Part shown: positions 1 through 44,564 of the stretch, piece after piece
How the letters are laid out: each line of letters starts with the position of its first letter
Numbering within the stretch: position 1 is the first letter of the stretch
Source: a virus
Taxonomy: Duplodnaviria > Heunggongvirae > Uroviricota > Caudoviricetes
Virus record (IMG/VR): IMGVR_UViG_2799113057_000001
Length of the DNA stretch: 44,564 nucleotides
Direction: 5' to 3' (one strand)
Notes under the pieces: model-generated
The model's input: only the letters and a program-made list of their open reading frames with translations
Databases searched by the model: none
What the model was told of the DNA's origin: nothing
Translations under genes and position numbers: made by a program

Positions 1-411
1 TTAGCTCGCTGTCGCCGTACCGGATTCGACTGCGCCGTTGGCGATCATCTTCGCCACTGCCTCCGCGTCTTCGGAATCTGTTGCCGCTTCGGTGAACGCA
101 TCCCAAGCCTGCTCCATCTCCGGATCCATGGTGTCGGCGAACCGGACGCGCTTGGGGACGATCGTTCCATCGGCGACAGCGGCAGTCACCAGCTCCAGAA
201 GCCCGAATACCTCACGCATCTCTTCTGCGCGGAGTTCGTCATCGGGTTCATCTTCGAGGTCTGGATGCAAGATTCCGCGACTGATACAGGTGCCGATCAC
301 GACTTCGGAGATCTCCTCGGCTGACTCGGATTCAAGCTGTGAAGCTATCTCGTCGAAGAATCCGTCGGGTACCGCTAGCGGCGGCGTCGATTCGATACTG
401 GTCATATGCAA
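1..411 (-). CDS. acidic hypothetical protein
   Basis: 136-aa ORF with coding-like composition, no recognisable motif. Confidence 0.6.
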   Translation of the reverse strand: MHMTSIESTPPLAVPDGFFDEIASQLESESAEEISEVVIGTCISRGILHPDLEDEPDDELRAEEMREVFGLLELVTAAVADGTIVPKRVRFADTMDPEMEQAWDAFTEAATDSEDAEAVAKMIANGAVESGTATAS

Positions 412-578
412 ACTCCCTGGTCTGCGCCCGGTTGCGTGTGCTGTGGTGGCACGCGATGGACGTCTGGAACGACGCTATCGGCGCAATGAGAGTCCGCCAC
501 ATGAGCTGTCGCGACACGCCGACCGCGGCGCACAGCTTCTCGGGGCCGGGATCAGGGAGGCGGTGGCGCGCACCGGAA

Positions 579-2618
579 TCAGTTGCGGCTAATGGTCGCC
601 GTCTGCTGCGTTTTGGCTGCAACCTGCTCGGCAACCGCCCGAACTTCGATCGTCCCGTCTGCTGCCACCGAGGTGTCCACCACCCGGAAGGTTGTCCCGG
701 ATTCGATGACGTCGCCTCCGGCGACTGGCATTCCGTCGGAGGTCAGGTATTTGACGCGCACCCGTCCGGAGCCACCACGCACCGCGCCGTCGGAACGAGC
801 CATGGTGTAGCCCTTGGTGGTGAACGCACCGCCGGTGGGGAATACGTCATTGACGAACTGGGCTTCGCGGCCTCGGTATGACACAGGCACGGGGTGTGCG
901 GCAGTGAGGACCCGCGGGGCGTGGTTGCGCGCTCTCGCGATGTTCCATAGTGCGAAGGCCTGGCCGAGCTTGGCTTCTGCCACCAGCGCATCCGATGAGA
1001 CCAATTCGGGGTTGCGGCCGTATCGCGCAACTTGGTTGGCAGCTGCAACCATTCGCGCGCCCTCGGCACGCACGTCCATATGCTCCGGTGCCAATGCGCG
1101 CCCCGGAGGATCAGCCGGTACGGCCGTGGCGGCGCTCCAATCGACGGCCGCCAGTGACGCACGGGCGGCCGGGTAGTCAGCTTGCAGGGTGTTGGAGGGG
1201 TGCCGCACCTGGAAGCCGGCCCGGGCCGCGGACTCACGGTCCTCAGACGAAACGGGCCCGGCATAGCGCTTGAGTTTGGCTTCGGGTGCGCGGGTTGCAC
1301 GAAGTGCATCGGGTAACGCATCTACGAACTGTTTACGGGCCTGGCGTGCGAACCGCAGATTGCGGGCGACGTCGAAGCCCTCGATGCGGGAAGTCTGGGC
1401 CAACTCGTCTGCACCGTGGCGAGAGCTGTGTGGGCGGGAGGCGAGCCGTTGAGCTGTGTGCGCCCGTGCCTTTCCGGCGAGCAGGTGCGCTTGACCGTCG
1501 GCCCCCATGGCATATCCCATGGGGGTGTCTCCGAAGAAGGTGCGTTCGATGACGCGGCGTTTGGCCGCCAGTCGCATCGACAGCGCCCGGGGGCTCTTGC
1601 CGACCATCATCGATTGCACCACCGTGTTCATCCCGGAGGAGTTGCCGCCGGCGGGAACGCTGGTGAATTGATCGAAGTCGACGTCCGGGATACGTGCGAT
1701 CAACTCGTTTACCCGCGTGTCGCTGTCGACCGGTAGCCGCAGTCCATCGACTGCGACACTGAGGTTTCCGTTCTCACCGTGGGCCAGGACCACACCATCA
1801 GCGATCTGCACTGCGTTCTCGCCGCTGTCAGCTCGGGCCATCAGCGCACCAACGGTGAGTACATGAGCCTGATCTCCACCGATCTGTTCGATGATCGGAT
1901 CGGGGCGGCGGGGAGCGGCGGCCACCTGCGCCTGCTCCGTCACGTCGTCAAACAGTTTGTCCGACATGCGTTGGGACACAGCCGTCAGCGACGCCACCTC
2001 GTCGAGCGTGTGGCGGCGGTAGAAGTTCTGCACCCGTGCCGGCAGGTCCTCGAACTTGGTGCCCGGAGCAGGCGGCACGATCGCTCCACAGGCGATGGCG
2101 TCGATGCGTGTATCGATGCGATCGAGTTCCGCGGAGGCCTCCAAGGGGTCAGCGTTGGCGGATAGCGGGTATTTGTTCACCACGCCATTGACGATCAGAC
2201 CGCGCTCGCACAACGCCGAGGCAAGTTGCACTTTGGAGACGGCCATCGGATCGGATTTGCCGCGGTTGATTTTCTCGGACGCGTCTCCGGTGCGCTCCCG
2301 TACCTCGGTGAAAACGTTGTTGTGCATGCCGGGAACGCGGCGCAGCGCCCCCGACGGGGAACGCAGAAGTTCAGCGGCAATGCCTGGAGAGACAGCCTCA
2401 AGGCTGACCATCAGATTGCTCAGCATCGACGGTGGCAGCGCCGCTACGGCAGTCGCTCCTGCAGGTCCGAGCACGTCGCGCACGTTCGAGCTCACGCAGC
2501 GCATCGTGGTTCGATTTTCTTGTCGAGAGGCGGTCGCGGCTGCACGTTTGTGCTCAGTCATCTTGCATCGGCGATGGTCGCGAATGTTCGGGTCGAAGTC
2601 GGCATAGGAGCGGCACAT
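579..2618 (-). CDS. large hypothetical protein with C-terminal degenerate ADP-ribosyltransferase (VIP2-like) fold
   Basis: 679-aa ORF; C-terminus SYRG...FPTGGAFTTKGYTMA...GTTFRV follows the VIP2 YRG/STS/ExE layout but STS and ExE are absent. Confidence 0.6.
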   Translation of the reverse strand: MCRSYADFDPNIRDHRRCKMTEHKRAAATASRQENRTTMRCVSSNVRDVLGPAGATAVAALPPSMLSNLMVSLEAVSPGIAAELLRSPSGALRRVPGMHNNVFTEVRERTGDASEKINRGKSDPMAVSKVQLASALCERGLIVNGVVNKYPLSANADPLEASAELDRIDTRIDAIACGAIVPPAPGTKFEDLPARVQNFYRRHTLDEVASLTAVSQRMSDKLFDDVTEQAQVAAAPRRPDPIIEQIGGDQAHVLTVGALMARADSGENAVQIADGVVLAHGENGNLSVAVDGLRLPVDSDTRVNELIARIPDVDFDQFTSVPAGGNSSGMNTVVQSMMVGKSPRALSMRLAAKRRVIERTFFGDTPMGYAMGADGQAHLLAGKARAHTAQRLASRPHSSRHGADELAQTSRIEGFDVARNLRFARQARKQFVDALPDALRATRAPEAKLKRYAGPVSSEDRESAARAGFQVRHPSNTLQADYPAARASLAAVDWSAATAVPADPPGRALAPEHMDVRAEGARMVAAANQVARYGRNPELVSSDALVAEAKLGQAFALWNIARARNHAPRVLTAAHPVPVSYRGREAQFVNDVFPTGGAFTTKGYTMARSDGAVRGGSGRVRVKYLTSDGMPVAGGDVIESGTTFRVVDTSVAADGTIEVRAVAEQVAAKTQQTATISRN

Positions 2619-2753
2619 GGGCGCGTAGACCTCTCTAGCGGGGCGTCACGTCCCTTGCATTGTGTCATGCGTGTTTGAAATGCGCGGCATCGAAATAGGC
2701 AAAATGGACGGCAACTCGCGAGGAGGGCGGGCTTGATTGGAGTTGTCGCCGAA

Positions 2754-3809
2754 TCAGGCTGCTAGCGATAGCCGTGATCCGAGCAGGTTCAGTGACCGCA
2801 TCTGGTTGGCTTGTTCGGTCGTCAGCCGGCCGATACGGTGCTGCCGCCGCTGGGCAATCACCCAGGTGTAGTCGGGGTGCCCAGGGCCGAAGCGACCCCG
2901 GCGCACATCGCGCGCCAGTCGGCGGAATCGGGCGTCCCAAGCTTGCTCGCGGGCACCCCAGCGCCAAAACGGGAGAGCGGAGAGCATTTTGATCCGGTAC
3001 GCGCTCAGTCCGTCCCGGCGGTATTGCTCGCGTTGGGTGAGGACCCATCGCCCCAATGCAGCTTCTGCGGCATCTGCGGAGTCGAGCAACGGATAGCGCC
3101 TGTAGGTTTGAATGAACACCCTCAGCTGCTCGCAGCGGCGCTCCCACGGGCTGCGCGAGCGGGTTTGCGCCAGCGCCTGGGCCCAGCCTGGGAGGGCGGC
3201 CAGCGCCTTGGCGCGGTCGTAGCGCAGGCGATCAGACCGCAGCATGAACCGTTGAACAGCAACCCAGTTGGCCAGTTGTTCGTTGTCGCGGCGAGTGGGG
3301 ATGCGTCCGTGCTGCGCCGTGAATCGCGAGACTTCCTCGAATGTGCTCCACCATTGGTGGTCTCCGGGCTTCCAGTGGAACGAGTCCAGGCGCTCGAGGA
3401 GGGCCGCGCGGCTGGCCGGAAGTATTCGGCTCGTTTGCAAGCGGCGCTGATAGGTCAGCCATGGAGTGCGGCGGCCTCCGGCTATCGGCAGGCCTGCATG
3501 TTCGCGTGCGGCCAGCTCAAGGAATCTGCGTACCCACGGGTCGTGACGCAGCTTGCGTACGGATTCAGGAAGCTCGTCGAGGACTGTGCGCTGGTCTGGC
3601 GTCAGCAACCCGCGTTCGTAGCGACACCACTGCCACACCAGCCAGGTGTGCATCTCGGTGTCTGGGCCAGGCGCGCGGTCCGCCCGCATCAGCGCGTCGA
3701 TGTGCCGGGCCCACGCATGATCTGCAAGGCTGCTGGCGCCCTCGGTGGCGCTGTTTGGCGGGTTGCCGAAATTCACTGGTCCTCTTTCGTTTCGAGTTAT
3801 TCCATCCAA
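2754..3809 (-). CDS. helicase-associated (HA) repeat protein
   Basis: Repeats such as WWSTFEEVSRFTAQHGRIP...LANWVAVQR and WERRCEQLRVFIQTYRRYP...LGRWVLTQR; no helicase motifs. Confidence 0.8.
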   Translation of the reverse strand: MDGITRNERGPVNFGNPPNSATEGASSLADHAWARHIDALMRADRAPGPDTEMHTWLVWQWCRYERGLLTPDQRTVLDELPESVRKLRHDPWVRRFLELAAREHAGLPIAGGRRTPWLTYQRRLQTSRILPASRAALLERLDSFHWKPGDHQWWSTFEEVSRFTAQHGRIPTRRDNEQLANWVAVQRFMLRSDRLRYDRAKALAALPGWAQALAQTRSRSPWERRCEQLRVFIQTYRRYPLLDSADAAEAALGRWVLTQREQYRRDGLSAYRIKMLSALPFWRWGAREQAWDARFRRLARDVRRGRFGPGHPDYTWVIAQRRQHRIGRLTTEQANQMRSLNLLGSRLSLAA

Positions 3810-3954
3810 CGTTGTTGCATCGGTAGGTGAGCCGCTGCGAGCACACGGTGGCTGCCGAGGACGATTATCGGTGCCTGCGGCGCGAATAGGAGCGGTAGCG
3901 GGGGTGGTCAGTTATACCTCATACCCAACGGGATCAGACTCAAAGACGGCGCTC

Positions 3955-5181
3955 TCAGGCAATCGCGCGAGTGGAGGGGAGCGACACCGGATCACCAGCT
4001 GCCCAGGCGATCAACTCGTCGCCGTCCTGCAGAAGAGCGGTGTTGCTTGTCGCCCGAAGAGCCGCCTCATGGATGTTGCGGACGCGCGTGGCGGTATCCA
4101 TCATCTCGGTACCCAGCACCATATCGACGACATAGATTCGACACATCGGCGACGGTTCATCCTTGGGCACGGAGGCCACTACCGCGTAGACCTTGGACAC
4201 TGGAGGCATCGCCTCCCAATGAGATCCGTTCCAGGACAGCATCAGTTGAGCGTTCGCATACTGCGCCAGCTGGATTGCGATTGACAGCCAGGAGAAGTCG
4301 ATCGATGAACTGGTCTTCAAATCTCCGATGAGCAGTTCACCGTTGGCGCCCTGGACCAAGAAGTCGAACGTGCCCACCAGGCCCGTGGAGGGGATGAACA
4401 CGGTGCGTTCGACCATGCCTTGCACGAAGCTCAAACCGTGGTGGCGCATCGCGGCGAACAGCACAGCCAGATAGGGCTGGATTTCCTTGGGCACCTGCTC
4501 GAATGTGATGACACCTTCCAGTACGACTTGGAGATACCCGTGCACCTTGTCGCCGAAATCGCTGCCGTCATCGCCACCGACACGACGCATCGCCTTGTTG
4601 GCTATCCCGCTCAGGGCCAGCTTGTTTCCAAAGTTGAGTTCGCTGATGTGTTCAGCGCCGTCAACATCCAGGCTGTCGAGCAATTCGGGGTTACGCGCCA
4701 GTCCCAGCACAGTGCCCCGCAGGCGCCAATCGGTCAGCGAGGTAGTGTCGTCGAGGGTCTTGGCGTGACTAGTCGCGCGGATGAAAGTGGCAGTCTGGCG
4801 CATATCTTCAAGACCTGGCACCACGTACTTCTTCTTGTCGCGGGTGTACTGCGGTACCCACTTTCCGGGAATAGCGGGAGGGTTTGGGATGGATGCGGTT
4901 GGTGGCTCATACGGTGGGCGCACGGGGGAGAGATCTTCCACGGGTGCGATGCGCTGCGAGATGCTCGGAGCGACAGAACCGATGAGCGGTGCCGACGGTG
5001 GCGCTATTTCAGCTGGCGCCAGGGCAACTGAGCCAATGTTGGGTGCCGCCGAGATCGCCGGTGTTGTCGGATGATTTGAAACCGGGCCGAACTGGGGGAC
5101 GCCGACAGGAGCGGTCAAGGCGCCGGAAGACGCAACGACTCCTATGGCTGGGGCAGGCCGCAGTGCGGCGGGTGCAGACAT
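3955..5181 (-). CDS. PD-(D/E)XK phage-type exonuclease with Pro-rich N-terminus
   Basis: GLVGTFDFL...IGDLKTS...IAIQLAQYA motif; start taken at ATG 5181 (track ORF extends to 5205). Confidence 0.8.
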   Translation of the reverse strand: MSAPAALRPAPAIGVVASSGALTAPVGVPQFGPVSNHPTTPAISAAPNIGSVALAPAEIAPPSAPLIGSVAPSISQRIAPVEDLSPVRPPYEPPTASIPNPPAIPGKWVPQYTRDKKKYVVPGLEDMRQTATFIRATSHAKTLDDTTSLTDWRLRGTVLGLARNPELLDSLDVDGAEHISELNFGNKLALSGIANKAMRRVGGDDGSDFGDKVHGYLQVVLEGVITFEQVPKEIQPYLAVLFAAMRHHGLSFVQGMVERTVFIPSTGLVGTFDFLVQGANGELLIGDLKTSSSIDFSWLSIAIQLAQYANAQLMLSWNGSHWEAMPPVSKVYAVVASVPKDEPSPMCRIYVVDMVLGTEMMDTATRVRNIHEAALRATSNTALLQDGDELIAWAAGDPVSLPSTRAIA

Positions 5182-5241
5182 GGCCTTGACGGTAGCGACC
5201 TGCACCGACGAATCGCGGGGAGCGTTGGCAACACGCCGGGT

Positions 5242-5844
5242 TTAGGCCGCGGTGTCGCTGGCATCGGAGATACGAAGTTGCCGCGGGGGCGATGACGGCC
5301 TCGATAGGCCTTTGAGTACCTGTCGACGCGCTGCTGTGTTGCGGAGGGGTAGACCCGTCACCCCCAACCATGCCGCACCCAGCGCCGCTGCGAATGAGGC
5401 ATCCGCGCGATCTTCGACACCCCGCGTATGCGCGGCATTCGGCCACGCGACCGCGTAGGCCGCCACGACCTCAGCCTTGCTGGCATTGCCCTTTCCGGTT
5501 GCGAACTTCTTGATCTGCGAAGGAGATACCTCCAGGACCGGAACCTCGGCATCGCAGAGTGCTTCGATGACAGCCCACCAAAGGAATCCGCGCCGGGTAA
5601 GTGAGCTGTCTTTTGCCTTTACCGAAAACTGCAGCCCTTCAACGACTACCAGCACGGGATCACATGCGAGGACCTGCCTGACAATGCCGTCGACAAGGGT
5701 GCGGTGGCGCCTGGTGTGGCCGGTGAGATTGTCGTCGGCAGGTGGGGCAGAGGAGTGCACCGCGGTGGCAAGCTCGCGCGTGTGCACGTCGATGGCCGCG
5801 ATTCCAGATCCGGTCAGCGATAGATCGAGCCCGACAACATTCAT
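5242..5844 (-). CDS. phage-type RuvC-like Holliday junction resolvase
   Basis: N-terminal VVGLDLSLTGSG, VVVEGL, IKKFATGKGNASKAEV, EDRADA motifs. Confidence 0.85.
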   Translation of the reverse strand: MNVVGLDLSLTGSGIAAIDVHTRELATAVHSSAPPADDNLTGHTRRHRTLVDGIVRQVLACDPVLVVVEGLQFSVKAKDSSLTRRGFLWWAVIEALCDAEVPVLEVSPSQIKKFATGKGNASKAEVVAAYAVAWPNAAHTRGVEDRADASFAAALGAAWLGVTGLPLRNTAARRQVLKGLSRPSSPPRQLRISDASDTAA

Positions 5845-6047
5845 GCCGTGGAGTGTGGACCCCTTGGGCGATTGAGGCCCTTTAAGACGCGCGCCACGCC
5901 GATCCGTGCGGGCCGCACAGCTCTCCAGCAGTCAATCACCGAGTGATCCGCGCCTTTCCCGCTCATCACTGCTGCACATTTCCGCCGCTGCGATGTGCAC
6001 ACCTTTTCGTGGTGCGAATCGTTCCGGTGTGCACGGTTTCTCGCCGC

Positions 6048-6380
6048 GTTGACCTGCGTAAATGGTCAACAAGGCGTGCACTTCTCGGCCTACCAGCAGT
6101 TTTACGGAGATGCCTTGTAGATGGGGGGTGCCTCGGCACGGCTCTGGCTTCATAAAATTGCCCACACGGTAGGCCTATAAAGAAACCCCAGGTAGATATA
6201 TGTAATTAGTTTAGCTAATTATTTGTTTTACCCGTTACGTGAGGCAAAGCCGGCCACAACGCGTGTGTACATCTGCACGCCGAGAGGGTCTCCGAGGCAC
6301 CCCCCACTTACAAGGCATCAACGCAAACACCCAGGTAGGCCGACAAGTGCACGCCCTGTTGACAGAAACCGCAGGTCAAC
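6048..6380. repeat. 89-bp imperfect inverted repeat (6048-6136 / 6292-6380) around an AT-rich core
   Basis: Manual alignment 71/89 identical; core contains TAATTAG-N5-CTAATTA at 6203-6221. Confidence 0.9.
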
Positions 6381-6496
6381 AGGGAAAGTTACACACCACG
6401 ACGAACAGATTCACGCCAGTCGCCGAAAAGGTGCCTATCGGCGTGCCGTGCGTTTCAATCAGGCATCGTTGGAGGCATCGGTTAATCTCTTCGACC

Positions 6497-8623
6497 ATGG
6501 CCCTTGATCTGGAAGGCGTGCCACCTCAGTGGCGGGAGCGCATCGCCTCCTTGCCCGTTGAGCAGCAGGAGATCATGCTGCGAGGGATGGCTGCCGTGTT
6601 CAAAGCGCCGGCAGAGCCGAAGCTTCCTGAGCCTCCGAGCGTTGATGACGGCGATCTTGTCCGGCAGGCCCTGTATCCGCGCCGCGATCTGGCAGATGAA
6701 CCCCTCAGCGCGCGTGAGCAAGCCGAGTTCGATGCGCTGGTTGCGACACCGGGTGGCGAGTCCACCGCGGCGCCAGGTGTTTACAACCAGCCAGTCAAAA
6801 TGCTGACGGTGGGCGAGGTGGCGCAAGCGCTGGACATAAGCTCCACCGGCGTTCGCAGGCTGATCAAGTCTCGACGACTGCCCGCGTTCACAATGTTCAA
6901 GACGGTGCGCGTACGTTCCGATCTCGTCTGGGCACTGCGGAACCGGCCGGATCTAACCCCCGGACTGATAGGTGACGGTCCAGCGTACCGGCCCAATCAC
7001 TGCGCGATGGACCCCTTCAAAGGGGTGCCCGTTGAACAAGTCGCGGCTCAACTACGTGTTCATCCGCAGACACTGCGTCGTTGGGATCGCCACTACCGCA
7101 ATAACGAGATCAAAATGTGGTCACATGCCGGACGCGGTGAAGAAGCGGCTGTGATGTCAAAAACGCTTTCGTTGCACCATATTCCGTTTGAGAAGTCGCA
7201 GCTGAGGTTCGTCTCCCGCCTGGATATGCACGGTGCATCTCCTGAAGTGAAGCGCACCATCGCAGATGCCCTGCGGAGGATCGATCGCGCGCCCGTGCGC
7301 CCGGATCAGGTGCGGCGCAATCAGCGTCTGTCCGACGCGGCTACAGGTCAGCGTCTGTTCACATACCCCGAAGTCGCGGCCTTCTTGCATCTCACCCCGT
7401 CGGGTGCCCGCAAAGCGATCATGAGTGCCGGCATTCCTGTGCAGATCCTCGGGGGAGTGGCACGGGTGCGTTATGACGACATGGTCCACCTGATGCTCAC
7501 GCGCCACAACAAAGCGCTGCGCAAGAACCAGCCGCGGATGCCAGCGGTCAAACCCGACATCCCGCAACTGATCCCAATCGCGGAGGCGGCGAATCGGATG
7601 GGGGTAACCGTACGCACCGTGCGACGCTGGATCGCGGCCAAGAAGATCGTCGGGGTGATTCGCGATGAGGCCCTGTGGATCCGTGTCGCCGACCTCCAGA
7701 CTCATGGTGAACGTGACGAGCTATCGACAAGGCGCGATCGCCGGCGAGCCCAGGCAGCTGAGACCGTGGCCCGTGGCGCCACACTTACTGGTGGACACAT
7801 CGCCTCGTTCCTGCACTGGTTGCGATACACCTCTCCGGAGGTCGATCTGCACGACGCCCTGCACACCAGGAGCAGCGCAGCGGAGCTGGGAGGCTGCAGA
7901 CCCGTCGTAATCGAGAACCTGGTGCGCGAAGGGCTTATCCCAGCGCAGCGTTACGGACGCGAGCTGCGTATCCGGACCATGGACCTGTATGCCGCCGCAG
8001 TGTTCTCAGCGAAAGTCGCTCGAATGTGTCCCAAGCTCAAACCGAAGGACGTCCGGGAGCGGCATAGCGTGGTAGGCGAATACCTGAGTTTCGAGCAAGC
8101 CGCGGCGCGCCTGAAGCGACCGGTTTCGGAGGTCCGCCGGCTGGTGGCCGACAAGGTGTTGTTGACGGTGCGGTTCGGGCAAGTTCATCGCCTGCACGTG
8201 AGTGAGATTGAAGGCCCTGGACTGGTGCGCTTCAAGAAGATCGCCGAGCCGTACCCGCCGTTGAAGTACCATCGCTCGTTCAGCCAGATGACCGTCAACG
8301 AAGCCGCCGATGAACTGGGCCTGAGCGAACGTACAGTGCTGCGCTGGGTGCGTTCCGGCGCGCTGCTGGGTGCGTACGCCTCGCGAAAGAAGTGGCGGTG
8401 GAACTCCTATGGTGTCCCGGTCAAGGTCGATGTCCCGACCAACCGTGGCGGCGCCTTGCTGTCCGCGCGCACGGTCATCGCGGCCCGCCGTTTGCGTCAG
8501 GTGCGTGGCTTGCAGCCGCGCGATCTGATCGAGGTGACCAGAGGTCAGCTGTCAGCTGGGAATTATCCGGAGCTCAAGCCGTGGCAGGAGTTCATGTTGG
8601 TGGACGATTTGAGCGTTGCATAG
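6497..8623 (+). CDS. multi-domain HTH_17 (Xis/MerR-like) DNA-binding protein, about 7 HTH units
   Basis: Units such as MLTVGEVAQALDIS, LIPIAEAANRMGVTVRTVRRWI, MTVNEAADELGLSERTVLRWVRSG; start set at ATG 6497 because the upstream in-frame extension lies in the inverted repeat. Confidence 0.85.
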   Translation: MALDLEGVPPQWRERIASLPVEQQEIMLRGMAAVFKAPAEPKLPEPPSVDDGDLVRQALYPRRDLADEPLSAREQAEFDALVATPGGESTAAPGVYNQPVKMLTVGEVAQALDISSTGVRRLIKSRRLPAFTMFKTVRVRSDLVWALRNRPDLTPGLIGDGPAYRPNHCAMDPFKGVPVEQVAAQLRVHPQTLRRWDRHYRNNEIKMWSHAGRGEEAAVMSKTLSLHHIPFEKSQLRFVSRLDMHGASPEVKRTIADALRRIDRAPVRPDQVRRNQRLSDAATGQRLFTYPEVAAFLHLTPSGARKAIMSAGIPVQILGGVARVRYDDMVHLMLTRHNKALRKNQPRMPAVKPDIPQLIPIAEAANRMGVTVRTVRRWIAAKKIVGVIRDEALWIRVADLQTHGERDELSTRRDRRRAQAAETVARGATLTGGHIASFLHWLRYTSPEVDLHDALHTRSSAAELGGCRPVVIENLVREGLIPAQRYGRELRIRTMDLYAAAVFSAKVARMCPKLKPKDVRERHSVVGEYLSFEQAAARLKRPVSEVRRLVADKVLLTVRFGQVHRLHVSEIEGPGLVRFKKIAEPYPPLKYHRSFSQMTVNEAADELGLSERTVLRWVRSGALLGAYASRKKWRWNSYGVPVKVDVPTNRGGALLSARTVIAARRLRQVRGLQPRDLIEVTRGQLSAGNYPELKPWQEFMLVDDLSVA

Positions 8624-8677
8624 GTTAGGCGTCATAGATCGGCGTGTCGCCTGCGTTCCCTTCCTCGACTGCGCTGG

Positions 8678-9193
8678 ATGCTTGAGACTGCGGGCATGCT
8701 CACTGCCCTGTTTGGCTTCTGCGTCGGCTTCCCTGCAGGCGTGCTGACACTGCTGGCCTTTCACCGATTGCGCCTCCGTGCGAGCAAAGCGGTGCCTCCT
8801 TCCGCCGTGCTTGAAGACACCTACGGCCACCCGTTACCACCCGTTTCGACTCTGCGTGGGGCGCTCCCGGACCCGCCCAACGGCCACGCGTGGGAGATCT
8901 CTGTGCAGCATGACGGCGGCGGAACACCTTTTCTCCACGTTGGCATCGTCAAGTTGAACACCGGAGACTCAGCGGGAGGCACCAAGAAAGACCTAATGAA
9001 CGACCGGTACTCGACATGGGCAAGCAAGTATCGGCTATTCACGGGAGACGATGAGTACCTGTGTGAAATATTCCGGAGGGATTTCATTCGCCCGTTGACG
9101 GATTGGGCGACAGCTCAGGTCAATCGGCTGGATCATGCGAATGATATCGGTGTGTACACCATCAGTGGCGATCGAAAAGGCATACCCGGATGA
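8678..9193 (+). CDS. membrane-anchored hypothetical protein
   Basis: N-terminal hydrophobic segment; 171 aa. Confidence 0.65.
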   Translation: MLETAGMLTALFGFCVGFPAGVLTLLAFHRLRLRASKAVPPSAVLEDTYGHPLPPVSTLRGALPDPPNGHAWEISVQHDGGGTPFLHVGIVKLNTGDSAGGTKKDLMNDRYSTWASKYRLFTGDDEYLCEIFRRDFIRPLTDWATAQVNRLDHANDIGVYTISGDRKGIPG

Positions 9194-9194
9194 G

Positions 9195-9416
9195 CTACCA
9201 GCGAACCTCTGCGTCTGCCAGCTCGCGGTCTGCGGCCGCTTGCAGCTCATCTTTCGAGTAGGGCCCGTCGCCTGCGTGAACCGTGACGCGGTATACCTGA
9301 GCGGCGTAGGACACAACGGTCTGCCAGTGCCCGAGATAGTCGACCGGATCCCCGGTGCTGGAGTACACCGTGGCCACCGGAAAGTCCGGGTGAACATCGT
9401 TGGGGTACAGGCTCAT
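9195..9416 (-). CDS. small hypothetical protein
   Basis: 73-aa ORF tightly packed with neighbours. Confidence 0.55.
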   Translation of the reverse strand: MSLYPNDVHPDFPVATVYSSTGDPVDYLGHWQTVVSYAAQVYRVTVHAGDGPYSKDELQAAADRELADAEVRW

Positions 9417-9535
9417 TGCTCAGCCGTTCTCGTTCGCCGGACGCTCGGCCCGATCCGCAGCAGCGTGAAGTTGTTCAGCCTCAGCCGGATAGCAGTCGAG
9501 GATAAGGATCGAACCAGCGGTGACTTCTGTCCGCA

Positions 9536-9766
9536 TCAGACGCCCCACGAAAACTGGCGCTTTTCGAGTTCGGGGCGCTCGGCACACGCGATGATCTCGG
9601 CGAAGTACCCTGCCTCGCCGTGTCCGCGCCCGTCCCCGGATCTCGAGTAGAGGTGGTCGTAGGCCCAGTCCTCGATATCTCCAACTGGGGCAGGGACATC
9701 GAAAGTTTCGGTTCGCGGATACTCTGCGCCGTCGTAGACGTCGGTGTACTTCACTGTCAGCTGCAT
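9536..9766 (-). CDS. small acidic hypothetical protein
   Basis: MQLTVKYTDVYDG... 76 aa from ATG 9766. Confidence 0.6.
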   Translation of the reverse strand: MQLTVKYTDVYDGAEYPRTETFDVPAPVGDIEDWAYDHLYSRSGDGRGHGEAGYFAEIIACAERPELEKRQFSWGV

Positions 9767-9912
9767 GGCCGCACAGTGGCAGCTGCAGTTCAGATGACAG
9801 CGCTGCGGCGCGACGCTGTCGGTTCGCGCCACCTTCGTTTCTTCGTGGCGCTCGCTCGTACGGTCCGGTGACCGGCGCCCGCCGCTGAACCGCATCTCGA
9901 AGGAACCTGCAG

Positions 9913-10773
9913 ATGAGCACAAGCCCGAGTGAACAACCGATCAATGAGCAGGCCGGAGCCGACCCGACAGACCCCGTTGAGGCTGTTGTAGACGGAGGGA
10001 CAAAGCAGCGGCGCCTCTGGGATTCCATACCCAAGAAGGCCATAGCTGCGTTGGCGATCGCCCTCATGCCCCTCGTGTCTGTGTTGCTGGTTTGGATGGA
10101 ACACGAGAGGGCGGGCATTGAGCGTCAACAGCCCACACCAGGGCAACTGGAAATTCCGTTCGCGACGCCCGCCACCATCTCGAAGATCGAGATCACACCT
10201 TGCGTGCCGCGGGTGTCTGCGCCAGAGTTGGTTTCGAGCCTCACTGCCCGCCAGGTGGCCAACGGCAAGATCATCATCGCCGAAGGCCTGCGTACACGGA
10301 CCCATCGTTCTGGAATCGTCGCTGCCTTGGCGGTTTCCATGCGGCAGACCGAGATGCGCAATCTTGCCAACACAGCAGTTCCGGCTTCGATGGCGCTACC
10401 GCACGATGAGATCAGCCGGGTACGTCACGAGCTAGGCATCTTTGGACAGACACCGTCTGATGGGCCCGTGGACATGCGGATGAGCCCTGCCCGAGCTGCG
10501 CGAAGCTTCTTCGCGGATATGCGATTCCCGAGTGATGGAACCCAGTGGACGCCCAAGGACTTGGCCGATCGGATGACACCTGCGCGCGATGCGCAGCCGA
10601 TCGGAGTCTCTGTTGAACATTGCCCCTCGAGTGCATTCGTTGGGTTCACCGGCGAGTTCTATGAGCGCTACGTCGACGAAGTCGCCAACGAGATGGCGGC
10701 CGGCCAATACCCCGATGACAACGGGGACGCCATGCCGCCCATGGCTTCTACGCGTACCGGTCGCCGCCCGTGA
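9913..10773 (+). CDS. membrane protein with degenerate lysozyme-like (actinobacterial cell-wall hydrolase) domain
   Basis: TM helix, then NGKIIIAEG...ALAVSMRQTEMRNLAN..VPASMALPHD...LGIFGQ, resembling the ALATAMQES.LRNL...SVGLFQQ family. Confidence 0.6.
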   Translation: MSTSPSEQPINEQAGADPTDPVEAVVDGGTKQRRLWDSIPKKAIAALAIALMPLVSVLLVWMEHERAGIERQQPTPGQLEIPFATPATISKIEITPCVPRVSAPELVSSLTARQVANGKIIIAEGLRTRTHRSGIVAALAVSMRQTEMRNLANTAVPASMALPHDEISRVRHELGIFGQTPSDGPVDMRMSPARAARSFFADMRFPSDGTQWTPKDLADRMTPARDAQPIGVSVEHCPSSAFVGFTGEFYERYVDEVANEMAAGQYPDDNGDAMPPMASTRTGRRP

Positions 10774-10821
10774 ACGTGGTGGCGTGTTGCTGTGCATTCC
10801 TGTGAAAGTGAGGTCGGCTAG

Positions 10822-11649
10822 TTGTCACGTCCCCACCTGACCGTTATCACCCATCAACGCTGGCGTGCTGACGATCTCCGCCCATACGCCGATGTGCGCC
10901 TGGATCACGGTCTGGACGCTGCGGCGGCCGGTGACGTCGACGTCGCGCTGTGGTGTCCGGGAGCGTGGGCTGCCGCTGCCATCGCCCGCCACCCTCATCT
11001 GCTTCTGTCGTCCGCCGGCCCGGCGTGGCTTGACCACGTTTATCAGCTGTTGACGGGACGTGACATCCGGACCAGCACCGCGGCGGACCTGATCAGGGAA
11101 GCAAGCGGGGAGCGCACGGACCCTGTCTTCGCCAAGCTGCCCGAGACCAAGCACGACAGTTTCAGCGCGCGTACGCGCGAAGTCGGCGAGCTGCTCGCAG
11201 CGTTGTACCGACTACCGCCAGATGAGCCGGTTCAACTCCAGACCCCGGCGCACTTCGACTACGAGGTCCGCTGCTGGCTTCTGGGCGGACAGGTGGTCGC
11301 GCGTGCCGCTTACTTCCCCAACGTGCCGCGCGAGCAGTGGCCGGCATTGGATGATCCGGGTCGTTCAGCCGAGGCCGCAGCGTGGCTGGCACAGCTCGTC
11401 CCGCACTACCTGTCGGTACCGCCTGCGGTCGTTGTTGATGTCGGCTGGTGCGTTGACCCCGCGGTCGGTCCAGCTGGTTGGCGGGTCGTCGAAGCCAACG
11501 CGCCGTGGTCTGCCGACTGGTACACCCCGGACGACATGGCTGCTGTCGTGGAAACGATCGTCGCTAGTCAACGTGACGTGCCCGCCAAGTGGGGTTGGCA
11601 GCCGAGCCCGCTCCTGAAGCGCCTGTCGGTGGGACTGATCGCTCGGTAA
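10822..11649 (+). CDS. ATP-grasp domain protein (DUF4343/R2K-like)
   Basis: VFAK, EVRCW, VVVDVGW, WRVVEANAPWSADWY motifs. Confidence 0.75.
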   Translation: MSRPHLTVITHQRWRADDLRPYADVRLDHGLDAAAAGDVDVALWCPGAWAAAAIARHPHLLLSSAGPAWLDHVYQLLTGRDIRTSTAADLIREASGERTDPVFAKLPETKHDSFSARTREVGELLAALYRLPPDEPVQLQTPAHFDYEVRCWLLGGQVVARAAYFPNVPREQWPALDDPGRSAEAAAWLAQLVPHYLSVPPAVVVDVGWCVDPAVGPAGWRVVEANAPWSADWYTPDDMAAVVETIVASQRDVPAKWGWQPSPLLKRLSVGLIAR

Positions 11650-11767
11650 TTCGGCGTGTCGCCTACTGCCGGGCGACAGCGCCATCGTCCCGTGGCACCG
11701 TCGGCCCATGCGACTTTCCCTGGCACCCTACCACCATGAATGGCCTCAGCCGGTGGATTCCAACCGC

Positions 11768-11803
11768 TTGTCAGACCCTACCGCTATTCTCTAAAATAGA
11801 GAA
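11768..11803 (+). promoter_or_regulatory. promoter TTGTCA-N18-TAAAAT overlapped by palindrome TTCTCTA-AAA-TAGAGAA
   Basis: Directly upstream of the AGGAG RBS of rIIA; the 21-mer 11783-11803 recurs identically at 17652-17672. Confidence 0.7.
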
Positions 11804-11824
11804 TACAAACGACAGGAGAATGAC

Positions 11825-13888
11825 ATGCGGCTATCGGCTCCGGCTTCGACACTGATCAGCGTTGGCGATAGTGCCGATCTACCCACCATGACCAGCCGGG
11901 TCGACCCAGAGGGCGCGCGACGCATGATGGAAATGCTGGTCAATCTGTACGCCGACCGCCGACTCGCTGTAGTGCGTGAGTATGTGTCGAACGCAGTGGA
12001 CGCCAGTCGTGTGGCGGGTTCTGCCGAACCAGTGCGCGTGACTACGCCGACACTGGTTGATCCTCACCTGACGGTGACCGACAGCGGTACCGGGATGTCC
12101 ACCGATGAAGTCGAAGCCACCTTCCTGGCTTTCGCTGCCTCTACCAAACGGCATAGCAATGACCTGATCGGTGGGCTCGGGGTCGGTGCGAAATCCGCAT
12201 GGGCGCTGACGGAGTCGTTCTTGGTGGACACCGTCAAGGGCGGAAAGCGCACGCTTGTGCGCGCTGCCCGTGACCTGTCCCACCAGGTTCTCGCGGCTGG
12301 CGTGGACAGCGATTCCCCGGACGGAACCTGCATCACTGTGCCGGTGGAAGTGGAAGGACAAGTTCAGGAATGGGCGAGTGTGGTGCAGCAGGTTGCCTCC
12401 GCACACGCGGCGGGAGCCGTCCTCGTGGACGGCAAGAAGGTGCCCAGTCTTGAGGGAGGTCCGAGCTGGATCGGTCCTGTCTCTTGCCGGCAGATCGGTG
12501 ACAGCAAAGGTGCCGTGGTGGTTCGCAGCGGCGGCACGTTGTTCGCCTCGGTGCCCGAGGTCACCAGACGTGTCCTTGAATCTACAAAACTGATCTCGTG
12601 CGTGATTGAGCTTCCTGTGGGGTCGTTCGATCACACTCCCAGCCGAGAGAATGTGGTCGCGACAGCTCGCACGCTCGCCGCTGTGGACACTGCCCTGGCT
12701 GTATACCAATCAGCCTATGAGGCACTGGAAAAGCGTCTCAATGAGCTGGCGGAAAAGGACATCGCTGCTGCGGTGACTCTGCGCGCTCAGACTCTAGGGA
12801 AGGTCGCTAAGCCCGAGCACCTTCCGATCAAGTTCAGTGTGCAGGTACCCGCTGGCATTGGCGCCTGGAAGCTAGTGTCCAGCCAATCTGGGCGTGCTCG
12901 ATGGGACCGCGTCGGCGGTCGCTGCGAGGCCGACTCTTTCAGCGCGGCGCGCGGCTGTGAAGTCATGGGCGACACCGTGGTTGTCACCGAGGTTCCAGCC
13001 GGTCGCGTGTTGCGGGGATTTGCAAGGTTCCTGGAAGACGTACAGCCGGGCGCTCGGCGGGTCATTCCAGTGCCGAAAGGCCAAGGAGCCGTAGAACTGC
13101 CGATTATCGACGCCGAAAAGCGCACGGTCTCCCAGACTTGGTCAGTCGGCGCGGCAACCGAAGGTGTCTCGCACTACACCTTCACGGAGTGGAACGAAGA
13201 AATAGCGAAGACCAAGACGGAGCGAGTGGCCTCAAATGCCTATCAGTGTGCGTTGATCGGTTGCGACGGTGCGAATCCCGAGGCCATTGACATGACCGCG
13301 GCCGAGATCGAGGCATTGGGGCTACCGGTCTGGTACGTCCATGGAGATCGGCCCCGGCATCTCGAAAGCGGACCCGCGTCGCTGGGGGTCTACTTGGGAA
13401 AGCGTCAGACCGGGCCACTGATCGCCGCCGTGTCGGAGGCAATGACCCGCGAGAAATGGATGGATCGGCGTTTTCGCGCCGAGACCTCCGGGTGGACACA
13501 CGAGCAGCTTCTGGCCGTTGCTCTTGACGTTCTAGTGGCACACGCAGACGAGTCACAGTTTTTCGGTGTGGTCCCCAGGGCGCTGGAATTGATGCCAGCG
13601 GGTCGGACGACGCCCGAAATTCTCACACGCATCAACGCATTGGTCAGCGACATGCGGCAGACCACCGCTGTTCAGCGAGCCGTCATGCTCTCGGTCTGGG
13701 GGAGCGCTTCGGCAGGAGCGTTGCGCGCCGAACTCGGTGAACTACGCCGCGATCTGATGCGCGCCTACCCGCTGCTTGCCCATTTTCAGAGCTACTACGG
13801 ACGCCGCGAACCTGGACCGGAATACGCCGAGTACATAGCACACACCCCGCCCCGGCTCCCCGAGAAGGCCGAAGCAGCAGCAGCGTAG
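11825..13888 (+). CDS. rIIA: RIIA-like protein (GHKL/HATPase N-terminus)
   Basis: LYADRRLAVVREYVSNAVDA, VTDSGTGMS, STKRHSNDLIGGLGVGAKS; followed by an rIIB-like gene. Confidence 0.8.
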   Translation: MRLSAPASTLISVGDSADLPTMTSRVDPEGARRMMEMLVNLYADRRLAVVREYVSNAVDASRVAGSAEPVRVTTPTLVDPHLTVTDSGTGMSTDEVEATFLAFAASTKRHSNDLIGGLGVGAKSAWALTESFLVDTVKGGKRTLVRAARDLSHQVLAAGVDSDSPDGTCITVPVEVEGQVQEWASVVQQVASAHAAGAVLVDGKKVPSLEGGPSWIGPVSCRQIGDSKGAVVVRSGGTLFASVPEVTRRVLESTKLISCVIELPVGSFDHTPSRENVVATARTLAAVDTALAVYQSAYEALEKRLNELAEKDIAAAVTLRAQTLGKVAKPEHLPIKFSVQVPAGIGAWKLVSSQSGRARWDRVGGRCEADSFSAARGCEVMGDTVVVTEVPAGRVLRGFARFLEDVQPGARRVIPVPKGQGAVELPIIDAEKRTVSQTWSVGAATEGVSHYTFTEWNEEIAKTKTERVASNAYQCALIGCDGANPEAIDMTAAEIEALGLPVWYVHGDRPRHLESGPASLGVYLGKRQTGPLIAAVSEAMTREKWMDRRFRAETSGWTHEQLLAVALDVLVAHADESQFFGVVPRALELMPAGRTTPEILTRINALVSDMRQTTAVQRAVMLSVWGSASAGALRAELGELRRDLMRAYPLLAHFQSYYGRREPGPEYAEYIAHTPPRLPEKAEAAAA

Positions 13889-13926
13889 CGGCACGAAAAC
13901 CACACCAATAGAACAGGAACCAACCC

Positions 13927-15005
<1,079 letters not shown>

Positions 15006-15009
<4 letters not shown>

Positions 15010-15293
15010 GCACTTCGGAGATCCGCGCAGATCAGCTTCGGGCGGGAGACTTCTTCGAGCATTGGGCGCGGCCCCAGGGCGAAGACGAATCTCGCGTGTT
15101 CACCACAGAGGTACTTCGTGACGCTGAACCACATCAAGACCGGTTCGGACAGGAACTGCTCAAGTTCTACTGCCGCGTAGACGATCCCGCAACCGGAGGA
15201 GTCCGGGAGGGATACGTCATCTACGGTCCCCATGCGGTCGTGTCACGCATCGCGCAAGTTCGGTATCCGGAGGGGAATTTGAACAATGACTAA
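15006..15293 (+). CDS. hypothetical protein
   Basis: ATGA overlap with the rIIB stop. Confidence 0.65.
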
Positions 15294-15780
15294 CGATCCT
15301 GCGATTTCAGCCGTGCGGCGGGCATGGGGCAAGCGTGGTGCTGCCGATATTGAGCCTTCAACCAGTGAGATTGCCGCTGCGGGTGAAGCATTGGAGCCGG
15401 TAAAGGCGTGGCATGCGCGGTGGTGCGCATCGCGTCAGTGGCACCTGCTGTCTCCGCAGGCATGGGATGAGCTCGTTGTTCTCATCTATCCGAGCACGGA
15501 ATTGATGCCGGTGAACGCGATGTCGAATCCGACCGGAACCAACGATGCTGACGCCGATTCTCCCACCTTCGACGATTCGGACAGGGCCGATCTTCTCGGC
15601 TCGGCGCAACCCATTTCCGTGCTCTACTCCGTTGAGGAGATCATGCAGAACCTGGAGTCCGAACAACAGAAGCCGGAAAAGGGGTGGTTGCGGAGAGAGT
15701 TTGAGCGTGCGCGGAAGCGCTCGGAATCAGTTCCTCCACATGCGCGCCCGGCGCTGATCAAGAGACCCCGGAAGAAGTGA
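15286..15780 (+). CDS. mycobacteriophage-type small protein (DPA..A.RRAW family)
   Basis: MTNDPAISAVRRAW...AAAGEALEP...LIYPSTEL; paralog at 15946. Confidence 0.65.
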   Translation: MTNDPAISAVRRAWGKRGAADIEPSTSEIAAAGEALEPVKAWHARWCASRQWHLLSPQAWDELVVLIYPSTELMPVNAMSNPTGTNDADADSPTFDDSDRADLLGSAQPISVLYSVEEIMQNLESEQQKPEKGWLRREFERARKRSESVPPHARPALIKRPRKK

Positions 15781-15956
15781 GTGCGGCCATGCACCTGGTG
15801 AAGCAGATAGAGATCCTCGAGGACTTGCCTGACTTGCTGACAGCGGAGCAAGAGGTGGAGCTTGCCAAGCGGATCGAGGCCGGCGTGACTGGACCCGCGG
15901 CCTCCCGAAGCTTTGAACCAACTATTTCAATGAGGAAACTGAGCGATGACTACTGA
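15777..15956 (+). CDS. 59-aa ORF carrying the sigma70 region 1.2 motif [17 protein letters not shown] (not in ORF track)
   Basis: GTG 15777 overlaps the upstream TGA (internal ATG 15789); stop TGA 15954-15956 lies within the start of the next ORF. Confidence 0.65.
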   Translation: [59 protein letters not shown]

Positions 15957-16224
15957 TCCGGTCATCCGCGCCGCGCAACGGGCATGGGATGCGAAAGACC
16001 CACTAGATGGAATCGCCTACGTACCTGGCGATCACGGGATCTGGACACCTGAGGCAATGGAGGCCGCTGCCTGTGAGGCGTTGAAGCCGATACGGGCCGT
16101 ACTCGACAAGCTGGCCGCTGATACTGAGCCACCCTGCGGTCCTGCCACGCGTATTCAGTTGTTCGAGAAGGCAATCAGTGACCTCTCACCCTTGGTGTTC
16201 AGAACAGAGGAGCTGGAGCCATGA
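15946..16224 (+). CDS. mycobacteriophage-type small protein (DPV..A.QRAW family)
   Basis: MTTDPVIRAAQRAW...EAAACEALKPIR...DLSPLVFRTEEL. Confidence 0.7.
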   Translation: MTTDPVIRAAQRAWDAKDPLDGIAYVPGDHGIWTPEAMEAAACEALKPIRAVLDKLAADTEPPCGPATRIQLFEKAISDLSPLVFRTEELEP

Positions 16225-16297
16225 GCGCGGCGCAAAAACTCATATCGGAAACGTCTCAACATCATTGAACACACAACCCGAGAATGGAGAAGTACAA

Positions 16298-16519
16298 ATG
16301 GATCTGAACATCGAGATCAAGTGGGGCGGATTTCTGACTAAGTGGGCGATAGCACTGCTGCAGATTCTTGTCGCTGCGGCGTTCATCATGTGGATCTTGA
16401 CCTCTACGTCGCATCCTCTCGGGTACTGGACGATAGCAGGCTACCTATCCGCCGCAGCGGTTGCGTACTCGGCGATCACGCTGCCGGTGCGCATAACCGA
16501 GAGATCAGCGTCGGAGTGA
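16298..16519 (+). CDS. small two-TM membrane protein
   Basis: GGAG RBS before ATG 16298; two hydrophobic segments. Confidence 0.6.
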   Translation: MDLNIEIKWGGFLTKWAIALLQILVAAAFIMWILTSTSHPLGYWTIAGYLSAAAVAYSAITLPVRITERSASE

Positions 16520-16551
16520 TCTGAAAGCCAAGACGACTCAGGAGTTTCTCT

Positions 16552-16791
16552 GTGCAGATACCGAATTCGATCATCGAACCTTGTGCGGCGGTAGCCGGCG
16601 CCAAATATGTGATCGCCTTCAATGACGACGACTGGGACTGTTGGAACACTCTCGATGAGGCCTCGACGTATCTGGGTTGGCGCCAGGGTGGCCGATGGTT
16701 CTTCAGTGCGCTCGAAGGCGGCACGACAGGTGACTGGGACTATGCCGACGACGAGATCGTCGTCCTAGTCGAGGCGCCGAAAGACGCATGA
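16552..16791 (+). CDS. small acidic hypothetical protein
   Basis: AGGAG RBS; ATGA coupling to next ORF. Confidence 0.6.
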   Translation: MQIPNSIIEPCAAVAGAKYVIAFNDDDWDCWNTLDEASTYLGWRQGGRWFFSALEGGTTGDWDYADDEIVVLVEAPKDA

Positions 16792-17111
16792 TGCCTCCCG
16801 GTAAATTTCAGCCAGGGCAACGACTCACAGACTCGGAGATCGCTGACTTGGATGAGCCCATTCCCGTCGGCGTTGTCGCGGTGTGGGGCGCGGACTGGAA
16901 CGGTAACCCACAGCTGCGTGGCGTCCGGTCTGGTTATCGGAGCGTCCTCGTAGGCAAGTTTGGCGAGGGATTCGACGGGAGTGGTCCGAGCGCCACTCTC
17001 TGTGGGGAATGCGGTGAACTGCTGGTCGTTCAAGCTTCGGGGGAGCTCACCATGCTCCATCAACGGCATTTGGATCGGGAGCATGGCATCAGTGCGTCAT
17101 TGCTTCGATAG
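16788..17111 (+). CDS. hypothetical protein
   Basis: Translationally coupled; contains CxxC (CGEC). Confidence 0.55.
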   Translation: MMPPGKFQPGQRLTDSEIADLDEPIPVGVVAVWGADWNGNPQLRGVRSGYRSVLVGKFGEGFDGSGPSATLCGECGELLVVQASGELTMLHQRHLDREHGISASLLR

Positions 17112-17147
17112 ACGTGGGCGCCACTGGCCGCGGGATAGGCTTGGCCG

Positions 17148-17606
17148 GTGATTGACAGCGCCCGCGGAGGGAACCTCAGAGTCCAAGAGGTCGTCGAGAT
17201 TGCCAATCACCTGCCCGAGGGCATGCGCTTACCGGTCCTTCTCATCGCGTACTGCCAGCTGCGCGTTGGCGAGGTGCTGGCACTTTCGCGCGAGGACATC
17301 ATCGATGGCGCAGCGGGGATGACACTGTGTGTGCGTTGGCGCGTTGTCGTGGATACGTCTGGAACTGGTTTCGAGCCGGCCAAGCATCCCGGTGCCGAGA
17401 TTCGGCTGCCCGAGGTGCTTGTTGAGCAGGTTCGAGAGCATTTGGTTGGGTGCGAACCGGAGCCGGACACCCTGTTGTTCCTCAACCCAGCCGGAGAGCC
17501 TTGGTCGACTGTGGAATTCAGTCGGTCCTTCCGGGCGGCGCTGTCCGCTGCTGGCGTACCTGTACCACCACCGCTGCACAGGCTCCGTCACGTCCTGTTG
17601 GGATGA
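17148..17606 (+). pseudogene. truncated tyrosine recombinase catalytic-domain fragment
   Basis: LRVGEVLAL (Arg), AKH, HRLRH present; ORF stops before the H/W and catalytic Tyr; no core-binding domain. Confidence 0.7.
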
Positions 17607-17630
17607 TGTAGCCGCAGATCTTCGTTTTGC

Positions 17631-17672
17631 TTGCAACTCCCAAACCTCATCGCTATTCTCTAAAATAGAGAA
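17631..17672 (+). promoter_or_regulatory. second copy of the TTCTCTA-AAA-TAGAGAA palindrome, overlapping a possible TTGCAA-N17-TATTCT promoter
   Basis: Identical 21-mer upstream of the GGAGG RBS of the 17685 operon. Confidence 0.7.
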
Positions 17673-17684
17673 ATTGGAGGCACC

Positions 17685-17870
17685 GTGAGTGTGACTCAGA
17701 AGATTTTCGCCAGCTATATCGGCAGGGGAGACCGTTTCGAGGATCATGCAGCGCTCCGTGGGCAGGCGCTGCGGAAGTTCGTCTGCGAATTGATCTTCGA
17801 ACCCGTGCTCTACATCGATTACCGCCAAGGGCACAAGGCGCGGCATCCGCTGACTCTGGTGGGCCAGTGA
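17685..17870 (+). CDS. small hypothetical protein
   Basis: GGAGG RBS; coupled to next ORF. Confidence 0.55.
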   Translation: MSVTQKIFASYIGRGDRFEDHAALRGQALRKFVCELIFEPVLYIDYRQGHKARHPLTLVGQ

Positions 17871-18223
17871 TGTCACACGATTTTTGGATGGGATTGCTGG
17901 TCATCCCCGTGTTGATCGGGGGATTGGCTGTTGCCGCCGCGGCTGTACTGATACTGATCTATGTGTCAGCCAAGGTCGATCTCTCGACGTGGAAGTTATG
18001 GCCCAAGGACGCTAACTACCTGTCGAATCGTCCAGTGCTGGCCGCGGTGATGATGCGAGCTAAATCAGTTCATTACCTGTGGATTCCAGGGTGGCATGTC
18101 GTGATTTGCCGAACAACTCTGTTCAACTGCCAGGACGCCGAGGATGTCTTGCAGCACAGGCGAATCGAACGAGCGGTGCGTGACGCCCTGATTCAACCGG
18201 AAACGAACGAGGACACAGTATGA
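17867..18223 (+). CDS. membrane-anchored hypothetical protein
   Basis: N-terminal TM segment; overlapping stop/start. Confidence 0.65.
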   Translation: MMSHDFWMGLLVIPVLIGGLAVAAAAVLILIYVSAKVDLSTWKLWPKDANYLSNRPVLAAVMMRAKSVHYLWIPGWHVVICRTTLFNCQDAEDVLQHRRIERAVRDALIQPETNEDTV

Positions 18224-18492
18224 AATCAGGCGTTGGGCGGGTCTGGACAACCCTCGCAAGCGCAATCGAAGACACAGCGGCGACGTTGCTCGAATCGCGC
18301 GGATACGCGGTGATTGAACTGCCCGCGGCCCGGGGGTCAGGCTCGTGGAACTTTTTCGGATCTTCCAAAACCGGCGCGAGCACTCTGGGCAGCCGTGTCG
18401 ATTTACATGGCACCTGGCTTACGCCCACCGAGGCTCGCGAACAAGCTGCCACACTTCTCGCCGCGGCTCTATGTGCGGAAGGGGTCCATTGA
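18220..18492 (+). CDS. mycobacteriophage-type small protein
   Basis: GYAVIELP...EAREQAATLLAAA pattern; coupled. Confidence 0.6.
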   Translation: MKSGVGRVWTTLASAIEDTAATLLESRGYAVIELPAARGSGSWNFFGSSKTGASTLGSRVDLHGTWLTPTEAREQAATLLAAALCAEGVH

Positions 18493-18767
18493 TGGTGTGG
18501 ATGAAAATCACGTGTGCTGAGCGCGAACAGATCTGGGCGGACCGAGATGGTAATCGTAACCTCGCGCCGATATCGACTTGCACCGACCTTGATGCCGAGT
18601 TTCACAGTGAGCCTGAGATATTCACCGAGTGGGGCGACCGCGAAACCCAGGTTCCGGTACTGCGGGACTATCGCTACCCGGCCCGTTACTGCGCGAGCGA
18701 CCCGCCCGGGACCGTCAGGCCGGACCGGAAATCCTGCGAGCACTATCGATACGAGGTTCAGTCATGA
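18492..18767 (+). CDS. phage-type hypothetical protein
   Basis: TGATG coupling; EIFTEWGD..PVLRDYRYP..CEHY. Confidence 0.6.
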   Translation: MVWMKITCAEREQIWADRDGNRNLAPISTCTDLDAEFHSEPEIFTEWGDRETQVPVLRDYRYPARYCASDPPGTVRPDRKSCEHYRYEVQS

Positions 18768-19132
18768 GTGAATTGACAACGCGCGCACGGGCGGTCCTGG
18801 ATGGGGTAACGGAGGGCCCCTGGGAGGTCGGTGAAAATGACGACGAAGTGCTCTCCGTCGGTGCAGGCACCTTCTTGTCCGACCCGGACGACTACAAGTC
18901 CACAGATTTGATCTATTCGGTGGACCTCGCTGGGATCGAGCTCGACAGTGCGGATTACGCGCAGTTGCAACGCGATGCTGCGTTCGTCTCTGCAGCACGG
19001 ACGATGCTCCCAGAGCTGATCGAGGAGAACGAACGGCTTGAGCGTGAGGTCGCGGCGCTGAAGGCTGGATTTTCCAAATCAGCATTTTCAGCACGAGATG
19101 CTTTCGGCCAACCCAGCAGCGGCCTTCCGTGA
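18764..19132 (+). CDS. Ead/Ea22-like phage protein
   Basis: ARAVLDGVTEGPW...DAAFVSAARTMLPELIEE.ERL. Confidence 0.6.
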   Translation: MSELTTRARAVLDGVTEGPWEVGENDDEVLSVGAGTFLSDPDDYKSTDLIYSVDLAGIELDSADYAQLQRDAAFVSAARTMLPELIEENERLEREVAALKAGFSKSAFSARDAFGQPSSGLP

Positions 19133-19856
19133 CCTCCGACTCGGTGGCGAGATGCGACCCGCCCGGGAACCCCGCGCCACCGAGTCGGTTCCAGCCTACG
19201 AGGCTGGGGCATTGGTCAGCATTGGTTCAACGCTGATCGCTCGTGTGCTCAGGCGTCGCCGGAGTGCTCCTGTCGCCACTGCCTGTGTCGGACGACCTTT
19301 TCACGAACACCGCGTTCGCTGAATGTCCGGTGGGGCTTGTGTGCATCTCGTGAAATCCGAAGCCCTGTGCCTGCCTTCGTACGACGAGGGTGCGCGGTCG
19401 CCTCGTCGATAGACGTGTCCGGCACGCCATGTAGCTGCTCCGCGGCGCACGCTGCTCCAGTTGCACCGACGAACCCCCAGGAGGCCCCATGTTTGACCGG
19501 AATGCACCGCTGGACGTAGAAGCTGCCCCTGAAATCGAGGAGTACACCGGTCGCCACCGCGCGCCGGAACAGGGAAGCGCAGAGTCGCCGGAAACCAATG
19601 AGCGTGTCTGCATCGGCTGGTGATCCTGTCGGTTTCCGGGCTAGCGGGGACGTGACATTGGCTGGCTACAGGCCGATCTCCTCTGAACGGTTGTTGATCC
19701 CCGGAGTGGCAAATCTGCGCTTCATCGTGTTCGGGCCCTGGTTGATGCGCTAATTGGCCCTAAAATGCGGGCACATGTTGCTCATTAACCTGCATGTTGG
19801 GTGGGACAGGCAACAAATAGTGCATCGAAGAGATACGCCCTGGCTTAAGGAGAGAA

Positions 19857-20192
19857 GTGAGCGACAACATCACCATCGCGGACCGCGACGCTTTTCCGAA
19901 GAAGGTTGAGGCGATCGAGCAGGAGGTGGCTAATCTGCGTACGTTCGGTCCCAAGCTTGAGGCCATCGTCACCAAGGCTCGTGAAGAGGCCAAATCGCTG
20001 ACCACCAACGGAGAGCCGGCGCCGATCTATCATGCGCTGCTTGATGCGTTGGGTTCCTGGCATACCGCGGCGTCGTCGGCAATTACCGCTGTCTGTGGCT
20101 CCGCGGACGGATGCGCGAAAACCATGACCGAAAAGTTCACCAAGATCACCGGCACAGACGCCGCAGCAGCCAAAGACATCGCCAAGGCCTAG
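19857..20192 (+). CDS. ~110-aa helical type VII secretion substrate-like protein (no WxG)
   Basis: AGGAG RBS; size, helical pattern and C-terminal TDAAAAKDI resemble Esx/EspC-EspF-type proteins. Confidence 0.6.
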   Translation: MSDNITIADRDAFPKKVEAIEQEVANLRTFGPKLEAIVTKAREEAKSLTTNGEPAPIYHALLDALGSWHTAASSAITAVCGSADGCAKTMTEKFTKITGTDAAAAKDIAKA

Positions 20193-20215
20193 GCCGCAGG
20201 AGAGGAACACCACCC

Positions 20216-20578
20216 ATGACACCCACCAACGCCTCGGTCTCGATCAAGGACACCGACAGATTCCGCCAGATGCTCGACAAGCTGGCTTCGATCCGCAGCG
20301 AGATCGACGCCAAGAGCGCTGAGGGAAAGAGGGCCACAGAGGCACTCCATGCCGAAGCGAGTAAGGGCGTGACTTCCTCTGGGACCACGACCGGCACACT
20401 CATCGCCCCCGTCTATAACGACACACTCAGCACGGTGGGAACGACGGTTTCGAAGGCCGACGAACAGATCGGCGCCGCCAATACCTCGCTGGGCAACGTG
20501 ATCAGCGATCTTGAGTCCCTCGTTTCTGGGCTTTCCGCGATCGACAGCCACGGCGCTGCGAAGGTGAAGGAGGCCTAG
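20216..20578 (+). CDS. paralogous helical type VII substrate-like protein
   Basis: Shares I.D.D.F, AP(I/V)Y and C-terminal D..AA with the upstream ORF. Confidence 0.6.
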   Translation: MTPTNASVSIKDTDRFRQMLDKLASIRSEIDAKSAEGKRATEALHAEASKGVTSSGTTTGTLIAPVYNDTLSTVGTTVSKADEQIGAANTSLGNVISDLESLVSGLSAIDSHGAAKVKEA

Positions 20579-20583
20579 CGGCC

Positions 20584-21540
20584 GTGACCACACCATCGAT
20601 TAGCACCGACGACGGACTCATTCAGTCAGCGAGCGATCAAGCACAGCAAGGGTTGCCGACAAGCCTTGACGGCAAACCGATGCCGGGAATGGTTGATCCC
20701 CGCCTGTCCACCGCCGTCGACGACACCTCTGAACAGACCAAGCGCGGCGTGCACAAGGTCGGCGACGGAATCGGGAAGACCAAGAAGGATTCGGCGGGTA
20801 AGACCGCGATCGACAAGAACGGGTCCTCCGAGATCTCCGGCATGGGTGCCAGTGTGCTGCCGGCGCTGGGGCAGATGGCTTCTGGACTACTCGGCTCCGC
20901 TGGTCAGATGGGGCAGGGCATGCCCCAGATGCCGCAGGTTCCTGCTGCCTCAGCTGGGCAGGGACTTCCGTCATCGCTGTCGGACCCCACCCTCAAGAAC
21001 GCGATATCGAATGTGCTCAACGGCAACTCAGAAAGCGCCGTGGGAGCTGGCGCAGGCAAGGGATTGTCGATTCCGGGTGGCTCTGGGCATGGAAGCCCAA
21101 CCAGTGTTGGGAAGAACCAGTTCCAGCAGAACATCATTGATCTGGCCAAACAAGTTGTGGCGGCCGGTGTTCCGTATTCGTGGGGCTCAGGCGACCTCAA
21201 CGGACCGACATGTTCAGGCAACACCTCTGATGCGGCGGCGAACGCCGCCGGTGACTACCTCAAGACTGGATTCGACTGCTCCGCTTTGGCTCGCTTCCTG
21301 ATCTATCAGGCTTCCGGCGGGGTGGAAATCCCGCGCGTATCCGGTGACCAGTACGGGGCAGGACAGCTGGTCAGTGAGCCCGAGATCGGTGACCTTGCCT
21401 ACCCCACGGACCCGAGCAAGCACGTCCAGGTTTACGTCGGCGACGGCATGGTCGTCGAGGCACAGAGATCCGGCACCAACGTCATGTTCTCGAACGTCAC
21501 ACCGGGCTCGCAGTTCGTGCGGGTTGTTGACGCCGCATGA
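20584..21540 (+). CDS. NlpC/P60 peptidoglycan endopeptidase with low-complexity N-terminus
   Basis: GVPYSWG...GFDCSAL...HVQVY..MVVEA catalytic Cys/His. Confidence 0.9.
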   Translation: MTTPSISTDDGLIQSASDQAQQGLPTSLDGKPMPGMVDPRLSTAVDDTSEQTKRGVHKVGDGIGKTKKDSAGKTAIDKNGSSEISGMGASVLPALGQMASGLLGSAGQMGQGMPQMPQVPAASAGQGLPSSLSDPTLKNAISNVLNGNSESAVGAGAGKGLSIPGGSGHGSPTSVGKNQFQQNIIDLAKQVVAAGVPYSWGSGDLNGPTCSGNTSDAAANAAGDYLKTGFDCSALARFLIYQASGGVEIPRVSGDQYGAGQLVSEPEIGDLAYPTDPSKHVQVYVGDGMVVEAQRSGTNVMFSNVTPGSQFVRVVDAA

Positions 21541-21622
21541 TCCGTGTTCTCGCGCCTGCACGGGCTATCTCGCTGTCTTCCGGTGATCATCGTCGCCACC
21601 GCACCTGCGAAAGGACCTTCTC

Positions 21623-23668
21623 GTGACAACGCCTGACATGCCACCGGTAACCACTCCGCACGCAGCGGAGATCCTCGGGTCCAACTACCCGGTCACCTCA
21701 GAGTCCATGACGGCGCAGAAGGTCCTCGAGCTGTTTCAGGAGTCGGCCAAGTCGGTGGGTACCTCGGACACAGCAGCCACGATGTTCGCGCTCATCGAGG
21801 CCAACGCCACCGGTGAGACGCCCACAGCACTGCTGGAAGACTTCACCGAGGACCAGCGCGCGAACTTCGACCGAGCGCTCAAGCAACTGAACATGGGCCA
21901 AGGCGTCAGCGTCATGGCCCAGGACATCTTGAACACCAAGGTGCAACTCAACGGCACGGTGGTCAACTTCGAAGCCGCAGTAGAGGAGCTGATTGCCTCC
22001 TACGCAAGCTCGGGTGGGCCCACCTCGCCCAAGAACCAGGCCGAGTTCCAGCAGAAGTACGACGAGCTGCTGCAGCAAGCCAAGGATCAGGCCAACACCC
22101 TGGGCAAGAACCATAAGTCGACCCAGGACCAACTGGTGGCCGGCGTGCAGAAAGGCGCGGCGCCGGAGATTCCGTCGACGATGGCGCCAACCTCGAGCTC
22201 GAATCCCAGCGTTCCCGGTATGCCTGACGGTGCTCTGGGGTCAATGCTGCAGAACGTGGCCGGCCAGATGATGAAGCCACCGAACATGCAGATGCCCAAC
22301 ATCGGCCAGATGGCGCAGCCTGCAGTGCAATCGGCGCAGCAGGCGATCCAGGAACTGATGAAGGGCAAGGGTCAGGGCGTCCCGATCACCGAGGATGCCC
22401 TCAAGAAGCTCACGACAAACGCTGGGCTGACCGGCCAAGGCGCCTCACTGTCCAACGCTCGCCGCGTCGACCTGCCGGGGACAGAATCAGGATCGGGTGC
22501 TCACCTGGGTGGCCCAGCCGGTCTCGGAGCCAAGAGCGCGGCTAACGAAACCGGTCGTCACTCGGTGCCGAGCGCCCCGGAGTCAGAGACCGGGCCCGAC
22601 GGCAAGCCGCACAACCCGCCGACCACTCCCGCGACAACTGCGGCTCCGGCCGCGGTATCTCCCACCACTACGGCCTCATCTGGAGAAGCGGCCACGGGGC
22701 CCGACACGCTGACTCCATCCGCGCAGACACACGCCTCATCGGGTGAGGCCGGAGCCGCCAGCTCGACGCTCACACCGAATGGACATACCCCTGTCGCGGC
22801 CGCCGCTGCACCGGGCACGCCGATGATGCCCATGGTCGGGATGCCGCCCGCAGCTGCTGCACCATCCACAGGTGCGAGCGGGTCTTGGGCCGCGGCAGTC
22901 GCCGAGCGGTCTAAAGGGAAGGCGTTCCGGCCCGACTTGAGCGCCCCTGACGACGAGCTGCGCGACTTCGGCACCGAGGCCCGCGGAATGGCGCATGCGA
23001 CAGATCTACAGCACGTTGCCGCATCCATCACCGCGGGTTTGATCCGCATGCATCAGCGAGCCGGCGTGCTGACGAACGTCGCCGTCGGGATCAGCGCCTC
23101 ACAAGCTGTGTTCGTCACCAGCGACGGTTTGGGCTTCCTGTCCCGAGGCATCAAAGCGCAGCCGAATCTGACTCCACTGATCACCCTGGTTCCCGACTCT
23201 TTCGTGCAGCGCTGGCTGGGCTGCGATCAACCGTGGCGCCCATTGCTCGATGCGGTCGCGCTGGGGCTGGTGGCACCATTCGACTCGGTGGTCAGCTCGG
23301 ATCCCTCCGCGTCACAGCAGCCTGACGTGCTGGTATTGGGCGCTCACGAACTGGCCGAGGTGAACGTTATTCCCGGTTCGCAAGCGCGCACCGAGGTCGA
23401 CGCAATCGATACCGAAGACGTCGACGCGGTTATCGAGTACCTGCTCAGGCTGTGGGGTGCTCCACGCGCGACCGCGACCTGGCTCGAGGATCACGTCTGG
23501 CAGCAGCGCTGGTCAGGGGAGTTCGGGAACCCCGAGCGGTCTGAAGCCTGGGTGCATTTCTTGCTGGCAGCGGCGATCGCCGACAAGGAAGTCGGAGATA
23601 TCGACAGCGCCCGGTACATGCTGCGCAATGCGCTGCGCGTACCTGTGCCTGCGCAGGTGCAGCGATGA
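21623..23668 (+). CDS. EspK-like ESX-associated protein
   Basis: Helical N-terminus, Pro/Ala/Gly/Met linker, globular C-terminus with VAVG...VFVTSDGLGFL; family by resemblance only. Confidence 0.5.
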   Translation: MTTPDMPPVTTPHAAEILGSNYPVTSESMTAQKVLELFQESAKSVGTSDTAATMFALIEANATGETPTALLEDFTEDQRANFDRALKQLNMGQGVSVMAQDILNTKVQLNGTVVNFEAAVEELIASYASSGGPTSPKNQAEFQQKYDELLQQAKDQANTLGKNHKSTQDQLVAGVQKGAAPEIPSTMAPTSSSNPSVPGMPDGALGSMLQNVAGQMMKPPNMQMPNIGQMAQPAVQSAQQAIQELMKGKGQGVPITEDALKKLTTNAGLTGQGASLSNARRVDLPGTESGSGAHLGGPAGLGAKSAANETGRHSVPSAPESETGPDGKPHNPPTTPATTAAPAAVSPTTTASSGEAATGPDTLTPSAQTHASSGEAGAASSTLTPNGHTPVAAAAAPGTPMMPMVGMPPAAAAPSTGASGSWAAAVAERSKGKAFRPDLSAPDDELRDFGTEARGMAHATDLQHVAASITAGLIRMHQRAGVLTNVAVGISASQAVFVTSDGLGFLSRGIKAQPNLTPLITLVPDSFVQRWLGCDQPWRPLLDAVALGLVAPFDSVVSSDPSASQQPDVLVLGAHELAEVNVIPGSQARTEVDAIDTEDVDAVIEYLLRLWGAPRATATWLEDHVWQQRWSGEFGNPERSEAWVHFLLAAAIADKEVGDIDSARYMLRNALRVPVPAQVQR

Positions 23669-23847
23669 CACAGGTCAACGTCCACGTCATCGGCGGCTGG
23701 CCGCTGGTGCGTTTGAGTGGCCCAGTGGTCGAACGCACCGGTGCCGAGCTAGCAGCAAACATCATGTCCTCGATCTATTTCATGACCGAAGATGGCGAGT
23801 CCGGCAAGCCGTTGAGCCTGGAAGCGCCTCGAATTCGAGCCAATTGA
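23665..23847 (+). CDS. small hypothetical protein
   Basis: ATGA coupling to the EspK-like gene. Confidence 0.45.
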   Translation: MTQVNVHVIGGWPLVRLSGPVVERTGAELAANIMSSIYFMTEDGESGKPLSLEAPRIRAN

Positions 23848-23986
23848 ATGTCTGTGGCATACACGTTTTCAGCACCGAACGTGCGACCACTGGCTCCAGA
23901 AGCAACATGTTGCCTGTAGTCATGCCGGTTTCAACGTGCCAGAATGGCAGTAAGCATCTATTCGCCGACAGCAGGAGATACCAACC

Positions 23987-24301
23987 ATGACCAGTGCACT
24001 CACCGGAGTGAGCAGCTTCGCCGACGTGGTCGGCCAGGTCGGCGGCCTGGTCGCCGAAACCACCGGATTCACCGCTGCGTCGTCATCCGCGACGGCAATC
24101 GCCGCGGCCTGCACGCCGCCGGGCAATGACGCCGACTCTGTGCAAGCCACCGCTCAGAACGCGGCCACCACAGCGGAATTCATCGCCATGCTTGGCGCCG
24201 GCATCGAGCAGCTCGGCGAACGGGCAGCGGAGACCACCACCGAGAACGTCGCCTTCGAGGCGCTCGGCACAGCCGGTTCCGCGGCCATCGCAGCCATCTA
24301 G
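23987..24301 (+). CDS. PE-like protein
   Basis: 104 aa, Ala-rich, PPGNDADSVQA matching the PE PPGxDxxS motif; AGGAG RBS. Confidence 0.7.
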   Translation: MTSALTGVSSFADVVGQVGGLVAETTGFTAASSSATAIAAACTPPGNDADSVQATAQNAATTAEFIAMLGAGIEQLGERAAETTTENVAFEALGTAGSAAIAAI

Positions 24302-24454
24302 ACACCCGGCGCGCCAGCGCCTCTCCACAGGTACCGCCCCGTATGCGCTGCCGCGCTGCGGGGTGGTTCTTTTGGTGTCCTGAAAAGTCTTGTGCCCTTA
24401 CGTAGAGTCGGTTGATGAATGTTGCATCTGTTGTCCTGTGACAGGATTCGGCGC

Positions 24455-25084
24455 ATGAGCGCATGGGAGGATCTGAAGCAGACACCGATCGACGAGGTGC
24501 GTCGCCGGGCGGCGATCGTCGACCAATGGAATGACATCGAATCGGTCGAGGTCCCGGGCGGCACGCGGTACGCGTGGAACGACGGCGGTGGACAGTCGTC
24601 GGGCTGGTTCTTCGCTGACGACGGCAAGGTTCTCTTGCTGACCTATGAGCACGAGAGCGTCCTGAACTTCTACGACGGCGACTACGCCGCACAGCTCGAA
24701 GTGTTCAGAGGTGTGCCCGCAGAGTTGGTGGCACTCGTGGCGAACAGACCGGAGAGTTACGAATTTCACAACGTGACGGAGACGTCCACTGGCAAGACAC
24801 TCCCGCACGCCAGTGGTGTTTTCTGGTTCGACGGCGCCTCCTGGCACATAGCGGACGGCCTGTTGACCTACTGCGAGAGGAACGGCATCGCCCTCTTCGG
24901 GGGCACCGGCTTTAGCCGCGATGTGGGGTTCGACTACGCGGTGGGCGACTGCCTGTTCGGGAGGGAGTTCACTCCTGAGGCTGTAATCGCCGAACAGGTT
25001 GCGAACGGCTGGTATGAGGAGGCCGGCGAGAGGGAGGAAGCGCTTCAACGTCTCCGCGCGGTTTTCGACGCCTACACGCACTGA
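24455..25084 (+). CDS. acidic globular protein, possible immunity protein
   Basis: WNDGGG...LLTYEHES motif; acidic; immunity role is inference from context. Confidence 0.6.
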   Translation: MSAWEDLKQTPIDEVRRRAAIVDQWNDIESVEVPGGTRYAWNDGGGQSSGWFFADDGKVLLLTYEHESVLNFYDGDYAAQLEVFRGVPAELVALVANRPESYEFHNVTETSTGKTLPHASGVFWFDGASWHIADGLLTYCERNGIALFGGTGFSRDVGFDYAVGDCLFGREFTPEAVIAEQVANGWYEEAGEREEALQRLRAVFDAYTH

Positions 25085-25197
25085 CCAGTCCGAGCCAGGC
25101 GAGCGCTAAATCAAGCCCCCGGGATGCTCGGGTTGCAGACCGAGGACCTGGAGTGAGATACCGCCCGCACATCAGTTCAGCCTCGTGCGTTGACCGG

Positions 25198-26547
25198 CTA
25201 GCCCTTTTCAGTGAAGTCGGGGCGGTTCTGCGCGATAGTGCCGCCGCGTACAACGCCCTCTTCATAGACGTTGCTGTCCTGGTGCGCTTGTACCGGCTTG
25301 ACCGTTCCGCCACGGCTGCCAGCGGCCCCGGGTGCCATCGGCATGCCGGCCATGGGCATACCGGTGGCGGGCATGCCCGCGGCCTGCATGCCTTTCTGGT
25401 TGAGGCCGGTGCTGGTACCGGTTCCTGCGCCGGTTGCGGTACCGGTGGCTCCCGAGGCAGACGTGTGGGGCTGATTGAAGGCGCCGCGCTGGCCGTCGGG
25501 ACGGCCACTGACATTGCTGTCGGTGGACAGGTCCGCTGCGGAGTTACCGCTGGTCGCAGGTGCCGGCGCGGCCGATGCCGCCGCGGCGGGCGCAGGGCCG
25601 GCCACAGGTCCCATGGCCATGGGGACAGGTGCAGCGGCGATGCCCGGAATGTCGTCGGCGTTGATCGCACCTTCTACCTTGCTCTTTGGGTTGCTGACCG
25701 GTGAAGGCGCCGACGACGGTCCAGCCGCGGCGGCCGGTGCAGTTTGAGGCTGTTGCTGCGGCGGCTGCTGCTGCTGCTGAGCCGGTTGGGCAGGCGGAAG
25801 CTGACCGGTGCGCTGCAGAAGCGCGGTCAGTGCGGCGTCTGACGCGGGCGACCCGGAGCTGGTGGATCCAGAAGATGCGCCCGGCGAGGGTGGAGTGGCA
25901 ATCGACGCTCCGGGCGCAGCAGGGGCGCGATGATTCGACGGAGCAGGAGATGCGCTGGCCTTAAGCTCAGGCTTCTTGCCCGGGGTGGAATATCCACGGT
26001 CGCCTGTCTCTTTCTTGTCCTTCTGTTTGTTGTTCTTCCCCTCTTCAGGGTTGAACTCGCGCAGACGCCCTTGAACCTTTCCGGAGGCGTCGACGAAATC
26101 CTTGTCGGCTTGCCGGCGGCGCTCATTCAGGTCACGCGAATGCTCGATGGCGGCTTTCAGTTTGGCTTCGGCCGCGATTGCCGCTTGGCTGTCGGCGGCC
26201 GCCGCCAGCTCCTTGCTGGCTTCGGTGACGGCGCGGCGTGCTTCCTCGAGCTCGTCGTCCTGTGGAGCCCTGCGCCACTGATCATCGGCGCTCTTCTGTG
26301 CGGCCAGCGCCGCGCTGCTGGCCGCCAGGGCGTAACCGCCGGTGCTGAGTCCTTCACGGGCCCGGCCTAGTTGGTTGATCGCCGCCGAGATTGTCTCGCT
26401 GTCGGAGAGCTGTGCGAGCTCGTCGATGTGCGCACCCAACTGTGTGTTCCACGTGTCTGTCGCGGAGGCGATGTCCGAAAACACGCCGGCCGTCTGCCCA
26501 CTATCGAGGAAAGACATATCGAAGCCGCTGGCTGTCGTTTGTGGCAT
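25198..26547 (-). CDS. ESX substrate-like protein (helical N-terminus, Pro/Ala/Gln/Gly-rich C-terminus)
   Basis: 449-aa ORF with EspB/PPE-like architecture. Confidence 0.6.
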   Translation of the reverse strand: MPQTTASGFDMSFLDSGQTAGVFSDIASATDTWNTQLGAHIDELAQLSDSETISAAINQLGRAREGLSTGGYALAASSAALAAQKSADDQWRRAPQDDELEEARRAVTEASKELAAAADSQAAIAAEAKLKAAIEHSRDLNERRRQADKDFVDASGKVQGRLREFNPEEGKNNKQKDKKETGDRGYSTPGKKPELKASASPAPSNHRAPAAPGASIATPPSPGASSGSTSSGSPASDAALTALLQRTGQLPPAQPAQQQQQPPQQQPQTAPAAAAGPSSAPSPVSNPKSKVEGAINADDIPGIAAAPVPMAMGPVAGPAPAAAASAAPAPATSGNSAADLSTDSNVSGRPDGQRGAFNQPHTSASGATGTATGAGTGTSTGLNQKGMQAAGMPATGMPMAGMPMAPGAAGSRGGTVKPVQAHQDSNVYEEGVVRGGTIAQNRPDFTEKG

Positions 26548-26595
26548 GGGTTCAGGATGCCAGCGGAAATGCGCAGGTGAAGGCCGCGGCGCGGA

Positions 26596-27495
26596 TTAAG
26601 GGGTCGCGGTGAGTGCCGTGGCGCCAAGCCTCGTCAGCTCAGCTTCGAGAAAGGTCGACTCGTCTTGACCGTTCTCGGTGCCGCTGACAATGCCGATCAG
26701 CGTCGCGTGACGGTTCTGCTCGTCGACGACGAACACAGGGGCTCCGCTGTCTCCGTGCTGGGTGATAGGCACGGAGCGGATGTATGAGTCGTCGGCTGCG
26801 ATCAGCGGACTGCAGATGACGCCGGAAACTGCTCCGTCGATGCAGATCGGTGTCCCTGCGCGCAGCTTGCGCACGTCGCTGGATGGCATGACGCCAGCCA
26901 CTGGCCAGGTGCCTGCAATGAGGGTGGACCGAGGATCCAGGGCCTTGGACCAAATCACCGCTGAATCGCTGTAGCCCAGCGGAGTTGGCCCATCCTTGGA
27001 ATTGGCGTACACGCCAACAGGGACAGGTTCAGCACCTTCGGAGTCTGCGAAGACGAAGGTTTGACCGCCGGGGGAGTTGTCGCAGTGTCCGGCGCCGATA
27101 AACCCGGTCCGCTTCGTGCTCTTGTCCGCAACGGCGGGACCGAGTGTGCAACTTTTCGTGGATCCGTCGTCTTGGTGCTGGGCGATGACGGTTCCCGGAT
27201 AGGGGAGAGCGCCGAATTGGCCGCCGCGGGAGTCCTTCACGATGACACCCTGTCCGGACACATCGATCCAGCGGGTGGTCACCCCGCTCGGTGTAACCGA
27301 GACAGCGGCGCCGGCGGCTGGCGCATTTGGCGTATCAGAGACCGGCGTTCCGGACACGGCTGTAGAGCACGCTGACACCGCTGCAGCAGCGGCAGCCAGC
27401 GCGCAAACGAGCCGGTATCTCTTTGCCACAAACACATCGTGGCACGTCACCGCATATTTCAGGTAGCTGCACGCGTGTTCGCGCGCTGCCTTCAA
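26596..27495 (-). CDS. trypsin-like (S1) serine protease lipoprotein
   Basis: Lipobox VSAC; CTLG, AGHC, DSAVI, GDSG; true start probably slightly downstream. Confidence 0.85.
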   Translation of the reverse strand: MKAAREHACSYLKYAVTCHDVFVAKRYRLVCALAAAAAAVSACSTAVSGTPVSDTPNAPAAGAAVSVTPSGVTTRWIDVSGQGVIVKDSRGGQFGALPYPGTVIAQHQDDGSTKSCTLGPAVADKSTKRTGFIGAGHCDNSPGGQTFVFADSEGAEPVPVGVYANSKDGPTPLGYSDSAVIWSKALDPRSTLIAGTWPVAGVMPSSDVRKLRAGTPICIDGAVSGVICSPLIAADDSYIRSVPITQHGDSGAPVFVVDEQNRHATLIGIVSGTENGQDESTFLEAELTRLGATALTATP

Positions 27496-27593
27496 TCGAG
27501 GCGCAAGCTTCTGACCAGCAGAAATGATCAGAGGCTTGGATTTATGTCACGTCCCCCGCTTGGTGTCAATCAGCGGCCTGTGAGCCGCACAGG

Positions 27594-27836
27594 TCATCGG
27601 GGTATCCATGGCGCTGACTCCAGATGGTGAATCACATGCTCGGTCGTTTCCCTAGCGGCTTGCACGATGCCGTTGATCGTCGCCTCGAAGTCGGCGACCT
27701 TCTTGGCAGACTCGCCAACGAGGTTGTCACCCGCGATTTGCCTGTTAGCGTTGATCAGCCGTTGTCCAACATCAGCCACCTGCGCGCCTTCGTAGTCAAG
27801 GCTGTCGATGAGCTCCAAACCTGCGTTCGTGTCCAT
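27594..27836 (-). CDS. small helical Esx-like protein
   Basis: AGGAG RBS before ATG 27836; central LVGESA turn at the WxG position. Confidence 0.5.
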   Translation of the reverse strand: MDTNAGLELIDSLDYEGAQVADVGQRLINANRQIAGDNLVGESAKKVADFEATINGIVQAARETTEHVIHHLESAPWIPR

Positions 27837-27917
27837 GTCGCTGCGGCTCCTTTCGGTGTTCGGAGCCAAATTTTCATCTGGAACTGGCTGATGTGGTGGC
27901 GACACGCACTCGGTGGA

Positions 27918-28835
27918 CTACTGATCAGCCGCAGTCCAGTACTCAGGCAAGCGGCCGAAATCCGGATTTGTCAACGCCAGTCGGGCGGACAACTTATACG
28001 AGAGGTCGTCGGGCCACGATTCAATTTGGCTTGAGTACCAACTGCGCCAATCGATATCGAGCCCGCCCGCTGCAAGCCCTGCAAGATAGGAAGCCGTCAG
28101 TCTCGTTCTGTCCGCGACGTACATCATCTCGTAGTTGGTGCGGTTGCTGTCGCGCCTAACATCCATTGGCGCAATCTCTTCCGTTATTTCTTCGACGAGT
28201 CTGCCTTCGCGGGCGAATATGGCTACCAGTCGCTCTCCGTCAGTGATCTGATCGAGGAAGTCTCGAATGGAATTGATGTGGTTCTCGCTGGCTATGGTCC
28301 GAGCGGCCACATACCAGCTCTCCAGTGCCAGCCGCCACTGAGCCTGGAACGGTTCCCAAGCGGCAACGGGGAGACTCTGGATATCTGCGACGGCAAGGGC
28401 ATCTACTTCGACGAGTGTCGACGAGCTCCAAGACTCCTCGGTTATGGGGACTAGTTCGTCTCGCCACGCGATAGGGAGCGATCCTTCGCGGGCCCGCTTG
28501 AGGATCCGATCAAGGTACCGAGTCTTCGCCGCGGTGTAGTAATGGCCTCGCAGCCCGCCTCGAAGATCTGTTGGCCTGATGTTGAAAGGGTCTGATCTGG
28601 GCGTCGATGCAGCGTGGATCGAGCCGGGCGCATGGCCAGCAGCGGCCAGCGCCTCAGCTTCGGAACGACCCAGTGCAGCCGCCAGTCGCTTCACGGCTTT
28701 CGCGGAGGGCACCGTTGCCCCTGACTTCCATCTTGAGACTTGGGATGGGGCAACACCTGCCATCTCGGCTAGTTGGTTCTGTGGAGTGTCGCCTGCCACC
28801 TGCTGCAAGTAATTCACCCATGAAGTCACTGTCAC
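27918..28835 (-). CDS. XRE-family HTH regulator fused to an uncharacterised C-terminal domain
   Basis: QNQLAEMAGVAPSQVSRWKSG HTH; C-terminal domain paralogous to 32132-32809; start set at GTG 28835. Confidence 0.8.
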   Translation of the reverse strand: MTVTSWVNYLQQVAGDTPQNQLAEMAGVAPSQVSRWKSGATVPSAKAVKRLAAALGRSEAEALAAAGHAPGSIHAASTPRSDPFNIRPTDLRGGLRGHYYTAAKTRYLDRILKRAREGSLPIAWRDELVPITEESWSSSTLVEVDALAVADIQSLPVAAWEPFQAQWRLALESWYVAARTIASENHINSIRDFLDQITDGERLVAIFAREGRLVEEITEEIAPMDVRRDSNRTNYEMMYVADRTRLTASYLAGLAAGGLDIDWRSWYSSQIESWPDDLSYKLSARLALTNPDFGRLPEYWTAADQ

Positions 28836-28869
28836 AACGTACGCACTTCCAGGCCCAAGTCCAAGCAGA

Positions 28870-28985
28870 TCGATTGCATCAATTGCATAACGCCATTCAT
28901 GGAATGCAATCATGCATCGATAGGAATTGATGTGAGCAGGTCATATGCAAAACTCTGGGGTGTGATCGTTGCATGTTGGTTGCGA
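28870..28985. promoter_or_regulatory. divergent control region with repeated TGCA boxes
   Basis: AT-rich; six TGCA-containing words between divergent XRE and 29004 genes. Confidence 0.5.
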
Positions 28986-29003
28986 GGGCAGTAGATTCCA
29001 TTC

Positions 29004-29282
29004 ATGTCTTCAACTGGGCGTGGCCGCACCGCGGAAGAGATAGTGGACCACCGCAAGCGCAGCCCGATCGGCACCACGCAGCATCACTTCGCGTTGAACG
29101 CTGAATTCGCCTCTCCGCGTGGCCGTTTGGATCATGTTGTCGTGGTTTCGGGGAAGAGCTCGACCTACATTTTTGGTGCGGACGAAGACGGAGACATTAT
29201 CGACTTCGACCCGCGTGCAGTCGTGGCCGACGTCGTGGATCCGGCCTCGGCGCTGCTCAGGTTGGGTTACCGCGTCGCATGA
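29004..29282 (+). CDS. small hypothetical protein
   Basis: 92 aa, divergent from XRE. Confidence 0.6.
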   Translation: MSSTGRGRTAEEIVDHRKRSPIGTTQHHFALNAEFASPRGRLDHVVVVSGKSSTYIFGADEDGDIIDFDPRAVVADVVDPASALLRLGYRVA

Positions 29283-29356
29283 GCGAACCACGTGTGCTTA
29301 CGCCGCGTGCAACAAACGGGGCCGGCGCTGTCTCTGCTCTCAAATAGGGTGTTCGG

Positions 29357-30034
29357 ATGTCTCCTGGGGGCTGGGTGTCGCAGAGCAGCGCAACATCGAT
29401 GCTGGCCGAGGCGTACCGGCGTACACCCGGGGGCTATATCGCGTTCCTTGACGAGAGTTTCGAGCTGGCAGGGGATCGGTCGACCTTCTACCTGCTGTCA
29501 GCAGTGATTACTCACCGCGACGAGATCGACGCGCTTCGCACTGGTCTCAGGGATGTTGTGGATGACACCTTCTGGCACACCACTGAGAGTCTTCGGACCG
29601 ATGAGGGCCGCGCGCGTGCGGTCGAGATCGCTGAATACCTCGGTGACGAGAAAGGCAATGAGGTGTGCATCGTGTCGTGCAAAATGTCGTTAGGGCGCGA
29701 CAGCGGAGACGAAGCTCGCCAATCCTGCTTCCACCAGCTCGCACAGAGCCTGTGCACGGGGGCAGAGCCACTCGTGGATGGCGTACATCTCATGGTTCTT
29801 GAGCAGCGAGAAACGCAGCACGAGCGCAGCTACGACACCAAAATCGTCAAGGAATTGCGGTCCGCGGAAGTGATCTGCCGGCAGTGTCAGCTCAAGCAAG
29901 CTTCACCGCGCGATGAGAATCTGCTTTGGCTGCCCGACCTGGTGTCTTCAGCCGTGCGTCGGAGCATCACCCACAGCGAACGGGACATTTTGAATCCCAT
30001 CGCCCACATAGTGGAGTTACTGAACTGCCCCTAG
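29357..30034 (+). CDS. DUF3800-like (RNase H fold) protein
   Basis: YIAFLDES...FYLLSAV, late LLWLPDLVSSAV motif. Confidence 0.7.
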   Translation: MSPGGWVSQSSATSMLAEAYRRTPGGYIAFLDESFELAGDRSTFYLLSAVITHRDEIDALRTGLRDVVDDTFWHTTESLRTDEGRARAVEIAEYLGDEKGNEVCIVSCKMSLGRDSGDEARQSCFHQLAQSLCTGAEPLVDGVHLMVLEQRETQHERSYDTKIVKELRSAEVICRQCQLKQASPRDENLLWLPDLVSSAVRRSITHSERDILNPIAHIVELLNCP

Positions 30035-30039
30035 AAACA

Positions 30040-30119
30040 GAGCAACCCCGGCGCGCCGTAGCCATCAACCGGGGTCAGACGAGTCGTGGGGCCGTAGCCG
30101 CAGAACCCGTACCTTGCTC
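30040..30119 (+). ncRNA. structured RNA candidate directly downstream of the DUF3800-like gene
   Basis: GAGCA/TGCTC closing stem, ACCCCGG/CCGGGGT stem, two GCCGTAGCC loop motifs. Confidence 0.55.
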
Positions 30120-30174
30120 ACCGACAAGTATGCCACTTAGCCCTCTGGGTGTCGAGTGGGTGCCTTCGCCGACG

Positions 30175-30858
30175 TCACGGTCGCCAGTGTTTGACGAAAA
30201 ACGCGTCTCCGTCGGGAGGCGCGGAAACGTCAGCGGGGTTGCCGGTCAACATGCCGATGGGCAGCGGCTCACCCTCGGCGTAGACCTTGAAGCCGTGTTT
30301 GGAATAGAAGCCGGCCAATCCCTGGCGCCGCGCTTCGAACTGTCCGTGCAACATGACGGTGCTCCCGCGCTCTGAGATCTTGAGCGCGCGCTTCACCAGC
30401 CGAGAACCATACCCGCGCCCCTGAAGATCGGGGGAGATGGCAACCAGATGCAGCTTGGCAGTTCTCAGCGCCGTTCCCGTGAAGGATCTAGCCCAATCTG
30501 GCCACGAGTCCAAATCGTTCATATCCAAGGTCTCCCCGGAGTATTTTGCCAGCCGGTCCCACAGCATCTTGTGCGCACCTACCACCATCACGCCGACCGT
30601 CTCGTCTTTCACTCGCAGCGCCTTGATGGTGGTTCGGGCGTAGAACCAATCCTCGAACGCAGTGGTGAGGAGGCGTTCGGTGTTTTCCCGCAATGTGTTC
30701 CCAATGGCGCGACCTAGCGCACCGGATTCCTTGGCGTGGAGTAGATTTTCCCGTTCTTTAGGGCCCCCTGGGCGCCCGCCAGCCAAGGTGTACCAGTCAT
30801 CGAGAGTGTCGATGTCCTGCTCCGCGGCGTCATAGATCGAGAAGTCATCGCGTTTCAT
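30175..30858 (-). CDS. GNAT acetyltransferase
   Basis: LVAISPDLQGRGYGSRL motif A; FYSKHGF. Confidence 0.85.
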   Translation of the reverse strand: MKRDDFSIYDAAEQDIDTLDDWYTLAGGRPGGPKERENLLHAKESGALGRAIGNTLRENTERLLTTAFEDWFYARTTIKALRVKDETVGVMVVGAHKMLWDRLAKYSGETLDMNDLDSWPDWARSFTGTALRTAKLHLVAISPDLQGRGYGSRLVKRALKISERGSTVMLHGQFEARRQGLAGFYSKHGFKVYAEGEPLPIGMLTGNPADVSAPPDGDAFFVKHWRP

Positions 30859-31064
30859 AAGCCCTACTCCTGGATGGACGGGGTCTGGCAGCCGTACGAC
30901 TCGTGTGCGCCATCAGAATCAACGTAGCTATCGGCCAGATCGCAGGCAGTCGGACACGCCGCCACTTGGCTCACATGCCCGCGCCGCTGTCGGGACATCT
31001 CGTGCACAACCGATAACTTCCGCCGCGACCCCACGCAGGGGACAGCGACAAGGGAGAAGCGACT

Positions 31065-31817
31065 GTGCGTGAGATGTGGGAACTGCCCGGACTGAATCTG
31101 AAGCAGAAGGCCGCACGTAGCGGACTAGTGATCGCGCTCGTGTGGGCGCTGGCAGCTGTGCCGCTCGTCGCCTGGCTGGTGCTGCGGGATCCGGTGCTAC
31201 CGCCACCTCCGCCCGAACGTGAGCTGTCCGTGATGGAGCTTGCCGCGGTAGCCGACGCACGCTCCGAGCTCAGCAACGGCTTCGTTCATGTCGAGAGCCA
31301 AGTCACCACCGCGGTGGCCCGCTTCGAAGTGACCGAGACCGTCCAGGCCGCCACCGGCGACTCGATCGGCAAGGTGCGATCCGGAGCGGAATCGGCGGAC
31401 CTGCTGGTCGCGGCGAACCTGGTGTACCTGCGTGGAAACTCCTCGTTCTGGGCCTCGATCGGTGTACCGACCGCTTTCGAGGGATGGGTGAACGTCGGAG
31501 AGCTTTTCGGCGACATCGCCTTCCCGTTGCGCACCGCGACAGCCGCGCTGCTGCCCGGCCGCCAAGCTCGCGTGGAGAACACAGTTCCCGGCAGCACCCA
31601 GACCGTGTATCGCGCCGAGAAGGCGACTGCGGTGTTCACCGCAGCTGGGGTCATTTCGATCACGCTCAATGGGCGCACCGCCAAGATCACTTCTGGTGCT
31701 GCCGATGTGGCCGGCCCTATCGCTGGTGCACGGACGGAGACGGCCGGGGCCGGAAGGCTCATCGGGTCGTCGGGAGCGTGGACCGTTGCCGAGCCTGCTC
31801 CGCCAGCGCCCAAGTAG
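31065..31817 (+). CDS. membrane-anchored exported protein (LppX/LprA-like beta-rich, tentative)
   Basis: TM helix, Pro linker, LVYLRGNSSFW. Confidence 0.6.
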   Translation: MREMWELPGLNLKQKAARSGLVIALVWALAAVPLVAWLVLRDPVLPPPPPERELSVMELAAVADARSELSNGFVHVESQVTTAVARFEVTETVQAATGDSIGKVRSGAESADLLVAANLVYLRGNSSFWASIGVPTAFEGWVNVGELFGDIAFPLRTATAALLPGRQARVENTVPGSTQTVYRAEKATAVFTAAGVISITLNGRTAKITSGAADVAGPIAGARTETAGAGRLIGSSGAWTVAEPAPPAPK

Positions 31818-31883
31818 CGGGCACGGACAGAGCTCCAGCGTGGTGCGCGGCATTGTCGCCGGCGACTGCGATACTGACTCACC

Positions 31884-32126
31884 GTGAGCGAACCCACCCC
31901 AGTGCACACTCGTGAAACGCCGAAACGTCGCGGTGTCACGCTCGCGGACATTACGTCGATGGTTCGACTTCCGGGGCGTCCGGCCACGTTTGTCACGTAC
32001 ACCGCAGATGAAGAAGATGTCGCACGCGAGCAGGCCGAAAGCGAAGGCGCCGAATACATTCCGTTGCCTGTGCCGGACCCCGTGTGGGACTGGGAGACTG
32101 GCCGGCCTTCAGGCTCAGCTGGATAA
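31884..32126 (+). CDS. small hypothetical protein
   Basis: 80 aa, coding-like. Confidence 0.55.
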   Translation: MSEPTPVHTRETPKRRGVTLADITSMVRLPGRPATFVTYTADEEDVAREQAESEGAEYIPLPVPDPVWDWETGRPSGSAG

Positions 32127-32131
32127 TTCCG

Positions 32132-32809
32132 TCAGCTGGGGGTCTGTTCGTTCATCCAGTACTCGGGGAGGAACTCGTATCTGCCATGTTGGATTTCGGC
32201 CCTGAACCGTCCAAGAATCGGATGGTCTTGAGGCCATCTCGCAATCTGCTCGATGTACCACCCGCGCCAGTCGACATTTACACCTCCGGCGGATAGTCCT
32301 GCCAGGTAAGAGCCGGTCAGGCTGGTCCTCTGACCGATGTAGGTCCACTCGCGGGTGCGGCGGGTGTCATCTCCGCGATTGTCGTGCGGGGACACCGTGT
32401 CGAGTATTTTCTCGGCCAATATGCCGGTTAGTGCCAAGGGCCCGACCATGTCGGCATCGCGCATGGAGTTCAAGTGGATTTGAACTTGGTTCACATAATC
32501 GAGTGCAAGTGTCTTGTGCGCAACGGCATACCAGCTATCGAGAGACTGCCGCCATGGTGCCTGATTCGGTTCCCACGGCATGAGCGGCAAGTTCTGCAAC
32601 TCTGCAATGGCTGTTGATTCTGCGTCCGCCTGCACCCCCGTAGCAGCGAATTGGGCTGATATTGACTGCAGGTTGGAACGCCAATTCGGGTCGAGCCGTC
32701 CGAAACGCGCCTGGCGCAGCTGCTCCATGAGATGTCGACAGCGTGAAGCCGCGTAACTGTAGTTGGAAATCCTGTTATTGAAGTCCCCCGCGGACCATGC
32801 AGCAGTCAT
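32132..32809 (-). CDS. stand-alone paralog of the XRE C-terminal domain
   Basis: WEP.QA.WR..L.SWY, RT.LT.SYLAGL.AGG...DWR.WY..QI..WP, LPEYW shared with 27918 protein; start ATG 32809. Confidence 0.8.
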   Translation of the reverse strand: MTAAWSAGDFNNRISNYSYAASRCRHLMEQLRQARFGRLDPNWRSNLQSISAQFAATGVQADAESTAIAELQNLPLMPWEPNQAPWRQSLDSWYAVAHKTLALDYVNQVQIHLNSMRDADMVGPLALTGILAEKILDTVSPHDNRGDDTRRTREWTYIGQRTSLTGSYLAGLSAGGVNVDWRGWYIEQIARWPQDHPILGRFRAEIQHGRYEFLPEYWMNEQTPS

Positions 32810-32828
32810 GGCAAGACGGTACGGGCAC

Positions 32829-32894
32829 GGTAGCTGGCGAACAAGAACCCCAGAGCGTGTGATGTCGCGCGGAGCCGGAGGGACTCGAAACCTC
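32829..32894 (-). repeat. direct repeat copy 1 (tRNA-Ser 3' end plus downstream leader)
   Basis: Near-identical to 33728-33792. Confidence 0.85.
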
Positions 32895-33005
32895 CTCGAC
32901 CATCCAGAAAATGTCGGCTGCTTGCCGATACGTGTTTCATTCGGGTGTAGACAGGTGGTGTTCAGTGCCGAAAATGCGCGAAGCTGCGGTGTGTTGTTGC
33001 CGGCG

Positions 33006-33407
33006 TCAACGCCGGTCAGCATCGGGCCGAGAGTTGCTACCGCCTCGCTGGGCATTGGGATCATGGGTGGTTTCTTGTAGCGCTCTGGCCCGTCGTACAA
33101 GTCGGGTGGCGGTGACCAACCCGAGTCGGGGATCAGCTGCTCGCATCGCCTTCACCGCGCTGACTTGATCATGATGACCTGCGATCACATCCTGCACCTT
33201 GGCGTCGGTCCATTCAGCGGCCAGCTGTTCTTGTTCGGCGGCCGATCTCTCCGAGTTCCGGTTGTCGTAGACCCACCACAGACCCACCGGCAGCGCCAAG
33301 GCCCCGATCACAACACCGAACCAGTCATGATCAATGATGTTAGCCACGATTAGTATCTGCGCCCCGATGGCGGTGAGCCATGCCCAGTACCTTTCAAATC
33401 GACGCAT
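33006..33407 (-). CDS. two-TM membrane protein
   Basis: Two hydrophobic segments, then a helical C-terminal domain. Confidence 0.7.
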   Translation of the reverse strand: MRRFERYWAWLTAIGAQILIVANIIDHDWFGVVIGALALPVGLWWVYDNRNSERSAAEQEQLAAEWTDAKVQDVIAGHHDQVSAVKAMRAADPRLGLVTATRLVRRARALQETTHDPNAQRGGSNSRPDADRR

Positions 33408-33727
33408 TACTTGACCTTTGTCTCTGAGTGAATTGTTTGTCGTGTTCGTCAGTACGGCACTTGATGGGTCTCTGGGGCAGCAGGCGCAACAGCAATCTTG
33501 TCGGTACGGCGGCGATCCTCGACGGTGAACCCGTTATCGCGATCGTTCAGGATCTTGCGGCCGCAACGAAAGTACGGACGCTGCCCACTGTGCGCCCCAA
33601 CCGCTCAGCAGCCAGCGGCGCCAGCACGGACGTATCCAACGCCAACGTCCGTTCCGCCTCAGGAACCGGTCGACCCATCACCACCGTCCTCCGAGTACGT
33701 TAGCCATGGGCCAAACAGTACGGCGAG

Positions 33728-33792
33728 GGTAGCTGGCGGACAAGAACCCCAAAGCGTGTGATGCCCGCGGAGACGGAGGGACTCGAACCCTC
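33728..33792 (-). repeat. direct repeat copy 2 (overlaps the intact tRNA-Ser 3' end)
   Basis: See 32829-32894. Confidence 0.85.
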
Positions 33793-33853
33793 GGCCGATG
33801 TAGGTCGACTACGCGCTAGCAACGCGCTGCATTCGCCGCTCTGCCACGTCTCC
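33768..33853 (-). tRNA. tRNA-Ser(GCT)
   Basis: Cloverleaf, long variable arm, G73. Confidence 0.9.
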
Positions 33854-33859
33854 AAATTT

Positions 33860-33887
33860 GTTATATCGCAATGCAATCGGATGTCAT
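33860..33887 (-). promoter_or_regulatory. promoter ATGACA-N16-TATAAC for tRNA-Ser
   Basis: -10 ends 6 nt before the tRNA 5' end. Confidence 0.55.
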
Positions 33888-33898
33888 TGTTGCGCCCG

Positions 33899-34534
33899 TC
33901 AGGGCAACAGCTCATGCACTGGCACGCTCAGTGCAGATGCGATGGCATACAACTTCTTGAGGTCCAACGACCGGCGTCCGGATTCAATGTCGGATACGCC
34001 CGACTGCATGACACCCAATACGCCCGCTAGGGCGGCCTGGGGAAGTCCTTTATCGCTGCGCAGAGCGGCGATCTTGCGGCCCACGATTGCGTCGTAGTCC
34101 GGGGGATAGTCCCAGTCCCGCGCTGCTGCTTCTGCAGCGGCGAAAGGGACCAGAGCCTCCGGTAGTGGAGCTAGCACCAAGGCGCGCCGCTCACTATCGC
34201 CGATCGTGGACACCACGCCGGCGACGGTGAAAACCTGCGGATTGTCCAGAACCGCACACAGCGCCTTGACAACGTTCGGTTGGAAAATGGTGACTTGGCT
34301 GTAGAGGCTGGCGGCATGGTTGTGGTCCTCTAGCACCGCTATATCGGCGACGATCGCCGTTGCTCTACCGTCGTGGCTCCATCGCGATGCGTAAACGTGT
34401 CTGGACAAGGGGCGGATCAGCACTGCGGCGTCGACCAAGCCGCGAAGGCTAAACACGTCGCCCGTATGCCAAGGCGCATCAGCCTCGCGGACGATATCGG
34501 TGGGGTGCGCGATGCTCGTATCGGGGTAGGTCAT
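33899..34534 (-). CDS. protein with C-terminal XRE HTH
   Basis: GRKIAALRSDKGLPQAALAGVLGVMQSGVSDIESG; GGAGGAG RBS before ATG 34534. Confidence 0.85.
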   Translation of the reverse strand: MTYPDTSIAHPTDIVREADAPWHTGDVFSLRGLVDAAVLIRPLSRHVYASRWSHDGRATAIVADIAVLEDHNHAASLYSQVTIFQPNVVKALCAVLDNPQVFTVAGVVSTIGDSERRALVLAPLPEALVPFAAAEAAARDWDYPPDYDAIVGRKIAALRSDKGLPQAALAGVLGVMQSGVSDIESGRRSLDLKKLYAIASALSVPVHELLP

Positions 34535-34546
34535 GTCCACTCCTCC

Positions 34547-34567
34547 AGTATCTGTTTGGCAGATACT
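34547..34567. promoter_or_regulatory. palindrome AGTATCTG-N5-CAGATACT, probable XRE operator
   Basis: Perfect 8-bp arms immediately upstream of the XRE RBS. Confidence 0.55.
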
Positions 34568-34612
34568 ATCATCTATCCAAAAGATACGGCCAGGTAGTGT
34601 GCAAAACCAACG

Positions 34613-34686
34613 TCGGGGTAGACGGATTTGAACCGCCGGTCTCCTCGTCCCGAACGAGGCGGATTGCCAAGCTTTCCCATACCCCG
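34613..34686 (-). tRNA. tRNA-Pro(CGG)
   Basis: Cloverleaf; loop TTCGGGA. Confidence 0.9.
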
Positions 34687-34712
34687 AATCAGACACTGCA
34701 CGTGTCCGTTAG

Positions 34713-34786
34713 AGCCCTCAACCGGAATCGAACCGGTGACCTGCTCATTACGAGTGAGCCGCTCTGGCCAACTGAGCTATGGGGGC
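34713..34786 (-). tRNA. tRNA-Thr(CGT)
   Basis: Cloverleaf; loop CTCGTAA. Confidence 0.9.
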
Positions 34787-34808
34787 GCTGCTGGCCGGTG
34801 GACCAGTG

Positions 34809-34882
34809 TGGAGTCTCCGGCCGGACTTGAACCGGCGTAGACGGCTTTGCAGGCCGCTGCTTAACCACTCGGCCACGGAGAC
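34809..34882 (-). tRNA. tRNA-Cys(GCA)
   Basis: Cloverleaf; encoded CCA. Confidence 0.9.
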
Positions 34883-34910
34883 AGGACCCGCGCTAGCGCG
34901 GGTGTAGGGA

Positions 34911-35294
34911 CTAGTCCCACCATCCGCCGCTGTACATCCCGTGGCGGCAGGCGACACGGTTGTCGATCACGCTCTCGTCGACCTCGCCGCCGTACAAAGC
35001 GTCGCGGGTAAGCGAGCGCAGCGTGTTCCGTCGAGCCGCGCGCTCAGCGGAATACCACGAACGCCGAGCGGACTGGCGATATCTACTCTCGGAGAACAGC
35101 TTCCGATTCAACATGGGTTCGTGCGCGGGTTCCCAGCGGCACCCGGTGTCGGTGAACGACCATGGATCGTCAGGGAGATCGCACGGGAACCGCGCGTGAA
35201 GGCGGTGGAGGTCGTCGCACATGTGCACGGCGCGCATCGCCCGTATGTCGTTCATCTGGACCCGCCAAGGGCGAGTCTTGTCGGTCTTGGACAT
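34911..35294 (-). CDS. basic hypothetical protein (MSKTDKTRPW family)
   Basis: 127 aa with Cys/His/Trp pattern; lies between tRNAs. Confidence 0.7.
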   Translation of the reverse strand: MSKTDKTRPWRVQMNDIRAMRAVHMCDDLHRLHARFPCDLPDDPWSFTDTGCRWEPAHEPMLNRKLFSESRYRQSARRSWYSAERAARRNTLRSLTRDALYGGEVDESVIDNRVACRHGMYSGGWWD

Positions 35295-35422
35295 CGAATT
35301 CTTCTGCCTTTCGGCAGGCTGCCCGCAGCTTCCGTACGGCTACGAGGAAAGCAGCCGCATCTAGGTGAAGCGACCCATGGCGTTCTCCTTTGTTCGTTCG
35401 AGTAGGGCTTTCCGCTGCTCGT

Positions 35423-35500
35423 TGGTCGGGCTGGCGCGATTCGAACGCGCGATTTCCTGGCCCCCAGCCAGGCGGATTGACCAAGCTTTCCCACAGCCCG
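35423..35500 (-). tRNA. tRNA-Pro(GGG)
   Basis: Cloverleaf; CCA. Confidence 0.9.
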
Positions 35501-35580
35501 TGGATCTTTCGATGCTGTCCGGCACGCTCTGTTGTTGTGCCGAGACGGTGACGACACGCCGGTGTCGGTGTCGAACTCGG

Positions 35581-35653
35581 TGCCCCCGGCCGGATTCGAA
35601 CCGGCAACCATCGGAGTAGAAAGCCGGTGCGCTATCCGTTGCGCCACGGAGGC
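35581..35653 (-). tRNA. tRNA-Arg(TCT), weak anticodon stem
   Basis: Cloverleaf; two anticodon-stem mismatches. Confidence 0.75.
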
Positions 35654-35763
35654 ATGCTCGTGCAGACGCGGTCGCACTGCGCCCGATCCTCGCCTAGTGC
35701 ACTAACCCTGGTCGACAACGTTTACCTGTCAGGTTCCGTCCAGTGCATCATGCTGACCTCGTC

Positions 35764-36054
35764 TCAGAGCCAGCGTCCCGTCAGGGCATGTGCTCTGTAG
35801 GCGTCGATGAACTCATACGATCCACCGGAGCAATCGAATTTGAGATACCCGGTGTCGTCAGCTGTGTCCACGTAAAAGACGAGAATCCAACCGCCGTCAA
35901 ACTTGACGAGGTGTGATGGCCGGTTGAAGTCACGTCGTCCCGGCAAGAAATCCTCGAGATAGCTACGTAGCGTCGCGTTGACGGTGAACGAGGCGATTAT
36001 CGCTTCGAGACTCCGATCATCACCGTGGATGGTCGGGTAGATGGTGGTTGGCAT
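35764..36054 (-). CDS. hypothetical protein
   Basis: 96-aa ORF between tRNAs. Confidence 0.6.
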   Translation of the reverse strand: MPTTIYPTIHGDDRSLEAIIASFTVNATLRSYLEDFLPGRRDFNRPSHLVKFDGGWILVFYVDTADDTGYLKFDCSGGSYEFIDAYRAHALTGRWL

Positions 36055-36135
36055 GTCCTAAGGATCGGTCGCAACATCGTGGTTGGTTGTGTCCGGCGCG
36101 ATTGTGGGCTTAGCCGCCAAGTGCGCACCGAACAG

Positions 36136-36211
36136 TGGGGCGACGTGTCGGGATCGAACCGACGACTACCGGTTCCACAAACCGGGGCTCTGCCGCTGAG
36201 CTAACGCCGCC
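36136..36211 (-). tRNA. tRNA-His(GTG)
   Basis: G-1:C73; CCA. Confidence 0.9.
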
Positions 36212-36346
36212 ATGGCGAGCCGGGGGACAGGCCCAGCCCGGGCCGCTGTCTACGCGCCGTCTGTCCCCGGACACGCAGGCGGAGCCACCCGCACCCGGCA
36301 TCTCAGCCGAGCGGTTCCCGTGCGGTTGTGAGCCGGTTGGGTTGCG

Positions 36347-36434
36347 CGGAAGGTAGAGGTGTCGAGCCCCCGAGGACTCCCGTCCCCGCATGCCGGTTTT
36401 CAAGACCGGGTGCGCCGCCGGGCGCGTACCTTCC
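36347..36434 (-). tRNA. tRNA-Ser(TGA), 8-bp acceptor / 4-bp T-stem
   Basis: GGAAGGTA/TACCTTCC, GGGG-CTCGACA-CCTC, long V arm, G73. Confidence 0.8.
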
Positions 36435-36465
36435 AAATGTTCTGGCCCACAACGGGCAGAACTCG

Positions 36466-36538
36466 TTGCTCCGGCGGGACTTGAACCCGCGACTTTCGCA
36501 TTATGAGTGCGGAGCTCTACCAACTGAGCTACGGAGCG
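36466..36538 (-). tRNA. tRNA(CAT), Met or Ile2
   Basis: Loop CTCATAA; identity not resolvable by eye. Confidence 0.85.
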
Positions 36539-36740
36539 TTGATCCGCCCAGTGCGATGAGCGGAGGTCTCGTTCGAGTACTACAGATCGCGCTTCTTTCC
36601 GTGTTTCCGGTGACCACACCGGGGATTTGCCCGGGTTCCGGGCATCCCGTCTCCCCGGTTTCTAAGCTCGGGAAGACATCGAATCTGTGAAACCGCGCCA
36701 GAGCGGCAGCTATGCGAGTTTGGTCAGTAGCCTCCCGCGC

Positions 36741-37130
36741 GTGCCATACGCAGACAAAGAGGCTCAGCGCAGATACCAACTCGAATGGATTGCGAGGAAC
36801 CGGAGCGAGTGGATCGCCGCGCACGGCCCGTGCGCCATCTGTGGATCACCGGAGTCACTCGAGGTCGATCACATCGATCGTGGAACTAAGATCAGCCATC
36901 GCATCTGGAGTTGGTCAGAGGCGCGAAGGCTCGCCGAACTGGCGAAATGTCAAGTGTTGTGCCGCAATTGCCACTCAAGTAAGACTGCCATTGAGAATTC
37001 CGGCGCGGGGTATACCCACGGAACACACTCCGCGTATGCGTCAACAAAGAACCGCAACGGTTGTCGTTGCGATCGGTGTAAAGCAGCCCATGCTGAATAT
37101 CAGCGGCGGTATCGATCCCGTGCGGCTTAG
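36741..37130 (+). CDS. HNH endonuclease, antisense to the tRNA array
   Basis: CAIC...LEVDHID...CQVLCRNCH; C-terminal HGT..Y...CRCDRC; start GTG 36741 (track 36687). Confidence 0.85.
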   Translation: MPYADKEAQRRYQLEWIARNRSEWIAAHGPCAICGSPESLEVDHIDRGTKISHRIWSWSEARRLAELAKCQVLCRNCHSSKTAIENSGAGYTHGTHSAYASTKNRNGCRCDRCKAAHAEYQRRYRSRAA

Positions 37131-37136
37131 GTGTCG

Positions 37137-37211
37137 TTGCGGAGGCAGGATTCGAACCTGCGACTTCGTGGTTATGAGCCACGCGGGCTGACCAAGCTGC
37201 CCTACTCCGCT
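37137..37211 (-). tRNA. tRNA-fMet-like (CAT)
   Basis: Unpaired 1:72, initiator-like D arm; TGG/CCA in place of GGG/CCC in the anticodon stem. Confidence 0.8.
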
Positions 37212-37271
37212 CCTGCGCCTGACACCTCTGAATCGCAGCGGCGCACACCGCGGAGGTGGAGTGTCTACCGA

Positions 37272-37475
37272 TCAGATCGGGATGCTGTTTCGGGCGGCGG
37301 ACTGGGCATCGACGTCAGGAGAGCACGTCATCGCACCGCTGGGGTGTTCGGCCACTATGTAGCCGCTGGGGCAGCAGGCTGTTTGGTCTGGGAGGCAGCG
37401 CGGCCCCGCGCTGGCGGATGGAGCGAAGATCAACAAGGGTGCCGCCGCGATCACAGCGGTGACGCAGAGTTTCAT
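37272..37475 (-). CDS. small secreted Cys-containing protein
   Basis: Signal peptide ending ASA; GGAGGG RBS. Confidence 0.65.
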   Translation of the reverse strand: MKLCVTAVIAAAPLLIFAPSASAGPRCLPDQTACCPSGYIVAEHPSGAMTCSPDVDAQSAARNSIPI

Positions 37476-37599
37476 ATGCCCTCCAAGGTTCGGCGATTGG
37501 TGCGGTTCGAGCACTGGCATATAGCCTCCGCTGCAAGAACTCTCGAATCCACTGCGACCGCGCGACACGCCGACACCGCTAGCTGTCAGCTGGAGCCGT

Positions 37600-37845
37600 T
37601 CATCCGAACGCTCGGCGGGCATCGGCCTCATTGTCGAATAACCGGCAGCCCCACAAGGTCCAGGAACCGTTCTCGTGGTGTACGAGGTTTCCGTACATCG
37701 AATTTCGGTTCTTGGTCGCATTCCACAGTTCCACAGCAGAGTCGAATGACTCCCCGGCCCAGGTACCCAGTGAACGCGCGCGTCCATGCTCTCCGGTGGC
37801 GGCGTATCCCTCGCACCACAGGGTGTACAGCGTCATCGTCGGCAT
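37600..37845 (-). CDS. phage-type conserved small protein
   Basis: LWCEGYAATG...WGCRLFDNEADARRAFG. Confidence 0.7.
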   Translation of the reverse strand: MPTMTLYTLWCEGYAATGEHGRARSLGTWAGESFDSAVELWNATKNRNSMYGNLVHHENGSWTLWGCRLFDNEADARRAFG

Positions 37846-37847
37846 GG

Positions 37848-38444
37848 TTAATCCTCGCCTTTGCGATCGACATCAATGCCCAGCAGCGTGCGCAGAGCCT
37901 CAGCGTTACCCCGTGCGTCGTCGAGTGGATGGTGGGTGTGTCGTGTGCGGCGCAGACTCTTCCATGAGGAGTGATCAGCCCACTTCTGCCGAGTGCCTGC
38001 GTAGAAGTCACCGATGCGCCGCGACGAGTGGCCGAAAAAGACCTCACCCGTCCAGCGGTCAGTGAAGCAGTTCAGCCACATCGCGTCGTAGCCGTTGTTG
38101 TCGCTGACCAGTACCCGGCGTGGTAAACCGAATCCGTCGACCCATGCGCGCAGTGCGCTAGCGACATCGGCCGGTTCCGAACCTGCCACTGCGTTGGCGA
38201 CGTCTTTGCCGTCGACGATCCAGTACGCCTCGCTGATGTAGTCACCCTCGCCGTCGAGATCTGCAACAGGGATCGCGGAGTTGTCCGGATGCGGATGGTT
38301 GCGGTAGATGTGCCCGTAGAACGAAGCGCCCGAAACCAGCTGGACCACGGCGAACTCAGTCATCACACCACTGAACGGTGTGCGCGAGGTGGCCTCCACA
38401 TCGACAATGAACGCAGCTGCGTGTCTCTCGTCCCGCGTTGCCAT
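37848..38444 (-). CDS. DEDDh 3'-5' exoribonuclease (Rv2179c/RNase AS-like)
   Basis: IVDVEATS, SDNNGYD, HTHHPLDDARGNA; start ATG 38444. Confidence 0.8.
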   Translation of the reverse strand: MATRDERHAAAFIVDVEATSRTPFSGVMTEFAVVQLVSGASFYGHIYRNHPHPDNSAIPVADLDGEGDYISEAYWIVDGKDVANAVAGSEPADVASALRAWVDGFGLPRRVLVSDNNGYDAMWLNCFTDRWTGEVFFGHSSRRIGDFYAGTRQKWADHSSWKSLRRTRHTHHPLDDARGNAEALRTLLGIDVDRKGED

Positions 38445-38470
38445 GTTCACTCCGATCGGTTGCCGAACTG

Positions 38471-38546
38471 TGGTGCCCCCAGACGGATTCGAACCGCCGG
38501 CCGTCACGTTAGGACCGTGCCGCTCTGTCCACTGAGCTACAGGGGC
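38471..38546 (-). tRNA. tRNA-Arg(CCT)
   Basis: Cloverleaf; CCA. Confidence 0.9.
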
Positions 38547-38718
38547 ATATGCGCGAGATCCCGTGCAGGTCACCTCTCGTCCGAGACTATGCGGCGTCGT
38601 GGAGATGCCTTCGCCAGGTAGAACGGGGGGCTGGCGTTGACACGGGATCTCGCGTGTTCAGCTTCTACGTCGCCTGGCGTGGGCTCCAGTGGGGTGCCAC
38701 GACACGCCGAGGATTGAG

Positions 38719-38791
38719 CAGCGTCGACGGGAATCGAACCCGCGCGTCCCGAGATGAAAGCCCGGGTGCCTAGCCATCACAGCACGACGCC
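38719..38791 (-). tRNA. tRNA-Glu(TTC)
   Basis: Loop CTTTCAT. Confidence 0.85.
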
Positions 38792-38857
38792 ATGGACGAG
38801 ACCGCGACCGTCGTCGCGACCTCTGATACCGGCCACCGTTCGATGGTCGGGTACTTG

Positions 38858-38930
38858 CACGCCCGGCAGGACTCGAACCTACGTCTTCCGGTTTTGGAGA
38901 CCGGCGTCTTAGCCGCTAGACCACGGACGC
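38858..38930 (-). tRNA. tRNA-Trp(CCA)
   Basis: Loop CTCCAAA. Confidence 0.9.
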
Positions 38931-38961
38931 ATAGGGGATAGATCGATAGATCCCCATAAAG

Positions 38962-39043
38962 CGGAAGACGGAGCTCTGATCCCCATCGCTGAAGCGACCA
39001 ACGGTGTTCGAAGCCGTGCGCGCGCCGGGCGCGTTCATCTTCC
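38962..39043 (-). tRNA. atypical tRNA-Ser(CGA), 8-bp acceptor, aberrant T arm
   Basis: GGAAGATG/CGTCTTCC; loop TTCGAAC; T loop ATCAGAG. Confidence 0.65.
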
Positions 39044-39066
39044 AAGATTCGGCCGGCGGTGCGGCC

Positions 39067-39145
39067 TGGTGCCCCCAGCAGGATTTGAACCTGCGACCCT
39101 CCGATTAAAAGTCGGTGGCTCTGGACCAGACTGAGCTATGGAGGC
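39067..39145 (-). tRNA. tRNA-Lys(TTT)
   Basis: Cloverleaf; CCA. Confidence 0.9.
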
Positions 39146-39149
39146 GAAG

Positions 39150-39222
39150 TACCCACGCCGAGAGTTGAACTCGGGGCCTCCTGCTTCGGAGGCAGGCGCT
39201 CTATCCACTGAGCTACGCGGGC
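39150..39222 (-). tRNA. tRNA-Arg(CCG)
   Basis: Cloverleaf. Confidence 0.9.
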
Positions 39223-39236
39223 TGAAATCTTGTTTG

Positions 39237-39310
39237 TCGGGATGACACGATTTGAACGTGCGACCCTCTGCTCCCAAAGCAGATGCGCTACCAAGCTGCG
39301 CCACATCCCG
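39237..39310 (-). tRNA. tRNA-Pro(TGG)
   Basis: Cloverleaf. Confidence 0.9.
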
Positions 39311-39341
39311 TTTCGCGTCGTTGAGGCCGACGCGGGCCCGG

Positions 39342-39422
39342 TGCCGGCAGAAGGAATTGAACCCACTCACCCGAAAGAACGGCTTTACAGGCCGCTGCGC
39401 CTCGCCTCTGCGCCGTGCCGGC
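39342..39422 (-). tRNA. tRNA-Tyr(GTA)
   Basis: Loop CTGTAAA, long V arm; imperfect T stem. Confidence 0.8.
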
Positions 39423-39423
39423 A

Positions 39424-39500
39424 TGGTAGTCCCGGAGGGATTCGAACCCCCGACAACCCTGGGTGTAAACCAGGTGCTCTTCCAACTGAGCTACGAGACT
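39424..39500 (-). tRNA. tRNA-Val(TAC)
   Basis: Cloverleaf; CCA. Confidence 0.9.
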
Positions 39501-39525
39501 GAGACGGTGCCCAATGCGCCGCTTG

Positions 39526-39599
39526 CGCCAGTGACGGGACTTGAACCCGCGGCCTCCACCTTGACAGGGTGGCGAGCTAACCAGCTGCTCTACACCGGC
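39526..39599 (-). tRNA. tRNA-Asp(GTC)
   Basis: Cloverleaf. Confidence 0.9.
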
Positions 39600-39619
39600 A
39601 TTCGCGGCGGATTGCCGCG

Positions 39620-39696
39620 TGGTCGACCTGGATGGATTTGAACCAACTGCCTCCGCCTTATCAGGGCGGCGCTCTAACCAGATGAGCTACAGGTCG
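39620..39696 (-). tRNA. tRNA-Ile(GAT)
   Basis: Cloverleaf; CCA. Confidence 0.9.
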
Positions 39697-39726
39697 TTTT
39701 GAGATCTTCGGTCTTCTGGACCGTTG

Positions 39727-39799
39727 TACCGCGAGAGGGATTTGAACCCCCGGCCCCCTGCTTCGTAGGCAGGTGCTCTCTCCACTGAGCTACCGCGGC
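39727..39799 (-). tRNA. tRNA-Arg(ACG)
   Basis: Cloverleaf. Confidence 0.9.
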
Positions 39800-39800
39800 T

Positions 39801-39888
39801 TGGTGTCGATGACAGGAGTCGAACCTGCACACCCTGTAATGGGCGCCAGCTCCTCAAGCTGGTGCGTCTGCCGTTCCGCCACACCGAC
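39801..39888 (-). tRNA. tRNA-Leu(GAG)
   Basis: Long V arm; CCA. Confidence 0.9.
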
Positions 39889-39894
39889 ATTGCG

Positions 39895-39967
39895 TGGTCC
39901 CGGCCGGAATCGAACCGACCTCTCTTGGGCTTCAACCGAGCGCTTGAACCAGTTCAGCTTCGGGACC
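39895..39967 (-). tRNA. tRNA-Phe(GAA)
   Basis: Loop TTGAAGC; one stem mismatch. Confidence 0.8.
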
Positions 39968-39975
39968 ATCCCGGG

Positions 39976-40046
39976 TGAAAGGGGCGGGAGTTGAACCCGC
40001 GTGCGACTGGCGTCCCAGCTGGCAGACCGTCAATGCCAACCCTCTC
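39976..40046 (-). ncRNA. tRNA-like RNA with a 4-nt loop in place of the anticodon loop
   Basis: Acceptor GAGAGGG/CCCTTTC, D stem GGCA/TGCC, arm GCTGG-GACG-CCAGT, T arm GCGGG-TTCAACT-CCCGC. Confidence 0.75.
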
Positions 40047-40098
40047 GAAGCGCCTATCGGCCACCGCGTTGGCGGTGCTTACGAATGGGCGCTCAACG

Positions 40099-40173
40099 TA
40101 GTCCGTACCGGATTCGAACCGGTGATCTTCTGGCTGAGAACCAGGTGTCTTGGGCCAACTAGACGAACGGACC
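40099..40173 (-). tRNA. tRNA-Glu(CTC)
   Basis: Cloverleaf. Confidence 0.9.
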
Positions 40174-40217
40174 AGGAAACTCGTCTCTCCGAGCCGTCAC
40201 GGGTCTGTTCCCCGTCG

Positions 40218-40685
40218 TCAGATGTGCGCTGGTCGGAACGGTTCACGGATCAGCTTCATCCCCGCTTCCTCCGGCGTGCGGTCTGCCTTGCGGCCGTTGC
40301 ACGGCTCGCACGCGCCTACCTGGTTCGTCCACGATGACGGCGCACCGCCGCGCGAACGCGGGAACACGTGATCGATCGTGGTGGCCTTGGCGCCGCAGCC
40401 GAAGTACTGGCACAGGTAGTTGTCTCGGCGCAGAATCTCTGCACGCGAGGCCAACTCCGGATCGCGGCGGTATGGGACAGGGGCGTACCGAGTCAGCAAC
40501 AGCGACTTGGGCACCTCCACCTCGGCGCTCGGCGAGCGGACTATGCGTGGGGGCACGTGGGCCTCCAGCGCGTATGCCACATCACGCAGAAGCATGCCGA
40601 CCGCGTCTTGCCAGCGTACGGTGTCGAGAAATGAATAGTCGGCGTTGAACACCCGCACGGAAGGCGCGGGCACGGTCATCGTCAT
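40218..40685 (-). CDS. HNH endonuclease (McrA/COG1403-like)
   Basis: ILRRDNYLCQY...TIDHVFPRSRGG...WTNQVGACEPCNGRK; AAGGAGG RBS. Confidence 0.9.
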   Translation of the reverse strand: MTMTVPAPSVRVFNADYSFLDTVRWQDAVGMLLRDVAYALEAHVPPRIVRSPSAEVEVPKSLLLTRYAPVPYRRDPELASRAEILRRDNYLCQYFGCGAKATTIDHVFPRSRGGAPSSWTNQVGACEPCNGRKADRTPEEAGMKLIREPFRPAHI

Positions 40686-40756
40686 GGCGCCGCGCCTCCT
40701 TTCCGTGTTCTGGGCGGGCCGGGATGGCGCGAATGCGCCCTATTGCAACGGGGTAG

Positions 40757-40829
40757 TGGAAGCTGCGGGGCTCGAACCCGCCACCTCCTGCTTGCAAGGC
40801 AGGCGCTCTACCAGATGAGCTAAGCCCCC
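40757..40829 (-). tRNA. tRNA-Ala(TGC)
   Basis: G3:U70. Confidence 0.9.
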
Positions 40830-40992
40830 AAAGAGAGGTGTCTGTCGAACACGCTGTGGACTCGACTCTTTCCGATGTGCCGGGGGGATACCCGAGGACT
40901 ACGGCGCCTCCACGCCGCCGCACCAAGCCGGGCACGGTCACTGCTCCTATTCAGCGGTCACCACCGCAGGTACGCGTCCCTACTCGGTAGCG

Positions 40993-41065
40993 CTGACCTG
41001 GAAGGAATCGAACCTTCAACCACGCGATTAACAGTCGCGCGCTCTGCCAATTGAGCTACAGATCA
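40993..41065 (-). tRNA. tRNA-Asn(GTT)
   Basis: U1:A72, G73. Confidence 0.9.
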
Positions 41066-41067
41066 AT

Positions 41068-41362
41068 GTATTTGGGACTGAGATTAGGTCCCAAAGCAAC
41101 GGTCCTCTCGTCGGATTATGGTTTCTCGACTTATCCACCAGGTTTCCCTAGGTAGCCGTCACGCCGGGCTGCTTGCGGCAGCCACTCGTCATGCCACGGT
41201 CTACTCCGCGAAGTCTCGATACAGACAAGGGCAGCTAACCCCTGAACCGCTCTGACACCTCACGGACTTCCGATCACCTTGCGAGTTCACGGTTGCCTCG
41301 GTTCCCTTTGCAGGGCCGAGGATTACGGCGCTTTCGAGCCGTGGCAGGGAAAGTCTTTCGCT
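41068..41362 (-). ncRNA. large GNRA-rich structured RNA candidate (segment A)
   Basis: At least five GNRA-capped hairpins and a terminal TTTGGGAC/GTCCCAAA stem; no credible ORF. Confidence 0.65.
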
Positions 41363-41439
41363 TGGAATAAACACGCCGGACTTGAACCGGCGACCTACCG
41401 TTCCAGAAACGATTGCTCTGCCAATTGAGCTAGTGCTTG
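41363..41439 (-). tRNA. atypical tRNA-Gln(CTG)
   Basis: Loop TTCTGGA; C1-A72 mismatch; Asn-like D arm. Confidence 0.7.
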
Positions 41440-41440
41440 T

Positions 41441-41850
41441 TGACTGAGGATGTGCTTTCCCGCGAAGTTCCGTGACCTTTTGAGCCACAGAATGCTTCAC
41501 ACCCTCGCGCTTGGCCGCCAAGCCGCTGCGCTCTCGTCCGTGCACCGATGCGCCCACCGGATTCCGAAGTCATGGGAACCGCCCTCGCCTGGCGAGCTCG
41601 GACTGGTGTTCCCTCGCACCCCGCTGGCGATCCTCGTTCACGTGACGGTGTCGGCGCTGCGTAGCGCCGACGCGAAGGTGAGCACTCGCCGTCCCTTCTG
41701 CCGTCGAACTCGAACCGCTGTGGCACCCGGTTGCCCAGGTACTCCTTGCGGAAGCCGTGCATGGTGTGCCGCATCGCCGTAGAGATGTGGTGGCGGGGTG
41801 TCACACCCACCTTTCGCGGAGTCGCCTCCGGTTGTCGAGCCATGCCTCGT
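41441..41850 (-). ncRNA. large structured RNA candidate (segment B)
   Basis: UUCC-GCAA-GGAG, CCUGG-GCAA-CCGGG, 9-bp GUCGGCGCU/AGCGCCGAC, GCUUGG/CCAAGC hairpins. Confidence 0.55.
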
Positions 41851-41852
41851 TG

Positions 41853-41926
41853 TACCCCTCCCCGGATTCGAACCGGGAACCTTCGGCACCTGAAGCCGAC
41901 GCCTCTGCCAGTTGGGCCAGAGGGGC
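41853..41926 (-). tRNA. tRNA-Leu(CAG) with short variable loop
   Basis: Loop TTCAGGT; 5-nt V region; A73. Confidence 0.85.
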
Positions 41927-41930
41927 ATGT

Positions 41931-42001
41931 TGGTTGTGGGCCGGATTCGAACCGGGACCGCTCGGGGTCCGCCCGCCGCTCTGCCACTGAGCTACCACTA
42001 C
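41931..42001 (-). ncRNA. tRNA-like RNA with defective anticodon arm
   Basis: Canonical D arm and TTCGAAT T loop, ends ACCA; arm CGGG-CGGAC-CCCG, no U33. Confidence 0.65.
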
Positions 42002-42161
42002 GACGACCTAACACGCCGGGCTGTTCTGGTCCAAGGCGGCCTGCCCGTGCTCCTGTTCAGCGGTCAAGATTCGAGGCGGCAAGTCCTGTTTACCGATCCG
42101 GGTGATCGGCGCCGATCTGACGGCAACCCCATCCGCGTCCCACTACGGATGCTCACGAACC

Positions 42162-42237
42162 TGGAGCGGATGACGGGGATCGAACCCGCGACCTGCACCT
42201 TGGCAAGGTGCCGCGCTACCAACTGCGCTACATCCAC
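42162..42237 (-). tRNA. tRNA-Gly(GCC)
   Basis: U73, CCA. Confidence 0.9.
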
Positions 42238-42380
42238 ATTGGAAACCCATGCCTTGCGGCGAGGTGCACCTTCGCTTGCCCAGCACGGCGCGGCCGTCGA
42301 ACGACCCCTGCATGGGCGGAGGGGTGCCGGGACTGACGGTTCCGCATTCCGCTCGCGCAGCGGGTGGTCACCGACAACCG

Positions 42381-42455
42381 TGGAGCCACCATCGGGGGTT
42401 GAACCCGAGGCCTCGTTCTTACCAAGAACGCGCTCTGCCACTGAGCTATGGCGGC
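42381..42455 (-). tRNA. tRNA-Thr(GGT)
   Basis: Cloverleaf; CCA. Confidence 0.9.
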
Positions 42456-42475
42456 ATAACCCGAAAGTGGGGGAG

Positions 42476-42550
42476 AGCCCCAAGCCGGATTCGAACCGGC
42501 GACCCTCTGCTTACAAGGCAGATGCTCTGGCCGGACTGAGCTATCAGGGC
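42476..42550 (-). tRNA. tRNA-Thr(TGT)
   Basis: Cloverleaf. Confidence 0.9.
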
Positions 42551-42663
42551 GTTGTGGTGGTGATCCTGGAACGGGGCCATAGCGTCGAACATGCTCCTGG
42601 AGCGCCACCTGCGAAGACCACTGCCACGCGGGCGATTAACTCCGCACAGTGGGATTCGCGATG

Positions 42664-42735
42664 CTGCCCAGGGAGGATTCGAACCTCCACCGACCTGATC
42701 CAGAATCAGGAGTCCTGCCGTTAGACCACCGGGCA
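42664..42735 (-). tRNA. tRNA-Gln(CTG)
   Basis: U1:A72, G73. Confidence 0.9.
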
Positions 42736-42761
42736 ATGTGCGTTTCGGGTCCGCCGACCTG

Positions 42762-42833
42762 CTGCCTCGCCAGGGCTCGAACCTGAACTCCCGGAGCCAA
42801 AATCCAGTGGGCTGCCGATTACCCCACAAGGCA
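42762..42833 (-). tRNA. tRNA-Gln(TTG)
   Basis: U1:A72, G73. Confidence 0.9.
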
Positions 42834-42851
42834 TTGTTCATTCGGACGCGG

Positions 42852-42936
42852 TAGCCCTGGAGGGAATCGAACCCACACGTCCTGTCGGACACCGGAGTTT
42901 GAATCCGGCGCGGCTGCCATGTTTCGCCACAGGGCC
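42852..42936 (-). tRNA. tRNA-Leu(CAA)
   Basis: Long V arm. Confidence 0.9.
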
Positions 42937-43016
42937 AAGATGTTTGGAGAAGGTCGGCAGTGATCCGGTACCTGGCACCGACCAGCTGGCATCACCAGTT
43001 CCGCACCGCGGGCCGA

Positions 43017-43083
43017 AGCCAACGCAGGGAATCGAACCCCGTGGCGAAGGGACCGTCCTCTGTCCCTACCCACCGTCGTGGGC
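43017..43083 (-). ncRNA. tRNA-like RNA lacking a D stem, with an 8-nt anticodon-position loop
   Basis: Acceptor GCCCACG/CGTTGGC, T arm CGGGG-TTCGATT-CCCTG, stem AGGGAC/GTCCCT. Confidence 0.55.
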
Positions 43084-43089
43084 ACCAAG

Positions 43090-43161
43090 AGCGAGCGACG
43101 GGAATCGAACCCGCATCATCAGATTGGAAGTCTGAGGTCGTAGCCATTGGACCACGCTCGC
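43090..43161 (-). tRNA. tRNA-Gly(TCC)
   Basis: U73. Confidence 0.9.
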
Positions 43162-43164
43162 AGC

Positions 43165-43645
43165 GTCCCGGATTGTTGCGCCCGACGGGACCACTCGGTG
43201 TTCGGATTTCTAGCCTGCCGCCAGAACGAGGCGGCTCCTGCTCCGTCAAGGGCTGCATTATCGCCCCCGTGTCTGTCCACGGCGCCACATCGGTGTGCCG
43301 GTGTCCCTCTCTGATTCGACCCACCCGAAGGTGTCTTACCCTGCACCGTGCCGCTCACCGTTGGGTGCCCCTACTGGGTGAACGGGTTGTCGTTTCGCGG
43401 TGAGATGCCGCGCCGCCCCGCCTTGCGAAGGAGGAGTGGGATCGGAGCAATCGAGCTGTGGACGGTTGGCGGTATATCTCACGCCGATCGGTGCCGTCCC
43501 CACACCCCAACCGGGCTCTGACACCGGAAGACCTGCGAGAGGGGAGGAGCCGATTGATGGTCGGTTGCGGCACTCTGGCCGCCTACCCAGTGCCCGGCAC
43601 CACCCGCTGGTACGTGTGCGGTCTACTTCACCGCACGGCGCACTA
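43165..43645 (-). ncRNA. ~480-nt structured RNA candidate (segment C)
   Basis: CACC-UUCG-GGUG, GUGCGGU/ACCGCAC, GCCGCC/GGCGGC, GUCCCG/CGGGAC hairpins; no credible ORF. Confidence 0.5.
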
Positions 43646-43647
43646 CG

Positions 43648-43721
43648 TACGCCCCCGGGGTCTCGAACCCCGTACCCCCTGATTAAGAGTCAGGTGCTCT
43701 GGCCAGATGAGCTAGAGGCGC
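43648..43721 (-). tRNA. tRNA-Lys(CTT)
   Basis: Cloverleaf; first tRNA of the array in transcription order. Confidence 0.9.
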
Positions 43722-43950
43722 ATATCCGTTTGGTTGCAATGGATTTACACCAAATCAACCAAACGGAACTCATGCCTACTCCCTGACGGAAAGCTGGCAT
43801 GAGGGCCGGGCGCATGGCGGCGCCCGGCGTACCGCCCCGACAGGAGGATTGAGGATGAGCATGCTCGACTGGCTGACCGGTCATTGACTCTCTTGGGAGC
43901 CCCGGGCGCCGAGACGGCTTGTTCATCGACCCTCGTGAGGGGCGGTGCAT

Positions 43951-43976
43951 CACACACTCTGGAGTTTTCAAAGTCC
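43951..43976 (-). promoter_or_regulatory. rrn-leader boxA/CL2-like element CTTTGAAAACTCCAGAGTGTGT
   Basis: Resembles the mycobacterial rrn leader TTTGAGAACTCAATAGTGTGT (recalled consensus); about 230 nt upstream of the first tRNA. Confidence 0.6.
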
Positions 43977-44564
43977 TGGCAGGAGAACGCCTTAGCGTCC
44001 CGCGTGCGGCAGCGAATCGAGCGATCTTCTCGTTCGTGCTGAGCATGATGGTGCTACGGAATACGAGTCTTGTAAAGCGCAATTTACCTAAATCGGCTGT
44101 GTGGCAAGGTAATTCAAAGCGTGCTGAACTAAGGGAGTGTCAGCGGACATCCCTAGCAGCGGAAACGCAAATATTGAGATTTTTATGAGATTTGTTCCCT
44201 GGCCCTTGCTTCCGATCGGGGCGCTCGCCCATGGGGAGGGCGGATAGGTCATATCGGGGTGACCGGAAGCATCTGGGCTGGCCGAAATCGTGGCTCGTGG
44301 CCGTGGAGAGCTCTTGGGTCTTGATGACCGATTCCAGCCACGACAAAGCCGCCGGTGATGCTGTCTGCATCCCGGCAACTCGCTGGTCGAGGCGTATCAA
44401 AGTCACGAGCTGACGGTATCACTGGTCAGCGACATTGCCCAGCTAAATTCGGCGAGGTGAGGTGCTGCGTTTGGCCGCGGAGTGTGGTTTCAGCTGATCA
44501 GGCGGTGTAGCGTCTGGCCAACGCTAAAGATGTTGGCGCAATCGATTTGTTCTCGGTTATAGAG

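Follow-up and report, generated by a model that had tools for sequence, protein, structure and literature searches.

A 130-nt cassette in a mycobacterial tRNA array

The window, that is, the whole stretch of 44,564 nt analysed here (IMG/VR record IMGVR_UViG_2799113057_000001), has 36 tRNA genes, all in the same orientation on the minus strand, between positions 33767 and 43721, as called by ARAGORN. The spacer between tRNA-Glu(ctc) and tRNA-Phe in this array measures 130 nt and consists, in minus-strand order, of a 51-nt hairpin, a 71-nt tRNA-like element and an 8-nt trailer. The features at and around this spacer are the following:

41075-41507, minus strand: GOLLD RNA, a full-length Rfam match (188.4 bits, E = 3e-52)
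40218..40685, minus strand: HNH endonuclease gene (Pfam HNH_5 3.6e-8, HNH 1.7e-6)
40098..40173, minus strand: tRNA-Glu(ctc), the upstream neighbour (ARAGORN; Rfam tRNA 55.9 bits)
40047..40097, minus strand: leader hairpin of 51 nt, recognized by its fold; part of the 130-nt allele and conserved together with the element
39976..40046, minus strand: tRNA-like element of 71 nt (el1), recognized by its sequence, its fold, a sub-threshold Rfam tmRNA match and the scores of the covariance model R1
39968..39975, minus strand: trailer of 8 nt, CCCGGGAU, between A73 of the element and tRNA-Phe
39894..39967, minus strand: tRNA-Phe(gaa), the downstream neighbour (ARAGORN; Rfam tRNA 51 bits)

A preceding sequence-only reading had placed the element just downstream of the HNH gene; tRNA-Glu(ctc) at 40098-40173 and the hairpin at 40047-40097 in fact intervene. 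The hairpin folds at -24.4 kcal/mol with z = -3.40, and 0 of 200 shuffles fold as well. CCA is not encoded after the element, where the window has CCC and one variant array (L231) has CAC, and no promoter-like or terminator-like sites were found in 39800-40800.

Mycobacterial tRNA array units are marked by an HNH gene and a GOLLD RNA (PMC5966550, PMC9569102, PMC12803027). The HNH gene of the window falls into a 90%-identity cluster of Mycobacteroides abscessus/immunogenum HNH endonucleases with 39 members on hundreds of contigs; on the strength of this cluster and of the GOLLD RNA that is also present, the element is assigned to such units. As the marker of the array family, the HNH gene also served as the anchor for fetching related arrays. 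The GOLLD RNA itself has a tRNA-Gln(ctg) embedded within it, at 41363-41440. The array papers searched mention neither tRNA-like nor pseudo-tRNA elements.

The exact HNH protein occurs on nine contigs, including the 5.18-Mb complete chromosome CP062133.1 at NCBI and Logan assemblies, and the candidate region of 328 nt is 100% identical in the NCBI chromosome and in two Logan assemblies from different runs.

Fold and acceptor-stem identity of the element

Taken as the reverse complement of 39976-40046, the 5' half of the element reads GAGAGGG-UU-GGCA-UUGACGGUC-UGCC-A-GCUGG-GACG, and the remainder, 3' of GACG, reads CCAGU-CGCAC-GCGGG-UUCAACU-CCCGC-CCCUUUC-A. Its minimum-free-energy fold is a cloverleaf (-31.2 kcal/mol). 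Specifically, the acceptor stem of 7 bp (GAGAGGG/CCCUUUC) is made up of G1:C72, A2:U71, G3:U70, A4:U69 and G5-7:C66-68; the D stem of 4-5 bp (GGCA/UGCC) closes the D loop UUGACGGUC; a short arm of 5 bp (GCUGG/CCAGU) is capped by the 4-nt loop GACG (40014-40011); and a 5-nt variable loop (CGCAC) leads into the T arm, which has a 5-bp stem (GCGGG/CCCGC) and the canonical loop UUCAACU (39995-39989). All 21 of the 21 stem pairs are standard, two of them being G.U, which bears out the earlier description of a cloverleaf with paired stems, a canonical T loop, A73 and a GACG loop. Thermodynamics by itself lends only modest support (z = -2.06, with 8 of 200 shuffles folding equally well), and the centroid structure also contains an alternative register for the short arm, so that the tRNA nature of the element is argued from the T-arm motif and the architecture.

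The core tertiary positions of the element are U14, U15 and C21, the last of these being the final base of the D loop, where the canonical bases are A14, R15 and A21; among the array tRNAs, A14 is present in 34/36 and A21 in 28/36. The characterization of the element as a well-formed tRNA body consequently holds for its stems and T loop and fails for its D loop: the body is well paired, yet non-canonical at the D loop. Since the element deviates from a canonical tRNA in its loop and at positions 14, 15 and 21 while every stem pair stays intact, the deviations fit selection on shape and not on decoding. The short-arm loop has 4 nt without U33-NNN-R37, and is the same in all five array variants that carry the element; the element is therefore unable to decode, as had been proposed from the sequence. 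A molecule that lacks an anticodon loop is, however, a poor decoy for anticodon nucleases, one of the roles that had been suggested for it.

AlaRS reads G3:U70 together with A73 and disregards the anticodon. The element carries both, with G3 at 40044, U70 at 39979 and the discriminator A73 at 39976, while only one of the 36 array tRNAs, tRNA-Ala, has G3:U70; judged by these 36 tRNAs, the chance of meeting G3:U70 and A73 by coincidence is estimated at a few percent. The pairs A2:U71 and A4:U69 of the element are not the usual ones of tRNA-Ala or tmRNA, and a comparison with paralogous tRNAs and with tRNA-Ala(ggc/tgc) as possible sources revealed no special similarity.

ARAGORN does not call the element as a tRNA, nor does it call a tmRNA or tag peptide there. 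In the Rfam tRNA clan, the best match of the element is tmRNA (RF00023), which aligns end to end with its middle deleted, the gap between the two tRNA-like halves of the element being only 20 nt. The score of 21.5-30.1 bits exceeds that of the tRNA model RF00005 and lies below the gathering score of 47. Descent from tmRNA was nevertheless rejected as a conclusion from this match, which is non-specific, because ordinary tRNAs in relatives reach 18-34 bits with the same model. Compared with the tmRNA consensus GGaUUCGACgg, the 5' region GG-CAUUGACGG agrees at 8/11 positions, and the element has a D stem; it is without the mRNA-like domain of tmRNA, possessing neither a tag reading frame nor pseudoknots. 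An Rfam alignment of the mascRNA type is weak (15.5 bits).

Distribution and rate of change among related arrays

The 130-nt allele that contains the element was recovered from five distinct array variants (L190, which is the window, and L231, L237, L238 and L239), which sit behind three HNH alleles (P0037, P0033 and P0035). Covariance model R1 gives 106 bits on the element itself and 99-106 bits in the four further arrays. In other arrays the same HNH alleles accompany a 136-nt form of the spacer, from which it follows that the two spacer alleles recombine among backgrounds. The 136-nt spacer, which has no significant fold (z = 0.25), is found in most Mycobacteroides arrays and in Mycobacterium sp. 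D16Q14, and the three commonest HNH variants have it, and lack the element, at all 24 of their loci. It begins (L193-L216, L083) with what resembles the remains of a T arm, CGGG-UUUGAUU-CCCG; after this comes GGCCGAU, which also occurs in the hairpin of the window. The two alleles may go back to a common, distant tRNA-derived ancestor, their alignment reaching z = 2.5 only (3/500 shuffles), a marginal value on which homology was not accepted.

Other arrays differ more strongly at this site. In compact arrays (TY66, M. alvei and the P0002 type), the Glu and Phe tRNAs are 1-14 nt apart, in pCBMA213_1 and M. aubagnense a 187-aa ORF occupies the Glu(ctc)-Phe junction, and in Tsukamurella three ORFs do so. 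An intact tRNA orthologue with a normal 7-nt loop was not found at the Glu-Phe site of any relative array examined. The possibility that orthologs have normal loops, which would have made the 4-nt loop a recent deletion, is thereby set aside, as the site in relatives contains either this 4-nt loop (five variants) or no tRNA-like sequence.

Searches further afield yielded no homologue. DNA-pattern searches found none in IMG/VR and a single chance match in JGI metagenomes; BLAST of the element against PLSDB gave no match and against INPHARED only 24-nt matches of the T arm to enterobacterial ssrA attachment sites (23/24 bases); and a DNA search of 401 Mycobacteriaceae species genomes returned only chance matches of 20-30 nt. 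R1, run on 151 Mycobacteriaceae genomes, on more distant arrays and on loci from IMG/VR (80) and plasmids, recognized only ordinary tRNAs, at no more than 37 bits; a 53-nt match in one genome (G007) lies within a coding region and was dropped. The element belongs to a polymorphic 130-nt cassette that only a minority of tRNA-array islands in the Mycobacteroides abscessus complex carry, and it is dispensable, given that most related arrays are without it.

Two further tRNA-like sequences lie in the same array. The one at 41932-42001 (minus strand) has a canonical D arm, a 5-nt loop (CGGAC) and mismatched stems; it scores 35.4 bits with the Rfam tRNA model, is not called by ARAGORN and is absent from the common Mycobacteroides arrays. 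Its counterpart in L238 has perfect T and anticodon stems around the same 5-nt loop, so that by sequence the window copy looks further decayed. The other, at 43018-43083 (minus strand), is a relic that has an acceptor stem, a T arm and an 8-nt loop but lacks the D stem, and it sits in a 152-nt spacer common to many Mycobacteroides arrays; its loop contains GGAC, GGAA or GGGC depending on the array, and in L218, an array of the P0002 type, the T arm has been deleted. A GGAC loop motif shared by the three odd tRNA-like elements was considered and discarded, since it varies in the third of them across arrays, and a comparison of the three found that they are not paralogues of each other.

Variable columns were counted across the five carrier arrays (L190, L231, L237, L238 and L239), a small sample, with these results:

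Element: 2/71
Hairpin: 2/51, both at unpaired positions
tRNA-Glu: 2/76
tRNA-Phe: 1/74
tRNA-Leu(gag): 3/88
HNH-Glu spacer: 8/44
Trailer: 2/8
HNH gene: 68/468, of which 57 at the 156 third codon positions

By Fisher's test, the element differs from the adjacent HNH-Glu spacer (p = 0.007) and from the HNH third positions (p = 3e-9), and not from the neighbouring tRNAs (p = 1.0). The contention that the element is not in simple decay gains support from these counts (2/71 as against 8/44 and 57/156). The 136-nt allele, followed in nine other arrays of similar HNH diversity (17%), has 22/136 variable columns, compared with 4/122 for hairpin and element together (p = 7e-4). Between L190 and L237, the HNH gene differs at 24% of its third positions and the HNH-Glu spacer at 9%, while 6.5-17 differences expected in the element under neutrality contrast with 0/71 observed (Poisson P <= 0.0016). 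Of the two substitutions in the element, one turns a C:G pair of the T stem into U:G and keeps the pairing, and the other turns a G:C pair in the D stem of L238 into G.A and breaks it. With 3 distinct rows and 0 double changes, covariation is uninformative; the search of other arrays that had been proposed, for compensatory stem changes around a retained 4-nt loop, returned the loop in five variants and none of the changes.

Taken together, the element is a real, reproducible and lineage-polymorphic anticodon-less cloverleaf that is as quiet as the neighbouring tRNAs in five arrays. This low diversity is accounted for either by constraint or by a recently spread recombination module. The second is conceivable because the arrays are recombination mosaics: which Glu-Phe spacer allele an array has does not depend on its HNH allele, and the columns of tRNA-Arg(acg) differ by 44%, compared with 3% for those of the neighbouring tRNA-Leu(gag), which marks strong mosaics. 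Constraint, in turn, is favoured by the short spacers adjoining the Glu-Phe module, which do vary; the sample is small, however, and two of the changes are confined to a single lineage, L231.

A young module would suit a reading of the element as a neutral relic, in which a tRNA-derived sequence has lost its anticodon loop and rides passively in the spacer, its conserved look stemming from recent spread. This is a serious possibility and the main rival of the reading preferred below, than which it is only a little less probable. The element is missing from most related arrays, and Glu(ctc) immediately next to Phe seems to be the ancestral arrangement; none of the relatives examined, on the other hand, has an intact tRNA orthologue at the site. 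The mosaic arrays and the incongruence of spacer and HNH alleles agree with recent spread; against it, the flanks have changed (8/44 columns between HNH and Glu, 2/8 in the trailer and a replaced Phe-Leu spacer) while the element (2/71) and the hairpin (2/51) have stayed as quiet as tRNAs. Decay is suggested by the loss of the D-loop invariants, by the one disruptive D-stem substitution with no covariation and by the presence of two more anticodon-defective relics in the array, of which that at 41932-42001 shows stepwise decay from the better stems of L238; it is hard to reconcile with 21 intact pairs despite at least four departures from canonical loop positions. G3:U70 with A73 would, moreover, be a coincidence, estimated at a few percent.

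A cis-acting role is improbable. In such a model, RNase P and RNase Z would enter the transcript at the hairpin and tRNA-like fold, or these would insulate the folding, and either would help Glu and Phe to mature; the RNA set free in the process would itself be functionless. Processing at tRNA-like punctuation marks is well established, mitochondrial transcripts and mascRNA being examples, and both the joint conservation of hairpin and fold as one cassette and the lack of separate transcription signals are in keeping with this model. Many arrays, however, mature both tRNAs with spacers of 1-14 nt or with the unstructured 136-nt spacer and need no such aid, and G3:U70 with A73 is left unexplained.

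A putative non-decoding tRNA mimic and its known counterparts

The reading tentatively preferred here, at somewhat less than an even chance, is that the element is a matured, probably alanine-chargeable, non-decoding tRNA mimic. It is favoured by the 21/21 pairs, by G3:U70 and A73, by the 4-nt loop in five arrays and by the low variability; it is disfavoured by the absence of compensatory changes, one of the two substitutions breaking a D-stem pair, by the two clearly degenerate tRNA-like relics in the same array, and by the D stem, which is unlike typical tRNA-like domains of tmRNAs. The steps that follow are modelled on established tRNA biology. As no promoter or terminator lies nearby, the element should be co-transcribed with the array. 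RNase P needs only an acceptor/T-arm helix and would cut at G1; its cleavage at the 5' end of tRNA-Phe would free the 8-nt trailer for trimming. The CCA-adding enzyme would then complete the 3' end, and AlaRS would probably charge the product with alanine via G3:U70 and A73. [quoted passage not shown]

Because no codon pairing is possible, the mimic would act by occupying a partner that recognizes the acceptor/T-arm half of tRNA. The most concrete candidate, on the precedent of phage DS6A described below, is SmpB and the trans-translation system; alternatives include a toxin or defence enzyme directed at the acceptor end and a non-ribosomal user of Ala-tRNA. Within the tentative mimic reading, about half of the weight falls on the SmpB/tmRNA route and about half on other partners. 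The 27 window ORFs scanned against Pfam gave no match to SmpB or synthetase families. A stronger form of this idea is doubtful: a mobile island of the M. abscessus complex would encode an alanine-charged, anticodon-less cloverleaf that acts in trans, and it would do so by capturing SmpB and blocking host ribosome rescue, by serving as a sink for a toxin or defence enzyme, or by passing alanine to a non-ribosomal acceptor.

The closest parallel is the ssrA of mycobacteriophage DS6A, which consists of a tRNA-like domain (TLD) only (tmID 11587); this ssrA and a similar molecule tested in E. coli are reported to inhibit tmRNA, perhaps by titrating SmpB (Hudson et al. 2014, PMC4131195; Mao et al. 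2009 as cited there and in PMC11915505). The DS6A molecule was located at JN698994 28478-28560, where the tmRNA model gives 34.7-43.2 bits. It and the element are both short RNAs of mycobacterial mobile elements (83 nt in DS6A, 71 nt here) with a 7-bp acceptor stem that contains G3:U70, with A73 and with a canonical T arm preceded by GCAC; both lack an anticodon, a tag reading frame and a fully encoded CCA; and both match the Rfam tmRNA model end to end, below threshold. In architecture, the element thus has an acceptor, a D-loop analogue and a T arm, alanine identity and no coding part, as the DS6A type does. The differences are as clear: the DS6A molecule starts with GGGG, has a tmRNA-like D loop (UGGUGGUCGAC) and scores 34.7-43.2 as opposed to 21.5-30.1 bits, whereas the element has a D stem of 4-5 bp and a tetraloop-capped arm of 5 bp that complete a full cloverleaf. 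The former lies between protein genes and the latter inside a tRNA array; R1 gives 26.9 bits on DS6A, within the 20-37 bits of ordinary tRNAs, and no specific sequence homology was found; and inhibition of tmRNA has been reported for the DS6A type only. Judged by sequence, the element is an analogue of the DS6A molecule, several of the features that define the tmRNA family failing in it. In the GenBank record of DS6A (L226), the stretch 28478-28560 is without annotation as a TLD-only ssrA, and 49300-50502 encodes an RtcB-like RNA ligase.

These comparisons make it very improbable that the element is a genuine, much reduced tmRNA, homologous to phage tmRNAs and still rescuing stalled ribosomes. 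The end-to-end tmRNA match is the best in the Rfam clan, but its 21.5-30.1 bits stay below the gathering score of 47 and are of the order that ordinary tRNAs reach (18-34). The T-arm region agrees with enterobacterial ssrA at 23/24 bases, and G3:U70 and A73 are present; the 5' end, on the other hand, is GAGA and not GGGG, a D stem is present, the tag reading frame and pseudoknots are absent, specific similarity to the DS6A element is lacking, and no SmpB-family match was found by Pfam among the 27 window ORFs scanned. Reduction as such has precedents, since tmRNAs without a CDS exist in phage DS6A, in jakobid mitochondria and in some plastids (PMC11915505). The organellar ones (Jacob et al. 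2004; tmRNA database update, PMC11915505) are of the alanine type, measure about 65 nt, have lost the mRNA-like part and are thought to act still with SmpB; they differ from the element in that they demonstrably derive from full tmRNAs and are the only ssrA of their genome, whereas the element is an accessory extra. The host of the element has presumably retained an ssrA of its own; in a related Mycobacterium genome (G001), a tmRNA scores 140 bits. No tmRNA for comparison was found in phage ScoobyDoobyDoo. As for an assembly or sequencing error or a chance fold, the modest folding z-score is all that speaks for it, and three identical independent assemblies, five distinct variants and a canonical T arm inside a co-oriented tRNA array make its probability negligible.

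Two further groups of tRNA-shaped sequences invite comparison with the candidate mimic. Like tRNA pseudogenes and relics of arrays, the element lies in an array beside an HNH gene and a GOLLD RNA, in the company of two relics with defective anticodon loops; it differs from them in that its stems are all intact, in that it is as invariant across five arrays as real tRNAs are, and in having a synthetase identity set for which no anticodon is needed. mascRNA, the vtRNAs of gammaherpesviruses and the stable RNAs C and D of phage T4 are likewise tRNA-shaped with a shortened or odd anticodon arm, are released by RNase P and RNase Z and in some cases are given CCA. They belong to unrelated lineages and are not known to be aminoacylated, and their resemblance to the element is one of shape only.

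tRNA arrays of mycobacterial mobile elements are currently read as sets of spare tRNAs that counter tRNA-targeting defences. If a conserved, non-decoding member matures and is charged, these arrays would carry RNA effectors as well. The element would then stand beside the tRNA-like domain of tmRNA as a second class of chargeable tRNA that does not decode and has been shaped independently, passed between tRNA arrays as a 130-nt cassette, and it would be, after phage DS6A, a second case of a minimal alanine-type tRNA mimic occurring naturally in mycobacterial mobile elements. Whether mobile elements inhibit trans-translation, as has been proposed, could thereby be put to a direct test, and the natural 130-nt and 136-nt alleles provide a ready-made comparison. 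Should the element be a relic instead, it still documents a cassette-like turnover of spacers in these arrays.

Outside the cassette, the window contains further features. Pfam matches of its ORFs include HNH, HTH regulators, GNAT, an R2K ATP-grasp domain, RuvC and NlpC/P60, and PHROGs matches include rIIA/rIIB-like and exonuclease families. Specifically, at 10822-15009 (plus strand) an R2K-clade ATP-grasp gene precedes genes similar to rIIA and rIIB (PHROGs 1e-48 and 2e-38); the content is of the phage type, in a region that is a chromosomal island in at least one assembly. An ORF of 794 aa at 6239-8623 (plus strand) has many repeated helix-turn-helix units (HTH_17/MerR-type). Finally, the sequence at 36346-36434 (minus strand), which ARAGORN calls as tRNA-Ser(tga), has tRNA-Sec as its best Rfam match (43.5 bits, threshold 47), a score that points to an unusual acceptor/T-stem geometry.

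What the first reader, a model, noticed from the sequence alone, without database searches (positions are those of the whole stretch)
41068..41362. ~295-nt RNA segment dense in GNRA-capped hairpins
Seen on the minus strand: GGCUC-GAAA-GCGCC, CCCU-GCAA-AGGG within CCUCGG/CCGAGG, CUC-GCAA-GGUG, GCUGCC-GCAA-GCAGC, CUAGG-GAAA-CCUGG and terminal UUUGGGAC/GUCCCAAA. This density marks large tertiary-folded RNAs. GOLLD RNA has been reported in Mycobacterium tRNA arrays near HNH genes, and GOLLD/ROOL occur beside tRNAs; family identity cannot be fixed by eye.
Basis: partly seen in the sequence, partly recalled or inferred. Interest (0 to 1): 0.7.

Follow-up and report, generated by a model that had tools for sequence, protein, structure and literature searches.

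The report
GOLLD RNA inside mycobacterial tRNA array
The hairpin-rich stretch is the conserved back half of a GOLLD RNA, a giant cage-forming non-coding RNA already known from mycobacterial and phage tRNA gene clusters, so it is a real but ordinary new example.

Summary
Rfam's GOLLD model (RF02032) matches window 41075-41507 (-) over its full length at 188.4 bits (cut-off 150, E 1e-51). ROOL does not match.

The flagged 295 nt are only the post-linker core. The whole RNA is about 780 nt (about 41071-41851, minus strand):
- a 344-nt 5' domain;
- a first hairpin;
- a linker carrying a tRNA-Gln(CUG)-like insert (41363-41440);
- the core.

It fills the gap between tRNA-Leu and tRNA-Asn in a 36-tRNA array with an HNH gene.

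On an unfitted alignment of 33 relatives, 86.5% of Rfam-derived pair cells are standard pairs, against 36-46% when partners are slid. 68 of 92 pairs change on both sides. A covarying 7-bp pseudoknot spans the tRNA linker and ties the two halves into one RNA.

Closest relatives are Mycobacterium sp. D16Q14 (95% identical in the 3' domain), plasmid pCBMA213_1 (80%) and phage Rey.

GOLLD in Mycobacterium tRNA arrays, with HNH genes and an embedded pseudo-tRNA, is already published. This scan has noted it before in at least 24 other genomes. Function is unknown; cage assembly and processing by tRNA enzymes are inferred.

The parts
41852..41926 (-). tRNA-Leu(CAG), directly upstream of the GOLLD 5' end
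   Evidence: ARAGORN and Rfam tRNA at 53 bits. The same tRNA-Leu / GOLLD order is found in pCBMA213_1, L113 and L157.
41508..41851 (-). GOLLD 5' domain (344 nt), not covered by the Rfam model
   Evidence: It is homologous in 26 relatives (alignment A2). In the tested helices 94% of cells are paired, against 35-47% when partners are slid, and 26 of 34 pairs change on both sides.
41836..41849 (-). First hairpin of the 5' domain. Its loop GCAUGG (41845-41840) pairs with CCAUGC at 41764-41759, forming a pseudoknot.
   Evidence: The stem is 100% paired and all 3 pairs covary. The loop-strand helix is 96% paired, with 4 of 6 pairs changed on both sides.
41445..41507 (-). First hairpin of the conserved 3' domain (Rfam model positions 1-63)
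   Evidence: cmscan alignment. Helices 1 and 2 are 90-91% paired across 33 relatives.
41455..41461 (-). GGGAAAG, 5' strand of a 7-bp pseudoknot that spans the linker
   Evidence: It pairs with CUUUCCC at 41353-41347. 98.7% of cells are paired, and six sequence variants are each perfectly complementary.
41363..41440 (-). tRNA-Gln(CUG)-like insert in the variable linker (J13/15)
   Evidence: ARAGORN and Rfam tRNA at 53.3 bits. It has a C1.A72 mismatch and lacks the U1-A72 and G73 of the two stand-alone tRNA-Gln genes. 16 of 33 relatives carry a tRNA-like insert here, with varied anticodons.
41347..41353 (-). CUUUCCC, 3' strand of the linker-spanning pseudoknot
41071..41362 (-).
   Evidence: Rfam model positions about 140-416. 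Helices 3-15. z = -4.05.
41226..41244 (-). Hairpin CAGGGG-UUAGCUG-CCCUUG with the self-complementary apex AGCU (41236-41233)
   Evidence: The apex is a self-complementary NGCN' in 25 of 33 relatives, in four variants: AGCU, GGCC, UGCA and CGCG. This fits the self-kissing loops that join half-shells in the solved GOLLD cages (PMC12286853, PMC12990946). A neighbouring small hairpin of the Rfam model is deleted here.
41071..41095 (-). Terminal hairpin with loop CUAAUCUCA (the last hairpin of the Rfam model)
   Evidence: UCU is invariant in 33 relatives. Helix 15 is 93% paired.
40992..41065 (-). tRNA-Asn(GUU), 5 nt downstream of the GOLLD 3' end
40218..40685 (-). HNH endonuclease ORF (155 aa) inside the array
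   Evidence: Pfam HNH_5 and HNH; PHROG 16726, E 1e-25. An HNH gene sits in the same position in pCBMA213_1.
33767..43721 (-). Co-oriented array of 36 tRNA genes that holds the GOLLD gene
   Evidence: ARAGORN; Rfam

Best explanation
The segment is the conserved core of a full-length GOLLD RNA (Rfam RF02032) of about 780 nt, encoded on the minus strand at about 41071-41851.

Shown here:
- The RNA has a 344-nt 5' domain, then a hairpin, then a variable linker holding a tRNA-Gln(CUG)-like module, then the core.
- A covarying pseudoknot bridges the linker, so both sides of the tRNA belong to one fold.
- The gene fills the space between tRNA-Leu and tRNA-Asn in a horizontally mobile mycobacterial-type tRNA array that also holds an HNH gene.

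Inferred:
- The RNA is transcribed with the array, since no promoter-like site was found from the GOLLD gene to the window's end.
- Its ends are cut by the enzymes that trim the flanking tRNAs: RNase P at tRNA-Asn, and 3' trimming at tRNA-Leu.
- As in the solved GOLLD structures, it assembles by kissing loops and A-minor contacts into a hollow homo-oligomeric cage. The linker and its tethered tRNA-like module point inward.
- Copy number per cage cannot be predicted, because this clade lacks one small hairpin of the consensus.

The biological role is unknown for the whole family. The most likely reading is a phage- or mobile-element-borne helper of translation, tied to the accompanying tRNA set.
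For: Family identity:
- Full-length match to RF02032, 188.4 bits against a cut-off of 150, E 1.2e-51.
- The same model hits the syntenic gene on plasmid pCBMA213_1 (196.7 bits) and in phage Rey (182.5 bits), and two Mycobacterium genomes (215-221 bits).

Structure of the 3' domain:
- On an unfitted MAFFT alignment of 33 distinct relatives, the Rfam-derived structure gives 86.5% paired cells, against 36-46% when partners are slid.
- The covariation score is 0.560 against 0.08-0.18. 68 of 92 pairs change on both sides, and 0 of 500 shuffles reach these values.
- De novo RNAalifold recovers the same helices.

One RNA, not two:
- The 5' domain is conserved and covarying.
- The linker-spanning pseudoknot covaries.

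Fit with cage assembly and context:
- A self-complementary loop apex is conserved.
- Flanking tRNAs lie within 0-5 nt, with the same synteny in three relatives.
- No promoter-like site lies in 40900-44564.

Literature:
- GOLLD with an HNH gene and an embedded pseudo-tRNA in Mycobacterium tRNA clusters, with a weak Northern signal in M. aubagnense (PMC6582537; PMC9569102).
- A 14-mer cage with the linker inside (PMC12286853).
- Other stoichiometries, and tRNA in J13/15 of Mycolicibacterium GOLLD (PMC12990946).
Against:
- The score is somewhat lower than in relatives. One helix carries two A.A mismatches (41295/41294 with 41268/41267), and one consensus hairpin is absent.
- Cage assembly, processing by tRNA enzymes and any role in translation are inferred by homology, not shown here.
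- The simple promoter scan covers only sigma-70-type consensus sites.
Confidence: 0.92

Rival explanations
1. Split GOLLD. The embedded tRNA-Gln-like module is excised by RNase P and 3' trimming. The mature RNA is then two pieces, the 5' domain plus first hairpin and the core, held together by the 7-bp pseudoknot. A free tRNA is released. This is a variant of the best explanation, not a different identity.
For: - The insert is a well-formed cloverleaf: ARAGORN calls it, and Rfam tRNA scores 53.3 bits.
- The pseudoknot lies across the linker and could hold two pieces together.
- Half of the relatives keep a tRNA-like insert at this site.
Against: - The acceptor stem is weak: a C1.A72 mismatch and mostly A-U and G-U pairs. 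The U1-A72 and G73 of the array's own tRNA-Gln genes are missing.
- The anticodon CUG is already supplied by 42663-42735.
- In pCBMA213_1 the anticodon loop is aberrant while the T arm is kept by compensatory changes. This suggests selection for shape rather than decoding.
- No transcript of the embedded pseudo-tRNA was detected in M. aubagnense (PMC6582537).
Confidence: 0.2
2. A decaying GOLLD relic that still resembles the family but no longer folds or functions.
For: - Two A.A mismatches lie in one helix and one consensus hairpin is missing.
- The bit score is lower than in other mycobacterial copies.
Against: - The whole model is covered and 84 of 92 mapped pairs are standard, more after register correction.
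- The pseudoknots and the self-complementary loop are intact.
- The missing hairpin is absent across the whole clade, not only here.
- The nearest relatives, at 90-95% identity, keep the same features.
Confidence: 0.06
3. Not an RNA gene: a protein-coding stretch, or a GC-rich spacer whose hairpins arise by chance.
For: ORFs of 96-194 aa overlap the region on both strands.
Against: - These ORFs run through tRNA genes and have no Pfam match.
- Substitutions among relatives are pairwise compensatory.
- Rfam E-value is 1e-51 and the fold z-score is -4.05.
Confidence: 0.01
4. A member of another large-RNA family, ROOL or similar, rather than GOLLD.
For: ROOL also lies beside tRNA islands in phages (PMC12286853).
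Against: In 33000-44564, even at E <= 0.1, the only matches are GOLLD, tRNA-clan models and weak plastid-UTR matches lying antisense on tRNA genes.
Confidence: 0.01

Closest known systems
GOLLD gene of plasmid pCBMA213_1 (Mycolicibacterium sp. CBMA 213, NZ_MF600313.1) and of Mycobacterium sp. D16Q14 (MAEX01000011.1)
   Same: - Same order: tRNA-Leu, GOLLD with a tRNA-like insert in the linker, tRNA-Asn, tRNA-Ala, HNH, tRNA-Glu.
- The 3' domain is 80% (pCBMA213_1) and 95% (D16Q14) identical.
- Same 5' domain type.
   Different: - The insert in pCBMA213_1 has an aberrant anticodon loop and ARAGORN does not call it; here it is a complete cloverleaf with anticodon CUG.
- The rest of the window does not match that plasmid.
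GOLLD of cluster M mycobacteriophage Rey (NC_041971.1)
   Same: - Full-length RF02032 match at 182.5 bits.
- Lies in a phage tRNA array with a tRNA-like insert at the same linker site.
- Homologous 5' domain.
   Different: - Only about 58% identical in the 3' domain.
- The insert reads as Ser(GGA).
- The flanking tRNAs differ: Asn upstream and Ala downstream.
GOLLD env-38 (cryo-EM 14-mer cage, PMC12286853) and Streptococcus agalactiae GOLLD (10- to 12-mer forms, PMC12990946)
   Same: - Same family model, and the same split into a 5' cap domain and a 3' ring domain.
- A disordered linker after the first 3'-domain hairpin.
- Conserved A-rich and UCUCA-type loops, and a self-complementary apical loop.
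   Different: - This clade lacks one of the two small hairpins in the middle of the 3' domain. Such differences change the copy number per cage in the solved examples, so stoichiometry here is unknown.
- No structure or assembly data exist for any mycobacterial GOLLD that I could read.
GOLLD in the M. aubagnense / M. abscessus M24 / M. conceptionense '32-tRNA clusters' (PMC6582537; Morgado et al. 2020, RNA Biol 17:1001, not held in the library)
   Same: GOLLD plus an HNH gene inside a large, horizontally acquired tRNA cluster, with a pseudo-tRNA predicted inside the GOLLD gene.
   Different: These sequences were not compared directly here. Expression (a weak Northern signal, twofold higher in stationary phase) is known for M. 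aubagnense only.
ROOL RNA (Rfam)
   Same: A large ornate phage-borne RNA beside tRNA islands that forms a cage (PMC12286853).
   Different: Unrelated sequence and secondary structure; no model match here.

Membership tests
GOLLD RNA (Rfam RF02032) | Covariance-model score at or above the curated gathering score (150 bits) | tested here: met
   188.4 bits, E 1.2e-51; repeated.
GOLLD RNA (Rfam RF02032) | The whole conserved 3' domain is present, not a fragment | tested here: met
   Model positions 1-416 of 416 are aligned, not truncated. One small internal hairpin is deleted.
GOLLD RNA (Rfam RF02032) | Consensus helices kept by compensatory changes among relatives | tested here: met
   86.5% paired against 36-46% when slid; 68 of 92 pairs change on both sides; 0 of 500 shuffles reach this. 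RNAalifold finds compensatory changes in 76 of 99 pairs.
GOLLD RNA (Rfam RF02032) | Variable linker after the first 3'-domain hairpin, sometimes holding a tRNA | tested here: met
   Linker 41444-41363 with the tRNA-Gln-like insert. 16 of 33 relatives have an insert. Described in PMC12286853 and PMC12990946.
GOLLD RNA (Rfam RF02032) | Giant size (about 800 nt) with a less conserved structured 5' domain | tested here: met
   A 344-nt 5' domain, homologous and covarying in 26 relatives. Total about 780 nt between two tRNAs.
GOLLD RNA (Rfam RF02032) | Phage or mobile-element context beside tRNA genes | tested here: met
   36-tRNA array and HNH gene. RIIA/RIIB-like and exonuclease genes are in the window. 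Relatives lie on a plasmid, in phages and on viral contigs.
GOLLD RNA (Rfam RF02032) | Homo-oligomeric cage assembly | not testable with these tools
   Indirect only: the self-complementary apical loop is conserved with covariation.
GOLLD RNA (Rfam RF02032) | Expressed as a discrete RNA | not testable with these tools
A Northern signal is reported for a relative only (PMC6582537).
ROOL RNA | Match to the Rfam ROOL covariance model | tested here: not met
   No match at the gathering score in the window, nor at E <= 0.1 in 33000-44564.
Mycobacterium tRNA array units (Morgado & Vicente 2018, PMC5966550) | 20 or more co-oriented tRNA genes at high density, with an HNH endonuclease gene and often an XRE regulator | tested here: met
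   36 tRNAs in about 10 kb; HNH; an XRE-type HTH protein at 27918-28913. Syntenic with the pCBMA213_1 array.

The most novel reading that the evidence does not exclude
The tRNA-like module is not a relic but cargo. It is held uncut inside the GOLLD cage by the linker-spanning pseudoknot ('inhibited storage', as speculated in PMC12990946). It is released or exposed only when the cage opens, giving the mobile element a protected tRNA or a tRNA decoy during infection or attack by host anticodon nucleases. Under this reading the variety of anticodons among relatives would reflect different host defences.
Probability: 0.1. Interest if true: 0.7.

Novelty: new member of a known kind. Interest (0 to 1): 0.2.

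Why it matters
It adds one more, slightly divergent, GOLLD gene to the published set from mycobacterial tRNA arrays and changes no concept.

Its modest value is as material:
- This clade offers an alignment with clear covariation for the 5' domain, which Rfam does not model.
- It also shows covariation for a pseudoknot that encloses the tRNA linker and for a self-complementary loop.
- These are ready-made mutational targets for testing cage assembly and the fate of the embedded tRNA in a tractable host such as M. smegmatis, using phage Rey or a plasmid copy.

The function of GOLLD remains an open question, and this locus does not by itself make it more testable than the published ones.

Tried and rejected
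- The genome search on the window's own genome: no genome is held.
- Sampling 151 genomes of the family of Mycobacterium sp. IS-836 with RF02032 gave only 2 matches, one of them the centre itself. That was too few for an alignment and only shows rarity in those searched.
- blastn of the core against phages and plasmids found only Rey and pCBMA213_1. Relatives had to be collected by conserved-motif patterns instead.
Only the mycobacterial ones were used, and I did not verify the others as GOLLD.
- I did not build my own covariance model: the domain exceeds the 400-column limit and the practical calibration time. I used unfitted MAFFT alignments, which are also less biased.
- Morgado et al. 2020 (PMC7549688) is not held, so its claims are cited only through papers that cite it. 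PMC12803027 does not mention GOLLD.
- A column-pair scan suggested a second tertiary pairing, UUU of CUUUCCC with AAA of the GAAA loop at 41146-41143. I set it aside because it overlaps the much better supported pseudoknot and may be an indirect correlation.
- I tried to find the published L20-J13/15 kissing loop by eye and could not place it with confidence.
- The raw Rfam-to-window mapping has two register slips, at the UAC...GUG hairpin and the AACCG/CGGAA helix. I corrected these by comparison with relatives, not by refitting.

Full report
**What is there.** On the minus strand the window holds a co-oriented array of 36 tRNA genes (33767-43721). Between tRNA-Leu(CAG) (41852-41926) and tRNA-Asn(GUU) (40992-41065) lie 786 nt that contain one more tRNA call, tRNA-Gln(CUG) at 41363-41440.

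A scan of the whole window against Rfam 15 gives, apart from tRNAs, one match: GOLLD (RF02032) at 41075-41507 (-). It aligns model positions 1-416 of 416 at 188.4 bits against a gathering score of 150, with E 1.2e-51. A more permissive scan of 33000-44564 at E <= 0.1 finds no ROOL and no second GOLLD.

**Checking the observation.** The segment alone folds at -120.7 kcal/mol, better than all 200 dinucleotide shuffles (z = -4.05).

I mapped the Rfam consensus structure onto the window: 84 of 92 pairs are standard. Five of the six elements are family helices. The sixth, GGCUC-GAAA-GCGCC, is not. Its 5' arm is part of a long-range helix to 41200-41191, and GAAAG is a conserved junction (helix 3). 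Two register slips in the model alignment were resolved by comparison with relatives:
- The UAC..GUG hairpin has 7 pairs, a bulged C and a GAAA loop.
- The AACCG/CGGAA helix carries two A.A mismatches in this copy.

**Relatives.** The closest annotated DNA is the tRNA array of plasmid pCBMA213_1 of Mycolicibacterium sp. CBMA 213, at about 80% identity. It has the same gene order, including the HNH gene. Rfam finds GOLLD there at 196.7 bits and in cluster M mycobacteriophage Rey at 182.5 bits, each with a tRNA-like insert at the same place.

Motif scans brought in further copies:
- from Mycobacterium sp. D16Q14, Mycobacterium sp. IS-836 and M. alsense;
- from 20 viral contigs and 14 metagenome contigs.

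After removing duplicates, and adding one copy from the genome sampling below (G145, 144.5 bits, just under the cut-off), 33 distinct 3' domains were aligned with MAFFT, without any structural fitting. Identity to the window is 95% (D16Q14), 90% (a 140-kb soil-type metagenome contig), 80% (pCBMA213_1), and 46-60% for all others.

GOLLD is rare in the sampled family. RF02032 matched 2 of 151 genomes, one of which was the centre genome itself.

**Covariation.** On the unfitted alignment:

| Measure | Rfam-derived structure | 3' partners slid by 1-3 columns |
|---|---|---|
| Cells that are standard pairs | 86.5% | 36-46% |
| Covariation score | 0.560 | 0.08-0.18 |
| Pairs changed on both sides | 68 of 92 | 33-37 of 92 |

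None of 500 shuffles reaches the observed values. RNAalifold, run de novo on the same alignment, recovers the same architecture, with compensatory changes in 76 of 99 pairs. The structure hypothesis came from an outside model, not from these sequences, so the slid control is a fair one here.

**The RNA is larger than the flagged segment.** Three results show this.

1. The 344 nt upstream of the Rfam match (41508-41851) are homologous in 26 relatives and contain covarying helices.
   - A first hairpin (41849-41836) has all three tested stem pairs covarying.
   - Its loop GCAUGG pairs with CCAUGC at 41764-41759. Matched variants include GCAUAG/CUAUGC, GCAUGA/UCAUGC, GCUUGG/CCAAGC and GCGUGC/GCACGC.
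   - Over the tested helices, 94% of cells are paired against 35-47% when slid.
   - This fits the published picture of a less conserved 5' domain that Rfam does not model (PMC12286853).
2. A 7-bp pseudoknot, GGGAAAG (41461-41455) with CUUUCCC (41353-41347), joins the internal loop of the first 3'-domain hairpin to the strand just after the linker.
   - Six sequence variants are each perfectly complementary, and 98.7% of cells are paired.
   - It ties the sequence on both sides of the tRNA into one fold.
3. The structured RNA starts within about 3 nt of the end of tRNA-Leu and ends 5 nt before tRNA-Asn. The same holds in D16Q14, the metagenome contig and pCBMA213_1.

**The embedded tRNA.** It is a regular cloverleaf with anticodon CUG.
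- Its acceptor stem starts with a C.A mismatch and is mostly A-U and G-U.
- It lacks the U1-A72 pair and G73 found in both stand-alone tRNA-Gln genes of the same array, and it is not a recent copy of either.
- Among relatives, 16 of 33 have a tRNA-like insert at this site. The anticodons read as Gln, Ser, His, Met, Arg or UCA, or the loops are abnormal. The rest have short or degenerate linkers.
- In pCBMA213_1 the anticodon loop is aberrant while the T stem is kept by compensatory changes.
- Published work reports a pseudo-tRNA inside the M. aubagnense GOLLD gene with no detectable transcript of its own (PMC6582537), and a tRNA in J13/15 of a Mycolicibacterium GOLLD (PMC12990946, citing Morgado 2020).

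**How it most likely works.** Identity and architecture are shown above. The rest is inference from the family.
- No sigma-70-type promoter-like site lies between the GOLLD gene and the end of the window, and the terminator-like sites are no more frequent than in shuffles. Co-transcription with the array, and end formation by the enzymes that trim the flanking tRNAs, is therefore the simplest model.
- Solved GOLLD RNAs form hollow homo-oligomers. Known forms are a 14-mer for env-38, and 10- to 12-mer forms for S. agalactiae. The 5' domains form caps, the 3' domains form rings, the linker points inward, and the half-shells are joined by self-kissing loops (PMC12286853, PMC12990946).
- In line with this, the apical loop of the hairpin at 41244-41226 carries AGCU. 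The equivalent position is a self-complementary NGCN' in 25 of 33 relatives, in four variants. Two further rows become palindromic if shifted by one base. Chance would give about a quarter.
- This clade lacks one of the two small hairpins in that region. Differences of this kind change the stoichiometry in the solved examples, so the copy number cannot be predicted.
- The biological role of GOLLD is unknown. Reported leads are higher expression during phage lysis, ribosome binding in pull-downs, and tRNA association (PMC12286853).

**Context.** The window has about 62% G+C throughout and matches no known phage or plasmid outside the array. It carries phage-like genes: an RIIA/RIIB-like pair, an exonuclease, an NlpC/P60 protein and HTH regulators. 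It is probably a large mycobacterial plasmid, phage or island. No whole genome is held.

**Comparison and novelty.** Every defining feature of GOLLD that could be tested is met. Cage assembly and expression could not be tested. All of the following are already published: GOLLD within Mycobacterium tRNA arrays, the HNH neighbour, horizontal transfer via phages and plasmids, and an embedded pseudo-tRNA (PMC5966550, PMC6582537, PMC9569102; Morgado 2020 through citations). This scan has also reported GOLLD in tRNA arrays in at least 24 other genomes. This is therefore a new member of a known kind and of low interest. The covarying 5' domain, the linker-spanning pseudoknot and the self-complementary loop are useful handles for experiments, but they are most likely already part of the published consensus and structures.

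Noticed in passing
window 11825-13888 (+) and 13927-15009 (+): An adjacent pair of ORFs matches phage RIIA (phrog_612, E 1e-48; Pfam HATPase_c_3) and RIIB (phrog_609, E 2e-38) lysis-inhibitor families. This is unusual outside large phages and hints that the element is a phage or phage-plasmid.
   Followed up: partly
window 6239-8623 (+): A 794-aa protein made of many repeated helix-turn-helix (HTH_17 / excisionase-like) units (phrog_66).
   Followed up: no
window 3955-5205 (-) and 20584-21540 (+): A phage-type exonuclease (phrog_466, E 9e-60) and an NlpC/P60 peptidoglycan hydrolase domain protein.
   Followed up: no
window 39973-40046 (-): A tRNA-sized element not called by ARAGORN. It gives a sub-threshold match to the tmRNA model (30 bits against 47).
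   Followed up: no
window 36346-36434 (-): ARAGORN calls tRNA-Ser(UGA), but the best Rfam match is the tRNA-Sec model just under its cut-off (43.5 against 47 bits). This suggests an unusual 8/4-type arm geometry.
   Followed up: no
window 41932-42001 (-) and 38719-38791 (-): Weak tRNA matches at 35 and 33 bits. The first is not called by ARAGORN and lies just upstream of tRNA-Leu, next to the GOLLD gene.
   Followed up: no
window 43165-43645 (-): A spacer of about 480 nt in the array that another first-stage note proposed as a second GOLLD-like RNA. It matches no Rfam family at E <= 0.1.
   Followed up: partly
L078 (Mycobacterium alsense NZ_MVHD01000081.1) 1445-1867: This GOLLD copy scores highest of all (221 bits). 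However, its upstream region aligns with the clade's 5' domain only over the last roughly 100 nt, so it has a different or truncated 5' domain.
   Followed up: partly
L125 (G145:C1) 1814-1886: The tRNA-like insert in the linker of this GOLLD copy has anticodon UCA, which ARAGORN calls 'SeC'. It would be a potential UGA-reading or decoy tRNA.
   Followed up: no
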